A DNA stretch of 64,000 nucleotides from Rebecca billardiae RCC1528 (lineage: Eukaryota > Protista > Haptophyta). How positions within the stretch are numbered: the first letter of the stretch is position 1; each line of letters opens with the position of its first letter. Below the pieces are notes generated by a model that ran no database searches, was not told the DNA's origin, and saw only the letters and a list, made by a program, of their open reading frames with translations. The stretch spans positions 2,728,001-2,792,000 of the forward strand of contig OZ251230.1 in assembly GCA_965240325.2 (NCBI GenBank), read 5' to 3'. The translations under genes were made by a program, and so were the position numbers. Of this stretch, positions 1-64,000 are shown one piece after another.

Positions 1-3000
1 ACGGCGGCGGCGAGGGCGGCGGGCTTGGCGGCGGCGGGCTTGGCGGCGGGCTCGGCGGCGGCGACGGCGGCGGGCTGGGCGGTGGGCTGGGCGGCGGCGA
101 GGGCGGAGGGCTCGGCGGCGGAGCGGGGGGCGGCGAGGGCGGCGGGCTCGGTGGCGGCGACGGCGGTGGCGACGGCGGTGGGTTCGGCGGCGGTGATGGC
201 GGAGGCGAGGGCGGTGGGCTGGGTGGCGGTGGGCTGGGTGGCGGACTCGGCGGCGGCGACGGCGGCGGGCTCGGCGGCGGCGACGGCGGCGGTGAGGGCG
301 GAGGGCTCGGGGGCGGCGATGGCGGTGGCGATGGCGGTGGCGATGGCGGCGGCGACGGCGGTGGCGACGGCGGGGGACTTGGCGGCGGCGAAGGTGGCGG
401 TGATGGCGGCGGGCTGGGCGGCGGCGGCGACGGCGGCGGGCTCGGCGGCGGCGACGGCGGCGGGCTTGGCGGCGGGCTTGGCGGCGGCGAGGGCGGCGGG
501 CTCGGCGGCGGACTGGGCGGCGGCGAGGGCGGCGGACTCGGCGGCGGCGACGGCGGCGGCGACGGCGGAGGGCTCGGCGGCGGCGATGGCGGCGGCGATG
601 GCGGCGGGCTTGGCGGCGGCGGGCTCGGAGGCGGGCTCGGAGGCGGCGAGGGCGGCGGGCTGGGCGGCGGGCTGGGCGGCGGCGAGGGCGGAGGGCTCGG
701 CGGCGGCGATGGTGGCGGCGAGGGCGGCGGGCTCGGCGGCGGTGACGGCGGTGGCGACGGCGGCGGGCTCGGCGGCGGTGATGGCGGCGGCGAGGGCGGC
801 GGGCTGGGCGGAGGCGGGCTCGGTGGCGGGCTCGGCGGCGGCGAGGGCGGCGGGCTGGGCGGCGGTGACGGCGGCGGCGACGGCGGCGGGCTGGGCGGCG
901 GACTGGGCGGCGGCGAGGGCGGAGGGCTCGGCGGCGGCGACGGCGGTGGCGACGGCGGCGGGCTCGGCGGCGGTAATGGCGGCGGAGATGGCGGCGGGCT
1001 CGGCGGCGGTGGGCTTGGTGGCGGGCTCGGCGGCGGCGACGGCGGCGGGCTGGGCGGCGGGCTGGGCGGCGGCGAGGGCGGCGGGCTGGGCGGCGCGCGT
1101 GGTGGCGGCGATGGCGGCGGGCTCGGCGGCGGCGACGGCGGCGGCGACGGCGGCGGGCTCGGCGGCGGTGATGGCGGCGGCGACGGCGGCGGGCTGGGCG
1201 GCGGCGGGCTCGGTGGCGGGCTCGGCGGCGGCGACGGCGGCGGGCTGGGCGGCGGTGACGGCGGCGGCGGGCTGGGCGGCGGACTGGGCGGCGGCGATGG
1301 CGGAGGGCTCGGCGGCGGCGACGGCGGTGGCGACGGCGGCGGGCTCGGCGGCGGTGATGGCGGCGGTGATGGCGGCGGGCTGGGCGGCGGCGGGCTCGGC
1401 GGCGGGCTCGGCGGCGGCGATGGCGGCGGGCTGGGCGGCGGGCTGGGCGGCGGCGAGGGCGGCGGGCTTGGCGGCGGGCTTGGTGGCGGCGAGGGTGGCG
1501 GGCTCGGCGGCGGGCTCGGCGGCGGCGAGGGCGGAGGGCTCGGCGGCGGCGACGGCGGCGGCGAGGGCGGCGGGCTTGGCGGCGGCGGGCTTGGCGGCGG
1601 GCTCGGCGGCGGCGAGGGCGGCGGGCTGGGCGGCGGGCTGGGCGGCGGCGTGGGCGGAGGGCTAGGCGGCGGCGATGGCGGCGGCGAGGGCGGTGGACTG
1701 GGCGGTGGCGACGGCGGCGGGCTTGGCGGCGGGCTCGGCGGCGGCGACGGCGGCGGCGATGGCGGCGGGCGTGGCGGCGGTGGGCTTGGCGGCGGGCTTG
1801 GCGGCGGCGAGGGCGGCGGGCTTGGCGGCGGGCTGGGCGGTGGCGAGGGCGGAGGGCTAGGCGGCGGCGAGGGCGGCGGCGAGGGCGGCGGACTCGGTGG
1901 CGGCGACGGCGGTGGCGACGGCGGCGGGCTCGGCGGCGGCGACGGCGGAGGGCTGGGCGGCGGGCTTGGGGGCGGCGGGCTTGGGGGCGGGCTTGGCGGC
2001 GGCGACGGTGGCGGGCTTGGCGGCGGGCTCGGCGGTGGCGAGGGCGGTGGAGACGGCGGCGGACTCGGCGGCGGAGACGGCGGCGGCGGACTGGGCGGCG
2101 GGCTCGGCGGAGGCGAGGGTGGCGGGCTCGGTGGTGGGCTCGGTGGTGGACTGGGCGGTGGGCTCGGCGGCGGTGATGGAGGCGGCGACGGGGGCGGCGG
2201 GCTCGGCGGCGGGCTCGGCGGCGGGCGCGGTGGCGGGCTCGGCGGTGGCGAGGGCGGCGGGCTGGGCGGTGGGCTCGGCGGCGGGCTCGGAGGCGGGGAT
2301 GGTGGCGGGCTGGGCGGTGGCGAGGGCGGCGGCGAGGGCGGCGGCGACGGCGGCGGCGAGGGCGGTGGCGAGGGCGGCGGTGACGGCGGCGGTGGGCTGG
2401 GTGGCGGGCTCGGTGGTGGCGAGGGCGGCGGCGAGGGCGGTGGCGAGGGCGGCGGGCTCGGCGGCGGGCTCGGCGGCGGGCTCGGCGGTGGGCTGGGAGG
2501 CGGAGGACTGGGCGGCGGGCTTGGTGGAGGCGAGGGCGGCGGGCTTGGCGGTGGCGATGGCGGCGGGCTTGGCGGTGGGCTCGGCGGCGGGCTCGGCGGC
2601 GGCGATGGCGGCGGGCTGGGCGGTGGCGATGGTGGCGGCGAGGGCGGCGGTGCGGGCGGCGGCGGCGAGGGCGGTGGGCTTGGAGGCGGCGATGGCGGCG
2701 GCGACGGCGGAGGGCTCGGCGGGGGGCTCGGCGGTGGCGAGGGCGGCGGACTCGGCGGCGGGCTCGGCGGCGGGCTCGGCGGCGGGCTTGGCGGCGGGCT
2801 CGGCGGTGGCGGGCTGGGTGGTGGGCTCGGCGGTGGCGAGGGCGGCGGGCTTGGCGGCGGCGAGGGCGGCGGGTTCGGTGGGGGCGAGGGCGGCGGCGAG
2901 GGCGGCGGCGGCGAGGGCGGCGGGCTCGGCGGGGGCGACGGAGGCGGCGAGGGCGGCGGGCTGGGTGGCGGCGAGGGCGGCGGCGAGGGCGGCGGCGAGG

Positions 3001-3960
3001 GCGGCGGCGAGGGCGGCGGCGAGGGCGGCGGCGAGGGCGGCGGCGAGGGCGGCGGCGAGGGCGGCGGCGAGGGCGGCGGCGGCGAGGGCGGCGGGCTCGG
3101 CGGCGGACTGGGCGGCGGGCTCGGCGGCGGCGAAGGCGGCGGGCTCGGCGGCGGCGAAGGCGGCGGGCTCGGCGGCGGCGAAGGCGGCGGGCTCGGCGGC
3201 GGGCTCGGCGGCGGGCTCGGCGGCGGGCTTGGGGGCGGCGGGCTCGGCGGCGGGCCGGGCGGTGGCGAAGGCGGCGGGCTCGGCGGCGGGCTGGGCGGCG
3301 GGCTCGGCGGCGGCGGGCTGGGCGGTGGGCTCGGCGGAGGCGACGGAGGCGGCGATGGCGGCGGGCTGGGTGGCGGTGAGGGCGGCGGCGAGGGTGGGGG
3401 CGAGGGTGGGGGCGAGGGCGGCGGCGGCGAGGGCGGCGGGCTCGGCGGCGGCGAGGGCGGCGGGCTCGGCGGCGGCGACGGCGGTGGGCTCGGCGGCGGT
3501 GACGGAGTCGGCGAGGGCGGCGGCGAGGGCGGCGGCGAGGGCGGCGGCGGCGAGGGCGGCGGGCTCGGCGGCGGCGACGGCGGCGGGCTCGGCGGTGGCG
3601 ATGGCGGCGGGCTCGGTGGCGGGCTCGGCGGCGGGCTCGGCGGCGGGCGTGGGGGCGGCGGGCTGGGCGGCGGGCTGGGCGGTGGCGAGGGCGGCGGGCT
3701 TGGCGGCGGGCTGGGTGGCGGTGAGGGCGGCGGCGAGGGCGGCGGCGAGGGTGGGGGCGAGGGCGTCAGCGGCGGCGGCGGTGACGGCGGCGGGCTCGGG
3801 GGTGGCGATGGCGGCGGCGATGGCGGAGGCGAAGGCGGCGGGCTCGGCGGCGGTGATGGCGGGGGGCTCGGCGGCGGGCTCGGTGGGGGCGAGGGTGGCG
3901 GTGAGGGCGGCGGCGTGGGCGGCGGCGGCGAGGGCGGCGGCGAGGGCGGCGGCGACGGCG
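1..3960 (-). repeat. Coding 12/15-bp tandem repeat encoding (SPPP)n with interspersed SPPPP
   Basis: Plus strand reads ggcggcgggct / ggcggcggcga units; reading frame is constant across the array. Confidence 0.95.
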
Positions 3961-6235
3961 GCTGCGGCGGCAGGATCTCGACCGGCGGCAGCGCATCGCC
4001 CATAGAGCCGGATGCGAAGCCGATGTTGGCGCCGCTCCCCTGCCCAAGCTCTCCCTTGGCGTCCTCACCCCAGCTGCGTTGGCACACGGCGGGGCGGGGC
4101 GGCAAGGCGCGCGGCCGAGGGGCCGTGAGGCGCGGCGCGGCGCGGGGCGCGCGCGTGCGCGGCTGTGCCGGCCGCAGCCGTCTCCACGCGCGGCGCGGCG
4201 GCACGGCGGCGCGCTGCGCCGGCTGGCGCGCATCGACGCGCCCCCGCTCCCGCCGCGCGGACCAGCCAAGTCCTGCCCTAGCCCGGCCCTAGCCCTGCCC
4301 AGGCGCGGCACGCACGCGCAGCCCGCCACCGCGCCGCCGCGCGTGCCGGGCGGCGGTGCGCGCACCACTTGACGGTGCCGTCGTCGAGCAGCGCGCACAC
4401 CGACCTGTCCAGCGTGTCGAACGCGGCCACGGTGCGCCCCGAGCCCAGAGGGACGATGGGCAGCGAGGCGCCCATCTCGCCGCTGTTGTCGCCGCGGTAG
4501 CTCGTGTCCTCGTACCCGAGCTGGCCGACGTTGTTGCCGCCCCAGCTGCGGGCGGGCGGGCGCGCGGCGGGCGCGCGGGTGGGTCGGCTCGGCGCTGGGC
4601 GGCGCGCCTTTTGGCCGCCGCGGCCGAAGCGGGCGCGCCCGGGCGAGGGCGCAGCGTGTGCGCGCACCACTTCATGGCGCCGGTGTTGAGGCGCGCACAC
4701 GTGCTGATGGAGCCGGGCTGCACCTCGAGTGCGGTGAGGCCCCAGCCGAGGTCGACGTCGGGCAGCGCGTCGCCCATCCCGCCCGAGCCCCCGCGGTCCG
4801 TCACGTCGCCGTACCCGAGCCGTCCGTTCACCGCCTCGCCCCAGCACTTCACCTTGCCGCCGCTGTGCAGCAGGCACGTGTGCAGCTCACTCAAGCTCAC
4901 GTCGAGCAGGCTCGCCGCCGCCACGCCCACGTCGACGAACGGCAGCTTGTCGCCCATCTCGGCGGCCGTGCCGCCGCGGCTGACCGTGTCGCCGTACCCC
5001 AGCTGCCCGTTCGTGTTCTGGCCCCAGCTGCGCCGCGCGGCGGCACATCGCGAGGAGAGGAAGCGAAGAAGAAGCGAACAAGAACGCGGAGGCAGGCGGA
5101 GTGGGGCGCACGCGCGTCAGCCCGTGCGCCGCACGCCGAGCGGCCCGCCGGGCCTCGGGCGTGCCCACGCCGCGCGGTGGTGCACACGACCGGCGCGCTC
5201 GCACTCGGCGCGCTGCCCGGCCGGCCAGCCAGCCCATGCGCGTGCACGCACGCACCACTTGAGTCCCTCCGCCAGCACGACGCAGTTGTGGTAGAAGCGC
5301 GAGCTCAGCTTGAGCACGGCGTGCGGCGCGGCGTTGCCGTCCGTGCCGAGGTCGAGGTAGGGCAGCGCGTCGCCCAGGTTCGAGGCGACATTGCCGCGCT
5401 CGGAGCCGTCGCCGTACCCCAGCTCCTCCTGGCCGTTGTCGCCGAAGCACTTGAGCCTGTCGGTCTGTGAGACCAACACGCACGTGTGCCGCCTGCCGCA
5501 GCTCACGGCCTTGGCGGTGAGGCCGGCGCCGAGGTTGACGGCGACGAGCGCGTTGCCCATCTCGCCGGGGTCGTCGCCGATGTCCGACGTCGTGCCGGTG
5601 CCACACCGCCCGTACCCTCCGTCGCCCCAGCTGCGAGCGCGCGGCGCGCAAAAAGTGCGCGCGCGCAGGCGCAAGCGCACGCGCGCGCGCGGGGAAAGGC
5701 GCGCGCGCGGGGGTGGCGGATGCGTGGCGCCACGTGAGCGGCAGCGCGCGGTGGCGCGCGCGCCAGCGCTTGACGTCGTCGCTCGGCGCGCGGCGCGCAC
5801 GCACCAGCGCAGCGTGCTGTCCGAGAGGATGGCGCAGTTGTGGTACGCGCCGACGGAGAGCTGCGTGGCGCTGAGGCCGCTCGGGAGCTCGACGTACGGC
5901 AGCGCCAGGCCGAGCTCGCCCGGGCCGTCCCCGCGGTTGGACATATCCCCGGTGCCGATCGCCCCCCACTCCGCGTCGCCCCAGCACTTCACCTTGCCCG
6001 TGTCCGTGAGCACGCACGCGTGGTAGAGGCCCACCTTCACCGCGGTGATGGTCTGGGCGCGCGCGAGCGCGGGGCCGAGGGGCGGGGCGGAGGCGGCGTG
6101 CTCTGGGCCGTCGAGGATCCCCAGTCGAGTGAGGAGATGCCGCGGCATGTGATTCGCGCCCATCGCCGCCAGCACGACGAGCGTGGAGAGGGCTCGCCGC
6201 GCTGGCGAGCAGCGGGTACTCGTGGTCCTCGCCAT
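1..6235 (-). CDS. RCC1-repeat + Ser-Pro3/4 extensin-like cell-surface protein, paralogue A (3' end lies beyond the window start)
   Basis: ATG at 6235. Exons 6235-5805, 5630-5256, 5027-4668, 4545-4366 and 4073-<1 are joined by GT-AG introns that each split the Cys codon of CWG. Spliced product shows RCC1/BLIP-II-like repeats (HACVLTDTGKVKCWG, HTCLLHSGGKVKCWG, GQLGYGD), then uninterrupted SPPP/SPPPP from about 3960 to the window edge. Confidence 0.85.
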
Positions 6236-7491
6236 AGTGCCTTGCTTGCGCGCGACGAACCAACCTCGTTGGCGTGTCTATTATTGGGCACGGTGGCTGC
6301 TGGTGTGCTGTCAAGCTGATGATATTCATCGCGAGGAAGCCGAGGATCATGGGCTATGCTCTGCCACCAACGCCGACTTCGTGTCGACGATCGGGCACTG
6401 CCGCCGACGAATCAGGAGACCCGCGTCGTCCTACCTGTGTCGTTAAATCATAGAATGGGTCTACTCGCTAGAGGGCTGAGTAGATGAGTACAGCAAGTTT
6501 GTACGTGAGTGACTGAGTGGTACTGCGCGTAGTAATGAAGGGAATCTTTTCCTCATGTGTGCCGCGTTTGTGGGTATTCCGGTTGCTCATCGGCCTCACC
6601 AATCAGCCCCGACGATTATTGTTGAGTGGCTGCGGTGCGGGTACAGTATCCCCTTACCGCAGTTCAATCTGCTTCGTATGGAAGCAGATTGACGGCGGCC
6701 GCTGCGCGCGCTTTGCGGCCCACCCACGCGCGCCTGGGCGTTGAACACGGCTTGAGAGTGCCCAGGCGTGGTCTAGCTACCCTCAGACAGCCGCCAGCCT
6801 TAGCCTAGTACCTCCAGCTTCACCGCCTCCACGATGGCAACGCGCGGCGGCGCCGAGCTGCCGTCGTGCTGGCCGCTGGGGCGCTCGACTGGCCCGCGAC
6901 ACCCGGCTGCACTCCTTGCAGCCGCTTCAAGCACGTGGGCGACCGACAAAGATGATTGTAGACAGTGTACATACTGAGCGCGTTACTCTGCGCGCGTTCG
7001 CATGACCGATCACGCTGAAAGTGCCCACCAGCCAGCCGCGCGGCCGGACTACACGCTGAGCGGCACGCGCGGGTCGACCGTCTGTGACCGCGCATGCAGA
7101 GTACGGCACTGTGAGCAGTCTCAGAGTCTGTTGACGAGTGTTCGGCGCGCCGCGCCGCGTAGGCCCGTGCCCGGCGGCCCCCGGGGCGCCGCCCGCGCCG
7201 GCCGGCGCGCGCAGTCTGCCCGTCGGACGGATGACGGGTTCAGACTGCGTGGTGCAGCTTGCGCGGTGGGCGGAGCGGAAGCGCAGCCGTATATTGTCGT
7301 CGCGTCTGGCGGCATCTTCTTCATTACGGGCCCGCTCAGATTTCGCGGATCGCGCATAATATCAGGCGCGCGGCGGCACGCCTCGGCAGCCGTGTGCAGC
7401 GGGCCCGAGCCGTGACAGTCCGTGCGCAGACCGGACGCCGACGACAGGCTGGACAGATCGAGCGCGTGTTACTACGCGCGACGACTGTTAG

Positions 7492-10400
7492 TTAGCCGCG
7501 GAAAAGGAAGCGCACCGCCGCCACCGCGGGGCGGAGCCCGTTCGCCAGCGCGCGCGGCGCCGCCGCCAGGCGGATGCTCAGCGATGCGGCCAGAGTGTGC
7601 CCGCTGCTCGCGCCACGCCGGCTGAGCGCGGGCAGCAGCTGCGCGAGCGCGCCGGTCAGGCCCTCCTGCACGACGAGCGAGCTGACAAGCGCCACGCCCC
7701 ACGACGCGAGCATCGCCGCCGTCTGCGCCTCGCCGAGCACGCGCCCGAACACGATGCACAGCGCACAGAGCCCGGCGAACGTGCCCAGCATGGCCGCCCA
7801 CGCCAGGAGCACCCGGCCGCGCTGCGCGGACGGGCTGTGCGCGCAGCTGCCGCCGGAGCTCGCCCAGCGCGCGTCGGCCGCCTTGGCGCGCGCGTACCAC
7901 GCGCACAGCTCGTCGCTGCCCACGTCGAGGGACGCGCCGGCGCGGCCGCGGCCGCTCGCCGCGAGCGTGCGCAGCAGCGCGCGCAGCTCGGGCGCGGTCA
8001 TCGGGTCGCCCAGCTCGGCCGCCAGCAGCTGGAGCGCGCCCACGCCGAGCCGGCGGCGCTTGGTCGAGTCGAAGAGGCGGGCGAGCGCCCGGAGGGCCTG
8101 CGCCTCCGCGTCCGTGAGCTCCGCGCCGCGCGCGCGCCGGGCGGCGGGTCGCTCGGCGGAGGCGCGCGGTGCGCACGCCGGCGAGCGGATCGACCCGGCC
8201 TCCGCGGAGGCGGCGGCGGGGCTGGGAGTGGTGGCGCGCACGGCGCGCGGCGCGCTCGGTAGGAGGAGGCGCAGGTCCGGCCGAGCCGCCGCGCCGGGCG
8301 CGGCTGTCGGCGGCGGAGGTGGCGGCGCGGGCGTGGCCGACGGCGCCGGTGGCACGGCCGGCGTGGGCGCGCCGCAGCGCAGACGCGCACGCGCCGCGAT
8401 GTCGGCCGCGGGCGCTGCGGCGGGCGCGTCGGCGTGCGGGCGCGGGCGCGCGGCGGTCTGCGCAGCGGCGTCCGCGGCTGCGTCCGCGGCCGGCGCGGCG
8501 GTGGCACGCGGCGGCGGCGGCGGCGGCGCAGCAGCCGCCGGAGGCGCGGCGGCGGCGCCACCGCGGCGCGGCGACCGGCTCGGCGTCGTCGCCGCCGACG
8601 CGGCCGCCGAGGAGCGCGTCGGCACCTCCAGCCTCCACTCGTCGGCCGTCATCCGCGCGCTCATGAGGATCGGCGCCGCGATGGCGCGCGGCGGCGTGCG
8701 GCGAGGCGTGGGCTCGGCCGACGCCGCCGCCGCCGCCGCGGCGGGCGCGGGCGCGCTGAGTGCCTCGGCACGCTGCGCGCACGCCGCCAGCGTGGCCAGG
8801 TCCCGTGCGCTCAGCGGCGTGTACCCCGCCTCGCGCGGGCTGCGGCCGAAGCTGCCGCCCGCCTCCGCAGGCAGCCGCAGGGCGAGAGGCGGAGCGGCGC
8901 GCGCGGCCGGCGGCTCTGCGGCGGCCGGCGCTGCCGAGGCCGCCCGCGCCGCCGAGGGCGCACTGGCCGCCGCGCGCGGTTTGGCCGGCCCCGCGCCGGC
9001 GCGCTCGACGCCAGCCGCGCCCGCGAGAGCCTCGTCGTAGGCCTTGATGGCATCGTCAACCTGCACCGCATCGTGGGCCTCGGCGCGCCCCGGGGACGCG
9101 CCAGCGGCGTGCGTCGGCGGATGCGCGCTCGAGGGCGCGCGCACCACCGCCGTCGCCTCCACCGCCGCCGCGCCCGCCATCGGCGCGCACATCGCACGGC
9201 CGGCACTCGCCGCCTCGCTCCCGGCTTCGCGCGCCGCTGCGGCGGCGAGCGGCTGGACCGCCACCGCCGCGTCTGCGCGCTCTGCGCGCTCTGCGTGCGC
9301 GCGTGCACGCTCCGCAGCCTTGGGCCCAGGAGCGGTGGCCGGCCGGCGCGGCCCGCTCGCGCCGGTCGGCACCGCGCACGCGGGCTCCGCCGCCGTGGAC
9401 TCCGCGGCGTCCGCCGCCGTGGACTCGGCGGAGAGCGGCGGCTGAGGGGCGGCGGCCTGGGCGGCGGCTGCGCCGCTGCTGCTCCAGGCGGTGCGCGCCT
9501 CGGCGCCCGCGTCGAGCGGCGCGCTTCGGCGCCGAGCCTGCAGGCGATCGCTCGCTCGGGCGGGCACGGCGCTCGCTGGCAGCGCCGAGCGCGGCGGCAG
9601 TGGCCTGCGCGCAGCCGGCTCGGGCTGGGCCGACGCGCTCGGCTCGGCTCCTGTCGTCGACATGGCGGTGTTGGCGGTGGCGTTGTTGGTGGCGGTGGCG
9701 GCGGTCGGCGGCGTCGGCGGCGGCGGCAGCGGCGGCGGCGGGCGCATCCGGCTCGAGTGCCGCCGCGGAGCTTGCTCGGCCGGGCTGCCCGGCGGGCGCA
9801 CGCGGCTCGAGTTGGGCCTGCGTGGCGGCGGCGGCGAGGCCGGCGGCGTCGCGGGAGGCCAGCCGCTGGGCGAGGGCGGCTGCGCCGGCTCTGGGCTCGT
9901 GCCTGCGCTGCTGCCGGCGCGGCCGAGCGCAAGGCTGGGCGGCGCGCGCGGTGGCTGCGGCCGCGGCGAGCCCTCCGGCGTGGAGCTGCAGCTGCCGCCG
10001 AGCTCGGGCCGACGCCGGAGCGCGAACGTGGCGCGCGCCGAGCGCGGCAGCACGCTGGCGCTGCGCGGCCGGCGCGCGCGGCCGGCGCTGCGCGGCCGCG
10101 TGAGCGGCTCACTGCCGCCGCCGTCTGAGGCGCCCTCCGCGTCCGCGCCCGCGCCCGCGTCCGCGTCCGCGGCCGTATCCGCGCCCGCATCGCAGTCCCC
10201 ATCGCCGTCCGCGCGTGCGGCGGCGCGCGCGGCGGCGGCCTCAGCCATCCGGCGGACGAGCGCGCCCGTGGGCGACTGCAGCGGCGCGACGATGCCGCCG
10301 CCGCTGAGCGTCACCCCCGCCGAGCCGGGCCTGCGCGTGCCCGTGCGCGGCGCGGACGCGGGCCTGTGCGCGCCGGCCCGCTGCTGCGAGCGCACCGGCG

Positions 10401-12175
10401 CCACCCGAGCGGCGCCGGCGCCGAGGGCGGCGGCGGCGGCCGGCGGCAGCGGCGGCGCGCACGGCGGCGCGCGGACGGCGTCGAGGGCGAAGGGCGACGG
10501 CGGCGCGTCCCGCGCGCGGCTCGGCCGGCCGAGCGCGAGCTGCGCGCTGAGCCCGCCCCGCCCCTCCTCCTCCTCCTCCTCCTCCTCCTCCTCCCCCTCT
10601 TCTGCCAGCCACACCTGCCGCGCGCCCACGATGGAGGAGAGCTGCGCGGACGACTCGACGAGGGCGGAGACACGCGCCACGCGCGCGCCGGCCGAGGCGG
10701 GGCGCGTGCCGTCGAGCGTGGCGCGCAGCGCGCGGTAGAAGCGCGCGGGCGGCGAGTCGCGCTCGCCGGCGTGCGCGAGCGCCCACACGCCGCGGCAGAG
10801 CGCGAGCGCGGGCAGCGCCACCGCCGCGGCCGCGGCCGCGTACAGCGCGACAGTGAGCGCGCGCGCCGCGCCGCCCGGCTGTGCGCTCGCGTCGAAGAGC
10901 GCGCACTCGAGCAGCAACTGCACGGCGGCGAGGTTGAAGAGCGTCTGCACCAGCTCGGCCTTGCGCACGCCGCGCGCCGCCGGCGCGAAGAGCAGCACGA
11001 GGAGCGTGTGCTCGTCGAGCAGCCGCTGCAGTAGCAGCAGCGCGCGGCCGCGCGCCGAGCCGGCGCGCGCCGTGCGCTTGAGCGGCGCGCGCGCCGAGGC
11101 CCACATCGAGCCTGGGCGCGCGGCGGGCGGCGCGGCGTCGGCGCGGCGGGGCGGCTCGTGGGCCGAGCGCGCAATCGGCGGCGAGGGCGGCGTCGCGAGC
11201 GGCGACGACCCGTCCGCCGCCGGCACCGCCGAGCCCTCCGCCGCCGCGCTCGCCGCGCCCTCCTCCTCCTCGCGCGCGCGCCGCCGCATCCGCAGCCGCT
11301 GCACGGTCGAGCGGCCGTCTCGGATCTCGGCGGCGACGGAGGTGGGCAAGGGCGTGGCGGCGCTGCCGACGCTCGAGTCGGTCAGCCGGTGCGGCCGCGC
11401 GCCCGCCATCCCGCTCGTCTTCAGCTCCGCCGCATGCCACCGCGCGTACGCGCGCGCCGCGCGCGCGTCCGCGCCGAGCGCGCACGCGAGCGCGAGGCCG
11501 TTCGCGCCCGCGAGCAAGTAGACGAGCCGGTAGATGGTCCGGTTCTCGCGGTGCCCCTCCGCGGGGTCGGCGAGGATCTCGATGGCGTCGGCGGCGCTGA
11601 AGGTGTTCACGCGCACCGCGCCCGCGTCCGCGCGCGCCTCCGCCGCGCTCGCGGGGAAGCCGAGCCCTGCAAAGGTGGTGAGGTGGTCGCACGCGCAGTG
11701 CAGCAGCGAGGGGTCGCGGCCGGGCGGCGCGGGCACGGCCGCGCAGCCGCGGCCGGACCACGCGCGCGCGTCGGCGTCCCAGTAGCGGCACGCGCGCGCG
11801 CGCGAGGGCTCGGCGCTGTAGTGCGGCGGCTCGAGCAGCGGCGGCAGCGCCAGGAGCACAGGCGCGCTCAGCGCGCGCACATCCAACGGGCCGCCGCCCG
11901 TGCCGCCGCCGCCGCCACCCGTGCCGCCCGTGCCGGCTGCGCCGCCAAACAGGTCGACCGACATGATGGCTGTGAGGAAGGGAGCGCCCTGCGCCTCGGC
12001 GAGCATCTCCGCGGCGGCGGCGGCGGCGGCGGTGGCGTTGCCTTCGGCGCGCAGCGCCCACGCCTGCTCGAGGGTGCGCACGGAGACCGCGCTCACCACC
12101 AAGTCCGCCGAGCCCGCGGCGCCGAGCGCAGCCGGCGGCTGCGACGTGAGCGCGCCCGCGGGCACGCGCACGCCC

Positions 12176-12216
<41 letters not shown>

Positions 12217-15200
12217 GAGCTCAATCCACGCCGCGCCGTCGGCAGGCGAGCCGGCGGCACCGGCACCGGGCGGCGCAACGTCCGGCGGCAGCGTGTCCGC
12301 GCGCACGCGCGCCGCCGCGAGCCCCACGGCCGCCCCCGCCAGCCGCACGGGCGCCTCCCCCGGCAGCGCGCCGCTGAGCATTGCCCGCGCCAGCCAGCCC
12401 GCCAGCTGCAGCGCCGCCAGCCCGATCTGGACCGAGTCGGCGGGCGCGACGGCGCTGGTGGCGTTGGCGAGCAGCGCGCGGTCGGCGAGCCGGATGAGCG
12501 CTGCGGCGCTGGGGGCGTCGATGCCCTCGCCGCCCTCGTGCGCGCCGCGCGCCAGCGCCGCCGCCTGCTCGAGCACCGACGCCTGCGCGCCGCCGTCCTC
12601 CGACAGCAGCGCGCCGCGCGCCGCCGCGCCGACCGCCTCGAGCGCGGCCGCGTGCTGCGCGCGCGCTGCCGCGCCGGGGCCGGCGAGCGCGCCGGCCTCG
12701 CGCGTGAGCGCGAGCAGCGCGCCCGCGGGCGGCGCCGCCGACGCGTCGAGCCCCGCCACCGTCGAGACCAGCCGCAGCGCGCCCGGCGCGTCCGTGCGCT
12801 CGAGCGCCGCGCGCGCCCGAGCCAGCAGCGTCGCGGCCAGCGCGCCGCCGTCGTCGGCGTCGCTCGCGCCCGGCGCGACCTCGAGCGCCGCGCTCGCGCG
12901 CGCCTCGGCGCCGCGCGCGTCGGAGACGCGCACGCGCACGCGAAGCCGGCCGGGCGGCAGCACCACGCCCGTGAGCGACGGGCTGTCCGCGCGCGGGCCG
13001 CTCAGAAGCGGCACGGCCGCGCGCGCACCGCCGCCGCCGCCGCCGAGCGCCGCGTCCGCGTGCGCGTGCGCGTGCGCGTACTCAAATGCGTACCGCAGCG
13101 GCAGGTCGTCCGCGTCGTCGTCGGCCCAGCCGCGCGCGCTCAGCGTCAGCTCGGCGCCGAGCTCCACGCGCGCGCCGTCCGCGAGCAAGCCGCCGCCCGC
13201 GTCCGCGCGCACGTCGAGCGCGCCGCCAAACGGCGGGCGGTTGACGCTCACGCGCACGGCCGCGCCGCCCGCCCCCGCCTCGGGCAGCGAGACGTCGGCC
13301 ACGCGCAGCTCGAACACGTACTCGGCGCCGGGCGCGAGCGCGCCGCTTCGGAACGCGAGGGCGCGCGAGGCGCCGCCCGTCGTCGTGACCGACGCCGTGT
13401 CGCTCAGGTTGAGCGGCGCGGGCGCGAGCGCGCCGCCCGCGCCCACGAGCCACGCGCGCCACTCGAAAGCATACGCGCCGCCGCCGCCGCCCGCCGCCGC
13501 CGCCGCCGTCGGCTCGCGCGCCTCGATCGCCAGCCGCTCGGTGGGGAGGCGCCAGCTGGGGTTGTACACGGTGCGCGGCAGCGGCAGCAGCGCCACGCCG
13601 GGCGGCGAGCCCGCCGCCACCTCCACCGCCATCGTCGCGCTCGACTCCGCCGCCTCCGCCGCCGCGCCGCCCGGCCGCGCGACGCGCACGCGCACGGAGT
13701 ACGCGCCGGCCGGGAGCGCGCGCGCGGGGATGGTGAGCACGCCCGCGGGGGAGGCCGTGGCGTTGGGCGGGAGCGGCAGCGCCGAGCCCGCGCCCAGCCC
13801 GCCACCGCCACCAGCGCCCTCGTCCCGCCGCAGCAGCAGCCACTCGAACGCCAGCAGCGCCGCCTGCGCGCGCTCGGCCGCGCCGCCCTCACGGCCTGCC
13901 GAAGGGTCGTAGCTGGCGGACGCGTCGGCGACGACGGGCTCGTCCGCGCCGAACGTGCGCGCGTCGGCGGCGAGCACGGCGACGGGCGGCGCGCGGCGCA
14001 CCGCGATCGTCGCGCGCGCGCTCGAGCGCGCGCCCGGCTCGTCCGCCATGCTGGCCAGCACCTCGAGCTCGTAGGCAAAGCCGGCGCGCAGCGCGTGCGC
14101 CGGCAGAGCCAGCCGCGCGCCGCGCGCGAGCGCGCGCGCGCTCAGGTCGGGCAGCGGCGCGGGCGCGGCGGCGGCGGCGGGCGCGTCGAGCGGCGTCGCG
14201 CCGAGCACGCGCCAGCTCAGCACCACGCGCTCGCCGCGCGCCGCGGGCCAGCACGGCGGCAGCTGCTGCACGCGCGCCGAGAGCTCAAGCGGCCGGTCGG
14301 CGCGCACGGCGCCGGCGGGCGTGCCGAGCAGCGCCACGCTGGGCGCCGGCGTGCGCGCGCGCCGCACCTCGGCCCACGCGAGCTCGGAGGGCACGCCGAG
14401 GAAGGAGGTGACGCGCAGCGCGACCACGTACCCTCGCGCGGACGTGGCGGCGGGCAGCTCGCCCACGCGCACGCTCGACGCGGACGGCGGCAGCGCGCGC
14501 AGCGCGGCCTCGACGCGCGCCGCGCCCGCGCCCGCCGCGCCGCCGTCGAGCCCCCAGCTGTACGAGGGCGGCACGACGCCGCCGGCGCTCGACGCGGTGC
14601 CGTCGAAGGCGAGCGACTCGTTGGCGCACGGCGAGAGCGCCGCGGGCGCGCGCAGCACCGCCACGGGCGTCGGGCACGGCGCGTCGCCGCACGGCGCGTC
14701 CGGGTCGACGGTGGCGGATGCGGCCTCGTTGCCCGCGAGCGCAGCGGCGGCGCACGCGGCCCACGCGCACGCCGCGGGCCGCACCGCGCCCGCGCGCACG
14801 CCGACGCGCATGCCGGGCGCGGCGTGCGTGTCCGCGCTCAGCCGCACGGCGAGCGTCGAGTCGTCCCGCCAGTAGCACCGCGCCCACGCCGCCGCCGCCG
14901 CCTCGGTGTCTGCGTCCTCTGCAGGGGGCGCGTCCGCGCCCGCGCCCGCGCCGTCCGCACCGTCTGCGGCCGCGTCGCCGCGCAGCAGCGCGAGCGTCTC
15001 GTCGTCGAGCAGCGGCGCGCACGGGCCGAGGCCGCCGCCCATACCCGCGCGGTCGGTCGGCTGCGCGTCGAAGCGCAGCAGCAGCGCCGCGCCGCTCGCC
15101 GGGTCAAAGTGCGCACCCTCGAGCGCGGGCGCGTGCGGCGAGGGCTCAAAGGAGAAGCGCACCGCGCCCGGCCCGCCCGGCGTGCGCGGCGACCACTGCT

Positions 15201-15547
15201 GCCCGTTGAGCGAGACGAAGAGCTGCACGGCGCGCGAGCCGGCGGCGCCGTCCGCGCTGCCGTTCGCCCCCGGCGCGAAGTGCGTCGCCCGCTGCAGCAG
15301 CACGCCGTGCGCGGCCGAGGCCGAGAGCGGTGGCTCGGCTCGCGCGCGCCCAAACGCGACGCGCACGGCCGCGCCGCCGAGGAGCGAGCCGGCGCCCGCC
15401 AGCTGGATGAGCGTGGTGGTGCGCGCCATGCCGCGCGCGGGCGTGACCGACAGCACGCGCAACGCCGCGTCGTCGTAGTACCGGAACGAGACGGCCGCCG
15501 ACGCCGTGCGGCCGACGATGACGCCCGCCGCGCCGCCGCCGCCATTG

Positions 15548-15590
<43 letters not shown>

Positions 15591-18500
15591 GCTCCTCCGC
15601 CCGCACGCCGAGCTCGAGCGCGAGCGGCCCGGCCGCGCTGCCCGGCGGCAGCACGCAGCGCGCGCGGCTCGTGCCGTTCAGCGCGCGCAGCAGCTCGGCG
15701 CGCGCGGCGCACGCCTCGCCGCTGTGCTCGGGCAGCAAGCAGCACAGCGCGGAGCCGGCCGCGGCGGCGAGCTCAAAGCCTGCGCCGCTCAGCGTGACGA
15801 CGGTGCCGCCGGACAGAGGGCCGGAGTCGGGCTCGACGGCGGCCAGCGAGACGTCGGCGGCGAAGTCGAAGAGGCGCAGCGAGGGCGGGCCGAACAGCGC
15901 CGGCACGACCGCCCCGCCCGCGCCGGGCGCGCCCAGCCACAGCGAGAGCACGTACTCGCCCGCGCCGAGCGCGGCGCCGGCCGCGCCGCCGGCCGCGGCC
16001 GCCCCGCACGCCCACTGGCCGAGCGGCAGCGCGCACGCCGCCGCCTCCTCGTGCAGCAGCGTGCCGTTGAGCGTGAGCAGCGGCGCCGAGGCGCCGCTCT
16101 GTATGCGCGCGGCCGTCGTCGGCTCGCCCCGCGGCCCCGCCGCCGCGTGCAGCGTGCACGCCACCCGCTCGGACGCGCCCGCGTCCGCGACAAAGCCGCG
16201 GCCGGCCACGGTGAGCGTGGTGGTGGTGGTGGGCGCGGCCGACCCGTCCGCGCACGCCAGCCGCCGCCGCGCAGCGCCGCCCTCGCCGTCCGCGCGCGGG
16301 CCGAGCGGGACGGTGCTGGGCGAGAGGCCGAGGACGAGGGCGCGCAGCAGCGGCGGCGGCGGCGGCGGCGGCGCGGACGGCGGCGCGGACGGCGGCAGGC
16401 TCGGCGGAGACGGCGGCGGGAAGGGCTCGGCGCGCGGCGGCGGCGGAGGGCGCGGCGGCGGGCGGGGCGGCGCGCGCGGCGGCGGCGAGGGCGGAGGGCT
16501 CGGCGGCGGCGCGGGCGGCGGGCTCGGCGGTGGGCTCGGCGGCGGCGCGGGCGGCGCGCGCGGCGGCGGCGACGGCGGAGGGCGCGGCGGCGGCGAGGGC
16601 GGTGGGCTCGGCGGCGCGGGCGGCGGGAAGGGCTCGGTGCGCGGCGGCGGCGGCGGCCGCGGCGGCGCGCTCGGTGGCGGCTGCGGCGGCCGCGGCGGCG
16701 GCCGCGACGGCGGCGGGCTGGGAGGCGGCGACGGCGGAGCACGCGGCTGGGGCGACGGCGGCGGGCTCGGCGGCGGGCTGGGAGGCGGCGACGGCGGCGG
16801 GGATGGTGGCCGTGGCGGAGGGAACGGCTCGGTGCGCGGCGGAGGCGGTGGCAGCGGTGGCGGGCGCGGCGGCGGGCGCGACGGCGGCTGGCGAGGCGGG
16901 CTCGGGGGCGGGCTCGGGGGTGGAGCCGGCGGCGGCAACGGCGCGGGGCCCGGCGGCGGCGCGGGCACGAGCGCAGGCGGTGGAGACGGCGGAGGGCTTG
17001 GAGGCGGGCTCGGCGGAGACGCCGGCGGTGGGGACGGCGGCGGACTGGGCGGCGGGTGCGGCGGAGGCGAGGGCGGCGGCCTTGGTGGCGGCGCGGGGGG
17101 GGGCGAGGGCGGCAGGCTCGGCGGTGGCAACGGAGGCGGCGAGGGCGGCGGGCTCGGAGGCGGCGAGGGCGGCGGGCTCGGCGGCGGCGAGGGCGGCGGG
17201 CTCGGCGGCGGGCTCGGCGGTGGGCTCGGTGGCGGCGACGGTGGTGGGCTTGGCGGCGGAGACGGTGGCGGCGAGGGCGGTGGGCTCGGCGGCGGGCTCG
17301 GCGGCGGCGACGGCGGCGGGCTCGGCGGTGGCGAAGGCGGCGGCGAGGGCGGTGGGCTTGGAGGCGGCGAGGGCGGCGGACTCGGCGGCGGTGAGGGCGG
17401 CGGGCTGGGTGGTGGGCTTGGCGGCGGGCTCGGCGGCGGGCTCGGCGGTGGCGACGGTGGCGGGCTCGGCGGCGGGCTCGGCGGCGGCGAGGGCGGAGGG
17501 CTTGGCGGTGGCGATGGCGGCGGCGACGGTGGCGGACTCGGCGGCGGGCTCGGTGGCGGGTTCGGCGGCGGGCTCGGCGGCGGAGAGGGCGGCGGGCTCG
17601 GAGGGGGCGAGGGCGGTGGGCTCGGCGGTGGCGATGGTGGCGGCGACGGTGGTGGGCTCGGAGGCGGCGAGGGCGGTGGGCTCGGCGGCGGGGACGGCGG
17701 CGGCGAGGGCGGCGGGCTTGGCGGCGGGGACGGCGGTGGGGATGGCGGTGGGCTTGGTGGTGGGCTCGGCGGCGGGCTGGGTGGTGGAGACGGCGGCGGG
17801 CTCGGCGGCGGCGAGGGCGGCGGGCTTGGCGGCGGAGACGGTGGCGGCGAGGGCGGTGGGCTCGGCGGCGGGCTCGGCGGCGGCGACGGCGGTGGGCTCG
17901 GCGGTGGCGACGGTGGCGGCGAGGGGGGTGGGCTCGGCGGCGGCGAGGGCGGTGGGCTCGGCGGCGGGGACGGCGGCGGGGACGGCGGCGGGCTCGGCGG
18001 CGGCGACGGCGGCGGGCTCGGCGGCGGGCTTGGCGGCGGCGAGGGCGGCGGGCTCGGCGGCGGCGAGGGCGGCGGGCTTGGGGGCGGGCTCGGTGGCGGC
18101 GACGGCGGCGGGCTCGGCGGCGGGCTTGGCGGCGGCGAGGGCGGCGGGCTTGGCGGCGGGCTCGGCGGGGGCGACGGCGGTGGGCTCGGCGGCGGTGATG
18201 GTGGCGGGCTCGGCGGTGGCGACGGCGGTGGGCTCGGCGGCGGCGAGGGCGGCGGGGACGGCGGTGGGCTCGGGGGCGGGCTCGGAGGCGGGCTCGGTGG
18301 TGGGCTCGGCGGCGGCGAGGGCGGCGGGCTTGGCGGCGGGCTCGGCGGGGGCGACGGTGGCGGCGACGGTGGTGGGCTCGGCGGCGGCGAAGGTGGCGGG
18401 CTTGGCGGCGGCGAGGGCGGCGGGGACGGCGGTGGGCTCGGGGGCCGGCTCGGAGGCGGGCTCGGTGGTGGGCTCGGCGGCGGCGAGGGCGGCGGGCTTG

Positions 18501-21500
18501 GCGGCGGGCTCGGCGGGGGCGACGGTGGCGGCGACGGTGGTGGGCTCGGCGGCGGCGAAGGTGGCGGGCTTGGCGGCGGGCTCGGCGGCGGCGAAGGTGG
18601 CGGGCTTGGCGGCGGGCTCGGCGGCGGGCTTGGCGGCGGCGAGGGCGGCGGGCTCGGCGGCGGGCTCGGCGGGGGCGACGGCGGTGGGCTCGGCGGCGGC
18701 GAGGGCGGCGGGGACGGCGGTGGGCTCGGGGGCGGGCTCGGAGGCGGGCTCGGCGGTCGGCTCGGCGGCGGCGAGGGCGGCGGGCTTGGTGGCGGCGACG
18801 GTGGTGGGCTCGGCGGCGGCGAAGGCGGCGGGCTCGGCGGCGGCGAGGGCGGCGGGCTCGGCGGCGGCGAGGGCGGTGGGCTCGGCGGCGGGCTCGGCGG
18901 CGGCGAGGGCGGCGGGCTCGGCGGCGGCGAGGGCGGCGGGCTTGGGGGCGGGCTTGGGGGCGGGCTTGGCGGCGGGGACGGCGGCGGCGACGGCGGCGGG
19001 CTCGGCGGCGGGGACGGCGGTGGGCTCGGTGGCGGGCTCGGCGGCGGGCTCGGTGGCGGACTTGGCGGCGGGCTTGGCGGAGGCGATGGCGGTGGACTCG
19101 GCGGTGGCGACGGTGGCGGGCTCGGCGGCGGGCTCGGCGGCGGGCTCGGTGGCGGACTTGGCGGCGGGCTTGGCGGAGGCGATGGCGGTGGACTCGGCGG
19201 TGGCGACGGTGGCAGCGATGGTGGTGGGCTAGGCGGCGGCGAAGGAGGAGGGCTTGGCGGCGGCGACGGCGGCGGCGACGGTGGCGGGCTCGGCGGAGGG
19301 CTTGGTGGTGGAGACGGTGGCGGGCTTGGCGGCGGGGACGGCGGCGGGCTCGGAGGCGGGCTCGGCGGCGGGCTGGGCGGTGGGAACGGTGGCGGCGATG
19401 GTGGCGGGCTTGGCGGCGGCGACGGCGGTGGGCTTGGCGGTGGCGAGGGCGGTGGCGACGGCGGCGGGCTCGGTGGCGGCAGCGGTGGAGGGCTTGGTGG
19501 CGGTGACGGCGGTGGACTCGGCGGTGGTGACGGTGGTGGATTCGGTGGTGGCGAAGGCGGCGGGCTCGGGGGCGGGCTGGGCGGCGGGCTCGGCGGCGGG
19601 CTTGGAGGCGGCGAGGGCGGTGGGCTCGGCGGCGGCGACGGAGGAGGGCTCGGCGGCGGCGATGGTGGCGGCGAAGGCGGTGGCCTAGGCGGCGGACTTG
19701 GCGGCGGGGAGGGCGGGGGTGAGGGTGGCGGGCTGGGTGGCGGGCTGGGCGGCGGCAAAGGCGGTGGCGACGGCGGCGGGCTCGGCGGCGGCGATGGCGG
19801 CGGGCTTGGCGGCGGGCTCGGCGGTGGGCTCGGCGGCGGCGGCGACGGTGGCGGCGAGGGCGGCGGTGAGGGCGGCGGCGAGGGCGGCGGGCTCGGCGGC
19901 GGTGAGGGTGGCGGCGACGGCGGCGGTGAGGGCGGCGGGCTTGGCGGCGGCAAAGGCGGCGGGCTCGGCGGCGGGCTCGGCGGCGGGCTCGGCGGCGGCG
20001 GGCTCGGCGGTGGCGAGGGCGGCGGCGAGGGCGGCGGCGACGGTGGTGGCGAGGGCGGCGGGCTGGGCGGTGGCGATGGCGGCGGACTTGGCGGCGGGCT
20101 CGGCGGCAGGCTCGGAGGCGGGCTGGGCGGTGGGCTGGGCGGCGGAGAGGGCGGTGGCGGGCTCGGCGGCGGCGACGGCGGCGGGCTCGGCGGTGGCGAC
20201 GGCGGCGGGCTCGGCGGCGGCGAAGGCGGCGGGCTCGGCGGCGGCGAAGGCGGTGGGCTCGGCGGCGGCGGCGACGGTGGCGGCGAGGGCGGCGGTGAGG
20301 GCGGCGGCGAGGGCGGCGGGCTCGGCGGCGGCGAGGGTGGCGGCGACGGCGGCGGTGAGGGCGGCGGGCTTGGCGGCGGCGAAGGCGGCGGGATCGGCGG
20401 CGGGCTCGGCGGCGGGCTCGGCGGCGGCGGGCTCGGCGGTGGCGAGGGCGGCGGCGAGGGCGGCGGCGACGGTGGTGGCGAGGGCGGCGGGCTAGGCGGT
20501 GGCGACGGCGGCGGACTTGGCGGCGGGCTCGGAGGCGGGCTCGGAGGCGGGCTGGGCGGTGGGCTGGGCGGCGGAGAGGGCGGTGGCGGGCTCGGCGGCG
20601 GCGACGGCGGCGGGCTCGGCGGTGGCGACGGCGGCGGGCTCGGCGGCGGTGATGGCGGCGGGCTTGGCGGCGGGCTCGGCGGTGGGCTCGGCGGCGGTGG
20701 CGACGGTGGCGGCGAGGGCGGCGGTGAGGGCGGCGGCGAGGGCGGCGGGCTCGGCGGGGGCGAGGGTGGCGGCGAAGGCGGCGGTGAGGGCGGCGGGCTT
20801 GGCGGCGGCGAAGGCGGCGGGCTCGGCGGCGGGCTCGGCGGTGGGCTCGGCGGCGGCGGGCTCGGCGGTGGCGACGGCGGCGGCGAGGGCGGCGGCGACG
20901 GTGGTGGCGAGGGCGGCGGGCTCGGCGGGGGCGACGGCGGCGGACTTGGCGGCGGGCTCGGAGGCGGGCTCGGAGGCGGGCTGGGCGGTGGGCTCGGCGG
21001 CGTAGAGGGCGGTGGCGGGCTCGGCGGTGGCGACGGCGGCGGGCTCGGCGGCGGCGACGGCGGCGGGCTCGGCGGCGGGCTCGGCGGTGGGCTCGGCGGC
21101 GGGCTCGGCGGCGGGCTCGGCGGCGGCGGCGACGGTGGCGGCGACGGCGGCGGTGAGGGTGGCGGCGAGGGCGGTGGGCTCGGCGGGGGCAAGGGTGGCG
21201 GCGAGGGCGGCGGTGAGGGCGGCGGGCTCGGCGGTGGCGACGGCGGCGGCAACGGCGGCGGGCTCGGCGGCGGGCTCGGCGGCGGCGGGCTCGGCGGTGG
21301 CGACGGCGGTGGCGAGGGCGGCGGCGAGGGCGGCGGGGAGGGCGGCGGACTCGGCGGTGGCGACGGTGGCGGGCTTGGCGGCGGGCTCGGCGGCGGCGGG
21401 CTCGGTGGTGGGCTCGGCGGCGGGCTCGGCGGCGGCGAGGGCGGCGGGCTTGGCGGCGGCGAGGGCGGTGGGCTTGGAGGCGGGCTGGGGGGTGGGCTTG

Positions 21501-24500
21501 GTGGCGGGCTCGGTGGCGGGCGTGGCGGCGGTGATGGCGGCGGGCTCGGCGGCGGCGGGCTTGGCGGCGGGGACGGTGGCGGGCTCGGCGGTGGCGATGG
21601 TGGCGGCGATGGCGGCGGGGACGGCGGAGGCGACGGCGGCGGGCTTGGTGGCGGGCTCGGCGGGGGCGGGCTCGGCGGCGGGCTCGGCGGCGGTGAGGGT
21701 GGTGGGCTTGGCGGCGGGCGTGGTGGCGGGCTCGGCGGCGGGCTTGGCGGTGGCGATGGTGGCGGGCTTGGCGGTGGCGACGGCGGTGGTGAGGGCGGAG
21801 GGCTTGGCGGCGGCGATGGTGGCGGTGGGCTCGGCGGCGGGCTCGGCGGCGGGCTCGGCGGTGGCGACGGTGGCGGGCTTGGCGGCGGGCTAGGCGGCGG
21901 GCTCGGCGGTGGCGAAGGTGGTGGCGCGGGCGGCGGCGGGCTCGGCGGTGGCGATGGCGGCGGTGAGGGCGGTGGCGACGGTGGCGGCGACGGCGGCGGC
22001 GACGGCGGCGGCGACGGCGGCGGCGACGGTGGCGGGCTCGGTGGCGGCGGGCTCGGCGGGGGCGAGGGCGGTGGCGAGGGCGGCGGGCTGGGCGGCGGCG
22101 AGGGCGGCGGCGAGGGCGGCGGGCTCGGAGGTGGCCTGGGTGGCGGTGACGGCGGTGGTGATGGCGGAGGCGATGGTGGCGGGCTCGGTGGCGGTGAGGG
22201 CGGCGGGCTCGGCGGCGGGCTCGGTGGTGGCGACGGGGGCGGGCTCGGCGGTGGTGACGGCGGCGGGGAGGGCGGAGGGCTTGGTGGCGGCGATGGCGGT
22301 GGTGGGCTCGGCGGCGGGCTCGGCGGTGGTGACGGCGGCGGGCTCGGCGGCGGGCTTGGCGGAGGCGACGGTGGTGGGCTCGGCGGTGGCGATGGAGGCG
22401 GCGAGGGTGGCGGTGACGGCGGAGGCGATGGCGGCGGGCTTGGAGGCGGGCTTGGCGGGGGCGGGCTCGGCGGTGGGCTCGGCGGCGGGCTCGGCGGCGG
22501 GCTTGGCGGCGGTGAGGGCGGCGGGCTCGGCGGCGGGCTCGGCGGTGGCGACGGGGGCGGGCTCGGCGGTGGGGAGGGCGGTGGGGAGGGCGGAGGGCTC
22601 GGTGGTGGGCTGGGCGGCAGTGGGCTCGGGGGCGGGCTCGGCGGTGGCGACGGCGGCGGGCTCGGCGGCGGGCTTGGCGGTGGCGACGGTGGTGGGCTCG
22701 GCGGTGGCGATGGAGGCGGCGAGGGTGGCGGTGACGGCGGAGGCGATGGCGGCGGGCTTGGAGGCGGGCTTGGCGGGGGCGGGCTCGGCGGTGGGCTCGG
22801 CGGCGGTGAAGGCGGCGGGCCTGGCGGCGGTGAGGGCGGCGGGCTCGGCGGTGGACTTGGTGGTGGCGACGGTGGCGGGCCCGGCGGCGGTGACGGTGGT
22901 GGCGAGGGCGGAGGGCTCGGTGGTGGCGACGGAGGTGGGGACGGGGGCGGCGGGCTCGGAGGTGGGCTCGGCGGCGGCAAGGGCGGCGGGCTTGGCGGCG
23001 GGCTTGGCGGCGGCGGGCTCGGGGGCGGGCTTGGCGGTGGCGACGGTGGCGGGATCGGAGGTGGGCTCGGCGGTGGCGAGGGCGGTCGAGACGGCGGCGG
23101 ACTCGGCGGCGGGCTGGGAGGCGGCGGACTGGGCGGCGGGCTCGGCGGAGGCGAGGGTGGCGGGCTGGGCGGCGGGCTCGGTGGTGGACTGGGCGGCGGG
23201 CTCGGCGGCGGGCTCGGCGGCGGGCTGGGAGGCGGCGGGCTCGGCGGCGGGCTCGGCGGCGGGCTCGGCGGCGGGCTCGGCGGCGGCGACGGCGGCGGGC
23301 TTGGCGGTGGGCGAGGCGGCGGGCTCGGAGGCGGCGATGGTGGCGGGCTGGGCGGCGGTGACGGCGGCGGTGACGGCGGCGGCGGGCTCGGTGGCGGGCT
23401 CGGTGGCGGCGAGGGCGGCGGCGAGGGCGGCGGCGAGGGCGGCGGGCTCGGTGGCGAGCTCGGTGGCGGGCTCGGCGGTGGGCGCGGAGGCGGCGGACTG
23501 GGCGGTGGGCTCGGCGGAGGCGACGGCGGTGGGCTTGGCGGTGGCGAGGGCGGCGGGCTGGGCGGTGGGCTCGGCGGCGGGCTCGGCGGCGGCGATGGTG
23601 GCGGGCTGGGCGGTGGCGACGGCGGCGGTGAGGGCGGCGGTGACGGCGGCGGTGGCGAGGGGGGCGGGCTTGGAGGCGGCGAGGGCGGCGGCGACGGCGG
23701 TGGGCTCGGAGGCGGCGAGGGCGGTGGCGAGGGCGGCGGCGAAGGCGGCGGGCTCGGCGGAGGGCTCGGCGGCGGGCTTGGCGGCGGGCTCGGCGGCGGC
23801 GGGCTGGGCGGCGGGCTCGGCGGGGGCGAGGGCGGCGGGCTTGGCGGCGGGGAGGGCGGCGGAGGCGAGGGCGGCGGCGTGGGCGGCGGCGGCGACGGCG
23901 GCGGCGACGGCGGCGGCGGCGACGGCGGCGGCGAGGGCGGCGGCGACGGCGGCTGCGGCGGCAGGATCTCGACCGGCGGCAGCGCATCGCCCATCGAGCC
24001 GGATGCGAAGCCGATGTTGTCGGGGCTCCCCTGCCCCAGCTCGCCGTGCGAGTCCTCGCCCCAGCTGCGTGGCGTTGGCACACGGCGGGGCGGGGCGGCA
24101 AGGCGCGGGGGCGAGGGGCCGTGAGGCGCGGCGCGGCGCGGGGCGCGCACGTGCGCGGCTGTGCCGGCCGCAGCCGTCTCCACGCGCGGCGCGGCGGCAC
24201 GGCGGCGCGCTGCGCCGGCTGGCGCGCATCGACGCGCCTCCACTCCCGCAGCGCGGGCCAGCCAAGTCCTGCCCTAGCCCTGCCCTAGCCCTGCCCAGGC
24301 GCGGCACGCACGCGCAGCCCGCCACCGCGCCGCCGCGCGTGCCGGGCGGCGGTGCGCGCACCACTTGACGGTGCCGTCGTCGAGCAGCGCGCACACCGAC
24401 CTGTCGAGCGTGTCGAACGCGGCCACGGTGCGCCCCGAGCCCAGCGGGACGGTGGGCAGCGAGGCGCCCATCTCGCCGCTGTTGTCGCCGCGGTAGCTCG

Positions 24501-26168
24501 TGTCCTCGTACCCGAGCTGGCCGACGTTGTTGCCGCCCCAGCTGCGGGCGGGCGGGCGCGCGGCGGGCGCGCGGGCGGGTCGGCGGGTGCACGGCTCGGC
24601 GCTGGGCGGCGCGCCGTTTGGCCGCCGCTGCCGAAGCGGGCGCGCCCGGGCGAGGGCGCAGCGTGTGCGCGCACCACTTCATGGCGCCGGTGTTGAGCCG
24701 CGCACACGTGCTGATGGAGCCGGGCTGCACCTCGAGTGCGCTGAGGCCCCAGCCGAGGTCGACGTCGGGCAGCGCGTCGCCCATCCCGCCCGAGCCCCCG
24801 CGATCCGCCACGTCGCCGTACCCGAGCCGTCCGTTCACCGCCTCGCCCCAGCACTTCACCTTGCCGCCGCTGTGCAGCAGGCACGTGTGCAGCTCGCTCA
24901 AGCTCACGTCGAGCAGGCTCGCCGCCGCCACGCCCACGTCGACGAACGGCAGCTTGTCGCCCATCTCGGCGGCCGTGCCGCCGCGGCTGACCGTGTCGCC
25001 GTACCCCAGCTGGCCGTTCGTGTTCTGGCCCCAGCTGCGCCGCGCGGCGGATCAGGAGAAGAGTTGAAGAAGCCGACGAGCAGGCGGCGGGAGGCACCGG
25101 CGGAGGGAGGGCACGCGCGTCAGCCCGTGCGCCGCACGCCGAGCGGTTCGCGAGGCCTCGGGCGCGCCCACGCCGCGCGGTGGTGCACACGGCCGGCGCG
25201 CTCGCACTCGGCGCGCTGCCCGGCCGGCCAGCCAGCCAGCGCGCGCGTGCGCGCACGCACCACTTGAGTCCCTCCGCCAGCACGACGCAGTTGTGGTAGA
25301 AGCGCGAGCTCAGCTTGAGCACGGCGTGCGGCGCGGCGTTGCCGTCCGTGCCGAGGTCGAGGTAGGGCAGCGCGTCGCCCAGAGTCGAGGGGACATCGCC
25401 GCGCTCGGAGCCGTCGCCGTACCCCAGCTCCTCCTCACCGTTGTCGCCGAAGCACTTGAGCCTGTCGGTCTGTGAGACCAACACGCACGTGTGCCGCCTG
25501 CCGCAGCTCACGGCCTTGGCGGTGAGGCCGGCGCCGAGGTTGACGGCGACGAGCGCGTTGCCCATCTCGCCGGGGTCGTCGCCGATGTCCGACGTCGTGC
25601 CGGTGCCACACCGCCCGTACCCTGCGTCGCCCCAGCTGCGAGCGCGCGGGCGGGTGGCGGGTGCGTGGCGCCACGTGAGCGGCAGCGCGCAGTAGCGCGC
25701 GCGACAGCACGGCGCTCGGCGCGCGGCGCGCACGCACCACCGCAGCGTGCTGTCCGAGAGGATGGCGCAGTTGTGGTACGCGCCGACGGAGAGCTGCGTG
25801 GCGGTGAGGCCGCTCGGGAGCTCGACGTACGGCAGCGCCAGGCCGAGCTCGCCCGGGCCGTCCCCGCGGTTGGACGCGTCTCCGGTGCCGATCGCCCCCC
25901 ACTCCGCCTCGCCCCAGCACTTCACCTTGCCCGTGTCCGTGAGCACGCACGCGTGGTAGAGGCCCACCTTCACCGCGGTGATGGTCTGGGCGCGCGCGAG
26001 CGCGGGGCCGAGGGGCGGGGCGGAGGCGGCGTGCTCTGGGCCGTCGAGGATCCCCAGTCGAGTGAGGAGATGCCGCGGCATGTGATTCGCGCCCATCGCC
26101 GCCAGCACGACGAGCGTGGAGAGGGCTCGCCGCGCTGGCGAGCAGCGGGTACTCGTGGTCCTCGCCAT
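7492..26168 (-). CDS. Giant (~5,970 aa) RCC1-extensin-IPT/TIG-REJ-GPS multi-pass membrane protein, polycystin-1-like, paralogue B
   Basis: ATG at 26168. Exons 26168-25738, 25635-25261, 25034-24675, 24541-24362 and 24064-7492 sum to 17,919 nt in frame. Motifs: RCC1-like repeats; SP3/SP4 rod; AVEPDSGPLSGGTVVTLSGAGF (IPT/TIG); NRPPFGG...ARGWADDDADDLPLRYAFEY (REJ-like); CRYWD...WSGRGC...CACDHLTTF (GPS); five hydrophobic segments downstream. Further in-frame introns in the last exon cannot be excluded. Confidence 0.85.
16350..23950 (-). repeat. Coding proline-rich array (~2,500 codons): mixed SP3/SP4 zone, pure SP3 zone, degenerate Arg/Ala-containing zone
   Basis: Seen directly in the translation of ORF 7492..24243; includes a 429-bp higher-order repeat at about 19841-21300. 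Confidence 0.95.
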
Positions 26169-26982
26169 AGTGCCCGGGTGCAAAGGCCCTGTACGGATGA
26201 ACCGGGTGCACGCGAGTGCGGCGCGACGACAATTTTTCAACTACCGCACTTCATTCAACCAACCTCGTTGGCGTTTCTCTCGTAGTAATACTTACCCAGT
26301 AGTGATGTTGTTGGGACGAAGTGGTTTATCGGCTGCTGACTTTCAAAGACACAGGCACGGCTGTTTATTCTTTCGCGCTACTGAGGGGAATCTTTCATCA
26401 TCATCTGTGCCCATTTGCGGGTAATCCGGTTGCGTCGCCCTCATTAATCATCACCCGATGATTCGCGTGGCTACTGGTACTCACTCGTTTATGAGAGTCG
26501 CAGAGCGAGCGAGTGCGCCCTGGCGGTGGCGGGCGGGAAGCACTACCGACGTCGACGGCGGGCGTGCTTCGCGGCCGGAGCCATACGCGCGTTAAGAGCA
26601 GCCAGTAGTAGTAGTACTACCGAGTACGGCAGTCTCAGAGTCTGTTGCGCGCCGCGCCGCGGCCCGTGCCCGGCGGCCCGCCGGGCGCCGCATGCGCAGT
26701 CGGCCTCCGGGACACGTGCGCCCGCGGCCAGCACGGGCGCTGATGGCGCCCGGCCGGCGAGGCGGCAGACACCGGTTTTCCATCCGCTGCTGATCAGGCG
26801 CCGTCCACGGGCGCCCGATGCTGCGGGCGGCGGGCGCGCCGCTCATGCGCGCGGCTCGCCGGGAGACGGGAGAGTGCGCTGCTGTCCAGCGCTGGCGCGC
26901 GGCAAACGGCGCGCCGGCCGCGCCGCGTGGGTGGCTGCGCTTGCTTCCCACGCCCAGCGCACACGCGGCGCGCGGCTGGGCG

Positions 26983-28891
26983 CTACATGTCGTCGTCGTC
27001 GTCGTCGTCCCAGTTGTCCGTCGCAAAGTTTGCGTCCGCCTCGATGCCCTCCCCGACCTTGACCACGCTCGGCGGCGACGGCGGCGCGGCGCTCAGCGTG
27101 CTCGGCGGCGCCAGCGCCGGTGCCGCCGGCGGCGCTGGTCCGGGCGGCGAGGCCTCGCGCGGCGCGGGTGGCGCCGGATGCTGCTGCTGCTGCTGCTGCA
27201 CCGCGGCCGTTGGCTCCTCCGCCGCTGCGCCCGCCGCCTCCTCCTCCATGCCCGAGTCCTCGCCCTCCACATCAGACATCCCCTCGTCCCAGTCATCCCA
27301 AGGCGAGCCGCCATCGGCGCCACCGGCGCCAGCGGCGCCAGCGGCGCCGCCGCCGCCGCCGCCACCGCCGCCGCCACCGCCGCCGCTCGGAGGAGCGCTC
27401 GCGCCCTCCGCCGCCGCCACGTCGCCCACGGACGCGCGGCGCGGCGGCGTGGGCACGGCGTCAAGCGTGGCCGGCGGCGCGCCCGCGCCGCCGCTGCGGC
27501 TGTCCGTGCTCATTGGCCGAGCGACCAAGCTCGCCTGCGGGGGCGGCGCGCGGGGCGGGCGGAAGCGGGCGCAGGGGGCGGGGCGCGGGTGAGCGGCGGC
27601 GCGCGCGCACGCCGGAGCCCGCGCGGCGTGCTGCACGCGCGCGCGCCTCGCGCCGCACCTGCGACTCCTCCGCCGCCGCGGCCGGCTGCGCGGTGGGCGC
27701 GGTGGGCGCGGCGGCGGCCGAGCGCGCGCCGCCCGCTGAGCCGCCGGCTGCGCCCGGCTCGGCCGCCGAGCGCGCGGCCGCCTCCCGGCGCTTCTTCTCG
27801 AAGAAGGCGTCGATCAGGTCGGGCCCGCCCGGCTGCTGCGCCGCCGCGCCGTGCGCGCCGCGCTTGCCCCAGCCGAACTCGTCGTCGTCCGCGGTGAGCA
27901 GCGTCGTGGAGGCGGCGGCGAGGCCGGCGCCGAGCGCCGCTGTCAGCCCGAGGCGGCCGCCGCCCGCGCCGTTGTTGCCGCCGTTGAGCGCCGAGGTCGG
28001 GCCGAGGTCGGGCGGCGGCGACGCGTCCGGAGGCGGTGCGCCGCGGCTCGCCTCGCGCTCCTCCCACCCCTCCTCCGCGTCGATGTCCTGCGCCGGACTC
28101 AGCGCGCCGCCCTTGGACGAGGCGGAGGCGGCGGCGGCGCGCGCCGAGCCGCTGCCGCCGGGCGCGAGGGCCGAGACCGAGCCGCCGCCGGTGGGCTGCG
28201 GCGGGTGCACGGCGCGCGAGACGGGCTGCGCGCCGTCCGCCTCGGCGTCGAGTCTCGGCGTCGACGCCGGCGCGCGCAGCGGCGGCGGCGGCTGCAGCGG
28301 CTGCGCCGGCGGCGGCGGCTGCGGCGGCTGCGGCGGCGGCGTCGGCGCCGGCTGCGGCGGCGGCGGCGACTGCACGTTGGTCTGCGCGTCGACGGGCGGG
28401 CCGGGCGCGGCGGCGGGCTGCTGCCCCACGCGGTCGGTGAGCCCGCGCACCCACAGGTCCGCCTCCTTGTGGTCCGCCGCGCGGAGCACCAGCGTGCGCC
28501 GCCCCGACGCCATGATGCGGAACGCGTGCTGCCCCTCCGAGTGCGCGTACGCGACGCCCTCGACGTCCGCGAGCGCGAGCGCGAACGAGTCGTGGGACGG
28601 GCCCTTCTCGGGGTCGGCGCGGGTCTTGTGGTAGCGCAGCACGGCGTGGTAGTCGTCCACCTCCACCCAGCGCTTGCCCCACGAGCGCACCTTGCTCGCG
28701 TGGTGCTTCTTGAGCAGAAAGCCTTCGAGCGGCGGCAGCGCGCGCGAGCCGCCGCCCTCGCCCGCGGGCTTGACGGCCTGGACGGCGGTGGAGAGCGCGG
28801 CCGCGCCGTCGTTCTCCTTGCCGGACTTCGCCGAGCCGCGCCGCGCGCGGCCGAACGACGCGGCGCGCACCAGCTGGCCGATCTTGCCCAT
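26983..28891 (-). CDS. PH-domain protein with disordered Pro-rich and acidic C-terminus (~594 aa)
   Basis: LEGFLLKKHH...WGKRWVEV...FRIMASGRRTLVLRAADHKEADLWVRGL is a PH-domain signature. A phase-0 intron at 27658-27535 (GTGCGG...CCGCAG) joins it to the ORF ending DNWDDDDDDDM. Confidence 0.8.
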
Positions 28892-29271
28892 CGCGCGGGT
28901 GTGGGCGCGCGTGCGGCGGGCTTGCTGCTGCGCTGCCCCACAACGAGCGCACGGCCCCAAAACGCTCATCGCGTCCGGGGCGGGCAGCGCAGCGCTTCGT
29001 GCGGTCATCAGCGGTTATATCGCGGTTATTCGGAGCCGAGAATAGAACGCGCCACAAAGAACGCCAGGAAAAGTTATTTCGACGAGACTCGCACTCGCTA
29101 CTGACCATCATCCGAAGCGATCTCATCATCGCTGATCACGGCCAGCGGCATGCATCAAACGGCCGCGGCCTCGCACGCGTGCGTACTCGTTCAGCAGGCA
29201 GCGTGTCCTCGCCTGGCCAGCGGCAGCAGGCTGACGCGCGCGCTCACAGTATTCAGTATGAGTCCGCGCGC

Positions 29272-30438
29272 TCACACGGTGGCGAGCGTGCAGACGAGGC
29301 CCGCCGCGCACAGCGCGTGCGCGCGCCGCGCGCCGCGGCGCAGCGCGTGCTCGCGCCTGCGCGCGCCCGAGCGCGCCGCCTCCCAGCCGTCGAGCAGGGC
29401 GAGCACGCTGGCGGCGTGCGCGCACCGCAGCAGCTGCACGCACAGCCGCGCGGCGCACGCGGCGCACAGCGCGGCGCGGCACGTGGGCGAGAGGATCACC
29501 CGCAGCGCGGCGCGCACGCGCGGCACGAGCGCGCCGTCCGCCGGCGCCGGCGCCGGCGCGCGCGGCCGCAGCGCCCGCGCCCACTCCGCGCGCGCCAGCG
29601 CCTCCGCGTGCAGCCGCAGCGCGCGCCGCAGCGCCGCGCGCGCGTCGCGCATCGCCAGCCGCGCGCGCAGCAGCGCAGCCGAGGGCTCGGCGCCGGCCGC
29701 GCCGCGCGCGTGCGCGCGCGCGGGCGGCGAGGCCGGGCGTGGGCCCTTGCCCGCCGCCGGCTGCGCGCGCGCCGCGCCCTCCCGGGCCGCCTCCGCCCCG
29801 ACCGAGGCCGACGCCGCCGCCGCCGCCGCCGCTGCCGTCGCCGCCGCCGCCGCGCCGCCGCCGCGCTGCCAGCTCGCCTCAGCGTGCGCGGCCGCGGCTG
29901 CGCCGTGCGCGCGCGCTGTCGTGTGCGTGCGCGGCACGTCGATCGAGCTGGCGCGCGGGCTCGCGGGCGGGCCTTCCCACTGCGCCGCGCGCGCCCGCTC
30001 CTCGCCCGCCCCGCCGTCCGCGCTCGCGCCGGCCGCGCGCGCGAGCAGCAGCGCGCAGCCCAGCACGCAGCGCGCGGCGCGCACGGCGCACGCGGCGAGG
30101 GCGGCCGTGAGGAGGTGCGCGGCGGGCTGGAGCACGGCCTGGGCGAGGAGCTGGTCGAGCGCGCGCGCGCGCGCGCGCGCGCTCCGCGCGCGCGCCGCGC
30201 AAAAGTCGAGCGGGGCTCGGAGCAGCCGCGCGGCCGCGCCGCGCGCGAGCGCCGCGCACGCGCGCGCGCGCGAGCGCAGCAGCGGCTGCGCGCCGACGAG
30301 CTCGAGCGCGCGGGAGGGCTCGGCGCACACGCTCGTGAGCAGCACGACGAGCGCGCGTGCCCGCGGCGGGCACAGCTGCGCCGCCCGCTCCACGGCGAGC
30401 TCGAGCCCGCGCGACACGAGGGAATCGCGCCGCCGCAT
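29272..30438 (-). CDS. Hypothetical Ala/Leu/Arg-rich helical protein (~388 aa)
   Basis: Open frame with GC3-rich codons and a protein-like translation from ATG 30438; no recognisable motif; 3' end uncertain. Confidence 0.5.
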   Translation of the reverse strand: MRRRDSLVSRGLELAVERAAQLCPPRARALVVLLTSVCAEPSRALELVGAQPLLRSRARACAALARGAAARLLRAPLDFCAARARSARARARALDQLLAQAVLQPAAHLLTAALAACAVRAARCVLGCALLLARAAGASADGGAGEERARAAQWEGPPASPRASSIDVPRTHTTARAHGAAAAAHAEASWQRGGGAAAAATAAAAAAAASASVGAEAAREGAARAQPAAGKGPRPASPPARAHARGAAGAEPSAALLRARLAMRDARAALRRALRLHAEALARAEWARALRPRAPAPAPADGALVPRVRAALRVILSPTCRAALCAACAARLCVQLLRCAHAASVLALLDGWEAARSGARRREHALRRGARRAHALCAAGLVCTLATV

Positions 30439-30576
30439 CGTCGTCGCCGCAACAGACGCTTCGCCAGTGCTGCGCGCGCCCAAAGCGCGACGCCGAGGAG
30501 CCAGAGCGAGCGACGCCCCGCCTCATCAAGCGCGCAGCACACAGCGACGGCCGCCGTGGCCACGTCACAGCGAACC

Positions 30577-31332
30577 ATGGCGGCTGGCCGCGCACTGCAC
30601 GCCGTCGCAGCGCTCGCGCTGCTCGTCGCCGGCGCGGCCGCCGGCGGCGCGCCGCCGGCGGACGGGAAGCGGAACGGGCGGTCGCGCGAGGGCGTCCTCG
30701 CGCGCTCGCGCCTCGCCGCGCGCGGCGACGGCTCCGCGTGCCGCGGCGGCAGCTGCGCGTGCGGCGGCGCATGCCGCGCGCCGCCGCCCGCGCTCGCGGC
30801 GATCCTCTCGTTCGGGCCGACGATCGTGAAGGAGCTGCCCGAGCGGCACGGGCTCGCGGACGCGTCCTCGCCCAAGAAGAAGCGCGGCGCGCCCTCGCAC
30901 CTCCTCTCCTTCTACGGCAACGACTGCGAGATGTGCGAGTACATGCTCGCGTACGTGAAGCGCGTCGAGAAGGAGGCGGGCGTCAAGATCCGCCGCTTCG
31001 AGACGTGGTCGCACCCGGAGAACGAGAAGCTGCGCTCGCTGTGCGACTCGCGCGCGGGCTGCGGCGGCGTCCCCTTCTTCTACAACAAGGAGACGCGGCG
31101 CTGGATCTGCGGCGCGACCACGTACGACAACTTGAAGCGGTGGGCGACCGGCAAGCCGTGCGCGCCCTTCATGCCGCCGCCCACCTCGTTCAAGTCGCAG
31201 GAGGTGCCCAAGGAGCCGGGCGCGCCGATGAAGCTGATCAACGACCTGAAGGAGCGCAGCAAGGAGGCGATGGAGGAGCGCCAGCGCCTCGCCGAGGAGC
31301 AGCGCTCCGCGTCCGGCGGCCGACGGCGCTGA
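30577..31332 (+). CDS. Thioredoxin-fold protein with CxxC and N-terminal signal peptide (251 aa)
   Basis: Hydrophobic leader, then LLSFYGNDCEMC...FETW...CGGVPFFYN...ICGATTYDNLKRWA, giving CxxC and the cis-Pro VP motif. Confidence 0.8.
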   Translation: MAAGRALHAVAALALLVAGAAAGGAPPADGKRNGRSREGVLARSRLAARGDGSACRGGSCACGGACRAPPPALAAILSFGPTIVKELPERHGLADASSPKKKRGAPSHLLSFYGNDCEMCEYMLAYVKRVEKEAGVKIRRFETWSHPENEKLRSLCDSRAGCGGVPFFYNKETRRWICGATTYDNLKRWATGKPCAPFMPPPTSFKSQEVPKEPGAPMKLINDLKERSKEAMEERQRLAEEQRSASGGRRR

Positions 31333-32080
31333 GGCGGCCGGCGCGGGCTCGATCCCGTCAGGCCCGTCGAAGCAGGCGTTCGCTCGAATGTAGTGATGTT
31401 ATATATATATATTATTACTAGGCGCGCGCTACGACTACATCCGCGCGCGATCCAGCGCGCGGCGGCGCCAGCAGCATATATCATCATATACCCGGTACCG
31501 CCTAAGCGCGTGACTCTGCGGCATATACTACCGGACTGATCGCCACTCCGCGCCGCCGCGGATCGGCGGCTGACGGCCTGACCGGATTAGAATTTATTAT
31601 TTAGATGCGCTGCTGCCTGACTCGGCGGATCTGCGCGCTGATGAGTCATCAGTCATCATCATCAGATCGACGATCCGACTCCGACTCCCGAGCTCCGAGT
31701 CCGGACACGCCACACGGTGGTCGCCAGGTCGGTGCCCGAGACAAACGGCTGCTGACTCAGCAGACTCGTCCGAGAGCCGGCGGCGTAGTACTACTACTAG
31801 TAGAGTGAGTCGTAGTAGTCCGCCGTCATCCGAGAGTGGCATCCTGGAGAGTCCCGGCGTCAGCCAGTAGACGACGCATACCGAGTCCGCCTGCTGCTGA
31901 CGTACGTACATAGATAATCCGCGTCGTCAGGCCCAGAGCGCTTGGATGCTGATGGCAACGTACTTCGTCGCAGCTGCGGCTTGGTGATTCATCAGCGCGA
32001 TATATATCCGCCGTGATGATCCGAGAGGAAACTCGTCATCGCCAACGACTGATCGGCGCCGCACTACGGACGACGCGTGG

Positions 32081-33811
32081 CTACGTGCCGCTCGCACCGC
32101 CAGCCGCGGGCTCGAGCCTGTAGCCGCCGCCCACGCGCGACGCCTTGAGCGCCTCCTTCGCCTCGCGCTCCTCCTTGGCCCTGCGCCGCTGCTCCTCGCG
32201 CGCCTGCGCCGCCAGCGCCTCGCCGCGCTCGCGCAGCGCGGCGTCGCGCTCGGCGCGCGCGCGCAGCTCCCCCTCCTGCAGCCTGGCGGCCTCGTCCGCG
32301 GCGGCGGCCTGCTGCTGCTTCTTCTGCTCCGCCTTGCGCTGCTTCTGCCCCTTCTTCTCCTGCTGCCGCCGCTCCCGCAGCACGCCCTGCGCCTCCTCCT
32401 CCAGCGCCTCCTCCTCCTGCGCCGCCGCACCGCCGCCGCCGTGCAGGAGGCAGGGTGCGTGGCGGCGCGTGAGCGACGCCGTGCGCGCGCGCGCGGGGCA
32501 CGGCGCGCCGCGCGACGCTCGGGGCGCGCGGGCGGGGGCCCACGCCGGCCGCGCACCGCCGCGCACCTCCTCCCGCCGCGCCCTCTCCGCCTCCTCCTCC
32601 GCCACGCCCGCCAGCTCGCCCAGGTGCGAGCTGCCGCGCCCGCCGAGCAAGAACACCACGCTGCCGGCGCGCGCCGCGCACGCGCCGCTGGTGGCGCCGG
32701 GCGGCTTGGCGGCCGAGCGGCCGACGCCGAGCGGCCCGACGGACGCGGCGGGCGCCTCCTCGCCCGCGCCGCCGCCCGCCGCGCCGCCGAGCCGCAGCTC
32801 CGCCGCGCCGCCCAGCGGCTCGTCCGTGAGCGCGTCGACGCCGCCAAACAGAAGGACGGCGCGGCCAGCGGGCACGGCCGCGTGGCCGGCGCGCGCGAGG
32901 AGCTCGGAGCGCGCGGGCTCGAGCGTGCTCCACGCCATGGCGGCGGCGTCGAGGACGTGGGCGGTGTCCATCAGCGCGCCGCCGAGCAGCACCACGCGCA
33001 CGCCCAGCGCGCTCGCCGAGTGCCCTGCGGCCGCGGGAGGCGGCCGGCCCGAGCAGTCCGGCCGCGCCCACACCGGCGCGCCGTCCGCGCCGTCCAGCCG
33101 GCAGAGCCAGAGGTCGGCGAGGGGCTCGAGGCCCTGGGCGGTGCCGCCGTGCACGAGCAGCCCGCCGTCGAAGAGGGCGGCCGCCGCGTGCTCCTTCCGC
33201 GCGCACGGCCACGCGGGCGCGCCGTCCGCGGCCGCGGGCGCGTCGGCGCCGCCGGGCTCGTCGGCGCGCGCGTCCGCGCCGCCCGCGGGCGGCGGCGGGG
33301 GCGCAAAGTGGTGGAGCCAGCGCAGCGCGAGGGGCGGGCCGATGGGGTCGACGGGCCGCTCGCGCCTGCTCAGCGTCACCTTCTCCGTCGCCTCCTCCAC
33401 CTCGGCGATCGTCTCGTCGCGATAGATCACGCGCTCGGCGCCCGAGCCCTTGCCCGCGGCCGGCGGCGGCGGCGGCGGCGGCTCGTCGTACAGGCCGAGG
33501 ACGGCGAGGTCGTTGAGCGTGCCCGTGGCGCCCTCGCCGCCGAAGACCGCCACGCGCGCCTCGCCGGCGAGCACGCTCGCGCTGTGCGCGCAGCGCGCCG
33601 GCGGCGCGGCGCCCGCGACGCTCGGCCGCGACCACGCCGGCTGCTCGGCGCCCGGCGCGCAGGTGAGGAGCCAGAGCTCCGCCATCGTGGTGCCGCCCTG
33701 CGTGCCGCCGTAGAGGATGAGCCTGCCCGCGCCGACCGACACCGCGCACGCCGCGTACCGCTTGGACGGCGGCACGTCCGGCGCCGGCGCCTTCACGCGC
33801 ACCCAGCGCAT
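32081..33811 (-). CDS. Kelch-repeat beta-propeller protein with C-terminal coiled coil
   Basis: Repeated P-x-R-x-x-H...GG motifs (PSKRYAA...ILYGG, PPARCAHSA...VFGG, ARKEHAA...VHGG, ARAGHAA...LFGG). Probable 150-nt in-frame intron at 32566-32417. E/Q/K/R-rich tail. Confidence 0.85.
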   Translation of the reverse strand: MRWVRVKAPAPDVPPSKRYAACAVSVGAGRLILYGGTQGGTTMAELWLLTCAPGAEQPAWSRPSVAGAAPPARCAHSASVLAGEARVAVFGGEGATGTLNDLAVLGLYDEPPPPPPPAAGKGSGAERVIYRDETIAEVEEATEKVTLSRRERPVDPIGPPLALRWLHHFAPPPPPAGGADARADEPGGADAPAAADGAPAWPCARKEHAAAALFDGGLLVHGGTAQGLEPLADLWLCRLDGADGAPVWARPDCSGRPPPAAAGHSASALGVRVVLLGGALMDTAHVLDAAAMAWSTLEPARSELLARAGHAAVPAGRAVLLFGGVDALTDEPLGGAAELRLGGAAGGGAGEEAPAASVGPLGVGRSAAKPPGATSGACAARAGSVVFLLGGRGSSHLGELAGVAEEEAERARREEVRGGARPAWAPARAPRASRGAPCPARARTASLTRRHAPCLLHGGGGAAAQEEEALEEEAQGVLRERRQQEKKGQKQRKAEQKKQQQAAAADEAARLQEGELRARAERDAALRERGEALAAQAREEQRRRAKEEREAKEALKASRVGGGYRLEPAAGGASGT

Positions 33812-34285
33812 CGCGCCGCCTGCTCGGCCGCCACCAGTCACGCCCAGTGACCGGCGTCACCGGCCTGCTGCTCGTCCGGACTGGCTCGTCCGGACGTCGA
33901 CAAGGTCAAGTAGCAGACGGCTTGCGAATGATGGTGAACACGGTCGGGCGGTCCGGGCCTGCACGTCTCGGACCATAATGAAGCGGAACATGCCGCCCGC
34001 GGAGGCGCGGCCTCTGTGGAGTGCCATCAGGCTCGCGCGACTCTGATCTGGCGAGATCGATGATTCGATTTTTAGCACGGCAGCCTCCGTAAGGCCTCAG
34101 GTAACCCGAGTAGTGGCAGGTGACTCCAATGGCTCGCACGGTCCAGGCGCGTGCGCAGCCGCAACGCCGCGCGCGCGCACTTCCGCCAGCGGCTCCGCGG
34201 CGCGGCGCCGCGCGCGCGCTGGCGGCCGGGGCCGCCTGCCCCCCCGTGCGCGCGCGCGGCACAACCACACGGCGACACGCCCGGC

Positions 34286-36299
34286 TCAGCTGATGTACTG
34301 CTGGAAGTCGCCGCCCGCGTACGCGCGCACGCGGTTCGGGTGGCCGTGCGTCGGCCCGGTAAAGCCCCTTCGCCAGACCTCTCGGCGCGCGAGCGAGGGG
34401 AGCGCGTCGCCGACGCGCGGGCCGTTCGGGTTGCGCGTGATGTTGAGCCCCTCGTACCACTCCGGCCGCGGGATCATCGGCGCCTTGTACCCCGGCGGCC
34501 ACACAGGCCCCTGCTTGAGCGTCGAGGACGGCCGGTTGTACACGGGCGAGGTCACGAGCACGCGCACCAGCGAGTGCAGCAGCGCGTGCTTGGTCGCCAC
34601 GGCGTCCGACTCGGGGGAGAAGCGGCCGATCCACACGACCGGCGTGAAGTCGTCGTACGAGAGCGACCACGACGTGCAGCTCGAGTACAGCCGGTAGAAG
34701 TGCGTGCCCAGCTCGGAGGTGCCGCCGTGCTCGTCGACGGGCGAGTCGTCGCGCTTCATCTCGCACATCGAGGCGCCCAGCAGCAGCGCGCGCTGCACGA
34801 GGCGCTCGTACCAGAGGCGGCCGTCGCCGAGCATGATCTCGTGGTGCAGCGGGTGCCCGCTCAGCAGGCCGAGCTGCGCGGGCGTCACGCCGACGAAGAC
34901 GGCCACCTGCGCCGAGCGCGGCGGGCGGGGCGGCGCGGGCGGCGCGGGCGCGGCGTCGGCGGGCGGCGCTGGCGCGCGGCGCGGGCCGCGGGCGCGCGCC
35001 GGCGTGCGCGCGGGCGCAGCGCGCGAGCCGCGGTGCGGCGCGGCGCGGCGCGCCGCCCAGCGCCTCCGCGCACCTGCTCCGTCCACTGCAGGTGGTTGTG
35101 CCACCACGCCCACAGCGCGCGCCCGCCGATCGGCGGGAAGGAGCCCGCGCTCCACGCGTAGCTCTTGCGGTCGCCCGGCACGACGAAGGTGTTGGCGTAG
35201 CCCTTCTCCTCGTGCTTGTTGGTGCCCGTGTGCCCGATGCAGAAGAGCGTGAGCGAGTGCGGCGCGCGCCACTCCTCCTGCTCGCGCAGGAAGCGCACGC
35301 CCACCGTGAACCAGTGCTCGAGCGGCGCCGAGCCCGCGGGGCGCACGTCGTTCACCTCCGCCCACGCCGTCATCGGCATCGCCATCTGGTGCGCGTAGCC
35401 CTCGGGGTAGAGGCGGATGTGGCACGCCGCGCCGCCCTCCGCGTCCTTGCACGCGCTGTCCCCGTGCGCGATGATCTCGTGCGCGGTCACGTGCGTCCCG
35501 TTCTGCACCAGGTGGAAGTGGTGCTGGTGCAGCGGCGGGAAGTCGAGCAGCTGCAGCGAGGCCGAGGTCGAGCCGAGGTAGGAGCCGGTGATGCGCGGCA
35601 GCGGGCCGAGGAGCGGGTGCAGCACGCGGAAGGTCTGCGCGCCGGGGCGCGCGCGCGGAGGAGGGCGGGGAGCGCGCGGAGCTCGGCGCGCGACGGGGCC
35701 GCGGGCCTCGGCGGTCGTACGCGCGCGCGCGCGCGCGCCCGCGCCCGCGGCCGCGCGCTCGCCCGCGCGCGCGCACGCACCGCCTCGGTCCACGAGTACC
35801 CGCCCGTCGTCGTGATCGGCCCGACGCGCACGAAGACCCAGTCGCCCTCCGTGCCGGCGGTCGTGCCGTTCGACGGGTCGATCGTCGTGACGCACCACTC
35901 CTTCCAGTGCGGCCCCTTGGAGCGGCGGTAGCTGCCCGGCAGCGTGAGCATCGGCCCGTCCGACACGCGCACGGGCGGCGCGCCGCCGACGTACCGGCGG
36001 AAGTCGCACGACGCCATCGCGCGCTCGATCGCGAGGCGCTGCTTCTTGCGCGTGTTCGGGTGCGGGAACATCGCCTTGCAGAACTCGCGGTACTCCTTGT
36101 CGCGGTGCCGGTCGCACGTCTCGTGCGACTCGACCCACGGCCGCGCGGCGGGCACGGGGCGCTCGGGCGCGACGGGCACGGCGCGCGCGCCGCCGAGCGC
36201 GGCGGCGAGGGCGGAGACGAGCAGCGCCGCGCGCGCCGTGGCGTGCCGCCGCCGCGGCGCGCGGGCGCCCATCGCGCCGGCACGCGCCGCCTCCGCCAT
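34286..36299 (-). CDS. Secreted or signal-anchored protein of unknown function with His-cluster motifs (~566 aa)
   Basis: Exons 36299-35781, 35634-35074 and 34906-34286 joined by two phase-0 GT-AG introns; hydrophobic N-terminal segment; motifs PPLHQHHFHL, AHGDSAC, WWHNH. Confidence 0.75.
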
Positions 36300-36722
36300 C
36301 GGGTGGGCGCAGCAAGGGAGGGCACGGGAGAGATCCTCGGTTTCGCGGCCAGTCGCCGGGGCGGCTGCTGCCCAAAACACGGTCACGCATGCGCGATATG
36401 CCGTTCAATTGCTAATCGATTTTACTCTGCACATCAGGCGCAGCTGCTAAAATTAAGTTCTATGATAGTAATTCCGGTATGCCGGCTGCGCGTCAGCTCG
36501 GAATGCCACGGCTACCTTTAGCAACGACTGACTTAATGACGTCGAATGACTGCAACAAGGGAGTTCGCTTGGTGTCGCGTCGAAGGCAACCGTCGTCGCG
36601 GCGAGCATCAGTTCCCGCGGGAGAGTACTCACCGCGGCGGCGCCTGCTGTCCACGAGACCCCGAGGCGTCACTCACCGGACCGTGGGAGACTGGCAGCCG
36701 CACCACGACTCAGTCAGCCAGC

Positions 36723-38288
<1,566 letters not shown>

Positions 38289-38494
38289 TCATCATTCATC
38301 TGTGAGTCAGTTGTCTTGCCTGGTAGCTACTAGTAAGTATTAGTAGAATGCTGAGAGCTTGATAGTTGATCACGCGGAGTTCGTACGGCTAGTGCTGGCC
38401 CTGGCAGCTGGAGCTGCGGCGCAGCACGACCGGCGCCATCAGCGCCGCGCGCTCGCGGCGGCAGCGCAGCTGCCCGCATGCGACGCAGCCCGGC

Positions 38495-39385
38495 TCAGCC
38501 GCCGCTCGACACGCCGCCCATGTAGTCCGTGTCGCCGCGCACGCGCGCGCGCAGCCGGCGCGCCTCGTGCACGTCCTTTGGCGTGAAGTGCTCGGTGTGC
38601 GTCGTCGTCCACTGGCCCGCGTGCGGGTCCCACGTGTACCCGGCGGCGCGCGCGCGCGCCTCGTCGGTGTCCGAGATCGCGTACGGCCGCGGCCGCGCCT
38701 GGCGCGACGAGTACGCCGCCGGCTGCACGGGCAGCGGCTCGACGCCGCGGTCGGCGTTCTGCCGCTGCGCCGCCGTCACGTAGCGGCCCGCGGCGCCGTC
38801 GGCGCCGTCGCCGCCGCCGCGCCCGCCGTCCTCGAGCGCGTAGGGCAGCGGCCGGCCGTAAAAGTCGGCGCCGCGGTGGCGCTCGACGGGGCCCACGCCG
38901 TCCCACCCGCCGCCGTCGCGGAACTGCCGCTGCGTCGCGCTGAGGTACCGCTCGCTGTCGGCGCCGTCGCGCGCGCCCGCGCCGTCGGCGGCGTCGCGGC
39001 CGTCGTGCCGCGCGTACGGCAGCGGCCGGCCGTGGAAGTCGGCGCCGCGGTGGCGCTCGGGGCGCTGGAGGCCGTCGGCGGCGGTGAAGGCGCGGTGCGT
39101 CGCGCTCACGAAGCGCTCCGGGTCCTCGTCCGCGCCCGCGTCGCGCGCGTACGGCAGCGGCAGGCCGGCGAAGTCGTAGTGCGCGCTGCGCGGCCGCGGC
39201 CGCGCCCAGTGGCGCCGCTCCTCCTTGGGCGTGAAGTCGCGCTTGTACGTCGAGAGGTAGGGCTGCGGCACGAGCGGCGCCTCCTGCACGAGCGTCCGCC
39301 GCGGCGACGTCGCGCGGCTGATCAGCGCGAGCCGCGACGGCGTGCCCGCGGGCGGCTTGGCGCTGGCGGGGCGGGCGGCGGCCAT
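38495..39385 (-). CDS. Repeat protein with Mn-like motifs, candidate microtubule inner protein (SAXO/MAP6-like), 296 aa
   Basis: ATG at 39385. Five spaced motifs YLSTYKRDF, FVSATHRAF, YLSATQRQF, YVTAAQRQN and WTTTHTEHF alternate with DF.G.PLPYA repeats. Confidence 0.6.
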   Translation of the reverse strand: MAAARPASAKPPAGTPSRLALISRATSPRRTLVQEAPLVPQPYLSTYKRDFTPKEERRHWARPRPRSAHYDFAGLPLPYARDAGADEDPERFVSATHRAFTAADGLQRPERHRGADFHGRPLPYARHDGRDAADGAGARDGADSERYLSATQRQFRDGGGWDGVGPVERHRGADFYGRPLPYALEDGGRGGGDGADGAAGRYVTAAQRQNADRGVEPLPVQPAAYSSRQARPRPYAISDTDEARARAAGYTWDPHAGQWTTTHTEHFTPKDVHEARRLRARVRGDTDYMGGVSSGG

Positions 39386-39483
39386 GGGGCCGGCCGTTGA
39401 GAACCCCCGCCGTTTGAAGGCGCAGCCGTCCGGCCGGGTGGTCCGGGACTCACTTTTCTCGCAGGATGGCGAGCGGCTCTTGA

Positions 39484-40407
39484 TCACTCCGCCCGCTTCT
39501 CCACCACCGCCGCGAGCGCGCAGAGGCGGCGCTTGCGGCTGATCGCCTCGAGGTCGACGCCGAGCACGAACTTGGCGAAGCGCACGACCGAGTCCACGGT
39601 GAAGAGCACGTTCGTCAGCAGCATCGCGCCGATCGCGACGCAGCCCGCGCAGAAGAGCGCGGTGTCGCCGCTCGCGCGCAGCATCGCGAGCAGCCGCCAC
39701 GCGAGCGCGCCGAAGCGCGTGCAGCGCGCGTGGACGAACATGAGCATCGCGAGCGTCGCGAGGAGCTGCATCTGCAGCCGCTGCCGCCTGCGCGCCAGGT
39801 CGAGCGAGAGCACGTAGTAGTTGATGCCGAGCGCGGCCGCGCTCGCCGCCTGCAGCAGGAACACGAGCTCGTGGTACGCACCGGACTCGGCGTGGCGCAC
39901 GTTCATCGGCAGCACCATCAGCAGGCCCAGCGCGTGGTGGGTGACGCAGATCGCCATCAGCAGCGGCGGCGTGAGCTGCGCGCCGCGCGGGTGCGCCCGC
40001 CACTCGCGCGCGCGCGTGAGCAGGTCCTGCAGCTCCCAGCCCGCCTCCGACGCGGCGCCGTGGCACGCGAGGCGCGCGGCGAGGCGCGGCGGGAGGCCGA
40101 GCGCGGGGCAGACGGCGGGGAGGCAGAGCAGCCCGCCGCACAGGTGCTGCGCGATGCACGCCATCCCGCGGCACGTCGCCTCGAGCACGCAGTCGCCGTG
40201 GTCGACGCCCGCGCGCGCGCACGCGCGGCCGATGCGCTGCACGTACGCGGCGCGCTGCGGCCACGCGGCGAGGCGCGCGTGGACGCGCGCCTCGATCCGC
40301 GGCAGGACCGCCGCCCAGAGCAGCGCGAAGCCCAGCACGAGCGTGAGCTGCGCCCGCCACGTGGGCGCGCACCGCAGCAGCTCGTCGAGCGAGGGCAGCA
40401 CCGCCAT
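39484..40407 (-). CDS. Multi-pass membrane protein, TLC (TRAM/LAG1/CLN8)-like (307 aa)
   Basis: Six to seven hydrophobic segments; GWELQD motif followed by a paired His (VTHHALGLLMVLPMN) as in TLC-domain proteins. Confidence 0.6.
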   Translation of the reverse strand: MAVLPSLDELLRCAPTWRAQLTLVLGFALLWAAVLPRIEARVHARLAAWPQRAAYVQRIGRACARAGVDHGDCVLEATCRGMACIAQHLCGGLLCLPAVCPALGLPPRLAARLACHGAASEAGWELQDLLTRAREWRAHPRGAQLTPPLLMAICVTHHALGLLMVLPMNVRHAESGAYHELVFLLQAASAAALGINYYVLSLDLARRRQRLQMQLLATLAMLMFVHARCTRFGALAWRLLAMLRASGDTALFCAGCVAIGAMLLTNVLFTVDSVVRFAKFVLGVDLEAISRKRRLCALAAVVEKRAE

Positions 40408-40539
40408 CGTGCGGCGGCTCGACCTGAATTCATTACATCAGCTGTCTGCTGTCGACGAAAAAGAATTGCATCACGTCCCCCGAGCACTGCCAGCATGGCT
40501 GCCGCATGGCTGCGGGCGCAGACTATGGAGGGTGAGTGC

Positions 40540-43389
40540 CTAGGCGAACACGTGCGCCGCGGCGAACGCGCGCAGCGCCTCCTCGCACGTCTGCTCCAGC
40601 TCGGCCGCCGGCCGCTCGGCGCACGCCGCCGGCCGGTGCATCCGCACCGTGTCGTTGCACTGGCCGGCGCACGCGAGCGAGCCGCGGTGCGGGCCGAGCG
40701 CGCCGAGGACGGCGGCCTCGCGCTCGGCGGCGGAGAGGCCGCGCAGCCGCGGCAGCGCGCCGCCGGGCGGCACGCGCAGCTCGACGACCGACGCCGCGCC
40801 GCCGTCCTCGCGCCGCGCGCGCAGCGCGCGCACGAGCGCGCGGCCGTCGGCGTGCGCGCCGGCGCGCAGCTCGACCACGCGCCGCGCCGCGCGCGCGCCG
40901 GCGCACTCGCGCAGCACGAGCACGGGGTGGACGAGGCGCACGCAGTGGAACGACGCGTGCGCGCGCGGCACGCACATGCCCGTGCGCGGCTCGCGGTTCA
41001 GCCCCCACACGAGTGCGCAGCACGCGGCCGAGCGGTTGGTGCCGCCGCCGCCGCGGTCGTCGTCGTCGTCGTCGCCATCGTCGCAGCCGCGGCCGGCGGC
41101 GCCGGCGGCGCCGGCGGCGCCCGGCGCGTGCGCGACGGGCACCGGCGCCACGCGCACGTGGACGAAGCGCGCGCCCAGCCCCGCCGCCGCGCCCGCGCCC
41201 GCGCCGCCCGCCGCCGCCTCCTCCGCCTCGGGACGCACGCGCGCTAGCCGCTGGTCGATGCCGCGCCGCGCGCGCGACCGGCCGTCAAGCGCCCAGCCGC
41301 CGAGCGCGGCGCACGGCGGCAGCAGGTCGACGGGCTGCGCGCCCGCCGCGGCGGCGACGAGCGCGAGCCACAGCCGCGCGTGGTTCGCCCGCGCGACGAA
41401 CGCGCCCACCGCCGCCGCGCCGAGCAGCTCGGCCACGCGGCCGCGCGCGCCGCCGAGCGCGAGCAGCGCCGCGCCGCGCTCGCACGGGCCCGCGCCCGCG
41501 TGCGCGCCGGCGGGCGCGCTGAGCTCGGCCTCGGCCTGGTTGAAGGAGGTGGCGGCGGCGGCGGCGGCGAGCGCGGCGAGCGGCGGCGCCGCGCCGCCGC
41601 CCGCCTCGCCGCCGCCCTCCGCGCGTGCCGCCGCGGCCGCGCGCACCGCGGCCGCGCTCGCGCCGAGCGCGCCGCCGTCCATCAGCCCGAGCGCCTGCAT
41701 GGCGCCGAGCTTGTGCGGCGCGCCGACGAGGTGGAGCAGCGCGGGGCCGAGGGCGGGCGTGGCCAGCGCGCGCTGCACCAGCCCGGACGAGCCCACCACG
41801 CCGCCGCCCACCACCGCCTGCCCAAAGTTGAGCAGCACGGCGGCGGGCGCGAGGGCGAGCGACTCGGAGGCGCCGGCGCCGCGCGCGCCCGCGGGGTGCG
41901 GCGGGCGCGGGCCCCACGCGTGCGCGCCCGCGCCGTCGTGCGCGCCGAGCCAGCTGCCGTTCGCGCCGCGCGCGCGCGGCGGCGGCGGCGCGCACGCGCG
42001 CGCGCCGCCGCGCTCGCAGCCGGCCGTGCCGAGCGCGCGCAGCCGGCGCGCGGCCGCCTCCGCCCAGCCGGCCGCGCCGCCGTCCGCGCGGCGCGCGGCT
42101 CGCAGCGGCGCGGCCTGCGCGTCGGGCAGCGCGCGCAGCGCGGCGAGGCGCTGCGCGTGCGACGCGCGCGGCTCGTGCCAGTGCCCGATGGCGTGCGCCC
42201 ACACGCGCTCGCCCTCGCCCACGCCGCCCTCCGCCGCCGCCGCCCCGTCGGCCTCCGCCGCCGCCGCCGCCGCCGCGGCGCCGCCGAGCTGCTGCGGCGC
42301 CATCGCGTCGCACGAGCGCGCGAAGAGCGCGCGGTGGGCGCGGTGCTGCCCGCCGCGCTCGGCCCAGTGCTTCTCCGCCGGGTGCACCTGCGCGTACACC
42401 GCCGACGCGCAGCACGCCGACGCCGCCACGTCCGCGAGCAGCGAGTTGGAGCGTGGCGGCCGCGCGCGCCAGTGCGGGCCGCGCGTGTGCCCCAGCGCGT
42501 CAAAGCGCGCCCACCAGCGCTGCACGAGGGCGTCGTCGGCGGTGGCGAAGCGCTCGAGCCGCGCGAGCGCGCGCGCGAACAGCGCCTCCGCTGGCCCGTC
42601 CGGCGCGCAGCGGTGGCAGTGCACCAGCCCGAGCAGCACGTCCGCGCACGCGCGCCGCTTGGCCGGGTGCACGGAGACGTGAGGCGCAAACAGCAGCGCG
42701 TGCGGCAGCAGCGGCGGCGCGCGCAGCGCGGGGTACGGCGAGCGGAGCACGGCGACGTCCGCGTCGAGGAAGAGCGGGCTCACGCGCAGCCCGACCAGCC
42801 GGCGCACGTAGTGCAGCTTCGACCACTCGAGCCGGTACGCGGGCGTGCGCGCGGCGCCGAGCGCGTAGAACGACGTGTGCGCGCACGACACGCGCCACGG
42901 CGGCGCGGCGAGGAGCGCGCAGTGCGCGGGCGAGAGCACGACGACGAGCGAGTGGTCGACGCCGACGCGCTGCAGCCCGCGCACCAGGTTCACCGCGTAC
43001 GCCGACGCCACCTCCGTCGCGATCGTGAAGACGAGCTCGCCGTGGCGCGAGCGCGCGGCGAGCGCCGCCTCGAGCGCGCACGGCGCCTCGAGGTCGGCGC
43101 CGCGGTACACGGGGAGCAGCGAGGTGTTGGGCACGGGCGAGCCGCGCGGCACGTCCGTGTTCCGCACCCACGACAGCCCCGCGCACGCCGCGCCGCCGGG
43201 GCCGGCGCCGCCGCCGCCGCCGCCGCCGCCCGCGGGCAGCACGCGCTCGGGCGCGCGCAGCGGCGCGCGGACGAGCCAGCCGAGCGCGAGCGCGAGCGCG
43301 AGGCACGCGGCCGCCGCCACGCGCCGCGGCAGCCCGCCGCGCGCCCGACGCGCGCCGCCCGCCGCCGCGCCGCCGTCAGCTCTCGTCAT
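40540..43389 (-). CDS. Type II membrane nucleotide-diphospho-sugar transferase, GT77-like (~949 aa)
   Basis: Short basic N-terminus and one TM helix, then ELVFTIAT...AVNLVRGL...WSKLHYVRRLVGLRVSPLFLDADVAVLRSPY with a DxD motif. Confidence 0.75.
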   Translation of the reverse strand: MTRADGGAAAGGARRARGGLPRRVAAAACLALALALGWLVRAPLRAPERVLPAGGGGGGGGAGPGGAACAGLSWVRNTDVPRGSPVPNTSLLPVYRGADLEAPCALEAALAARSRHGELVFTIATEVASAYAVNLVRGLQRVGVDHSLVVVLSPAHCALLAAPPWRVSCAHTSFYALGAARTPAYRLEWSKLHYVRRLVGLRVSPLFLDADVAVLRSPYPALRAPPLLPHALLFAPHVSVHPAKRRACADVLLGLVHCHRCAPDGPAEALFARALARLERFATADDALVQRWWARFDALGHTRGPHWRARPPRSNSLLADVAASACCASAVYAQVHPAEKHWAERGGQHRAHRALFARSCDAMAPQQLGGAAAAAAAAEADGAAAAEGGVGEGERVWAHAIGHWHEPRASHAQRLAALRALPDAQAAPLRAARRADGGAAGWAEAAARRLRALGTAGCERGGARACAPPPPRARGANGSWLGAHDGAGAHAWGPRPPHPAGARGAGASESLALAPAAVLLNFGQAVVGGGVVGSSGLVQRALATPALGPALLHLVGAPHKLGAMQALGLMDGGALGASAAAVRAAAAARAEGGGEAGGGAAPPLAALAAAAAATSFNQAEAELSAPAGAHAGAGPCERGAALLALGGARGRVAELLGAAAVGAFVARANHARLWLALVAAAAGAQPVDLLPPCAALGGWALDGRSRARRGIDQRLARVRPEAEEAAAGGAGAGAAAGLGARFVHVRVAPVPVAHAPGAAGAAGAAGRGCDDGDDDDDDRGGGGTNRSAACCALVWGLNREPRTGMCVPRAHASFHCVRLVHPVLVLRECAGARAARRVVELRAGAHADGRALVRALRARREDGGAASVVELRVPPGGALPRLRGLSAAEREAAVLGALGPHRGSLACAGQCNDTVRMHRPAACAERPAAELEQTCEEALRAFAAAHVFA

Positions 43390-44127
43390 CGCGGCGCGGC
43401 CGCCATGGCGCCGCGCGGATGGAAGTCTGAAGTCTCGCGGACACATGGACGCCTGGGGAAAAGAAATGCAGAAGGACGAAATAAAGAAAAAGAGAGTCCG
43501 CCGCCGAGATGAGCGCGAAAGCGGCGTGCGCGAGCAACGCCTACGACTACGTACGAGGAGACGCGCGAGCACACGGCGGCCGTGTTGCGCCAACACGGCA
43601 CATCAGCGCACTGTCAAGTAGTGATGGCATATCATCAGGCGGCATCAGCACTCATCAGCTATGGCCGCGCCTCGGCCGATCAGCATCACGCACTGCCGCT
43701 CAGCCGCAGGGCGGCAGTCTGACGACATCTGCTGATGACATCTCGGCGCCCGGCCTCGCCGTCGGGCCTGCCATACTGTGCCTGTGGGCCTAGCGGCTAG
43801 CCGTCGATATCTGCCACTCTGTGCCACTGTGATGGGCTCTGCTGTGGCTGTGCCTAGTCGGAGTGGCGGCGACCGTGTCGTATGAACTGATAACGACGCG
43901 ACGACTCAGGCTGTGCTGAGCAGTCGTCATCACTACTAGCGTGATCAATGCGGTGCTCGTAACCGTGCCCGCTCGGATACGTAACATGCAGGCATCAAAA
44001 CAGCAGCATGAGCATGAATAATAACGGCATCATCGCGTCATCATATCGTCGCGATATCGCATCATGCATCGCATATTATGTAGTATCGCGTCGTATGACG
44101 TATCATCATCAGGCGCGTCTCTACTCA

Positions 44128-44253
44128 GTCTCGTCTCGTCTCTCTCTCACTCGATCTCTCCGTCTCTCTCGATCTAGCTACGGCGGTAGTCTCTCGTCTC
44201 GTCGTCTCGAGTCTCGTCTGCTTATTATAATAATATACTTATATATATATAAG

Positions 44254-44285
<32 letters not shown>

Positions 44286-44330
44286 CGTCGTCTCTCCCGT
44301 CTCTCTCTCTCTCTCTCTCGTCTCTCTCTC
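44128..44330. repeat. Compound (TC)n/(TA)n microsatellite
   Basis: TCTC/TCGTC runs flank a TA-rich run at about 44222-44285. Confidence 0.9.
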
Positions 44331-44334
44331 TACA

Positions 44335-45282
44335 GGCTCCAGCCACAGTCAGGGACGTCCACTGACCCTATGGGGGGGGTGCATTTAGACGAACCCCTGG
44401 GAGCCAGGGAGCGATGAGGGTACCAATCGAAAGGTCTCCGGGGCGGCGGACGAAGCCGCAGGTTCAAAACCGAAGCCGCAGACGATTTCGTATGTTTCCT
44501 TGTCCTTGAACGCGTCGTCACAGTCGAACACGGAGGACTCCATCGTGCTGAACTTTTTTTTGGGCTCCCGGACCGGTCTCTCGCACGATGGAGCGCCGCC
44601 GAGCGGGCGAGGAGACGAGACGTCTTGGAGGCCTTGATCCGGGCGCATCCGCTGGTTGGCCGCGGCACCCTGTCGCGCTCGCGCCCCGGGTGCACGTTCG
44701 TGCACTGAGAGTCACCGATGGGCGAGAAGCTGCTCGTCGACTCGAGCAAGCTGCGCGCTTTCCGCGTCGAGCTGCTCGCGCCGGCGGCCACATCTCGCGG
44801 CGGTGCGGGCGTGCGCATGAGCTTGTCGGCTTCTAGCTGCTCGCGCCCCGGGCCGCGCCGTCAGCTCGTGGTGCCACGGGTATGCGCACGAGCTCGTGCT
44901 TGGCTGCAGCTCCTCAGAGGACTGCCACAGCTGGCTGGCTCAGAGCTTGTTCGCGAGTGCTAAGGTGCGGCGTGGCCTGCGCGGTGCGCCGCAGCGGTCA
45001 ATGCGTTGCTCGATCCTGCACTACGCTACGTCTTGACTCGCGAGGGAGGCGCCGATATTGGGGCTGTGTGCAATGCGTCATGGCCGCCCGGCGCAGAGCC
45101 GACGCCGCACGACGCAGCCCTCAGCCAACACCAGCGAACACGGTCTGCTATGCGAATTCTGGCGAGTTGGGGCCTTATTGAGGCGTATTTGGTCCTTCGA
45201 TCGGCTGGGGGGAGCCCCCCCCAGACCCCCCCAGAGAGTCTGAATGCACCCCTGCTGGACGTCCCGGACAGTGACCGGAGCC
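44335..45282. mobile_element. Non-autonomous DNA transposon (MITE-like), 948 bp, imperfect ~50-bp TIRs, 4-bp TSD TACA
   Basis: Left end GGCTCCAGCCACAGTCAGGGACGTCCA...GGGGTGCATTTAGAC (44335-44390) matches the reverse complement of the right end (45238-45282), GGCTCCGGTCACTGTCCGGGACGTCCAGCAGGGGTGCATTCAGAC. TACA lies at 44331-44334 and 45283-45286. No transposase is evident. Confidence 0.8.
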
Positions 45283-45474
45283 TACATGAGTGCGGAGCAG
45301 TCGCACGCGACGTGGCGTGGTGCAGCTGGCGATGACGACGACGGTCGCGTCATACTACTACTCATAGCCGGATCATGATGCCTCAGCCAGTTACGAGTCG
45401 TCGCGCAGTTCGTCCGGCCGCGTACAGTAGAGAACGCCCCCCGGGCCGGCGTCCGTCGCACGCGGCCCGCCCTG

Positions 45475-46584
45475 TCACGTCGGCGGCGTGACCGTCGAGA
45501 TGGAGTCGCGCCTCGGGTCCGAGCCCGTCGCGCTGCCGCTCGGCTCGCAGCCCGCCGGCGAGGGCGGCGACGCGCCGCGACTCGGCTGCGGCGGCGCCGC
45601 GCCGCCGGCCGCGGCGCTCGGGCCCGCCGCCTTGTGCCGCTTGGCGGGCGGCGGCATCGGCCGCGGCGGCGGGGCGGGCGGCGCGGGCTCCGGCGGTGCG
45701 CGCGAGCTACCCGCCGCCGCGCCGCCGCCGCCACGCGCACCGCCGCCGCCGCCCGCCGCCGCTCGCGCCGCCGCTGCGCCGCCGCCGCTGTCGAGCGCGG
45801 CCGGGCCGGCGCGCGCGCGCGGTGCGGCAAGCTGCACGGCGCCCGCGCGCGCGTCGCGCTCGCGCTCGGCGCGCGCGGCGTCGAGCGCGGCCCTCACCTC
45901 GTCGAGCGCGTCGGGCACGAGCAGCTCCGCCCACGCCCGGCCGCGCGTGCGCGCCGGCTCGAGCCGGCGCGGCGGGCGCTCGAGCGCGCGCGCGCCGAGC
46001 AGCGCGGCCGCCATCGCCGCGCGCGCCTCGGACGCGCCCGGCGGCGCGTCTCGCATCACCTGCTCGACGGCGTCGGCCGTGTGCAGCGCGGCGGCGGTGG
46101 CGTCGCGCACGCGCAGCGCGAGCACGCGCTGCAGCACCGCCGCGCGCCGCGAGCGCAGCGCCGTCGCGGCGGCCTCGCCCGCGCCGCTCGCCATCCGCTC
46201 GAACGCGCCGGCAAACGCCTCGTTGCTCGCCGCAAAGTTGTCGAGCTGGGGCGGCGCGGAGCGCAGGCCGGCGGCGAGCGCGGCGATGCGCTCGCGCGGC
46301 GCCTCGAGCCGCAGCACGCCCTCGTGCACCGCGTGGCGCAGCACCGCGACCGCGGCGGTCGCGGTCGGGCAGCGCGCCTCGAGCGCCGCGCGCTCGGCGG
46401 CCGCGACCGCGGCGAGCTCGGCGACGGCGGCGTCGTGCGCGGCGCTGTGCGCCTTGAGCTGCATGCCCTCGAGCATCACGTCCAGCAGGAACGTCGCCTC
46501 CGCGTCCGACGCGGCCAGCCGCGCGATCAGCTCGACGGGCGGCGAGAGCTCGAGCGCGTCGTCGGGCGGCTCGTCCTCGGCCAT
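45475..46584 (-). CDS. Hypothetical helical protein (~369 aa) with putative NLS (PPAKRHK)
   Basis: ATG at 46584; protein-like translation with GC3 bias; no family recognised. Confidence 0.6.
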   Translation of the reverse strand: MAEDEPPDDALELSPPVELIARLAASDAEATFLLDVMLEGMQLKAHSAAHDAAVAELAAVAAAERAALEARCPTATAAVAVLRHAVHEGVLRLEAPRERIAALAAGLRSAPPQLDNFAASNEAFAGAFERMASGAGEAAATALRSRRAAVLQRVLALRVRDATAAALHTADAVEQVMRDAPPGASEARAAMAAALLGARALERPPRRLEPARTRGRAWAELLVPDALDEVRAALDAARAERERDARAGAVQLAAPRARAGPAALDSGGGAAAARAAAGGGGGARGGGGAAAGSSRAPPEPAPPAPPPRPMPPPAKRHKAAGPSAAAGGAAPPQPSRGASPPSPAGCEPSGSATGSDPRRDSISTVTPPT

Positions 46585-46691
46585 CGCTGCCAGGAGCTTG
46601 AAAGTTGGCTGCGCGCGGCAAGGTCGTTGGGCAGCCGCGCTTGGCCCCTGGATTCGGCGATTCGCCGCCGACTCCTGGTCCGGCATTGGCG

Positions 46692-47753
46692 ATGGCGGTG
46701 TCATGGGGCACGGCGGCGCTGGGCACGGCGGCGGCGCTCGCGGCGGCGGCGGCGGCGGCGGTGCGCCGGCGCAACCGGCTCGCGTTCCGGCTGGCGGAGC
46801 ACTCCCTGCGCGGCAAGCACGTGGTGATCACCGGCGCCACCAGCGGCATCGGCTACGCGGTCGCCGAGGGCGCGGCGCGCGCGGGCGCCTCGCTCGTCGT
46901 GCTCGGCTGCCGCGACGCGCGCGCGGCGGAGGCGGCGTGCGCGCGCGTGCGCGCGCGCACGGCGCACGCGGCGGTGGTGCACGCCCCGCTCGACCTCGCC
47001 CACCCCGACTCGGTCCGCGCCTTCGCCGACGCGCTGGGCGGCGAGTCCGGGCTGGCGCGCGGCCGCGTGGACGTGCTCGTCAACAACGCCGGCGCCATGT
47101 TCCACTCGCGCGGCGCGGCGGCGTACGCGGACGCGGCGGGCGTGGCCGGCGCGTGCGAGCGGACGTACGCGACCAACTTCGTCGGCCACCTCGCGCTCAC
47201 CGTGCGCCTGCTGCCCCTCCTCCGCGCCGCGCGCGAGGCGAGCGGTGAGCGCGCGCGCGTCGTGCACGTCGGCTCGCGGCTCGAGCGGCGCGCGCCCGCG
47301 CTGCCCGCGGGCGCGGACGCGCCGCGCGCGCTGGACGCGCTGGTGGCGCCGGGCGCGTACGAGCCGTTCCGCGCGTACGCGCTCTCCAAGCTCGCGCAGA
47401 CCGCGTGCGCGCTCGAGCTCGGCCGCGCGCACGGCGCGTGCGTGCTGAGCGTCGTCGTCTCGCCCGGCATGGTGGCGACGCGGCTCTCGCGCGACCTGCC
47501 GCCCGTGCAGCGCGCGCTCGCGGCGCTGCTCGGGCCGCTGGTGCTGCGCTCGGCGGAGAAGGCGGCGGAGAGCGTGCTCTACGCGTGCGGCGCGCCGGAC
47601 GACGGCGCCATCCCCGCGTACGTGCGCGACTGCGCGCCCGAGCCGCCGTCGGCGCAGGCGGCCGACCGCGCGCTCGGCGCCGCGCTGTGGGAGGACGCGC
47701 TGCGCCGCGCGGGCGAGGGCCCGAGCCCACACCCTCGCCAGCCCCGACCCTAG
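46692..47753 (+). CDS. Short-chain dehydrogenase/reductase, retinol dehydrogenase-like (353 aa)
   Basis: VVITGATSGIG (TGxxxGxG), LDL, LVNNAG and YALSK (YxxxK); N-terminal membrane anchor. Confidence 0.92.
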   Translation: MAVSWGTAALGTAAALAAAAAAAVRRRNRLAFRLAEHSLRGKHVVITGATSGIGYAVAEGAARAGASLVVLGCRDARAAEAACARVRARTAHAAVVHAPLDLAHPDSVRAFADALGGESGLARGRVDVLVNNAGAMFHSRGAAAYADAAGVAGACERTYATNFVGHLALTVRLLPLLRAAREASGERARVVHVGSRLERRAPALPAGADAPRALDALVAPGAYEPFRAYALSKLAQTACALELGRAHGACVLSVVVSPGMVATRLSRDLPPVQRALAALLGPLVLRSAEKAAESVLYACGAPDDGAIPAYVRDCAPEPPSAQAADRALGAALWEDALRRAGEGPSPHPRQPRP

Positions 47754-48686
47754 CCCCGCGCGGCGGGAGGACGCGCTGCGGCGGCGCGGGCGGCGGCGGC
47801 GCGCGCGGCGGCCGCGGGGGCCGGCGGGGAGCCGGGGAGGCGCGGTGGATCGATCGGTGGGCGTCGCTGGCGGCGCGGGCGGCCAGCCGGCGCCGACCGC
47901 CCGCTCGCCCAGGGTGAGGTGCGCCGCGCGCCGCGCGCTCGCGCCCCGCCCGCGGGCCGGCTCGGCGGCATGGCTGCCTGCGGGCGGCGCTGGCGGAGTG
48001 ACGCGGCGTGGGCGGCGCGTCATCCGTCATCATCGATCCATCCGCGGCCGCCACTAAAGAGCCACGTGATGCTGGTACGCTGGCTCCAGTCTCGCACGCC
48101 GTCACGCCGTGGACGCATCGGTGATCGGTCTGCGGGCGGTGACGCGATCCGCGGTCGTGTCAGTACTGACTACTGTCATCAGTTCAACGGCAACGCGCCG
48201 GGGTGATGCCGCCGCATCACGCCGTCTGTTTATTTGATCCGCCGGGATCGGCCCCGGAGTACGTACGTACATGTCCATGACAAGACTCTTCAAGATGCAT
48301 CACATGTCAATCACTACTCATGGACATGGGCCATATGCCCGACCTGCCTCAAGGACAAGACAGTAGAGTGAAGAGTCTAACTCTAAAGGCGCTACTAAGC
48401 GCCGAACAGCTGACGCTGTGCCGTATACTTGTGCTTCGATGGCCGGCTTATCGATAACATCACTACAGTATCTTATCTCCTCCGAGACCAAGATGACAAT
48501 GCAAGGCGGCAAGACGTATCATCCTTGCCCGATCAACATCTGTACCCGCCCGATACTTGTAGATACTTGCCTCATGATGCGCGCCTGAAGGCTTGATGTG
48601 CGAACTGCGAAGCGCATCGAAGGCTGTGTGTTGAGACGGCCGCTCTCGCAGTGCCCGCGCTTCGGTCCTCGGGACGCGTCGCGATC

Positions 48687-51600
48687 ATGCCGACGCGTCG
48701 CGGCGTCGCGCACGCGGCGCTCGTCGCGGCGGCGCTCGCGCTCGCGGCCCGCCCCGTGGGAGGCGCCGCGGGCGCGGCCGCGCCGGAGGTGCACGTGCTC
48801 GGCCTCTTCCCGCTGAGCGTGCCCGGCGCGCACGGCGCGCAGCTCGCGCGCGCGGCCGAGCTCGCGGCCGGCCGCGTGTCCGCGTCCGCGGCGCTGCTGA
48901 ACGGCACGGCGCTGCGCATGCGCGTGCGCGACACGAACGGCTCGGAGGCGCGCGCGCTGGCCGAGGCGATCGACGCGGACGCCGCCCACCCGCTCCACGC
49001 CATCGTCGGCGCGCTCGACGCGGACGTGACGCGCGCGCTCGCCGCGTACGGCGGCGCGCGCGGCGTGCCGGTGCTGAGCTACGGCGCGAGCGCGCGCGAG
49101 CTGAGCGAGCCGGCGGCGCTGCCGCTCTTCGCGCGCGTCGTGCCCTCCGACGCGCTGCAGGCCCGCGCGCTCGCCGACGCGCTCGTCGGCCACCTCGGCG
49201 CGCGCCGGTACGCGCTGCTGCACGGCGCGGACGGCCGCTGGAGCGGCCGCGCCGCGCGGCTCGAGCTCGCGCTCGGCAGGGCGGGCGCCGAGCTGGGCGC
49301 GCGCGCGAGCGTGGAGCGCGGCGCGGACCCGACGGCGGCGCTGGGCGCGCTGCTCAACGCGAACGCGCGCGTCCTCCTCCTCGTCCTCCCGCCCGCGGAC
49401 ACGCGCGCCGCGCTGCTCGCGCTCGAGGCGGCGCGCGCGCTCGGCCCGCGCGCGCCGCGGCCGCGCGCGCTCGTGAGCGTGGGCGCGGAGGGGGCGGCGG
49501 CGGCGGCGGAGCTGTGGGCGGCGGGGGCGGCGGGCGAGGCCGAGGCGGCGCGGCTGCGCGGCGCCGCGGAGGGCATGCTCCTCGCCGCGCCCTCCACCGC
49601 GCACCGCGCCGCCGAGCCTCCGGCCGCCGCCGCCGCCGCCGCCGAGTTTTGCGAGCGCTGGGACGGCGACGCGGAGGTGCGGGCGCGCGGCTGGCCGACG
49701 TGCGCGGAGGAGGCGGCGGGCGGTCGACGCGTGCCGCCGCTCGTGCCGCACGCGCACGACGCGGTGCTCGGCGTGGCGCACGCGCTGCACGCCGTGTGCG
49801 AGCGCGCGGGCGGGCCGGCCGCGTGCGCCGACGCGCTGCGCGACGGCGGCGCGGTGCACGGCGCGCTGCTCGGCCTGTGCGCACGCGGCGGCGCCGACGG
49901 CGGCGCCGACGGCGCGCCGTGCGTGCGCGGCGCGACGGGCGCGCTGCAGCTCGACGGGCGCGGCGACCGCGTCGGCGCGTTCACGCTGCTCGCCGCGCGC
50001 GCCGCCGCCGCGGACGGCGCAGCCGGCCTCCGCCTGGAGCCGTGGGGGCGGTGGAGCGCGGGCGGCGGGTTTGCGAGCGCGCCCGGCTCGGAGCGGTGGG
50101 TGCGCTGGCCCGCGTGGGGCGAGGGCGAGGCGGAGGGCGGCGGCACGGGCGCGGACGGCGCGGGCGCGGGCGGCGGCGCGGCCGGCGGCGAGCCCGACGG
50201 CGCGTCGCGCGGCGGCGCCGGCCCCGCCGCGCTCCCCGACGACCTTGGCGAGCGTATCGGGCAGGTCGCGTTCGTGCTGGGCACGACGCTGGGCATGCTG
50301 TTCGCGATGGGGCTGATCTGCGTGTCGCAGGCGCTGCAGCGGCGCGCGCGCGTGCTGCTCGAGGCGGCGGACCTGCAGCGCAAGGCGGAGCACGAGCGGG
50401 TGTCGCGCGCGGTGCACGCCGTCACCTCCGTCTCCTTCTCGGTGTGCTTTGTCTGCTTCCGAGACTTCCGCCGCATGGGCAGGCTCGTGCCCCACGAGGA
50501 GATGCGCGAGGCCGGGCTGATCGTGACGTGCGACACGTACGAGGAGGTGGTGGCGTTTGCGCGCAGGCACCACTCCGTCTTCATCTCGCACCAGTGGTGC
50601 GCGCACCGCCAGCGCGCGCGGCGCGCGCGGCGCCGCCGCGCGCGCTCACGCGCCCTCGCGCGCGCGCCGCCGCTGGCGCTGTGACGCAACGCATGGCCGG
50701 GTGTGGGCGGCGCGTCCCTGCGCCACGCGCCTCTCCAGGCTCGGGCTGGGCGAGCCCGACCCGCACTGCGTGCACTTCCCCGCCATCGTCGCGGCGGTGG
50801 GCCAGCTCGCAGCGCGGCAGGACATGCGCGAGGAGGACGTCTACATGTGGGTGGACTACTGCTCGATCCCGCAGCGCAACCTCACGCTCAAGAGCATCAG
50901 CATCGGCTCGCTCGCCGTGTACGCGTCGGTGGTGCGCTACTTTGTGGTGATCGCGCCGCCCGCCACGCACGCGGACACGGGCCAGCGCTGCGACACGCGC
51001 ACGTACCAGCGGAGGGGCTGGTGCCGCCTCCAGCAGTGGGCGCGGTGCGCGCGCACCTCTTGCGCGCGCCGTGCCCGCGCCCACTGCGCGTCTCATCGCT
51101 CCGACTGGCTCTCGCGGACGCTCACCCCGCCGTCGCCTCCCTCGCGCGCGCGTGCGTGTGCGCGCGCGGCACGCGCGCAGCATGACGTTTGGCGGGCTGC
51201 AGCACATGTACGTGTACGACACGCCCGTGCCGGCCGGGCGGCGCAGCCGGCGGCTGACCGCCGAGAGCGTCGCCGACGCGCCGCCGCCCCTGCCGGCGCA
51301 GCGTTGCAGCGGCCTGCGCTCGATCCGCAACGAGCCGCAGTGGTACCACGACTCGATCGCCGTGTTCGAGGGCGAGTTCACGCTCGAGTCGGACAAGCCC
51401 AAGCTGGTGGACGCGGTGCTCGGGCTGTGGGCGCTCGCGCTGCACTACCAGCACCGGCCGGAGCAGCGCCGGATCGTCGAGCTCGTGCGCGCGCACCGCG
51501 AGGCCGTCTTCCCCGCACAATTCTTCGGCTCGCTCGTGGGCCTGCTCGAGCGGCGCATGCGCGAGGAGGGCTCGGACGCGCTGATCACGGCCAACGTGCA

Positions 51601-52420
51601 GCGGCGCGCGTCGTCCGTGCTGCCGCCCTCGCCCGCGCAGCAGCTCCACCGCTTCGGCGCGCACCACGGCCGGCGCCGCCCGCTCGACCTCGCGGACGCC
51701 GTCGACGGCGAGGACGACGGCGGCGCCGCGCCGCGCCGGCTCTCCGACGCCTCGCGCCGCTCCAGCTCGGACGCGGACGCGGAGGGCGGGGCGGAGGCGG
51801 AGGCCTCGGGGTGGGAGCGGCAGCCGCACGCGCACGGCACGCCGCTGCGGCTCGCGAGCGCGCCGCTGGCGCTGCTGCCCTCGCCGATGCGGCGCGCGCG
51901 CAGGCGGCTCTTCTCCTACACGGCGGAGGAGCAGGGCGGCGAGCGAGCCACGGCCGTCGACGACGAGCCCGACCCCGAGCTCGGCCACGCGAGGCCAGCG
52001 GCGCCGGCGGCGTGCGGCGGCGTGCGCGCGGCGCCGTCGAGCGCCGCCTCGCCCGCGGCCGCGCGCCGGCGCAAGGGCGGCCGCGTCGCGCCCGGCTGCT
52101 CGCCCGGCGCGCGCCGGCGCGCCGAGACGGTCAACGTCGCGTCGATCGCGTCGCTCACGTCGGCGCCCGCCGAGCGCGCCGACGGCGGCCGCCCGGCCGG
52201 CGGGGCCGGCGGCGGGGCGTGGGCGCCGCTCGCGTCGCTGGGCGAGCGCGCCTCCGGCCGCGGCTCGTCGGGCGGCGAGACGACGCTCGGCGACGCGGCC
52301 GAGCGCGCGCGCGCCACGCTCGCGGCGGAGGCCGGCGCCGGCGGTGCTGACGAGGCCGAGCTGGGCGCGTGCGCCGAGAGCAGCAGCACGAGCTCCAGCC
52401 TCGCCGAGGTGGTAGTCTGA
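48687..52420 (+). CDS. Single-pass receptor: signal peptide, ANF-receptor/Venus-flytrap domain, TM helix, HET/TIR-like domain, disordered tail (~1,151 aa)
   Basis: Exons 48687-50596, 50739-51044 and 51181-52420 (3,456 nt in frame). Ectodomain: VLGLFPLS...AIVGA...VPVLSYGASARELSE...PLFARVVPSDALQARAL. TM: IGQVAFVLGTTLGMLFAMGLICV. Cytoplasmic: FISHQW...EPDP...WVDYCSIPQ...YAS...YQRRGWCRLQQWA...VFEGEFT. Confidence 0.8.
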
Positions 52421-52440
52421 CTACAGCAGCACTACTGCGC

Positions 52441-52482
52441 TATATACACACACACACACACACATGCATGCATATATATATA
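52441..52482. repeat. (AC)n/(AT)n microsatellite between convergent genes
   Basis: tatatacacacacacacacacacatgcatgcatatatatata. Confidence 0.85.
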
Positions 52483-52693
52483 CGCCGCCGTGTGATGACA
52501 TGATGCTGCGCACGTACCTTACATGCAGCAGATATATGCTAGCTGCATGCGCGTACGTACGACGCCGTGCGCCATTATAATTCAGATTCGGACTTATCGG
52601 AAACGTGCGTCCGCGCCACCGGCCGCTCGTGGCCCGGCGAATGCAGTTGTGATGCGCGCGCGCGAGCGCTTCCGCCCGGCGGGCAGCCGCGCT

Positions 52694-53311
52694 CTAGTCG
52701 TCCACGACATCGACGTCGATCACCCCGCCCGGCCCGTCGGCCGCGCCCGGCACCGCGTCGTGCGCGAACGCGGCCTCGGCGGCGAGCGCAGGCGGCGAGA
52801 GCGACGGGCGCACGCGGTCCGCGCCCATCACGCCCGCGCTCTGGAAGACGATGACAAACTCCTTCTCGGGGTCGTACTCTTTGATGCGCGTCTCGATCGC
52901 CGCGTACCCCTCGCCGTCCTCGCCCGCCGACGCCGTCAGCTTGGAGAGCGGCACGTACATGCCGGCGACGTCGCCCGACTTGCCGCCCGCGCTCGCGTCG
53001 TCGTTCACAAAGATGGCGCCGCGGCCCATCTGCTCGAAGCCCTTCCACGAGAGCGTGGCCCAGCGCTTGCCGCGCTCGCGCACGGCCGCCTGGTACGCGC
53101 GCTCCCACGCGCCGCCCGAAGTCTCCGCCGCCTGCGCGCGGACGGCCGCGCGCCGCGCGATCGGCGACCGCGCGGCCGCCGCCGGCCGCGCAAGCGGGCG
53201 CGCGCAGCCGAGCGCCGAGGCGAGGCGGGAGGCGGCGAGCGGCGGCGCGTGCGAGCCCGCAACGGCGGCGGCGAGGAGCGCGGCGGCGCACGCGCGCGCG
53301 CGGGTGGGCAT
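52694..53311 (-). CDS. Small protein with bipartite (signal + transit-like) leader; core resembles cyanobacterial CcmS-related proteins (205 aa)
   Basis: Hydrophobic signal then an Ala/Arg/Ser-rich acid-free stretch ending VRAQA; core SWKGFEQMGRGAIFV...MYVP...IKEYDPEKEFVIVF. Family call is from memory and tentative. Confidence 0.6.
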   Translation of the reverse strand: MPTRARACAAALLAAAVAGSHAPPLAASRLASALGCARPLARPAAAARSPIARRAAVRAQAAETSGGAWERAYQAAVRERGKRWATLSWKGFEQMGRGAIFVNDDASAGGKSGDVAGMYVPLSKLTASAGEDGEGYAAIETRIKEYDPEKEFVIVFQSAGVMGADRVRPSLSPPALAAEAAFAHDAVPGAADGPGGVIDVDVVDD

Positions 53312-53405
53312 GGCGGCGCTGCTGCGCGGTGGGCACGTGCGGCCGGCCTTCGGCTGCGCTCTCAGCTCGCGGTCCAGTGACGACTTCGACTGGCTGCTGG
53401 GCGCA

Positions 53406-53524
53406 ATAACCGCGCGCGTCGCGCTCCGCCTTATGGCGGTCCGGTGTTTACGTTGGGCGGCTGCCTAGCTTGCCTGGGGCCGCCAGACGTCACGGGGGGC
53501 CGGGCGGCGAGACAGCGCCCGCCC
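53406..53524 (-). repeat. Split direct repeat B2 (119 bp)
   Basis: Identical by eye to 54027-54145 (offset 621). Confidence 0.92.
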
Positions 53525-53589
53525 CCACGCGGACGCTGACTCAAGCCGCACCCTGCCCCGGCGCGGCGATCCAACGCCGAGGGAGGGCG

Positions 53590-54026
53590 GGCGGGAGGCG
53601 GAGGAGCGCAGCTGGTTGTCCGTGCGGCTGCTCGGCGCCAAGCGTGGCCCGTCGGCTGGGTTTGGTAGTCGGGCGGCGGTCCGGTCGGCTGTCGGGCAGG
53701 GCGAGGTGCGCCGTGCGGTCGGGCGGGAAAGCGGACGGCTGCTGGGCGAAACTCGCTCCTGTTCGCCAAAGCCGGTCACTGCCCGTCAACTCCCGGCGCG
53801 CGCTCACTTTTCTGCGGTCCGCGCCAAAAGCGAGCTGCCACACGCTCGGAACGCTGTCCGGGGGCGCGCTGCGAGCTCCGAGCTCCGAGCCCGTCCGGGC
53901 GGGGGTGCGGTCGGAGGGGCGCTGGAGGAGGGTATCGGGCGGCGGCGAAGCGGCGCCGGCAGTCATAACGCGATAACCGCCGCAGACTGCCAAACCCGCC
54001 ACTCCCGTCGCGTCGGCCATCGCCCC
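53590..54026 (-). repeat. Split direct repeat A2 (437 bp)
   Basis: Matches 59625-60061 (offset 6035); one mismatch seen (53690 T vs 59725 G). Confidence 0.92.
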
Positions 54027-54145
54027 ATAACCGCGCGCGTCGCGCTCCGCCTTATGGCGGTCCGGTGTTTACGTTGGGCGGCTGCCTAGCTTGCCTGGGG
54101 CCGCCAGACGTCACGGGGGGCCGGGCGGCGAGACAGCGCCCGCCC
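54027..54145 (-). repeat. Split direct repeat B1 (119 bp), directly abutting A2
   Basis: Junction ...gccatcgcccc|ataaccgcgcg... on the plus strand. Confidence 0.92.
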
Positions 54146-54259
54146 ACAGGGGCGCAGCGCCAGGCGCCACGCCGGCATGGGCGGCGTCGGCCGGCGCGGT
54201 CGAGGCCAGGCCCGGCCCCGACCCCCAGAGACGCTGCGCCCGGCCACGCCCCGACGCAC

Positions 54260-54700
54260 GCCGTCAGCGCCAAGCGCGTGCCGTCGGGCGGGGCAGCTCC
54301 CGGGAAGTACGTGCGGGGCGCAGGCCCCGCCCACCGCCCCGCAGCGGTGATCTCGGCCGCGGGAAGCCCCAGGAACGGCCAGCGTCGCCACGGCCGAGCG
54401 TCGAACCGAGTTGGCGCCAACACACGTTGTGGGAGCCCCAGCGCCCGACACTCATCGTGCAGCCACGCCAGATACGCCGCGCGAAAGCCTCGCACGCGCG
54501 CCAACCCGCCCGGTGTCGGCCGTCGACGGCGGGCAGCACCCCGAGCTCCGCGAAGCGACGTCCAGCCAGCGTGCGTAGCCCTGAATCGCCATGCGCCCCT
54601 TGGACCTTGGACGCGAAGGGCGAAGCGCCGAAGCCCGCTGTCCGGCTGTGGCAAACCGCCGGGCCGCCTGCGCTGTGGGAGCGATGGCGGCCGGTGGAAG
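54260..54700 (-). pseudogene. Frameshifted tyrosine recombinase C-terminal remnant
   Basis: Switching frames twice gives AAYLAWLHDECRALGLPQR-VGANSVRRSAVATLA-FLGLPAAEITAAGRWAGPAPRTY, matching the YR H-x-x-R...I...GRW...Y box with His replaced by Asn. Confidence 0.7.
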
Positions 54701-54777
54701 CGGCGGGGAGTAGGCGACGCACGCCGCGCGAACGAGGACGGTCGCGCGGCACGCGAGCGACGGCGGACGCGCCGCGG

Positions 54778-55560
54778 ATGATCGGCGCGCACGCATGACG
54801 ATCGGCGCATGATGATCGGCGCGCGCGCATGATCGGCGCATGATGATCGGCGCGCGCGCATGATGATCGGCGCGCGCGCATGATGATCGGCGCGCGCGCA
54901 TGATGATCGGCGCATGATGATCGGCGCGGGCGCATGATCGGCGCATGATCGGCGCATGATGATCGGCGCGCGCGCGTGATCGGCGCATGATGATCGGCGC
55001 GGGCGCATGATCGGCGCATGATCGGCGCGTGATGATCGGCGCGCGCGCATGATCGGCGCATGATCGGCGCATGATGATCGGCGCGGGCGCATGATCGGCG
55101 CATGATCGGCGCATGATCGGCGCATGATCGGCGCATGATCGGCGCATGATGATCGGCGCGCGCGCATGATCGGCGCATGATGATCGGCGCGGGCGCATGA
55201 TCGGCGCATGATCGGCGCATGATCGGCGCATGATGATCGGCGCGCGCGCATGATCGGCGCATGATGATCGGCGCGGGCGCATGATCGGCGCATGATCGGC
55301 GCATGATCGGCGCATGATCGGCGCATGATCGGCGCATGATGATCGGCGCGCGCGCATGATCGGCGCATGATGATCGGCGCGCGCGCATGATGATCGGCGC
55401 ATGACGATCGGCGCGCGCGCATGATCGGCGCAAGATGACCGGCGCGCGCGCATGATGATCGGCGCGCGCGCATGATGATCGGCGTGCGCGCGTGATGATC
55501 GGCGCGCGCGCATGATGCTCGGCGCATGTTGACCGGCGCGCGCGCATGATGAGCGGCGCG
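54778..55560. repeat. Minisatellite with 11-bp core ATGATCGGCGC and +ATG / +GCGCGC / +GGGCGC variants
   Basis: Directly visible; lies inside the retroelement between RNase H and the YR remnant. Confidence 0.95.
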
Positions 55561-55770
55561 GACGGTGGCGCGCGGCGCCGCCACCCGCCGCCGCGGCGTC
55601 GAAGGCAGCAGCAGCGAACGCCGATGGTTCTTGGCTGGGCCAGGCGAGCATGCCGGGGGCACGCAGCAGGCGTGCACGATCGGCACTAGCAGGGTCAAGG
55701 GGCAGGTCGGCCGGCTGAGTCAGCACTGCTGACCCGCCCCGCTGGCTGCTGAGCGGCGGCGACCGGGCGT

Positions 55771-57435
55771 TCAGGGCAGGCCGTGCTGATCGCCGGCCGC
55801 CGCGAAGGACGCGGCGGCCTCATCCCGGAGCTCGGGCCAGTACTCGGGAAGCGCCGCGCGGAAGCACCGGCTGATTGCGTCCGCCACCCGATTGCGCGCC
55901 CCAGGCACATGCTTGCAGAGCAGCGTGCTGGATGTCTCCGCCGCGAGCAGGGCGAGGTCTTGCAGCAGGCAGTTGAGCACCGGTCGGTGGGGCACAGACA
56001 TGCGCGACAGCCACGCCACGGATGCAGAGTTATCACACAGTAAGAGGAGGTGCACAGCGGAGCGGCCGGCGAGCCAGCGCAAGCCGGCGAGCAGGACGCA
56101 CAAGCACTCGAGCTCGTTGATGTCCCACGCCTCGCCGGCCGGCACGAAGGCGCGCAGGTCCCACGCGGCGACATGGCCCGCCGACGACGCCGCCCCACCG
56201 CGCCCCGTGGAGAGGGCGGCGTCCGTGGCCACCGCCAGCCGCTCCGAGGGTCGCACGTACAGCTGCCGCCGACACGAGCCCCGCTCGAGCAGCCGCGCGA
56301 AGAAAGCGCACTCGCGCGGCAGCAGCACCCCCAGGGGCGCCACGAGGGTGCCGGACGCAGCGAACGCATCGTGCCGCGCATAGAGGAGGTCGAGGAAGGG
56401 GCGGATGAACGGGCGAACCGCGGGCTGTATCCGAGCGATCCAGCCGAGCTTGCCGATGAGCGAGCTGAGCTCCGGGCGCGTCACGCGGCTGCCGAGCAGC
56501 GTGAGCAGCGCCGGGAACCACTTGGCGCGCTTCCGCTCGGGTAGAGACACCGAGCCCTGGACCGCGTCAATGACGACGCCAAGCAGCTCGATGTGCTGGC
56601 ATGCGGGCACGATCTTGGTCGGCTTGGCCGACGGCGGCAGACCCGCGGCGCGCAGCGTCGAGCAGTAGAGCTGGAATGCCCGATCGAGGTCCCCCCGGTG
56701 CGAGCTCCACCCGAAACCGTCATCGACAAAATTCTTGAGCTTGAAGCGCAGCTCCCCCGACCAGCGCGCCACGAACGCGTGCCGCAGCAGATCTGAGAGC
56801 CGGCAAAACAGGAACGGCGCGGACGCGGCGCCGAAGGGGAGCGAGGTGTACACGTAGTAGGCGCCCTCCCACCAAATGCAGAGCAGCCACAGATCCTCCG
56901 GGCGCACGGCGACGCGCGTGTATGCCGCGTCGATGTCCACCTTGAAGATCCAGGTGCCGGGGGTCAGATCGGCCAGGAGCTCGTCCAGCGACTCAAAGGT
57001 GAACCGCGGCGCGCGGATGTCGGCGTTCACGCCCGAGGCCGTCATGTCCACGATGAGGCGGAAGTCGTCCTCGTCCTTCGGTACGCAACCGAGCGGCGAC
57101 ACCGCCACTGGCCGCGGCAGGGGCCGGCCGCCGCGCGCCGGCCCCGCCAGCACGCCCGATGACACATACTCGGCGAGCCGCGCGCGCACAAACTCGGGCT
57201 GCGCCAGCGAGGAACGGTGGTTGGGACGGAACCGCGACACGCGCGCGCCGCGGTAGAGCAGATCGACGCCGTCACGCAGCTCCACGGACAGGTCAACGCC
57301 GGTGAAGGCATGGATGAAGGACGCCAGCGCCACGTAGTTGCGCTGCATGGCGTTGGGCACGAGACTGTGTGCGAGGTCAGCGCGCAGGCCGGTGCGCGCG
57401 ACCATCTCGGCGGAGGTGATGGGCGGGCGAGTCAT
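55771..57435 (-). CDS. pol: Reverse transcriptase-RNase H (DIRS/Ngaro type)
   Basis: SPLGCVPKD...FRLIVDM, FKVDIDAAY, LPFGAASAPFLF, NFVDDGFG; RNase H residues VATDAA, INELEC, CDNSASV, HVPGARNRVADAISR. Frame is open throughout; the true start is uncertain. Confidence 0.93.
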   Translation of the reverse strand: MTRPPITSAEMVARTGLRADLAHSLVPNAMQRNYVALASFIHAFTGVDLSVELRDGVDLLYRGARVSRFRPNHRSSLAQPEFVRARLAEYVSSGVLAGPARGGRPLPRPVAVSPLGCVPKDEDDFRLIVDMTASGVNADIRAPRFTFESLDELLADLTPGTWIFKVDIDAAYTRVAVRPEDLWLLCIWWEGAYYVYTSLPFGAASAPFLFCRLSDLLRHAFVARWSGELRFKLKNFVDDGFGWSSHRGDLDRAFQLYCSTLRAAGLPPSAKPTKIVPACQHIELLGVVIDAVQGSVSLPERKRAKWFPALLTLLGSRVTRPELSSLIGKLGWIARIQPAVRPFIRPFLDLLYARHDAFAASGTLVAPLGVLLPRECAFFARLLERGSCRRQLYVRPSERLAVATDAALSTGRGGAASSAGHVAAWDLRAFVPAGEAWDINELECLCVLLAGLRWLAGRSAVHLLLLCDNSASVAWLSRMSVPHRPVLNCLLQDLALLAAETSSTLLCKHVPGARNRVADAISRCFRAALPEYWPELRDEAAASFAAAGDQHGLP

Positions 57436-57501
57436 AGCGAGCGGCGCGCCGCGGAACGCGGCGGGCACCGACAGGGGATCTCGTCGCGCGCCCACCGCCT
57501 C

Positions 57502-59609
57502 CTAGACGCGGCCCACGCCCGTGTGCTGCTGCACGTGCGCTGTCTCGGCGTGCGCGCCGGCCAAGTGGCCAAGGCTCCCGCACAGAGCGCACTTGGTGGC
57601 GTGCGCGAGCGTGAAGTTGTGCTGCATCTGCGCAGACGGTTGGCCGCCGGCCGACCGGTACGCGGCGAACAGCGGGCACGCCGCCGCGGAGCAGTCGCCG
57701 AATAGCTGGTGCCGTAGGCAGCCGTGCGCGCGGAAGACGCGGTGGTTGGCCTCCGAGAGCAGGGGCCGCCCGCTCGCGTCGCACACACCCCCGTACCGCG
57801 CCAGCTCGCGCGCCAGCGTCAGCGGCGGCACGCCCCCCGCAGAGGCGGCGCCCGGGAACGGTTGCGGCAGCGTCCGCGGCGGCCCGCCTGGCGGCGGGGG
57901 CGGCGGGCCGGGAGGCGGCGCCTGCGGCCCCGGCGGGTACGGCGCCGGTGTGTACGGCGCCGGCCCGGGCGCCCAGGCCGAACCCGCCGGCGGCACGTAC
58001 GTGAGCGCGAGCGGCGCGGGCCCGGGCTGCGCCCCCTGTACCGGCGGCGCCGGCGGGGCCGGCGCTGCCGCCTGCAGCCCCTGCGGGTACGGCGCCGGCG
58101 GGCACAGCGCCGGGCGGGGCGCCCAGGACGATCCTGCCGAGGGTGCGCACGTGAACGAGAGCGGCACGGGCCCGTGCGGCGCCACCTGCATCGGCGCCGA
58201 CCACGACCAGCAGCCCCACTCCGCTGCGCCGGGCGCCGCCCCGCCAAAGCCGGGCGACAGGTCCTGCACCATCAGCGACGGCGGCGGCGGCGGAATCGGC
58301 ATGCTCCCACCGTAGACGCGCATCAGCGGGCGCATGGCAAACTTGTCATGGAAGGGGTTGTCGTTCTTGTAGCAGTCGAAGAACGGCTCCCGCCCGCCAC
58401 CGATGCTCGCCACCAGCGCCGCCACGCCCGAGCGCGCGTCGAGCACCCGCCCGAGGCTCTCCGAGAATTCAGAGTGGAACTGTGCCGCCGCCCGCCAGTC
58501 GCGCGCCTCAGCGAGCTGCATCACGAAGCCCCTGTACTCGCGCAGCACCTCGGCGTCACCCGCGCGCGTGCAGAAGCCCTCGGCCTGCTCGACGAGCAGT
58601 ATGAAGTGGAGCTGGCTGAGGAGCTGGTAGGCCTCGCGCAGCTCGCCCTTCGTGTTGAAGTAGACGCTTCGATCGACCTGCGCGTGCGGCACCTCAGCCA
58701 TGTTGAAGGACTCCCAGACGACCGAACCCGCCGCGTTCGCCGGCACGCCCAAGCCGCGCCGCATGGACGAAAACGCCCCGCGAGCCGGGAAGCTCGGCCT
58801 CCCCCCCCCGGTCCCACGGAGTTGGCCGCCCGCGCCGCCCGCGAGCGCGCAAGCGTTCGCGAACTCGTGCGCGGCCCCCGCAAGGAAGCCAGCCCCACCG
58901 AAGGGGACGGGATGCGGCACGAGCGAGCTGGGCGGGGCGAGGGGCGCCGCCGCGTCCGGCGCCGGCCGGACGCCCCAGGGCGGCGGCCGCGGCGGCGGGA
59001 CAGAGGTGGGCCCCGTCGGTGCGCCGTCGGCGGGCGGCGCGCCCGAGTGGCCACCGACCGCCCCATCACCCGCACCGTTGCCGTGGACGCCGCGAAGGAA
59101 GTCAGTGAGGCTGTTCGCGAGGTCGGGTGGTAGGCCAGTCGGAATGCCCGGCTGGCCAGCGGGCGCGGCCGGGGGGGCGGGTGCCTGCGGCTGCGCAGCA
59201 GCCGCCGTCGACGCGGCGCCGGCCGCTCGCCCGGGCGCGGGCGCGGGAGCAGCCCCCGCCGTCGTCCTGGCACCGGCCGCCGGCGCGGTCGCGGGCGGCG
59301 GCTGGACCGGCAGCGGGCCGAGCTGCTGCACCGGCGCGGCAGGCGGCAGGGTACTTGCTTGGCGGCCACCCGCGCGCCCACCCCGGCCCCGACCGCGGCC
59401 CCCGCCGCCGCGCCCACGAGCGCCGAGGACCTGCTGGTTGACGACGCGGCAGGCGGCAGGGTACTTGCTTGGCGGCCACCCGCGCGCCCACCCCGGCCCC
59501 GACCGCGGCCCCCGCCGCCGCGCCCACGAGCGCCGAGGACCTGCTGGTTGACGACGGCCGCTGCCGCCGCGCGGCGCCGCGACACGCGTTGGACTGCAGG
59601 CACCGCCAT
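57502..59609 (-). pseudogene. gag: Gag-like ORF1, frameshifted by a 110-bp tandem duplication
   Basis: C-terminal C...C...C...H...CALCGSLGH finger, Pro-rich linker and RG-rich N-terminus. ATG 59609 is out of frame unless one copy of 59335-59444 / 59445-59554 is removed. Confidence 0.75.
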
Positions 59610-59624
59610 GTCGCCTGTCGGGAC

Positions 59625-60061
59625 GGCGGGAGGCGGAGGAGCGCAGCTGGTTGTCCGTGCGGCTGCTCGGCGCCAAGCGTGGCCCGTCGGCTGGGTTTGG
59701 TAGTCGGGCGGCGGTCCGGTCGGCGGTCGGGCAGGGCGAGGTGCGCCGTGCGGTCGGGCGGGAAAGCGGACGGCTGCTGGGCGAAACTCGCTCCTGTTCG
59801 CCAAAGCCGGTCACTGCCCGTCAACTCCCGGCGCGCGCTCACTTTTCTGCGGTCCGCGCCAAAAGCGAGCTGCCACACGCTCGGAACGCTGTCCGGGGGC
59901 GCGCTGCGAGCTCCGAGCTCCGAGCCCGTCCGGGCGGGGGTGCGGTCGGAGGGGCGCTGGAGGAGGGTATCGGGCGGCGGCGAAGCGGCGCCGGCAGTCA
60001 TAACGCGATAACCGCCGCAGACTGCCAAACCCGCCACTCCCGTCGCGTCGGCCATCGCCCC
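59625..60061 (-). repeat. Split direct repeat A1 (5' end of the retroelement)
   Basis: Matches 53590-54026. Confidence 0.92.
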
Positions 60062-60515
60062 AAAAGCGCAGTCCGCCCAAGCCGAAGGGTCCGCGCCGTG
60101 GCTGCCTCGTCACGTCAACCGGACGACAGCCACACTGATGAGTGATGGTAGCTCACTGACTTTTGTCTTTGTCTGACCGTGTGACACGATCCCGGTGTCT
60201 GTGACCGACTCTGAGCTGAGTCGCAGGGATTGATTGGTGATTCTGACAACTACGTCTCAGGTACAGCGCACCGCGCGTCATTCATCGTCAGATTGGCGCC
60301 GGCGGCACACTGACACTGTCACCATTGGTAACAGCGTCGTCAGTGTCGGCGACAACCTCCCCGCCGTCCGCGCGGCGTGATGCGCGCCAATCGGCGCCGC
60401 ACGCGGCACGGGCCGGCCGCGGGCGCCCCGCCCCGGCTCGGCTCGCGCGCACGCCGTCCGACGAGACGCCCGCCGCGCACGCGCCGCGCACCGCCCGCCC
60501 GCCGGCACCCAGCCG

Positions 60516-61129
60516 TCACCACACCGTCGACGCGGGCTTCTTCTTGGGCGGCGGCGGGCTGGCAGCAGCGCCCGCCGCGCCCTCGGCGCCGTCGCGCGCT
60601 GCGGGCGGCGGGGGCAGGGCCGAGCCGTCGACCGAGCTGCGGAGGGCGCGCGGCGGGGCGCGCGGCGGGCGCGCGGCACGCGCGTCGTCAGCCAAACCGC
60701 GCGCGCGCGCGCGCGCGCGCGCGGCGCCGGCGGCCAGTCCGGGCGAGGGTCGCGGCCCCACCTGAGGATGGCGCGTGCGCGCGCGGCGGCGCCAAAGGCG
60801 CCGAGGCCGCGCGGCGCGAGCGCGTCGCGCGCGTCGGCGAGCGTCGCGCGCAGCGCCTCCTTCTCGGCGCGCAGCTTCTCCGCCTCCTCCTGCTGCGCCA
60901 GCAGCTGCTCCTCGAGCTGGACGACCGCGGTCGCGTACTTGGACTTGTACTGCAGCACGCGGAAGGAGCAGTACACGCCCCAGCCCGTGGCGGCGAGGGT
61001 GACGACCGTGTCCGCGGAGATGCCCCACGCCGACGCGCGCGGCGTGGGCTGCGCGCCGCCGCCGCCGCCGCCGCCGCCCGCCGCCTGTGTGGCGGTGCTC
61101 AGCCACCGCCGAGCGTGCCGCGCCGCCAT
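60516..61129 (-). CDS. Small putative mitochondrial membrane protein: presequence, TM helix, coiled coil (~162 aa)
   Basis: MAARHARRWLST presequence-like start; VVTLAATGWGVYCSF TM; LEEQLLAQQEEAEKLRAEKEAL coil; phase-2 intron 60761-60637; ends KKKPASTVW. Confidence 0.65.
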
Positions 61130-61323
61130 CGCGGTGCCCTCGTCGCAAAGATCCACCGGGGCCGGTCCGGATTCCGATTTCCGGCCAACAAAGGTCAGGC
61201 CGGCTGGCGCCGCGAGCTCGCGAGCTCCACAGCGGCGGCGGCACACTCGTCAACTCGATCGGTTGGCCAACGACCATCCTCGTCGGAGAGCTCGACGCGA
61301 GCAGCGAGCGCGCGCCTCGCGGG

Positions 61324-64000
61324 ATGGCGAGCATGCGCCGGATGGGCGCGGACGACGCGCTGCGGCTGTGCGCGGACCAGGTGATCACCGGGCTCCCCTC
61401 CGCGCTCAAGGAGCTCGTCGAGAACGCGCTGGACGCGGGCGCGCGCACGGTGGACGTGACGCTCGAGGCGCACGGCGCGTCGCTGCTGCAGGTGGCGGAC
61501 GACGGGCGCGGGATCGCGGGGGCGGAGCAGCACGCGCTGATCGCGCGGCGGCACGCCACGTCCAAGCTGCGCCACTTCGCCGAGCTCGACGCCGTCGCCT
61601 CCTTCGGCTTCCGCGGCGAGGCGCTCTCGTCGCTCGCGGCGCTGGCCGAGCTCGAGGTCGAGACGCGGCCGCGCGCCGGCGCGCCCGGCGGCGAGGTGGG
61701 GCGGCGGCTGCGCTTCGGGCACGACGGGCGGGTGCTCTCGAGCGAGATCGTCGCGCGCCAGCCCGGCACGTGCGTGCGCGTGCGCAACCTCTTCTGCACC
61801 TTCCCCGTGCGCGCGCGCGAGCTCGCGCGGCGCGCCAAGCCGGAGCTGCGGCGCGCGCTTGGCCTGCTGCAGGCGTACGCGCTCGCGCGGCCGGACGTGC
61901 GCTTCAGCCTGAGCCACGCGCCCACGCCGGGCGGCCGCGCCGGCGCGCCGCTGCTGCGCACCGAGGGCGCGCCGCCGGGCGCCGCGCCGCCGCCGCCGGG
62001 CGCGGAGGCCGAGGGCGGCGGCGCGGCGCGCGCGCCGCCGTCCGCCGCGCTGCTGCTGCGCGCGGCGGGGTCGGTGTACGGCGCGGCGCAGGCGCTCGAG
62101 CTGATGCACGTGGACGAGACGGCGGAGCTGGGCGGCGCGGCGGAGGAGGCCGCGCCGCCCGCTGCCGACGCCGCCGCCGCCGCCGCCGACGCGGCGCCTC
62201 CCGCCTCCGGTGCGGAGGGGGGCGGCGGTGGCGGCGGTGGCGGCGGTGGGGGCGGTGGGGGCGGCCTGCTGCTCGACTCTCTGCACGCACTGGCGCACGG
62301 CACACCCGCCCCCGCGCCCACGGGCGCAGGCGGCGGCGGAGGCAGCGGCGCGGGCGCGCAGGGCGGCCTGCCCGCGCCCGGGCGCGTGCGCGTGTGCGGG
62401 CTGGTCTCGCGGCCGCGCACCGCCTCCGCGCGCGCGTCCGCGGAGCGCCAGACCTGGCTGCTGAACGGCCGGCCGGTCGAGTGCGCGCGGCTGAGCCGCG
62501 CGCTGAACGAGGCGTTCCGCAGCGCCACGTCGCGCGCGGACGCGTTCCCCGCGGCGGTGCTGTGGCTCTGCCTGCCCGAGGGCGCCTTCGACGTGAACGT
62601 GAGCCCGGACAAGCGCACCGTGCTGCTGCGCGACGAGGCCGCGGTGTGCCACGCGGTGCGGTGCGCGCTGCTGCGCGCGTACGACCGCGCGCTGCTGGGC
62701 GCGGGCGGAGGGGCGGGGGGCGGGCGGCGGGGCGGCGAAGGGGGCGGCGCGGCGGCGGCGGCGGGCAGCGCGCGCGGCGCGCTCGCGCTCGGCGAGGCGG
62801 CCGCGCCGCACGCCGGCGCGCGCGCGGCGCACGGCGCGGCCGGCCTCGGGCGCGCGCTGCCCGGGGGCGCGGTGCAGGGCGTGCTGCCCGCGCCCACGCC
62901 GCTGCCCACGCCCACCACGCTGCCGCGCGCGAGCGCCGCCGACGCGGGCGGCGATGGCGACGGCGCGCCGCCCGAGCTCGGCGCGTTTGGGCACGGCGCG
63001 GCCCCGAGCGCGCCTTCGCTCTGCGGCCGCGGCGGCGGCGGCGGCGCGGCCGCGCCCGAGGCCGCGCCGCCGCCGCGGTGCGCAGCCGCGCCGAGCGCGG
63101 CCGATGGCGGTGGCGGTGGCGGTGTGCGCCCGCTGGTGCGGCTGGACGACCTGGGCTGCCTGCGCGCGCACGAGGCGGCGGCCGAGCTGCGCGGCGCGGC
63201 GGAGCGGCTGCTCGGCGCGCGCCCGCCGCTGCGCCCCGCGCGGCGCGCGCGCGCGCTGTGCGCCGCGCTCGCGCTGCAGTGCGCTGCCGGCTCGGTGCCG
63301 GACGGGCCGGCGGGCGGCGCGCTGCTGGGCGCGGCGCTGGGCGCGCTGGGCGCGGTGGCGGGCGGCGCGCTGGGCGTGCGCGAGCTCGCGGCGGCGGCGG
63401 GCTGGCGCGGCGAGGCGCGCGGCGCGCCGAGCGCCGCCGCGCTGGTGGACGCGCTCGGCGCCGCCGCCGCCGCCGCCGACGACGCCGACGCCGCCGCCGA
63501 CGCCGCCGCCGCCGCGGGCGCGCCTTGGCCGCGGGCGGCGGCGCTCGGCGCCGATCCGGACGCACCGTCGCCGCCGCCGTCGCGCGCGGCGTCGAGCAGC
63601 CGGCCGGCGGACGCGCGAGACGCGGCGGCGGCGGCGGGCCTGCTCGGCGCGCTCAGCGTGCCGCCGAGCGCGCCGCAGCCCGCGGCGGCCGGCGGCGGCG
63701 GCGCGCGGCGGCGCGCGCGCGGCGGCGCGGCGGCGGGCGCGCGCGGCGGCGGCACGCCGCCGCTCTCGGTGGCCTTCGACGCGGGCCAGCTCGCCGCCGC
63801 CGCGGCCGCCGCGGGCGCGCGCGCGCCGCCCCAGCCCGCGCCGCCCGCGGGCGGCGCGGCGGGCGGCGCGCGCGCGGGCGCCGGAGGCATCCGCTCGGCG
63901 GGCGAGCTCGAGGCCGCGGCCGCGGCCGCGGCCGCGGCCGCGGCGGGCGGCGGCGGCGGCGGGCCGGGGCTTGGCGCGCTCGAGGCGGCGCTGAGCGCGC
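61324..64000 (+). CDS. MutL-family DNA mismatch repair protein, PMS1/PMS2-like (runs off the window)
   Basis: Read directly from ATG 61324: DQVITGLPSALKELVENALDAGA, QVADDGRGI, HATSKL, SFGFRGEALSSL, PGTCVRVRNLF, FDVNVSPDKRTVLL. Absent from the ORF track because there is no stop in the window. Confidence 0.92.
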   Translation, partial: MASMRRMGADDALRLCADQVITGLPSALKELVENALDAGARTVDVTLEAHGASLLQVADDGRGIAGAEQHALIARRHATSKLRHFAELDAVASFGFRGEALSSLAALAELEVETRPRAGAPGGEVGRRLRFGHDGRVLSSEIVARQPGTCVRVRNLFCTFPVRARELARRAKPELRRALGLLQAYALARPDVRFSLSHAPTPGGRAGAPLLRTEGAPPGAAPPPPGAEAEGGGAARAPPSAALLLRAAGSVYGAAQALELMHVDETAELGGAAEEAAPPAADAAAAAADAAPPASGAEGGGGGGGGGGGGGGGGLLLDSLHALAHGTPAPAPTGAGGGGGSGAGAQGGLPAPGRVRVCGLVSRPRTASARASAERQTWLLNGRPVECARLSRALNEAFRSATSRADAFPAAVLWLCLPEGAFDVNVSPDKRTVLLRDEAAVCHAVRCALLRAYDRALLGAGGGAGGGRRGGEGGGAAAAAGSARGALALGEAAAPHAGARAAHGAAGLGRALPGGAVQGVLPAPTPLPTPTTLPRASAADAGGDGDGAPPELGAFGHGAAPSAPSLCGRGGGGGAAAPEAAPPPRCAAAPSAADGGGGGGVRPLVRLDDLGCLRAHEAAAELRGAAERLLGARPPLRPARRARALCAALALQCAAGSVPDGPAGGALLGAALGALGAVAGGALGVRELAAAAGWRGEARGAPSAAALVDALGAAAAAADDADAAADAAAAAGAPWPRAAALGADPDAPSPPPSRAASSSRPADARDAAAAAGLLGALSVPPSAPQPAAAGGGGARRRARGGAAAGARGGGTPPLSVAFDAGQLAAAAAAAGARAPPQPAPPAGGAAGGARAGAGGIRSAGELEAAAAAAAAAAAGGGGGGPGLGALEAALSA

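What the first reader, a model, noticed from the sequence alone, without database searches (positions are those of the whole stretch)
7492..26168. Giant polycystin-1-like receptor holding an RCC1 propeller on a sub-micron extensin stalk
Seen: one spliced frame of about 5,970 aa running RCC1-like repeats, ~2,500 aa of SP3/SP4, IPT/TIG-like domains, a REJ-like module, a GPS motif and five TM segments. Known: REJ+GAIN/GPS is the polycystin-1/PKDREJ ectodomain. SP3-4 repeats typify plant and green-algal hydroxyproline-rich glycoproteins, which form polyproline-II rods of about 0.31 nm per residue. Inference: a rod up to about 0.75-0.8 micrometres projects a binding head from the cell, like the head-and-shaft Chlamydomonas agglutinins, but is wired to a cleavable, possibly mechanosensitive membrane module. 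A second copy lies in tandem. I do not know this architecture from the literature.
Basis: partly seen in the sequence, partly recalled or inferred. Interest (0 to 1): 0.9.

Follow-up and report, generated by a model that had tools for sequence, protein, structure and literature searches.

The report
Giant stalked half-polycystin-1 surface protein
A very GC-rich alga, probably a pavlovophyte haptophyte and not a green alga, has two tandem genes that each appear to encode a ~6,000-residue surface protein: an RCC1 propeller on a ~0.8-micrometre Ser-Pro-Pro-Pro rod, anchored by the self-cleaving front half of a polycystin-1-type receptor that lacks the ion-channel half. I could obtain no expression data.

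Summary
On the minus strand, 26168-7492, five exons give a 5,972-aa protein. It has a signal-peptide-like N-terminus and seven RCC1 repeats. A 2,537-aa stalk follows, 98.7% Ser/Pro over its purest 2,265 aa and mostly exact SPPP. Then come three TIG-like domains, REJ (Pfam E 1e-22), a GAIN domain with an intact GPS (C-x-C-x-HLT), and five TM helices with a degenerate EF-hand pair in the third loop. There is no PLAT and no channel domain.

A second copy lies in tandem; its head is 94-96% identical. The interpretation needs correcting in two ways. The best homologues are haptophyte (Diacronema lutheri, Pavlovales sp.), not green-algal. The membrane part corresponds only to TM1-TM5 of polycystin-1 (best structural match 8z6b_A residues 3063-3610, Z 13.2, on a homologue's model).

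New here: four public short-read contigs carrying family bases, from two read sets, all begin with an in-frame, stop-free Ser/Pro-rich sequence that runs to the contig end. So stalk plus base is a family layout that gene callers cut short.

No RNA or long-read evidence was obtainable, so function is inferred. This scan has already noted many paralogues elsewhere in the same genome. The closest published analogue is Chlamydomonas MST3.

The parts
7492..26168 (-). Whole gene, copy 1: ATG at 26168, stop at 7494-7492; 5 exons; 5,972 aa
   Evidence: Intergenic GC falls to 0.64 downstream, at 6242-7491.
25738..26168 (-). Exon 1: signal-peptide-like N-terminus (basic n-region, then the hydrophobic stretch ALSTLVVLAAMGA) and the first RCC1 repeats
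   Evidence: Sequence read; Pfam RCC1_2/RCC1; 424/431 identical to copy 2 with no indel.
25261..25635 (-). Exon 2: RCC1 repeats
   Evidence: GT-AG phase-2 intron boundaries inside the Cys codon of the K-C-W-G motif; 368/375 identical to copy 2 with no indel.
24675..25034 (-). Exon 3: RCC1 repeats
24362..24541 (-). Exon 4: one RCC1 repeat
7492..24064 (-). Exon 5 (16,573 nt): last RCC1 repeat, stalk, TIG, REJ, GAIN/GPS, 5 TM. Further introns in 8224-10023 cannot be excluded.
   Evidence: Continuous ORF; codon-position GC profile.
16351..23961 (-). Ser-Pro stalk, ORF aa 95-2631 (2,537 aa): mostly SPPP with some SPPPP. The proximal end has three PPPPPR(T/A)EPFPPP modules.
   Evidence: The same end motif occurs in relative L004.
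15139..16227 (-). Three TIG/IPT-like domains
   Evidence: Pfam TIG 23 bits. This region plus the pre-REJ stretch aligns collinearly with P0002 TIGs and pre-REJ: 31% identity over 670 aa, E 5e-56.
12841..14136 (-). REJ domain
   Evidence: Pfam PF02010, E 1.4e-22, 80 bits.
11644..12876 (-). GAIN domain (helical subdomain plus beta-sandwich). GPS core at 11671-11790; the HLT codons lie at the high end of 11665-11685.
   Evidence: Pfam GPS. An AF2 model of this stretch matches BAI3, BAI2, CELSR1 and latrophilin GAIN domains; Foldseek E 1.3e-7 to 7e-6. All four Cys and both Trp of the GPS pattern are present.
11470..11535 (-). TM1
10777..10953 (-). TM2 and TM3 hairpin
8224..10023 (-). Low-complexity Ala/Pro/Arg-rich part of the TM3-TM4 loop. 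The coding signal is weaker here.
   Evidence: GC3 0.86-0.92 and GC2 0.74-0.85, against 0.92-0.99 and 0.55-0.75 elsewhere. Relatives also have loops of 230-1,050 aa.
7894..8118 (-). Degenerate EF-hand-like pair
   Evidence: Aligns with the EF-hand pair of D. lutheri KAG8462819.1. Ca2+-ligand positions are replaced. No Pfam EF-hand hit.
7633..7812 (-). TM4 and TM5 hairpin, then about 46 aa to the stop
1..6241 (-). Tandem copy 2 (partial): RCC1 head, and a stalk that runs off the window start

Best explanation
This is one real gene, with a near-identical tandem neighbour, for a giant multi-pass surface glycoprotein of a pavlovophyte-like alga. A signal peptide sends the N-terminus outside. A seven-bladed RCC1-type propeller serves as the distal binding head. 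About 2,540 residues of SPPP form an extended polyproline-II rod of up to about 0.8 micrometre. Three Ig-like TIG domains, REJ and GAIN sit next to the membrane. The GAIN domain probably cleaves itself at HL|T, leaving head and rod held non-covalently on a five-helix anchor folded like TM1-TM5 of polycystin-1. Pull or ligand binding at the head would load the GAIN domain. That would either shed the rod or expose the conserved post-cleavage peptide to the five-helix bundle and its cytoplasmic loops. There is no channel half, so any ion flux would need a separate partner. Shown here: the domains, their order, their frame and the family layout. Inferred: glycosylation, cleavage, location and signalling.
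For: Gene and frame: ORF and splice model. Exons 1-4 have 0 indels between the two copies, against 104 gap columns in the introns. GC3 is 0.92-0.99. The repeat is conserved at protein level with third-position and AGY/TCN Ser codon variation.

Domains: RCC1, REJ, GPS and TIG by Pfam. The GAIN fold is seen in a model of this protein's own sequence.

Anchor: homologues share the spacing GPS-TM1-(130-210 aa)-TM2/3-(long loop with EF-hand)-TM4/5. The tail of this protein aligns with D. lutheri KAG8462819.1 at E 9e-12. The model of that homologue's module has as its best match, among 48,161 PDB representatives, polycystin-1 8z6b_A residues 3063-3610: Z 13.2, rmsd 4.8 A, 192 aligned residues.

Family layout: four independent short-read contigs from two read sets show an in-frame Ser/Pro-rich run directly upstream of TIG-REJ-GPS bases. 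One of them shares the PPPPPRTEPFPPP end motif.

Other support: a relative is present as a single MMETSP transcript spanning REJ to TM5. PPII helices can span hundreds of nanometres (PMC11015965).
Against: No RNA or long-read data: no sequencing run was listed, so neither transcription, nor the 16.6-kb exon, nor the assembly across 7.6 kb of repeat is verified. The 5-TM fold match comes from a homologue's model at mean pLDDT 67. By the tool's own note, Z 13 is borderline for helical bundles, and Foldseek found only the EF-hand. The loop at 8224-10023 has a weak coding signal. The two copies' head exons differ by 14 synonymous and 15 non-synonymous codons, which is not strong purifying selection. 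Proline hydroxylation or glycosylation of such repeats has not, to my knowledge, been reported in haptophytes. The EF-hand pair of this copy looks inactive.
Confidence: 0.6

Rival explanations
1. It is mainly a structural surface fibril: a flagellar or cell-body hair, or a glycocalyx component of an alga without a cell wall. REJ-GAIN-5TM would be only a membrane socket, and GPS cleavage a way to shed or renew hairs. No signalling is involved.
For: The rod length (about 0.8 micrometre) is similar to that of Chlamydomonas mastigonemes, whose core protein MST3 is a PPII filament rooted in a polycystin-family membrane domain (PMC11015965). The EF-hand pair is degenerate in this copy. There are many paralogues with different heads (scan notes; unverified). 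From my own knowledge, pavlovophytes bear fine hairs on the long flagellum.
Against: Specific, interchangeable globular heads (RCC1 here; LRR and FG-GAP in paralogues, per the scan notes) suggest ligand binding rather than bulk coat. The post-cleavage peptide and the 5-TM motifs are conserved across the family, which a passive anchor would not require.
Confidence: 0.22
2. It is a gamete or cell-cell recognition adhesin, like the head-and-shaft sexual agglutinins of Chlamydomonas and the REJ receptors of sea-urchin sperm. Fast-evolving heads would set partner specificity.
For: REJ/GPS proteins act in fertilisation in sea urchins, and one is a male-gamete-specific, positively selected candidate in Ectocarpus (PMC4700764). 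The head exons of the two copies show about equal synonymous and non-synonymous differences. The gene is tandemly duplicated.
Against: To my knowledge no sexual cycle is documented for these algae. There are no expression data. The family is very large for a mating function.
Confidence: 0.08
3. It is an artefact. The long ORF joins separate genes (a secreted RCC1-SP protein and a REJ-GPS membrane protein), or crosses a mis-assembled or non-coding GC-rich satellite that happens to stay open.
For: In DNA of 80-87% GC several frames stay open over the repeat. No reads could be laid. Short-read assemblies break in these repeats.
Against: Both flanks are in the same frame as the SPPP reading. Variation sits at third positions and both Ser codon families are used. 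The tandem copy has the same head-to-stalk junction. Four other contigs show the stalk-to-base junction in frame. The base has no signal peptide or start of its own directly after the stalk.
Confidence: 0.1

Closest known systems
Polycystin-1 / PKD1-like / PKDREJ / sea-urchin REJ receptors
   Same: A REJ domain followed by GAIN/GPS with HLT, directly before TM1. The TM1-(about 190 aa)-TM2/3-(long loop)-TM4/5 spacing is shared. A homologue's model matches PC1 residues 3063-3610.
   Different: No PLAT domain in loop 1. No C-terminal 6-TM TRP-like half or coiled coil. No PKD, LRR or C-type lectin ectodomain. An EF-hand(-like) pair sits in loop 3. It has a giant Ser-Pro stalk and an RCC1 head.
Chlamydomonas MST3 and the other SIP-completed partial-PKD2 proteins (PMC11015965)
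   Same: A very long proline-rich extracellular filament is covalently continuous with a five-helix polycystin-family membrane domain. Heads vary (LRR, SRCR, SEA and others) across a paralogue set.
   Different: The MST3 anchor is a PKD2-type S2-S6 pore domain lacking S1. Here the anchor is PC1 TM1-TM5-like, the TM4-TM5 loop (about 8 aa between the annotated helices) is too short for a pore loop, and REJ/GAIN lie in front of it. The lineage also differs: chlorophyte versus haptophyte.
Uncharacterised pavlovophyte family: Diacronema lutheri KAG8462819.1 ('EF-hand domain-containing protein') and Pavlovales sp. CCMP2436 KAJ1635852.1 / KAJ1633484.1 ('REJ domain-containing protein')
   Same: TIG-REJ-GPS-5TM with an EF-hand pair before TM4. 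Identity is 34-38% over REJ-GAIN and 30% over the tail.
   Different: The annotated members are about 2,000 aa, with neither stalk nor head. P0001 in D. lutheri has no Ser-Pro stalk upstream, only short Pro-Leu/Pro-Ala dipeptide repeats on the opposite strand. Their EF-hands are canonical.
Adhesion GPCRs (latrophilin, BAI, CELSR)
   Same: GAIN domain with an autoproteolysis motif next to the membrane, below a long adhesive ectodomain. The GAIN model's best structural matches are these proteins.
   Different: The membrane part is not a 7-TM secretin-like GPCR.
Plant extensins and volvocine HRGP shafts (sexual agglutinins, pherophorins); cited from my own knowledge
   Same: SP3/SP4 repeats and a head-on-a-rod design.
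   Different: No Tyr cross-link motifs (no Tyr in the stalk). It is an integral membrane protein. The lineage is probably haptophyte. Hydroxylation is untested.
Bacterial secreted RCC1-repeat propellers (RCC1_2 type)
   Same: The head's best database hits are RCC1 proteins of Sorangium, Polyangium and metagenomes, at 35-41% identity.
   Different: That search was limited by length and word index, so no claim of gene transfer can be made.

Membership tests
Polycystin-1 family (PKD1, PKD1L1-3, PKDREJ) | REJ domain | tested here: met
   PF02010, E 1.4e-22, 80 bits.
Polycystin-1 family (PKD1, PKD1L1-3, PKDREJ) | GAIN domain with a GPS HL|T site directly before TM1 | tested here: met
   PF01825 at 26-28.8 bits. 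The model matches GAIN structures at E 1e-7. Cleavage itself was not tested.
Polycystin-1 family (PKD1, PKD1L1-3, PKDREJ) | PLAT domain in the first cytoplasmic loop | tested here: not met
   No PLAT hit at E <= 1. In the homologue's model, part of this loop is disordered and the rest is helical, with no beta-sandwich.
Polycystin-1 family (PKD1, PKD1L1-3, PKDREJ) | Eleven TM helices, with a C-terminal 6-TM TRP-like (PKD_channel) half | tested here: not met
   Five TM helices. The stop codon comes about 46 aa after TM5. No PKD_channel hit.
Polycystin-1 family (PKD1, PKD1L1-3, PKDREJ) | N-terminal TM1-TM5 bundle fold | tested here: inconclusive
   The top match of a homologue's model is PC1 residues 3063-3610, Z 13.2. 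However, mean pLDDT is 67, Z is borderline for helical bundles, and the model is not of this protein itself.
MST3-type partial PKD2 proteins | S2-S6 with a pore loop between the last two helices, plus a TOP domain | tested here: not met
   The TM4-TM5 loop is about 8 aa between the annotated helices. No PKD_channel hit. The fold match is to PC1 TM1-5.
Adhesion GPCR | 7-TM secretin-like domain after GAIN | tested here: not met
   Five TM helices; no 7tm_2 hit.
Extensin / HRGP | Ser-Pro(3-5) repeats | tested here: met
   518 of 560 Pro runs are exactly 3 residues and 31 are 4.
Extensin / HRGP | Tyr cross-linking motifs | tested here: not met
   Tyr is absent from the ten commonest residues of the 2,545-aa SP-rich region, the rarest of which occurs 3 times. 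None is visible in the translated stalk.
Extensin / HRGP | Prolyl hydroxylation and O-glycosylation | not testable with these tools
   Needs biochemistry.
RCC1-like domain | Seven repeats of about 50-60 aa forming a propeller | tested here: met
   RCC1_2, RCC1 and RLD Pfam hits. The spliced head has seven C-[WF]-G repeats. The fold itself was not modelled.
Pavlovophyte TIG-REJ-GPS-5TM-EF family | Collinear homology from TIG to TM5 | tested here: met

The most novel reading that the evidence does not exclude
This would be a family of micrometre-long tension sensors. Interchangeable binding heads on stiff polyproline rods pull on a GAIN domain. Rupture at the GPS site would then activate a stand-alone polycystin-1 front half, with no TRPP channel subunit in the same chain. 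That would make the REJ-GAIN-5TM unit an ancient, self-sufficient signalling module. It would also make these haptophyte proteins the simplest natural system in which to study how polycystin-1 senses force.
Probability: 0.2. Interest if true: 0.85.

Novelty: new variant of a known kind. Interest (0 to 1): 0.65.

Why it matters
Polycystin-1 is mutated in the commonest inherited kidney disease, and what its ectodomain and first five helices do is still debated. Here that front half (REJ, GAIN/GPS, TM1-5) exists on its own, conserved across a protist family. It is attached to an extreme lever: a rod hundreds of times longer than the base, tipped with a binding propeller. If the protein is expressed, it gives a natural test case for two questions. 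One is whether the front half signals without a channel half. The other is whether GAIN cleavage serves force sensing or shedding. It would also extend extensin-like Ser-Pro rods to haptophytes, and it shows that public gene calls systematically truncate such proteins at the repeat.

Tried and rejected
(1) Expression and assembly check by reads. The look-up of sequencing runs listed no run, so read laying could not be used.

(2) Green-algal origin. Rejected: the best homologues and a neighbouring thioredoxin-like gene point to Pavlovales.

(3) MST3-like partial PKD2 pore as the anchor. Rejected on loop lengths, the lack of a PKD_channel hit and the PC1 TM1-5 match.

(4) Foldseek (PDB) and Atlas shape searches of the TM-module model returned only EF-hand matches. 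The PDB sequence searches returned only Gly-linker and EF-hand hits plus weak GAIN hits.

(5) Word-indexed search with the D. lutheri TM module found only one further paralogue.

(6) Motif scan for extra introns in the tail. GTGCGY...CAG candidates are too frequent by chance to decide.

(7) None of the 150 library representatives has a long Pro-rich run inside the called protein. The stalks only appeared when I read the DNA upstream of the calls.

(8) The D. lutheri locus of KAG8462819.1 shows no Ser-Pro stalk upstream, so not every family member is stalked.
Full report
OBSERVATION. The window is extremely GC-rich: 67-87% per 2-kb bin. On the minus strand an ORF of 5,583 codons runs from 24243 to 7492. 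ORF length alone means little here, because several frames stay open across the repeat, so I looked for frame-specific signals.

Upstream of the ORF, RCC1-type repeats are spread over three reading frames. Reading the sequence shows four canonical GT-AG introns. All are phase 2, and all split the Cys codon of the K-C-W-G motif that ends an RCC1 repeat. The model is exon 1 26168-25738, exon 2 25635-25261, exon 3 25034-24675, exon 4 24541-24362 and exon 5 24064-7492.

The N-terminus has basic residues followed by a 13-residue hydrophobic stretch, like a signal peptide. The spliced head has seven C-[WF]-G repeats, which implies a seven-bladed propeller.

THE STALK. ORF residues 95-2631 (window 23961-16351) are Ser/Pro-rich.
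- Over the purest 2,265 residues, 98.7% are Ser or Pro, and 518 of 560 Pro runs are exactly three residues long.
- At DNA level the 12-nt unit is only 66-71% conserved.
- Variation is concentrated at codon position 3: entropy 1.54 bits, against 0.63 at position 2.
- Ser is encoded by both AGY (294) and TCN (244) codons.

This is what selection on the SPPP protein repeat would produce, and not what a DNA satellite would. The stalk has no Tyr. Its membrane-proximal end changes into three PPPPPR(T/A)EPFPPP modules. At 0.31 nm per residue for a polyproline-II helix (established value), 2,537 residues give about 0.79 micrometre. The cryo-EM study of MST3 shows that single glycosylated PPII helices can span hundreds of nanometres (PMC11015965).

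THE BASE. After the stalk, Pfam finds TIG (23 bits when the piece is scanned alone), REJ (E 1.4e-22) and GPS (26-28.8 bits; cutoff 22.5). The 670 residues after the stalk align collinearly with three TIG domains and the pre-REJ region of relative P0002, at E 5e-56.

The GPS has the full pattern C-x2-W-x6-W-x4-C...C-x-C-x-H-L-T. An AlphaFold2 model of this protein's own residues 3790-4270 (mean pLDDT 68) shows a helical subdomain plus a beta-sandwich. Its best Foldseek matches are GAIN domains of BAI3, BAI2, CELSR1, latrophilin, CD97 and GPR126, with E from 1.3e-7 to 8.5e-5.

Five hydrophobic helices follow: TM1 at 11535-11470, TM2/3 at 10953-10777 and TM4/5 at 7812-7633. The stop codon comes about 46 residues after TM5. 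No PLAT, PKD_channel or 7-TM family is detected.

CODING SIGNAL. GC3 is 0.92-0.99, against GC2 of 0.55-0.75, from the end of the stalk to ORF residue 4740 and again from 5341 to the stop. The four head introns are flat at about 0.83. Between residues 4741 and 5340 (window 10023-8224), an Ala/Pro/Arg-rich part of the TM3-TM4 loop, the signal is weaker, so an intron there cannot be excluded. This does not change the architecture. Both flanks are in frame and homologous to relatives, and relatives have loops of 230-1,050 residues, including one known from a transcriptome.

TANDEM COPY. Window 6241-3810 is 94-96% identical to 26174-23807. An SPPP frame, in frame with the last RCC1 repeat, stays open from 4288 to the window start, a run of 1,429 aa. 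Between the copies, exons 1-4 differ by 23 substitutions and no indel in 1,346 nt. The introns carry 104 gap columns, which supports the exon-intron model. The stalk arrays are only 78-88% alike and are not collinear, so the repeats turn over faster than the heads.

WHOSE GENE. A full HMMER scan of 1.8 billion representatives with the REJ-GAIN-TM region gave 201 hits. The best named ones are Diacronema lutheri KAG8462819.1 and Pavlovales sp. CCMP2436 KAJ1635852.1 and KAJ1633484.1, at 34-38% identity, plus an MMETSP transcript. A neighbouring thioredoxin-like gene (30577-31329, plus strand) has D. lutheri as its best named hit, at 57%. D. lutheri has a 73% GC genome, described as among the highest in eukaryotes (PMC8379373). 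The source is therefore most likely a pavlovophyte haptophyte, not a green alga. More distant REJ-GPS-TM relatives occur in Phytophthora and Cymbomonas.

THE ANCHOR. Relatives share one plan: TIG, REJ, GPS, TM1, a 130-210-aa loop, a TM2/3 hairpin, a long loop ending in an EF-hand pair, then a TM4/5 hairpin.

The tail of this protein aligns with the EF-hand pair and TM4/5 of the D. lutheri protein at 30% over 200 aa, E 9e-12. Its two loops have lost the Ca2+-ligand positions: for example, D-S-T-K-R-R-R stands where relatives have D-x-D-x-S-G. Pfam finds no EF-hand.

I modelled the module of the D. lutheri homologue, because this protein's own module exceeds the size limit. The model has mean pLDDT 67, with the TM helices at 80-95. 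Aligned against 48,161 PDB representatives, its best match is polycystin-1 in the PC1/PC2 complex: 8z6b_A residues 3063-3610, which is TM1-TM5. The scores are Z 13.2, rmsd 4.8 A and 192 aligned residues.

The tool warns that Z near 13 is borderline for helical bundles, and Foldseek saw only the EF-hand. I therefore treat the fold match as supportive and not proven. Taken together with REJ and GAIN directly in front, and with the same loop spacing, it makes 'front half of polycystin-1' the best description.

NEW COMPARATIVE EVIDENCE. The database proteins of this family show no long Pro-rich run. I fetched the DNA around four of them, and the picture changed. The contigs were:
- L004, L005 and L007, from read set SRR30664515.
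- L006, from ERR14847148. This read set also holds window 30162-33481 at 100% identity.

Each contig begins with a stop-free Pro/Ser-rich frame (Pro 49-69%, Ser 6-22%) of 576, 222, 280 and 36 residues. In each case it is in frame with the called start codon and runs to the contig end. L005 is pure SPPP. L004 ends with PPPPPRTEPFPPP, the same motif that ends the stalk here.

So the stalk-to-base junction is seen in four further independent assemblies, from at least two read sets. Short-read contigs break in the repeat, and gene callers start at the first Met after it. That explains why the layout is invisible in protein databases. Not all members are stalked: the D. lutheri locus of KAG8462819.1 has no such run upstream.

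HOW IT LIKELY WORKS. Shown: a secretory-type N-terminus, an RCC1 propeller, the rod, and TIG-REJ-GAIN next to a five-helix anchor. Inferred: the head binds a ligand or surface far from the cell, the rod transmits pull, and the GAIN domain cleaves at HL|T as in polycystin-1 and adhesion GPCRs. Either the ectodomain is then shed, or the conserved post-cleavage peptide acts on the helix bundle. That peptide has T, F, P and N invariant in the 18 aligned relatives. Because there is no channel half, any ion flux needs a partner.

I put 0.6 on this overall picture. Within it, the architecture is far better supported than the signalling. The rivals are a purely structural hair or coat protein (0.22), a gamete or cell-recognition adhesin (0.08), and an assembly or annotation artefact (0.10).

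COMPARISON WITH WHAT IS KNOWN. It is not a polycystin-1 orthologue, because the PLAT and channel-half tests fail. It is not an adhesion GPCR, having no 7-TM domain. It is not an MST3-type partial PKD2, having no pore hairpin. It is extensin-like only in its repeat.

The nearest published idea is MST3 and its seven relatives in Chlamydomonas: proline-rich filaments with varied heads, rooted in a polycystin-family membrane domain (PMC11015965). REJ/GPS proteins outside animals have been noted in Ectocarpus (PMC4700764). Full-text searches for REJ with haptophyte, and for polycystin-1 with GAIN and protist, found nothing. The search for polyproline stalks in haptophytes listed papers, but none describes this layout.

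The head's nearest hits are bacterial RCC1 proteins at 35-41% identity. That search was limited by length and word index, so I draw no conclusion about its origin.

EARLIER NOTES OF THIS SCAN. Notes on the same genome list many paralogues with RCC1, LRR, FG-GAP or lectin heads on Ser-Pro stalks over REJ/GPS/5-TM bases. Several follow-up reports reached the same reading. I reached the haptophyte assignment and the half-polycystin reading from my own searches before seeing those reports. They are not independent evidence. One note mentions a TRPP-type channel elsewhere in the genome; I did not test it.

LIMITS. No sequencing run was listed for this stretch, so I could lay no reads. Transcription, the single 16.6-kb exon, the repeat length, glycosylation, cleavage and localisation are all untested.

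VERDICT. This is a new variant of known kinds: a polycystin-1-like REJ/GAIN receptor base combined with a proline rod. Interest 0.65.

Noticed in passing
window 16351-16900 (minus); L004:1500-1730: The membrane-proximal end of the stalk carries three PPPPPR(T/A)EPFPPP modules. The same motif ends the stalk of a relative (37% identical over its matched stretches) from another read set. It may be a conserved hinge, processing site or glycosylation signal.
   Followed up: partly
L004:2-1729, L005:2-667, L006:2-109, L007:2-841: Public short-read contigs carrying family bases all start inside an in-frame Pro/Ser-rich run (Pro 49-69%). Assemblers break in the repeat and gene callers start at the first Met after it, so database proteins of this family are N-terminally truncated.
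   Followed up: yes
window 24065-25737 (introns of the head): All four head introns are phase 2 and sit at the same place in the RCC1 repeat, inside the Cys codon of K-C-W-G. Donors are GTGCG(T/C)GC and acceptors CGCAG. This suggests the propeller grew by exon duplication.
   Followed up: partly
window 1-4072 versus 16300-24064: The stalk arrays of the two tandem copies are only 78-88% alike and are offset by about 1 kb, while the heads are 94-96% identical. The repeats seem to expand, contract or recombine quickly.
   Followed up: partly
window 8224-10023 (minus): The Ala/Pro/Arg-rich part of the TM3-TM4 loop has a weaker codon-position GC signal than the rest of the gene. It could be a fast-evolving disordered loop, or it could hide an in-frame intron.
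   Followed up: partly
window 30577-31329 (plus): A thioredoxin-like protein with a signal-like N-terminus. Its best named relative is in Diacronema lutheri (57% identity). Contigs identical to the window are present in read sets ERR14847148 and ERR14847151.
   Followed up: partly
window 15506-24124 (plus) and 15789-24200 (minus, other frame): ORFs of 2,872 and 2,803 aa read the same repeat as Gly-rich or Arg-rich proteins. They are by-products of the GC-rich repeat, not genes.
   Followed up: yes
window 23965-26168 (head exons): The nearest database relatives of the RCC1 head are bacterial RCC1-repeat proteins (Sorangium, Polyangium and metagenomes) at 35-41% identity. Its origin is unresolved, because the search was limited by length and word index.
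   Followed up: no
L005:668-9833: In the relative from SRR30664515, the base is called as two genes: TIG-REJ-GPS, and then an EF-hand gene about 2 kb downstream. Probably one gene has been split by an intron or a frame change in the long loop.
   Followed up: no

What the first reader, a model, noticed from the sequence alone, without database searches (positions are those of the whole stretch)
48687..52420. Toll-like logic with new parts: Venus-flytrap sensor, single TM, HET/TIR-like effector
Seen only after removing two introns: a signal peptide, a GABA-B/mGluR/ANF-type ligand-binding domain, one TM helix, a short helical linker, then FISHQW...PDP...WVDYCSIPQ...YAS...RGWCRL. Known: this pattern parallels the fungal HET domain (S-Y/H-x-W, W-x-D-x-x-C-I-x-Q, R-G-W-x-x-Q-E), a TIR-related cell-death effector. 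Flytrap domains normally couple to 7TM bundles, ion channels or guanylyl cyclases. Inference: a small-molecule-gated, dimerisation-activated immune, cell-death or nucleotide-signalling receptor in an alga. I know no description of this architecture.
Basis: partly seen in the sequence, partly recalled or inferred. Interest (0 to 1): 0.88.

Follow-up and report, generated by a model that had tools for sequence, protein, structure and literature searches.

The report
Flytrap receptor with HET/TIR-like tail
A very GC-rich alga has an intact three-exon gene for a single-pass surface receptor that joins a glutamate/GABA-receptor-type "Venus flytrap" sensor to an inside domain with the fold of fungal HET and TIR immune domains. 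It belongs to a large, unannotated receptor family of haptophytes and dinoflagellates, but this copy has glutamine where almost every relative has the likely catalytic glutamate.

Summary
Exons 48687-50596, 50739-51044 and 51181-52420 encode 1151 aa. In order these are a signal peptide, an ANF/class-C flytrap domain (Pfam 8e-27; nearest solved chains GABA-B2 and mGluR), one TM helix, a ~105-aa juxtamembrane module, a ~265-aa conserved domain and a disordered tail.

Homologues align without a break across both splice junctions, and GC3 is 98% in all three exons, so this is one gene.

The cytoplasmic domain belongs to a large family: 1209 clusters at 50% identity, from haptophytes and dinoflagellates. 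None of the 141 family members listed with precomputed Pfam carries a domain call on it. HET (PF06985) is the only recurrent Pfam hit (19 of 58 members, mostly below threshold). AlphaFold models (pLDDT 96) match fungal HET models (TM 0.5-0.6). Their nearest solved folds are TIRs and nucleoside deoxyribosyltransferases (Z 6-7.4, middling).

In relatives the same module sits behind many other sensors: other solute-binding proteins, dCache, DOMON, FG-GAP, LRR, CHASE.

This copy keeps 11 of 12 invariant residues but has Gln735 where 225 of 227 relatives have Glu, so it may be non-catalytic.

A 2025 Gephyrocapsa huxleyi paper already describes a leucine-binding-like ectodomain + TM + TIR protein. 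This scan has also found the same domain in this genome fused to H-NOX, 7TM and lectin modules. Function is untested and no RNA data were available.

The parts
48687..52420 (+). Whole gene, start codon to stop codon; 3 exons, 1151 codons plus stop
48687..50596 (+). Exon 1 (residues 1-636 plus the first two bases of Trp637)
   Evidence: GC3 0.98; ORF 48651-50684
50597..50738 (+). Intron 1, 142 nt, GTGCGCGC...CCAG; holds an in-frame TGA at 50682-50684
   Evidence: junction confirmed by homologues reading FxSHQWLG
50739..51044 (+). Exon 2 (residues 637-739, both end codons split); core of the HET/TIR-like domain
   Evidence: phmmer gave 1209 hits at E<=1e-3; HET E 0.017
51045..51180 (+). Intron 2, 136 nt, GTGCGCGC...GCAG
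   Evidence: junction confirmed by homologues reading EQWARMTxGGL
51181..52420 (+). Exon 3 (residues 739-1151 and the stop codon)
   Evidence: GC3 0.98; homology runs to about residue 870
48687..48773 (+). Signal-peptide-like N-terminus (about residues 1-29: two Arg, an Ala/Leu/Val core, then PVGGAAG)
   Evidence: hydropathy and sequence; no signal-peptide predictor was available
48783..50021 (+). Venus-flytrap (ANF_receptor / type-I periplasmic-binding-protein) ectodomain, about residues 33-445
   Evidence: PF01094 8.1e-27, PF13458 2.4e-13; GABA-B2, mGluR, CaSR chains at E about 1e-5
50022..50264 (+). Gly/Ala-rich low-complexity stalk between the flytrap and the membrane (residues 446-526)
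   Evidence: sequence; no Pfam hit
50265..50327 (+). Single transmembrane helix (residues 527-547), followed by QRRAR
   Evidence: Kyte-Doolittle peak 2.16; homologues have a TM about 100-114 aa before FxSHQW
50328..50561 (+). Juxtamembrane helix and N-terminal extension of the conserved domain (residues 548-625), with the invariant His-Glu (H603, E604)
50562..51574 (+). HET-fold / TIR-like domain (residues 626 to about 870, interrupted by both introns): alpha/beta core plus C-terminal helical subdomain
51031..51033 (+). Codon CAG = Gln735, at the family's almost invariant Glu (RGWCRL-E-QW)
   Evidence: 58 of 58 aligned homologues and 225 of 227 family proteins have Glu; the other 11 invariant and all 14 near-invariant residues are kept
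51575..52417 (+). Ala/Gly/Arg/Ser-rich tail (residues 871-1151), probably disordered, not conserved
   Evidence: no Pfam hit; homologue alignments end at about 865-935

Best explanation
This is an intact gene for a type-I single-pass receptor of a large haptophyte/dinoflagellate family. The family shares a module made of a TM helix, a ~105-aa juxtamembrane piece and a ~265-aa HET-fold (TIR-superfamily) domain, placed behind interchangeable sensor ectodomains. Here the sensor is a class-C/ANF-type Venus flytrap.

Shown:
- the gene model and the domain order
- family membership
- the nearness to HET and the TIR/NDT-like fold of the core
- the Glu-to-Gln change.

Inferred:
- It works like a natriuretic-peptide receptor or a Toll-type receptor. 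A small ligand closes the flytraps of a dimer, the TM and juxtamembrane helices move, and the cytoplasmic domains are brought into a signalling-competent arrangement.
- In the family at large the invariant S-H-x-W, D, D, Q and R-x-W-x-R-x-E residues suggest an enzyme. The most likely activity is a TIR-like N-glycosidase acting on NAD+ or a related nucleotide, with the Glu four residues after the Trp as the catalytic residue.
- This copy has Gln735 there, so on its own it is probably catalytically dead or much weakened. It would then act as a ligand-binding, non-catalytic partner or regulator of Glu-bearing paralogues (compare GABA-B2 or pseudo-enzyme receptor subunits), unless the base is a sequence error.

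My odds:
- one gene with this architecture: 0.9
- domain homologous to HET/TIR: 0.8
- family is enzymatic on NAD+-like substrates: 0.4
- this copy is non-catalytic in vivo: 0.5.
For: Gene model:
- Homologues align continuously across both junctions at E about 1e-86.
- GC3 is 0.98 in all exons.

Sensor: PF01094 8e-27 and GABA-B2/mGluR chains.

Family:
- 1209 representatives at E<=1e-3.
- The TM lies a fixed 100-114 aa before FxSHQW in long members.
- Ectodomains among 45 long members: Peripla_BP_6 9, ANF 7, FG-GAP 3, DOMON 3, dCache 3, plus SBP_bac_1, Phosphonate-bd, OpuAC, LRR, Laminin_G_3, peroxidase and beta-helix.
- CHASE-named and MHYT members turn up in dinoflagellate and environmental hits.

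HET link:
- PF06985 is the only recurrent Pfam hit: 19 of 58 members, best 1.3e-5, with one of ten tested above the gathering score at 23.1 vs 22.5 bits. It is collinear over profile positions 4-105.
- Fungal HET clusters match the models at TM 0.51-0.57 over 185-212 residues, and a fungal TPR/Ank cluster at 0.63.

TIR-type fold, from models with pLDDT 95.8 and 96.4:
- Whole domain: SARM1 TIR is top at Z 6.2.
- Core: nucleoside deoxyribosyltransferases Z 6.7-7.4, SARM1 6.6, TIR-1 6.2, MyD88 6.1, and MAL, SpbK, ThsB and SEFIR at 5-6.
- Foldseek top hit is RPS4 TIR, probability 0.89, E 0.025.

HET-TIR homology is published (PMC4986451).

Glu to Gln. A Glu-to-Gln change at the TIR catalytic Glu abolishes product formation in a Chlamydomonas TIR (bioRxiv 10.64898/2026.04.20.719644).

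A similar receptor-type TIR protein is induced early in virus infection of G. huxleyi (PMC12489294).
Against: - No transcript evidence for this genome: no sequencing runs were listed.
- No enzymatic activity has been reported for any HET domain in the papers I could search.
- Structural scores to TIRs are middling (Z 5-7, Foldseek E>0.02). By the tool's own calibration this can reflect only a common alpha/beta arrangement. Deoxyribosyltransferases score as well as TIRs.
- No TIR Pfam or PADLOC model hits any member.
- That Glu735-equivalent sits where the TIR catalytic Glu sits rests on secondary-structure order and on the W-x3-E motif, which I recall from SARM1 and plant TIRs. It is not a residue-level superposition.
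- Dimerisation and the ligand are pure inference.
- Gln735 could be an assembly error or an allele.
Confidence: 0.6

Rival explanations
1. It is an ordinary active family member. Gln735 is a sequencing or assembly error, or a rare allele, and the real protein has Glu like its relatives.
For: A single base (C at 51031) separates CAG from GAG. All other 25 conserved positions are intact. The reading frame is perfect with GC3 0.98, so there is no sign of decay. Extreme GC content makes base-calling errors more likely.
Against: There is no positive evidence of an error. Reads could not be inspected because no runs were listed. Pseudo-enzyme paralogues are common in expanded receptor families.
Confidence: 0.2
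2. The domain is a protein-protein scaffold rather than an enzyme, as classically assumed for animal TLR/IL-1R TIRs and proposed for HET by Dyrka et al. 2014. Ligand binding nucleates homotypic HET/TIR-like assemblies that recruit soluble paralogues (Ank-, LRR-, MORN- or TPR-linked). In that case Gln735 matters little.
For: Dyrka et al. proposed adaptor-type function for HET. Many soluble proteins with the same fold and repeat domains exist in haptophytes and could serve as partners. This copy tolerates Gln.
Against: A set of 12 invariant polar and aromatic residues, with Glu in 225 of 227 members, is more typical of an active site than of an interface. Recent work finds catalysis even in TLR TIRs.
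Confidence: 0.2
3. It is a nutrient or infochemical sensor, not an immune or cell-death receptor. The family is a general signal-transduction output of haptophytes and dinoflagellates that turns binding of amino-acid-like solutes (and, in relatives, phosphonate, betaine, gases and so on) into a nucleotide or Ca2+-mobilising second messenger.
For: The family's sensors are mostly classic small-molecule sensor domains: type-I and type-II solute-binding proteins, OpuAC, Phosphonate-bd and dCache, CHASE-named and MHYT, H-NOX. Some members carry EF-hands after the domain. No relative was found in viral or prokaryotic collections by motif scan.
Against: LRR, FG-GAP, Laminin_G, Ig and beta-helix ectodomains look more like macromolecule binders. 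In G. huxleyi, receptor-type TIR genes respond within 0.5 h of virus addition. HET in fungi is a cell-death domain.
Confidence: 0.3
4. The gene model is wrong: the ectodomain and the cytoplasmic part are separate genes, or the locus is a pseudogene.
For: There is no RNA evidence. The exon-1 ORF runs on to a stop 88 nt into intron 1, so an unspliced transcript would give a truncated receptor of 677 codons counted from the ORF's GTG start at 48651.
Against: - At least 45 homologues, including an MMETSP transcript and annotated Prymnesium parvum proteins, have ectodomain, TM and domain in one product with the same spacing.
- The TM and juxtamembrane module encoded in exon 1 belongs to the conserved unit that continues in exons 2-3.
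- No low-GC spacer lies inside the gene.
- The frame is intact for 1151 codons.
Confidence: 0.04

Closest known systems
Receptor-type TIR proteins of Gephyrocapsa (Emiliania) huxleyi, e.g. cogent1101_i1 (PMC12489294, New Phytol 2025)
   Same: A haptophyte protein with an extracellular region resembling leucine-binding and EGF-like domains, one TM helix and an intracellular TIR-type domain with a conserved Glu. Family members here include Peripla_BP_6 + EGF_Teneurin + this domain (P0066).
   Different: I could not obtain that protein's sequence (no supplement is held), so membership of the same family is likely but untested. The paper calls the domain TIR by HHsuite probability. Here no TIR Pfam model hits and HET is the nearest family. 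This copy has Gln instead of the Glu.
Fungal HET domain (PF06985; HET-E, TOL, PIN-C, HET-6)
   Same: Collinear blocks: S-[YH]-x-W, W-x-D-x-x-[CS]-I-x-Q, and R-G-W-x-x-x-E with Glu four residues after Trp (HET consensus from memory). HET is the only recurrent Pfam hit. Predicted folds match over about 200 residues, including the helical C-terminal part (TM 0.51-0.57).
   Different: Most members score below Pfam's threshold. HET proteins are cytosolic, often at the N-terminus of NLRs, and are not attached to ectodomains through a TM. The taxa differ (haptophytes and dinoflagellates versus fungi). This copy lacks the Glu.
TIR domains (SARM1, plant TNL TIRs, MyD88, bacterial ThsB) and Toll/IL-1 receptors
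   Same: Ectodomain, one TM and a TIR-like domain give Toll-like topology. The core has the beta-A to alpha-E order of a TIR, and the nearest solved folds include SARM1, TIR-1, MyD88, MAL, SpbK and RPS4. The W-x3-E motif lies at the start of the helix after strand C (my knowledge of SARM1 and plant TIRs).
   Different: There is no sequence-level hit to any TIR model. Z is only 5-7. The domain has an extra N-terminal strand-helix extension and a C-terminal helical subdomain. The sensor is a flytrap, not LRR or Ig.
Natriuretic peptide receptor A/B and other single-pass ANF_receptor enzymes
   Same: An ANF_receptor flytrap, a single TM and a cytoplasmic catalytic-type domain. This is the closest mechanistic analogue for how a flytrap dimer can drive a one-helix receptor.
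   Different: The output there is a kinase-homology domain plus guanylyl cyclase. Here none of these is found and a HET/TIR-like domain takes their place.
Class C GPCRs (GABA-B, mGluR, CaSR)
   Same: They hold the closest solved relatives of the ectodomain. GABA-B2 is also a precedent for a non-signalling-competent partner subunit.
   Different: No 7TM bundle: one membrane-length TM helix by hydropathy. There is no cysteine-rich domain; the stalk is Gly/Ala-rich.
Nucleoside 2-deoxyribosyltransferases / MilB-type N-glycosidases
   Same: They are the best structural neighbours of the core (Z 6.7-7.4). They are also Glu-dependent N-glycosidic bond enzymes of the same Rossmann-like assemblage as TIR (my knowledge).
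   Different: 6-12% identity, no sequence signal, soluble bacterial enzymes. The match is no better than to TIRs within the tool's error.

Membership tests
ANF_receptor / type-I periplasmic-binding-protein fold (PF01094, PF13458) | Score above Pfam's gathering threshold | tested here: met
   94.6 bits vs 25.4 (E 8.1e-27); Peripla_BP_6 50.9 vs 31.7
ANF_receptor / type-I periplasmic-binding-protein fold (PF01094, PF13458) | Similarity to solved flytrap modules | tested here: met
   GABA-B2, mGluR2/8 and CaSR chains, E 1.7e-5 to 1e-3, residues 30-292. The second lobe is covered only by Pfam's second stretch. The ectodomain's structure was not predicted.
Class C GPCR | Seven-helix membrane domain after the flytrap | tested here: not met
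   One membrane-length hydrophobic segment after the signal peptide (residues 527-547) by hydropathy; no 7tm_3 hit
Receptor guanylyl cyclase (NPR type) | Kinase-homology and guanylyl cyclase domains after the TM | tested here: not met
   No such Pfam hit in exons 1-3
HET (PF06985) | Score above Pfam's gathering threshold (22.5 bits) | tested here: inconclusive
   Exon 2 alone scores 15.9 bits, E 0.017. The spliced domain could not be submitted by reference. Among homologues 19 of 58 hit at E<1 (best 1.3e-5), and of ten tested singly one passes, at 23.1 bits.
HET (PF06985) | Collinear conserved blocks (S-Y/H-x-W; W-x-D-x-x-C/S-I-x-Q; R-G-W..E) | tested here: met
   Matches cover profile positions 4-96, 5-84 and 45-105 in order. 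The motifs lie on invariant columns. The third block's equivalence rests on my recall of the HET consensus.
HET (PF06985) | Fold like fungal HET proteins | tested here: met
   TM 0.51/0.50 over 185 residues to a 100% PF06985 cluster, and 0.57 over 212 residues to another HET cluster. Both sides are predicted models.
HET (PF06985) | Glu of the R-G-W-x-x-x-E block | tested here: not met
   Gln735 in this gene; Glu in 225 of 227 relatives
TIR (PF01582, PF13676, PF08937, PF10137, PF18567) | Sequence match to a TIR model | tested here: not met
   No TIR family among the Pfam hits of 58 members at E<=1. No TIR chain in the PDB profile search at E<=10. No PADLOC TIR model.
TIR (PF01582, PF13676, PF08937, PF10137, PF18567) | Flavodoxin-like beta-A/alpha-A ... 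beta-E/alpha-E fold superposable on solved TIRs | tested here: inconclusive
   SARM1 Z 6.2-6.6 (rmsd 3.7-4.2 over 104-106 residues), MyD88 6.1, TIR-1 6.2; Foldseek RPS4 E 0.025, probability 0.89. The scores are middling and tie with deoxyribosyltransferases.
TIR (PF01582, PF13676, PF08937, PF10137, PF18567) | Catalytic Glu at the start of helix C | tested here: not met
   The family has an invariant Glu in the second turn of the helix after strand C, but this copy has Gln735. Residue-level superposition on a TIR was not possible with these tools.
TIR (PF01582, PF13676, PF08937, PF10137, PF18567) | NAD+ cleavage or cADPR-isomer production | not testable with these tools
   Needs biochemistry
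Haptophyte/dinoflagellate 'TM + FxSHQW...RGWCRLEQW' receptor family (unnamed) | Full-length alignment of the TM, juxtamembrane and domain module, with TM about 100-114 aa before FxSHQW | tested here: met
   blastp E 1e-86 to 1e-50 over residues about 530-870. The TM at 527 lies 105 aa before F632.
Haptophyte/dinoflagellate 'TM + FxSHQW...RGWCRLEQW' receptor family (unnamed) | The 12 invariant residues | tested here: inconclusive
   11 of 12 are kept and Glu is replaced by Gln735; 14 of 14 near-invariant residues are kept

The most novel reading that the evidence does not exclude
The HET/TIR-like module is a major, so far unnamed signal-output domain of haptophytes and dinoflagellates. It would be a receptor-coupled nucleotide N-glycosidase or ADP-ribosyl-cyclase-type enzyme, wired behind flytraps, other solute-binding proteins, dCache, CHASE, H-NOX and 7TM sensors in the way cyclases and kinases are wired in other lineages. 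It would therefore serve general chemosensing, not only immunity. Within that system this gene would be a naturally Glu-less (Gln735) flytrap subunit that works as a ligand-binding, non-catalytic partner of active paralogues, as GABA-B2 does for GABA-B1.
Probability: 0.2. Interest if true: 0.9.

Novelty: new variant of a known kind. Interest (0 to 1): 0.6.

Why it matters
Haptophytes and dinoflagellates drive ocean blooms, yet how they sense chemicals, viruses and neighbours is largely unknown. This gene shows that a glutamate/GABA-receptor-type flytrap can be wired through one helix to a HET/TIR-superfamily domain.

The same cytoplasmic module is reused behind many sensor types in more than a thousand protein clusters. 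None of the 141 members listed with precomputed Pfam carries a domain call on it.

If the module is an NAD+-type enzyme, it would give these algae a receptor-to-nucleotide-messenger (or receptor-to-cell-death) pathway. That would bear on bloom termination, virus resistance and Ca2+ signalling, and it would supply tractable material for the still unknown biochemistry of fungal HET domains.

The natural Glu-to-Gln copy is a ready-made control, or a candidate pseudo-enzyme subunit.

Tried and rejected
1. The search for homologous proteins with the exon-1 ORF found nothing. The 8000 word-sharing candidates were swamped by Ala/Gly-rich low complexity. This says nothing about orthologues.
2. Sequencing runs: none was listed for the gene or for the intron region, for RNA or any kind. 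Read laying was therefore not used, and neither splicing nor base 51031 could be checked in reads.
3. No paralogue lies in this 64-kb window by tblastn.
4. The profile search of PDB sequences gave only a chance-level CdiI hit. PADLOC gave one stray Avs2 hit. NCBIfam gave nothing for the cytoplasmic part.
5. Motif scans of viral contigs and of bacterial and archaeal genomes found no relative. I dropped the ideas of a recent prokaryotic or giant-virus origin and of a viral decoy.
6. The supplement of PMC12489294 is not held, so identity with the G. huxleyi receptor could not be tested.
7. I could not run a profile-profile comparison against HET or TIR alignments, because no HET or TIR sequences could be fetched by reference. 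I also could not submit the spliced protein to Pfam or AlphaFold, because it has no reference. The closest full-length homologue (P0013, 48% identical in the domain) was modelled instead.
8. Separate genes or a pseudogene: rejected on homology, GC3 and the intact frame.
9. Class C GPCR and receptor guanylyl cyclase: rejected (one TM, no cyclase).
10. The ectodomain is only weakly similar to other flytrap members of the family (one 40-bit hit). No orthologue with the same ectodomain was identified.

Full report
**Observation**

The stretch 48687-52420 is a high-GC block (65-91% per 100 nt) between two 48-57% GC spacers. The ORF from the ATG at 48687 runs to a stop inside what I take as intron 1.

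This leaves one natural model:
- intron 1 at 50597-50738
- intron 2 at 51045-51180
- both donors read G|GTGCGCGC and both introns end in CAG
- the product is 1151 aa.

Two independent checks support the model. First, GC at third codon positions is 0.98 in each exon in the predicted phase, while the introns show no such periodicity. Second, the spliced protein aligns without a gap across both junctions to database proteins. It reads FISHQW|LG where they read FxSHQWLG, and QQWAR|MTFGGL where they read EQWARMTxGGL. Blastp E-values reach 1e-86 over residues about 530-870.

No sequencing run could be listed for this DNA. There is therefore no transcript evidence from this organism, and read laying was not used.

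**Anatomy**

- Residues 1-29 look like a signal peptide: two Arg, an Ala/Leu/Val core, then a small-residue end. No predictor was available.
- Residues about 33-445 are a Venus-flytrap module. ANF_receptor scores 8.1e-27 and Peripla_BP_6 2.4e-13. The nearest solved chains are GABA-B2, mGluR2/8 and CaSR, with E from 1.7e-5 upward.
- A Gly/Ala-rich stalk (446-526) leads to the only membrane-length hydrophobic segment beyond the signal peptide (527-547), which is followed by QRRAR.
- Residues 548 to about 870 are the conserved cytoplasmic unit.
- Residues 871-1151 are an unconserved, low-complexity tail.

**The cytoplasmic unit is a large family**

Exon 2 alone (101 aa) finds 1209 representatives of 50%-identity clusters at E<=1e-3 and 501 at E<=1e-10.

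An alignment of 58 full-length domains (A1) has 12 invariant residues. In this protein's numbering they are E604, F632, S634, H635, W637, D644, D676, Q682, R729, W731, R733 and Glu at position 735. There are 14 near-invariant residues as well.

Named members come from these taxa:
- haptophytes: Prymnesium parvum KAL1499064.1, P. polylepis, Isochrysis galbana, Chrysotila carterae
- dinoflagellates: Symbiodinium microadriaticum, Durusdinium trenchii, Prorocentrum cordatum, Pyrodinium bahamense
- an MMETSP transcript whose name is cut at 'Nocti'.

All named members are called 'hypothetical' or are named after their ectodomain. In the precomputed Pfam lists of the 141 different members returned by the two searches, none carries a domain call over this region.

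Motif scans found no relative in viral contigs or in bacterial and archaeal genomes.

**A modular receptor family**

In 45 homologues with long N-terminal parts, a TM segment lies about 100-114 residues before FxSHQW. Here the distance is 105.

Their N-terminal parts carry the following domains:
- Peripla_BP_6 (9) and ANF_receptor (7)
- FG-GAP propellers (3), DOMON (3), dCache_1 (3)
- SBP_bac_1, Phosphonate-bd, OpuAC and SBP_bac_8
- Laminin_G_3, LRR, Ig-like domains, a beta-helix and a peroxidase.

CHASE-named and MHYT-carrying members also occur. Some members have EF-hands after the domain. Structure searches of the ESM Atlas also find the fold in soluble haptophyte proteins joined to ankyrin, LRR_6 ('NLRC3-like'), MORN and H-NOX domains.

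Flytrap-type ectodomains are thus the commonest single class, and the window's gene is one of them. Its ectodomain is only weakly similar to the others (one 40-bit hit), so I found no orthologue.

**What the domain is**

By sequence, HET (PF06985) is the only Pfam family that recurs. It hits 19 of 58 members at E<1, with a best E of 1.3e-5. Of ten members scanned singly, one scored 23.1 bits against the 22.5 threshold. The matches are collinear over profile positions 4-105. Exon 2 of this gene gives 15.9 bits. No TIR model and no PADLOC model hits, and a profile search of PDB sequences gives nothing.

AlphaFold2 models of the closest homologue's domain (P0013:590-876, 48% identical to ours) and of its core are very confident (pLDDT 95.8 and 96.4).

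Against predicted structures, the whole ~265-residue unit matches fungal HET clusters (TM 0.51-0.57 over 185-212 residues). It also matches a fungal TPR/Ank cluster, which I take to be NLR-like from its repeat domains, at TM 0.63.

Against solved structures:
- The whole domain's best match is the SARM1 TIR: Z 6.2, rmsd 3.7 over 104 residues.
- The core's neighbours are nucleoside 2-deoxyribosyltransferases (Z 6.7-7.4), SARM1 (6.6), TIR-1 (6.2), MyD88 (6.1), and MAL, SpbK, ThsB, SEFIR, DprA and LOG-type proteins at 5-6.
- Foldseek ranks the RPS4 TIR first (E 0.025, probability 0.89) and the list is rich in TIRs.

By the tool's calibration these scores are middling. They show a TIR/NDT-type alpha/beta core, not proven homology. 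Homology of HET to TIR is a published inference (Dyrka et al. 2014, PMC4986451), and that paper also noted HET homologues in Haptophyceae.

My reading is that this is a distinct branch of the HET/TIR superfamily, closer to HET. It has an N-terminal strand-helix extension with an invariant His-Glu and a C-terminal helical subdomain.

**The glutamate**

In the family the block reads R-G-W-C-R-L-E-Q-W. The Glu lies four residues after the Trp, in the second turn of the helix that follows strand C. From memory, the same W-x3-E spacing holds for HET (RGWTLQE), plant TIRs (SxWCLxEL) and SARM1 (DWVHKEI), where that Glu is catalytic.

In this gene the codon at 51031-51033 is CAG, giving Gln735. The other 11 invariant and all 14 near-invariant residues are kept, and the frame and codon bias are perfect. 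The gene is therefore not decaying.

In bona fide TIRs a Glu-to-Gln change abolishes product formation (E264Q in a Chlamydomonas TIR; bioRxiv 10.64898/2026.04.20.719644).

**Mechanism (inferred)**

The nearest working analogues are natriuretic-peptide receptors (ANF flytrap, one TM, enzyme) and Toll/IL-1 receptors (ectodomain, one TM, TIR). I propose that ligand-driven closure of flytraps in a dimer repositions the rigidly spaced juxtamembrane module. The cytoplasmic domains are thereby brought into an active assembly.

For the family, the invariant polar constellation argues for catalysis, most likely N-glycosidic cleavage of NAD+ or a related nucleotide. No HET enzymology exists in the papers I could search.

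For this copy, Gln735 predicts loss of that chemistry. It would then be a ligand-binding, non-catalytic partner or regulator, unless the base is an error.

Whether the pathway serves immunity or cell death, or general chemosensing, is open. The sensor repertoire leans towards small-molecule sensing. The G. huxleyi data lean towards early virus response (PMC12489294).

**Comparison with what is known, and novelty**

[quoted passage not shown] One example, cogent1101_i1, has a leucine-binding/EGF-like ectodomain, a TM helix and an intracellular TIR with Glu836. This is very probably the same kind of protein: a member here, P0066, has Peripla_BP_6 + EGF_Teneurin + this domain. I could not test identity because no supplement is held.

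The architecture is therefore not undescribed. I found none of the following in the papers I searched:
- the family's size
- its reach into dinoflagellates
- its HET affinity
- its fixed TM-to-domain spacing
- its many sensor partners
- the Gln variant.

This scan has already met the same domain elsewhere in this genome, fused to H-NOX, 7TM/GPCR and lectin modules. This very stretch was also read in another window (s1-336799).

I class it as a new variant of a known kind (Toll-like and NPR-like single-pass receptors; HET/TIR superfamily), with interest 0.6.

**Limits**

- The spliced protein has no reference, so Pfam and AlphaFold were run on its exons and on homologues.
- No reads were available.
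- No residue-level superposition on a TIR was possible.

Noticed in passing
window 1-4000 and 16000-24000: Blocks of 84-87% GC with a strong G-over-C skew (+0.33 to +0.44) on the + strand. They overlap the giant Ser-Pro-rich surface-protein genes noted by another agent (s1-357882).
   Followed up: no
window 52697-53311 (-): A 205-aa ATG ORF just downstream, on the opposite strand, with an Ala/Arg-rich N-terminus that looks like a targeting peptide. It has no Pfam hit at E<=0.01 and is of unknown function.
   Followed up: partly
window 46704-48023 (-): A 440-aa ORF upstream, very Arg/Ala-rich, with no Pfam hit. It may be a frame artefact of the extreme GC content rather than a gene.
   Followed up: partly
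window 52440-52480: A (CA)n then (AT)n microsatellite lies in the 50% GC spacer right after the stop codon. The low-GC spacers on both sides of the gene make handy gene-boundary markers in this genome.
   Followed up: no
proteins P0027 and P0193 (database homologues): Some family members carry EF-hand motifs directly after the HET/TIR-like domain. This hints at a Ca2+ link for the family.
   Followed up: no
proteins P0185, P0186, P0182, P0183, P0187 (database homologues): Symbiodinium and Durusdinium members are named 'CHASE domain-containing'. Unnamed environmental members carry MHYT (PF03707). Sensor modules of bacterial type are thus wired to the same eukaryotic output domain.
   Followed up: partly
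window 53406-60061: Earlier notes of the scan place an Ngaro/DIRS-like retrotransposon here, 1 kb downstream of the receptor gene. I did not examine it.
   Followed up: no
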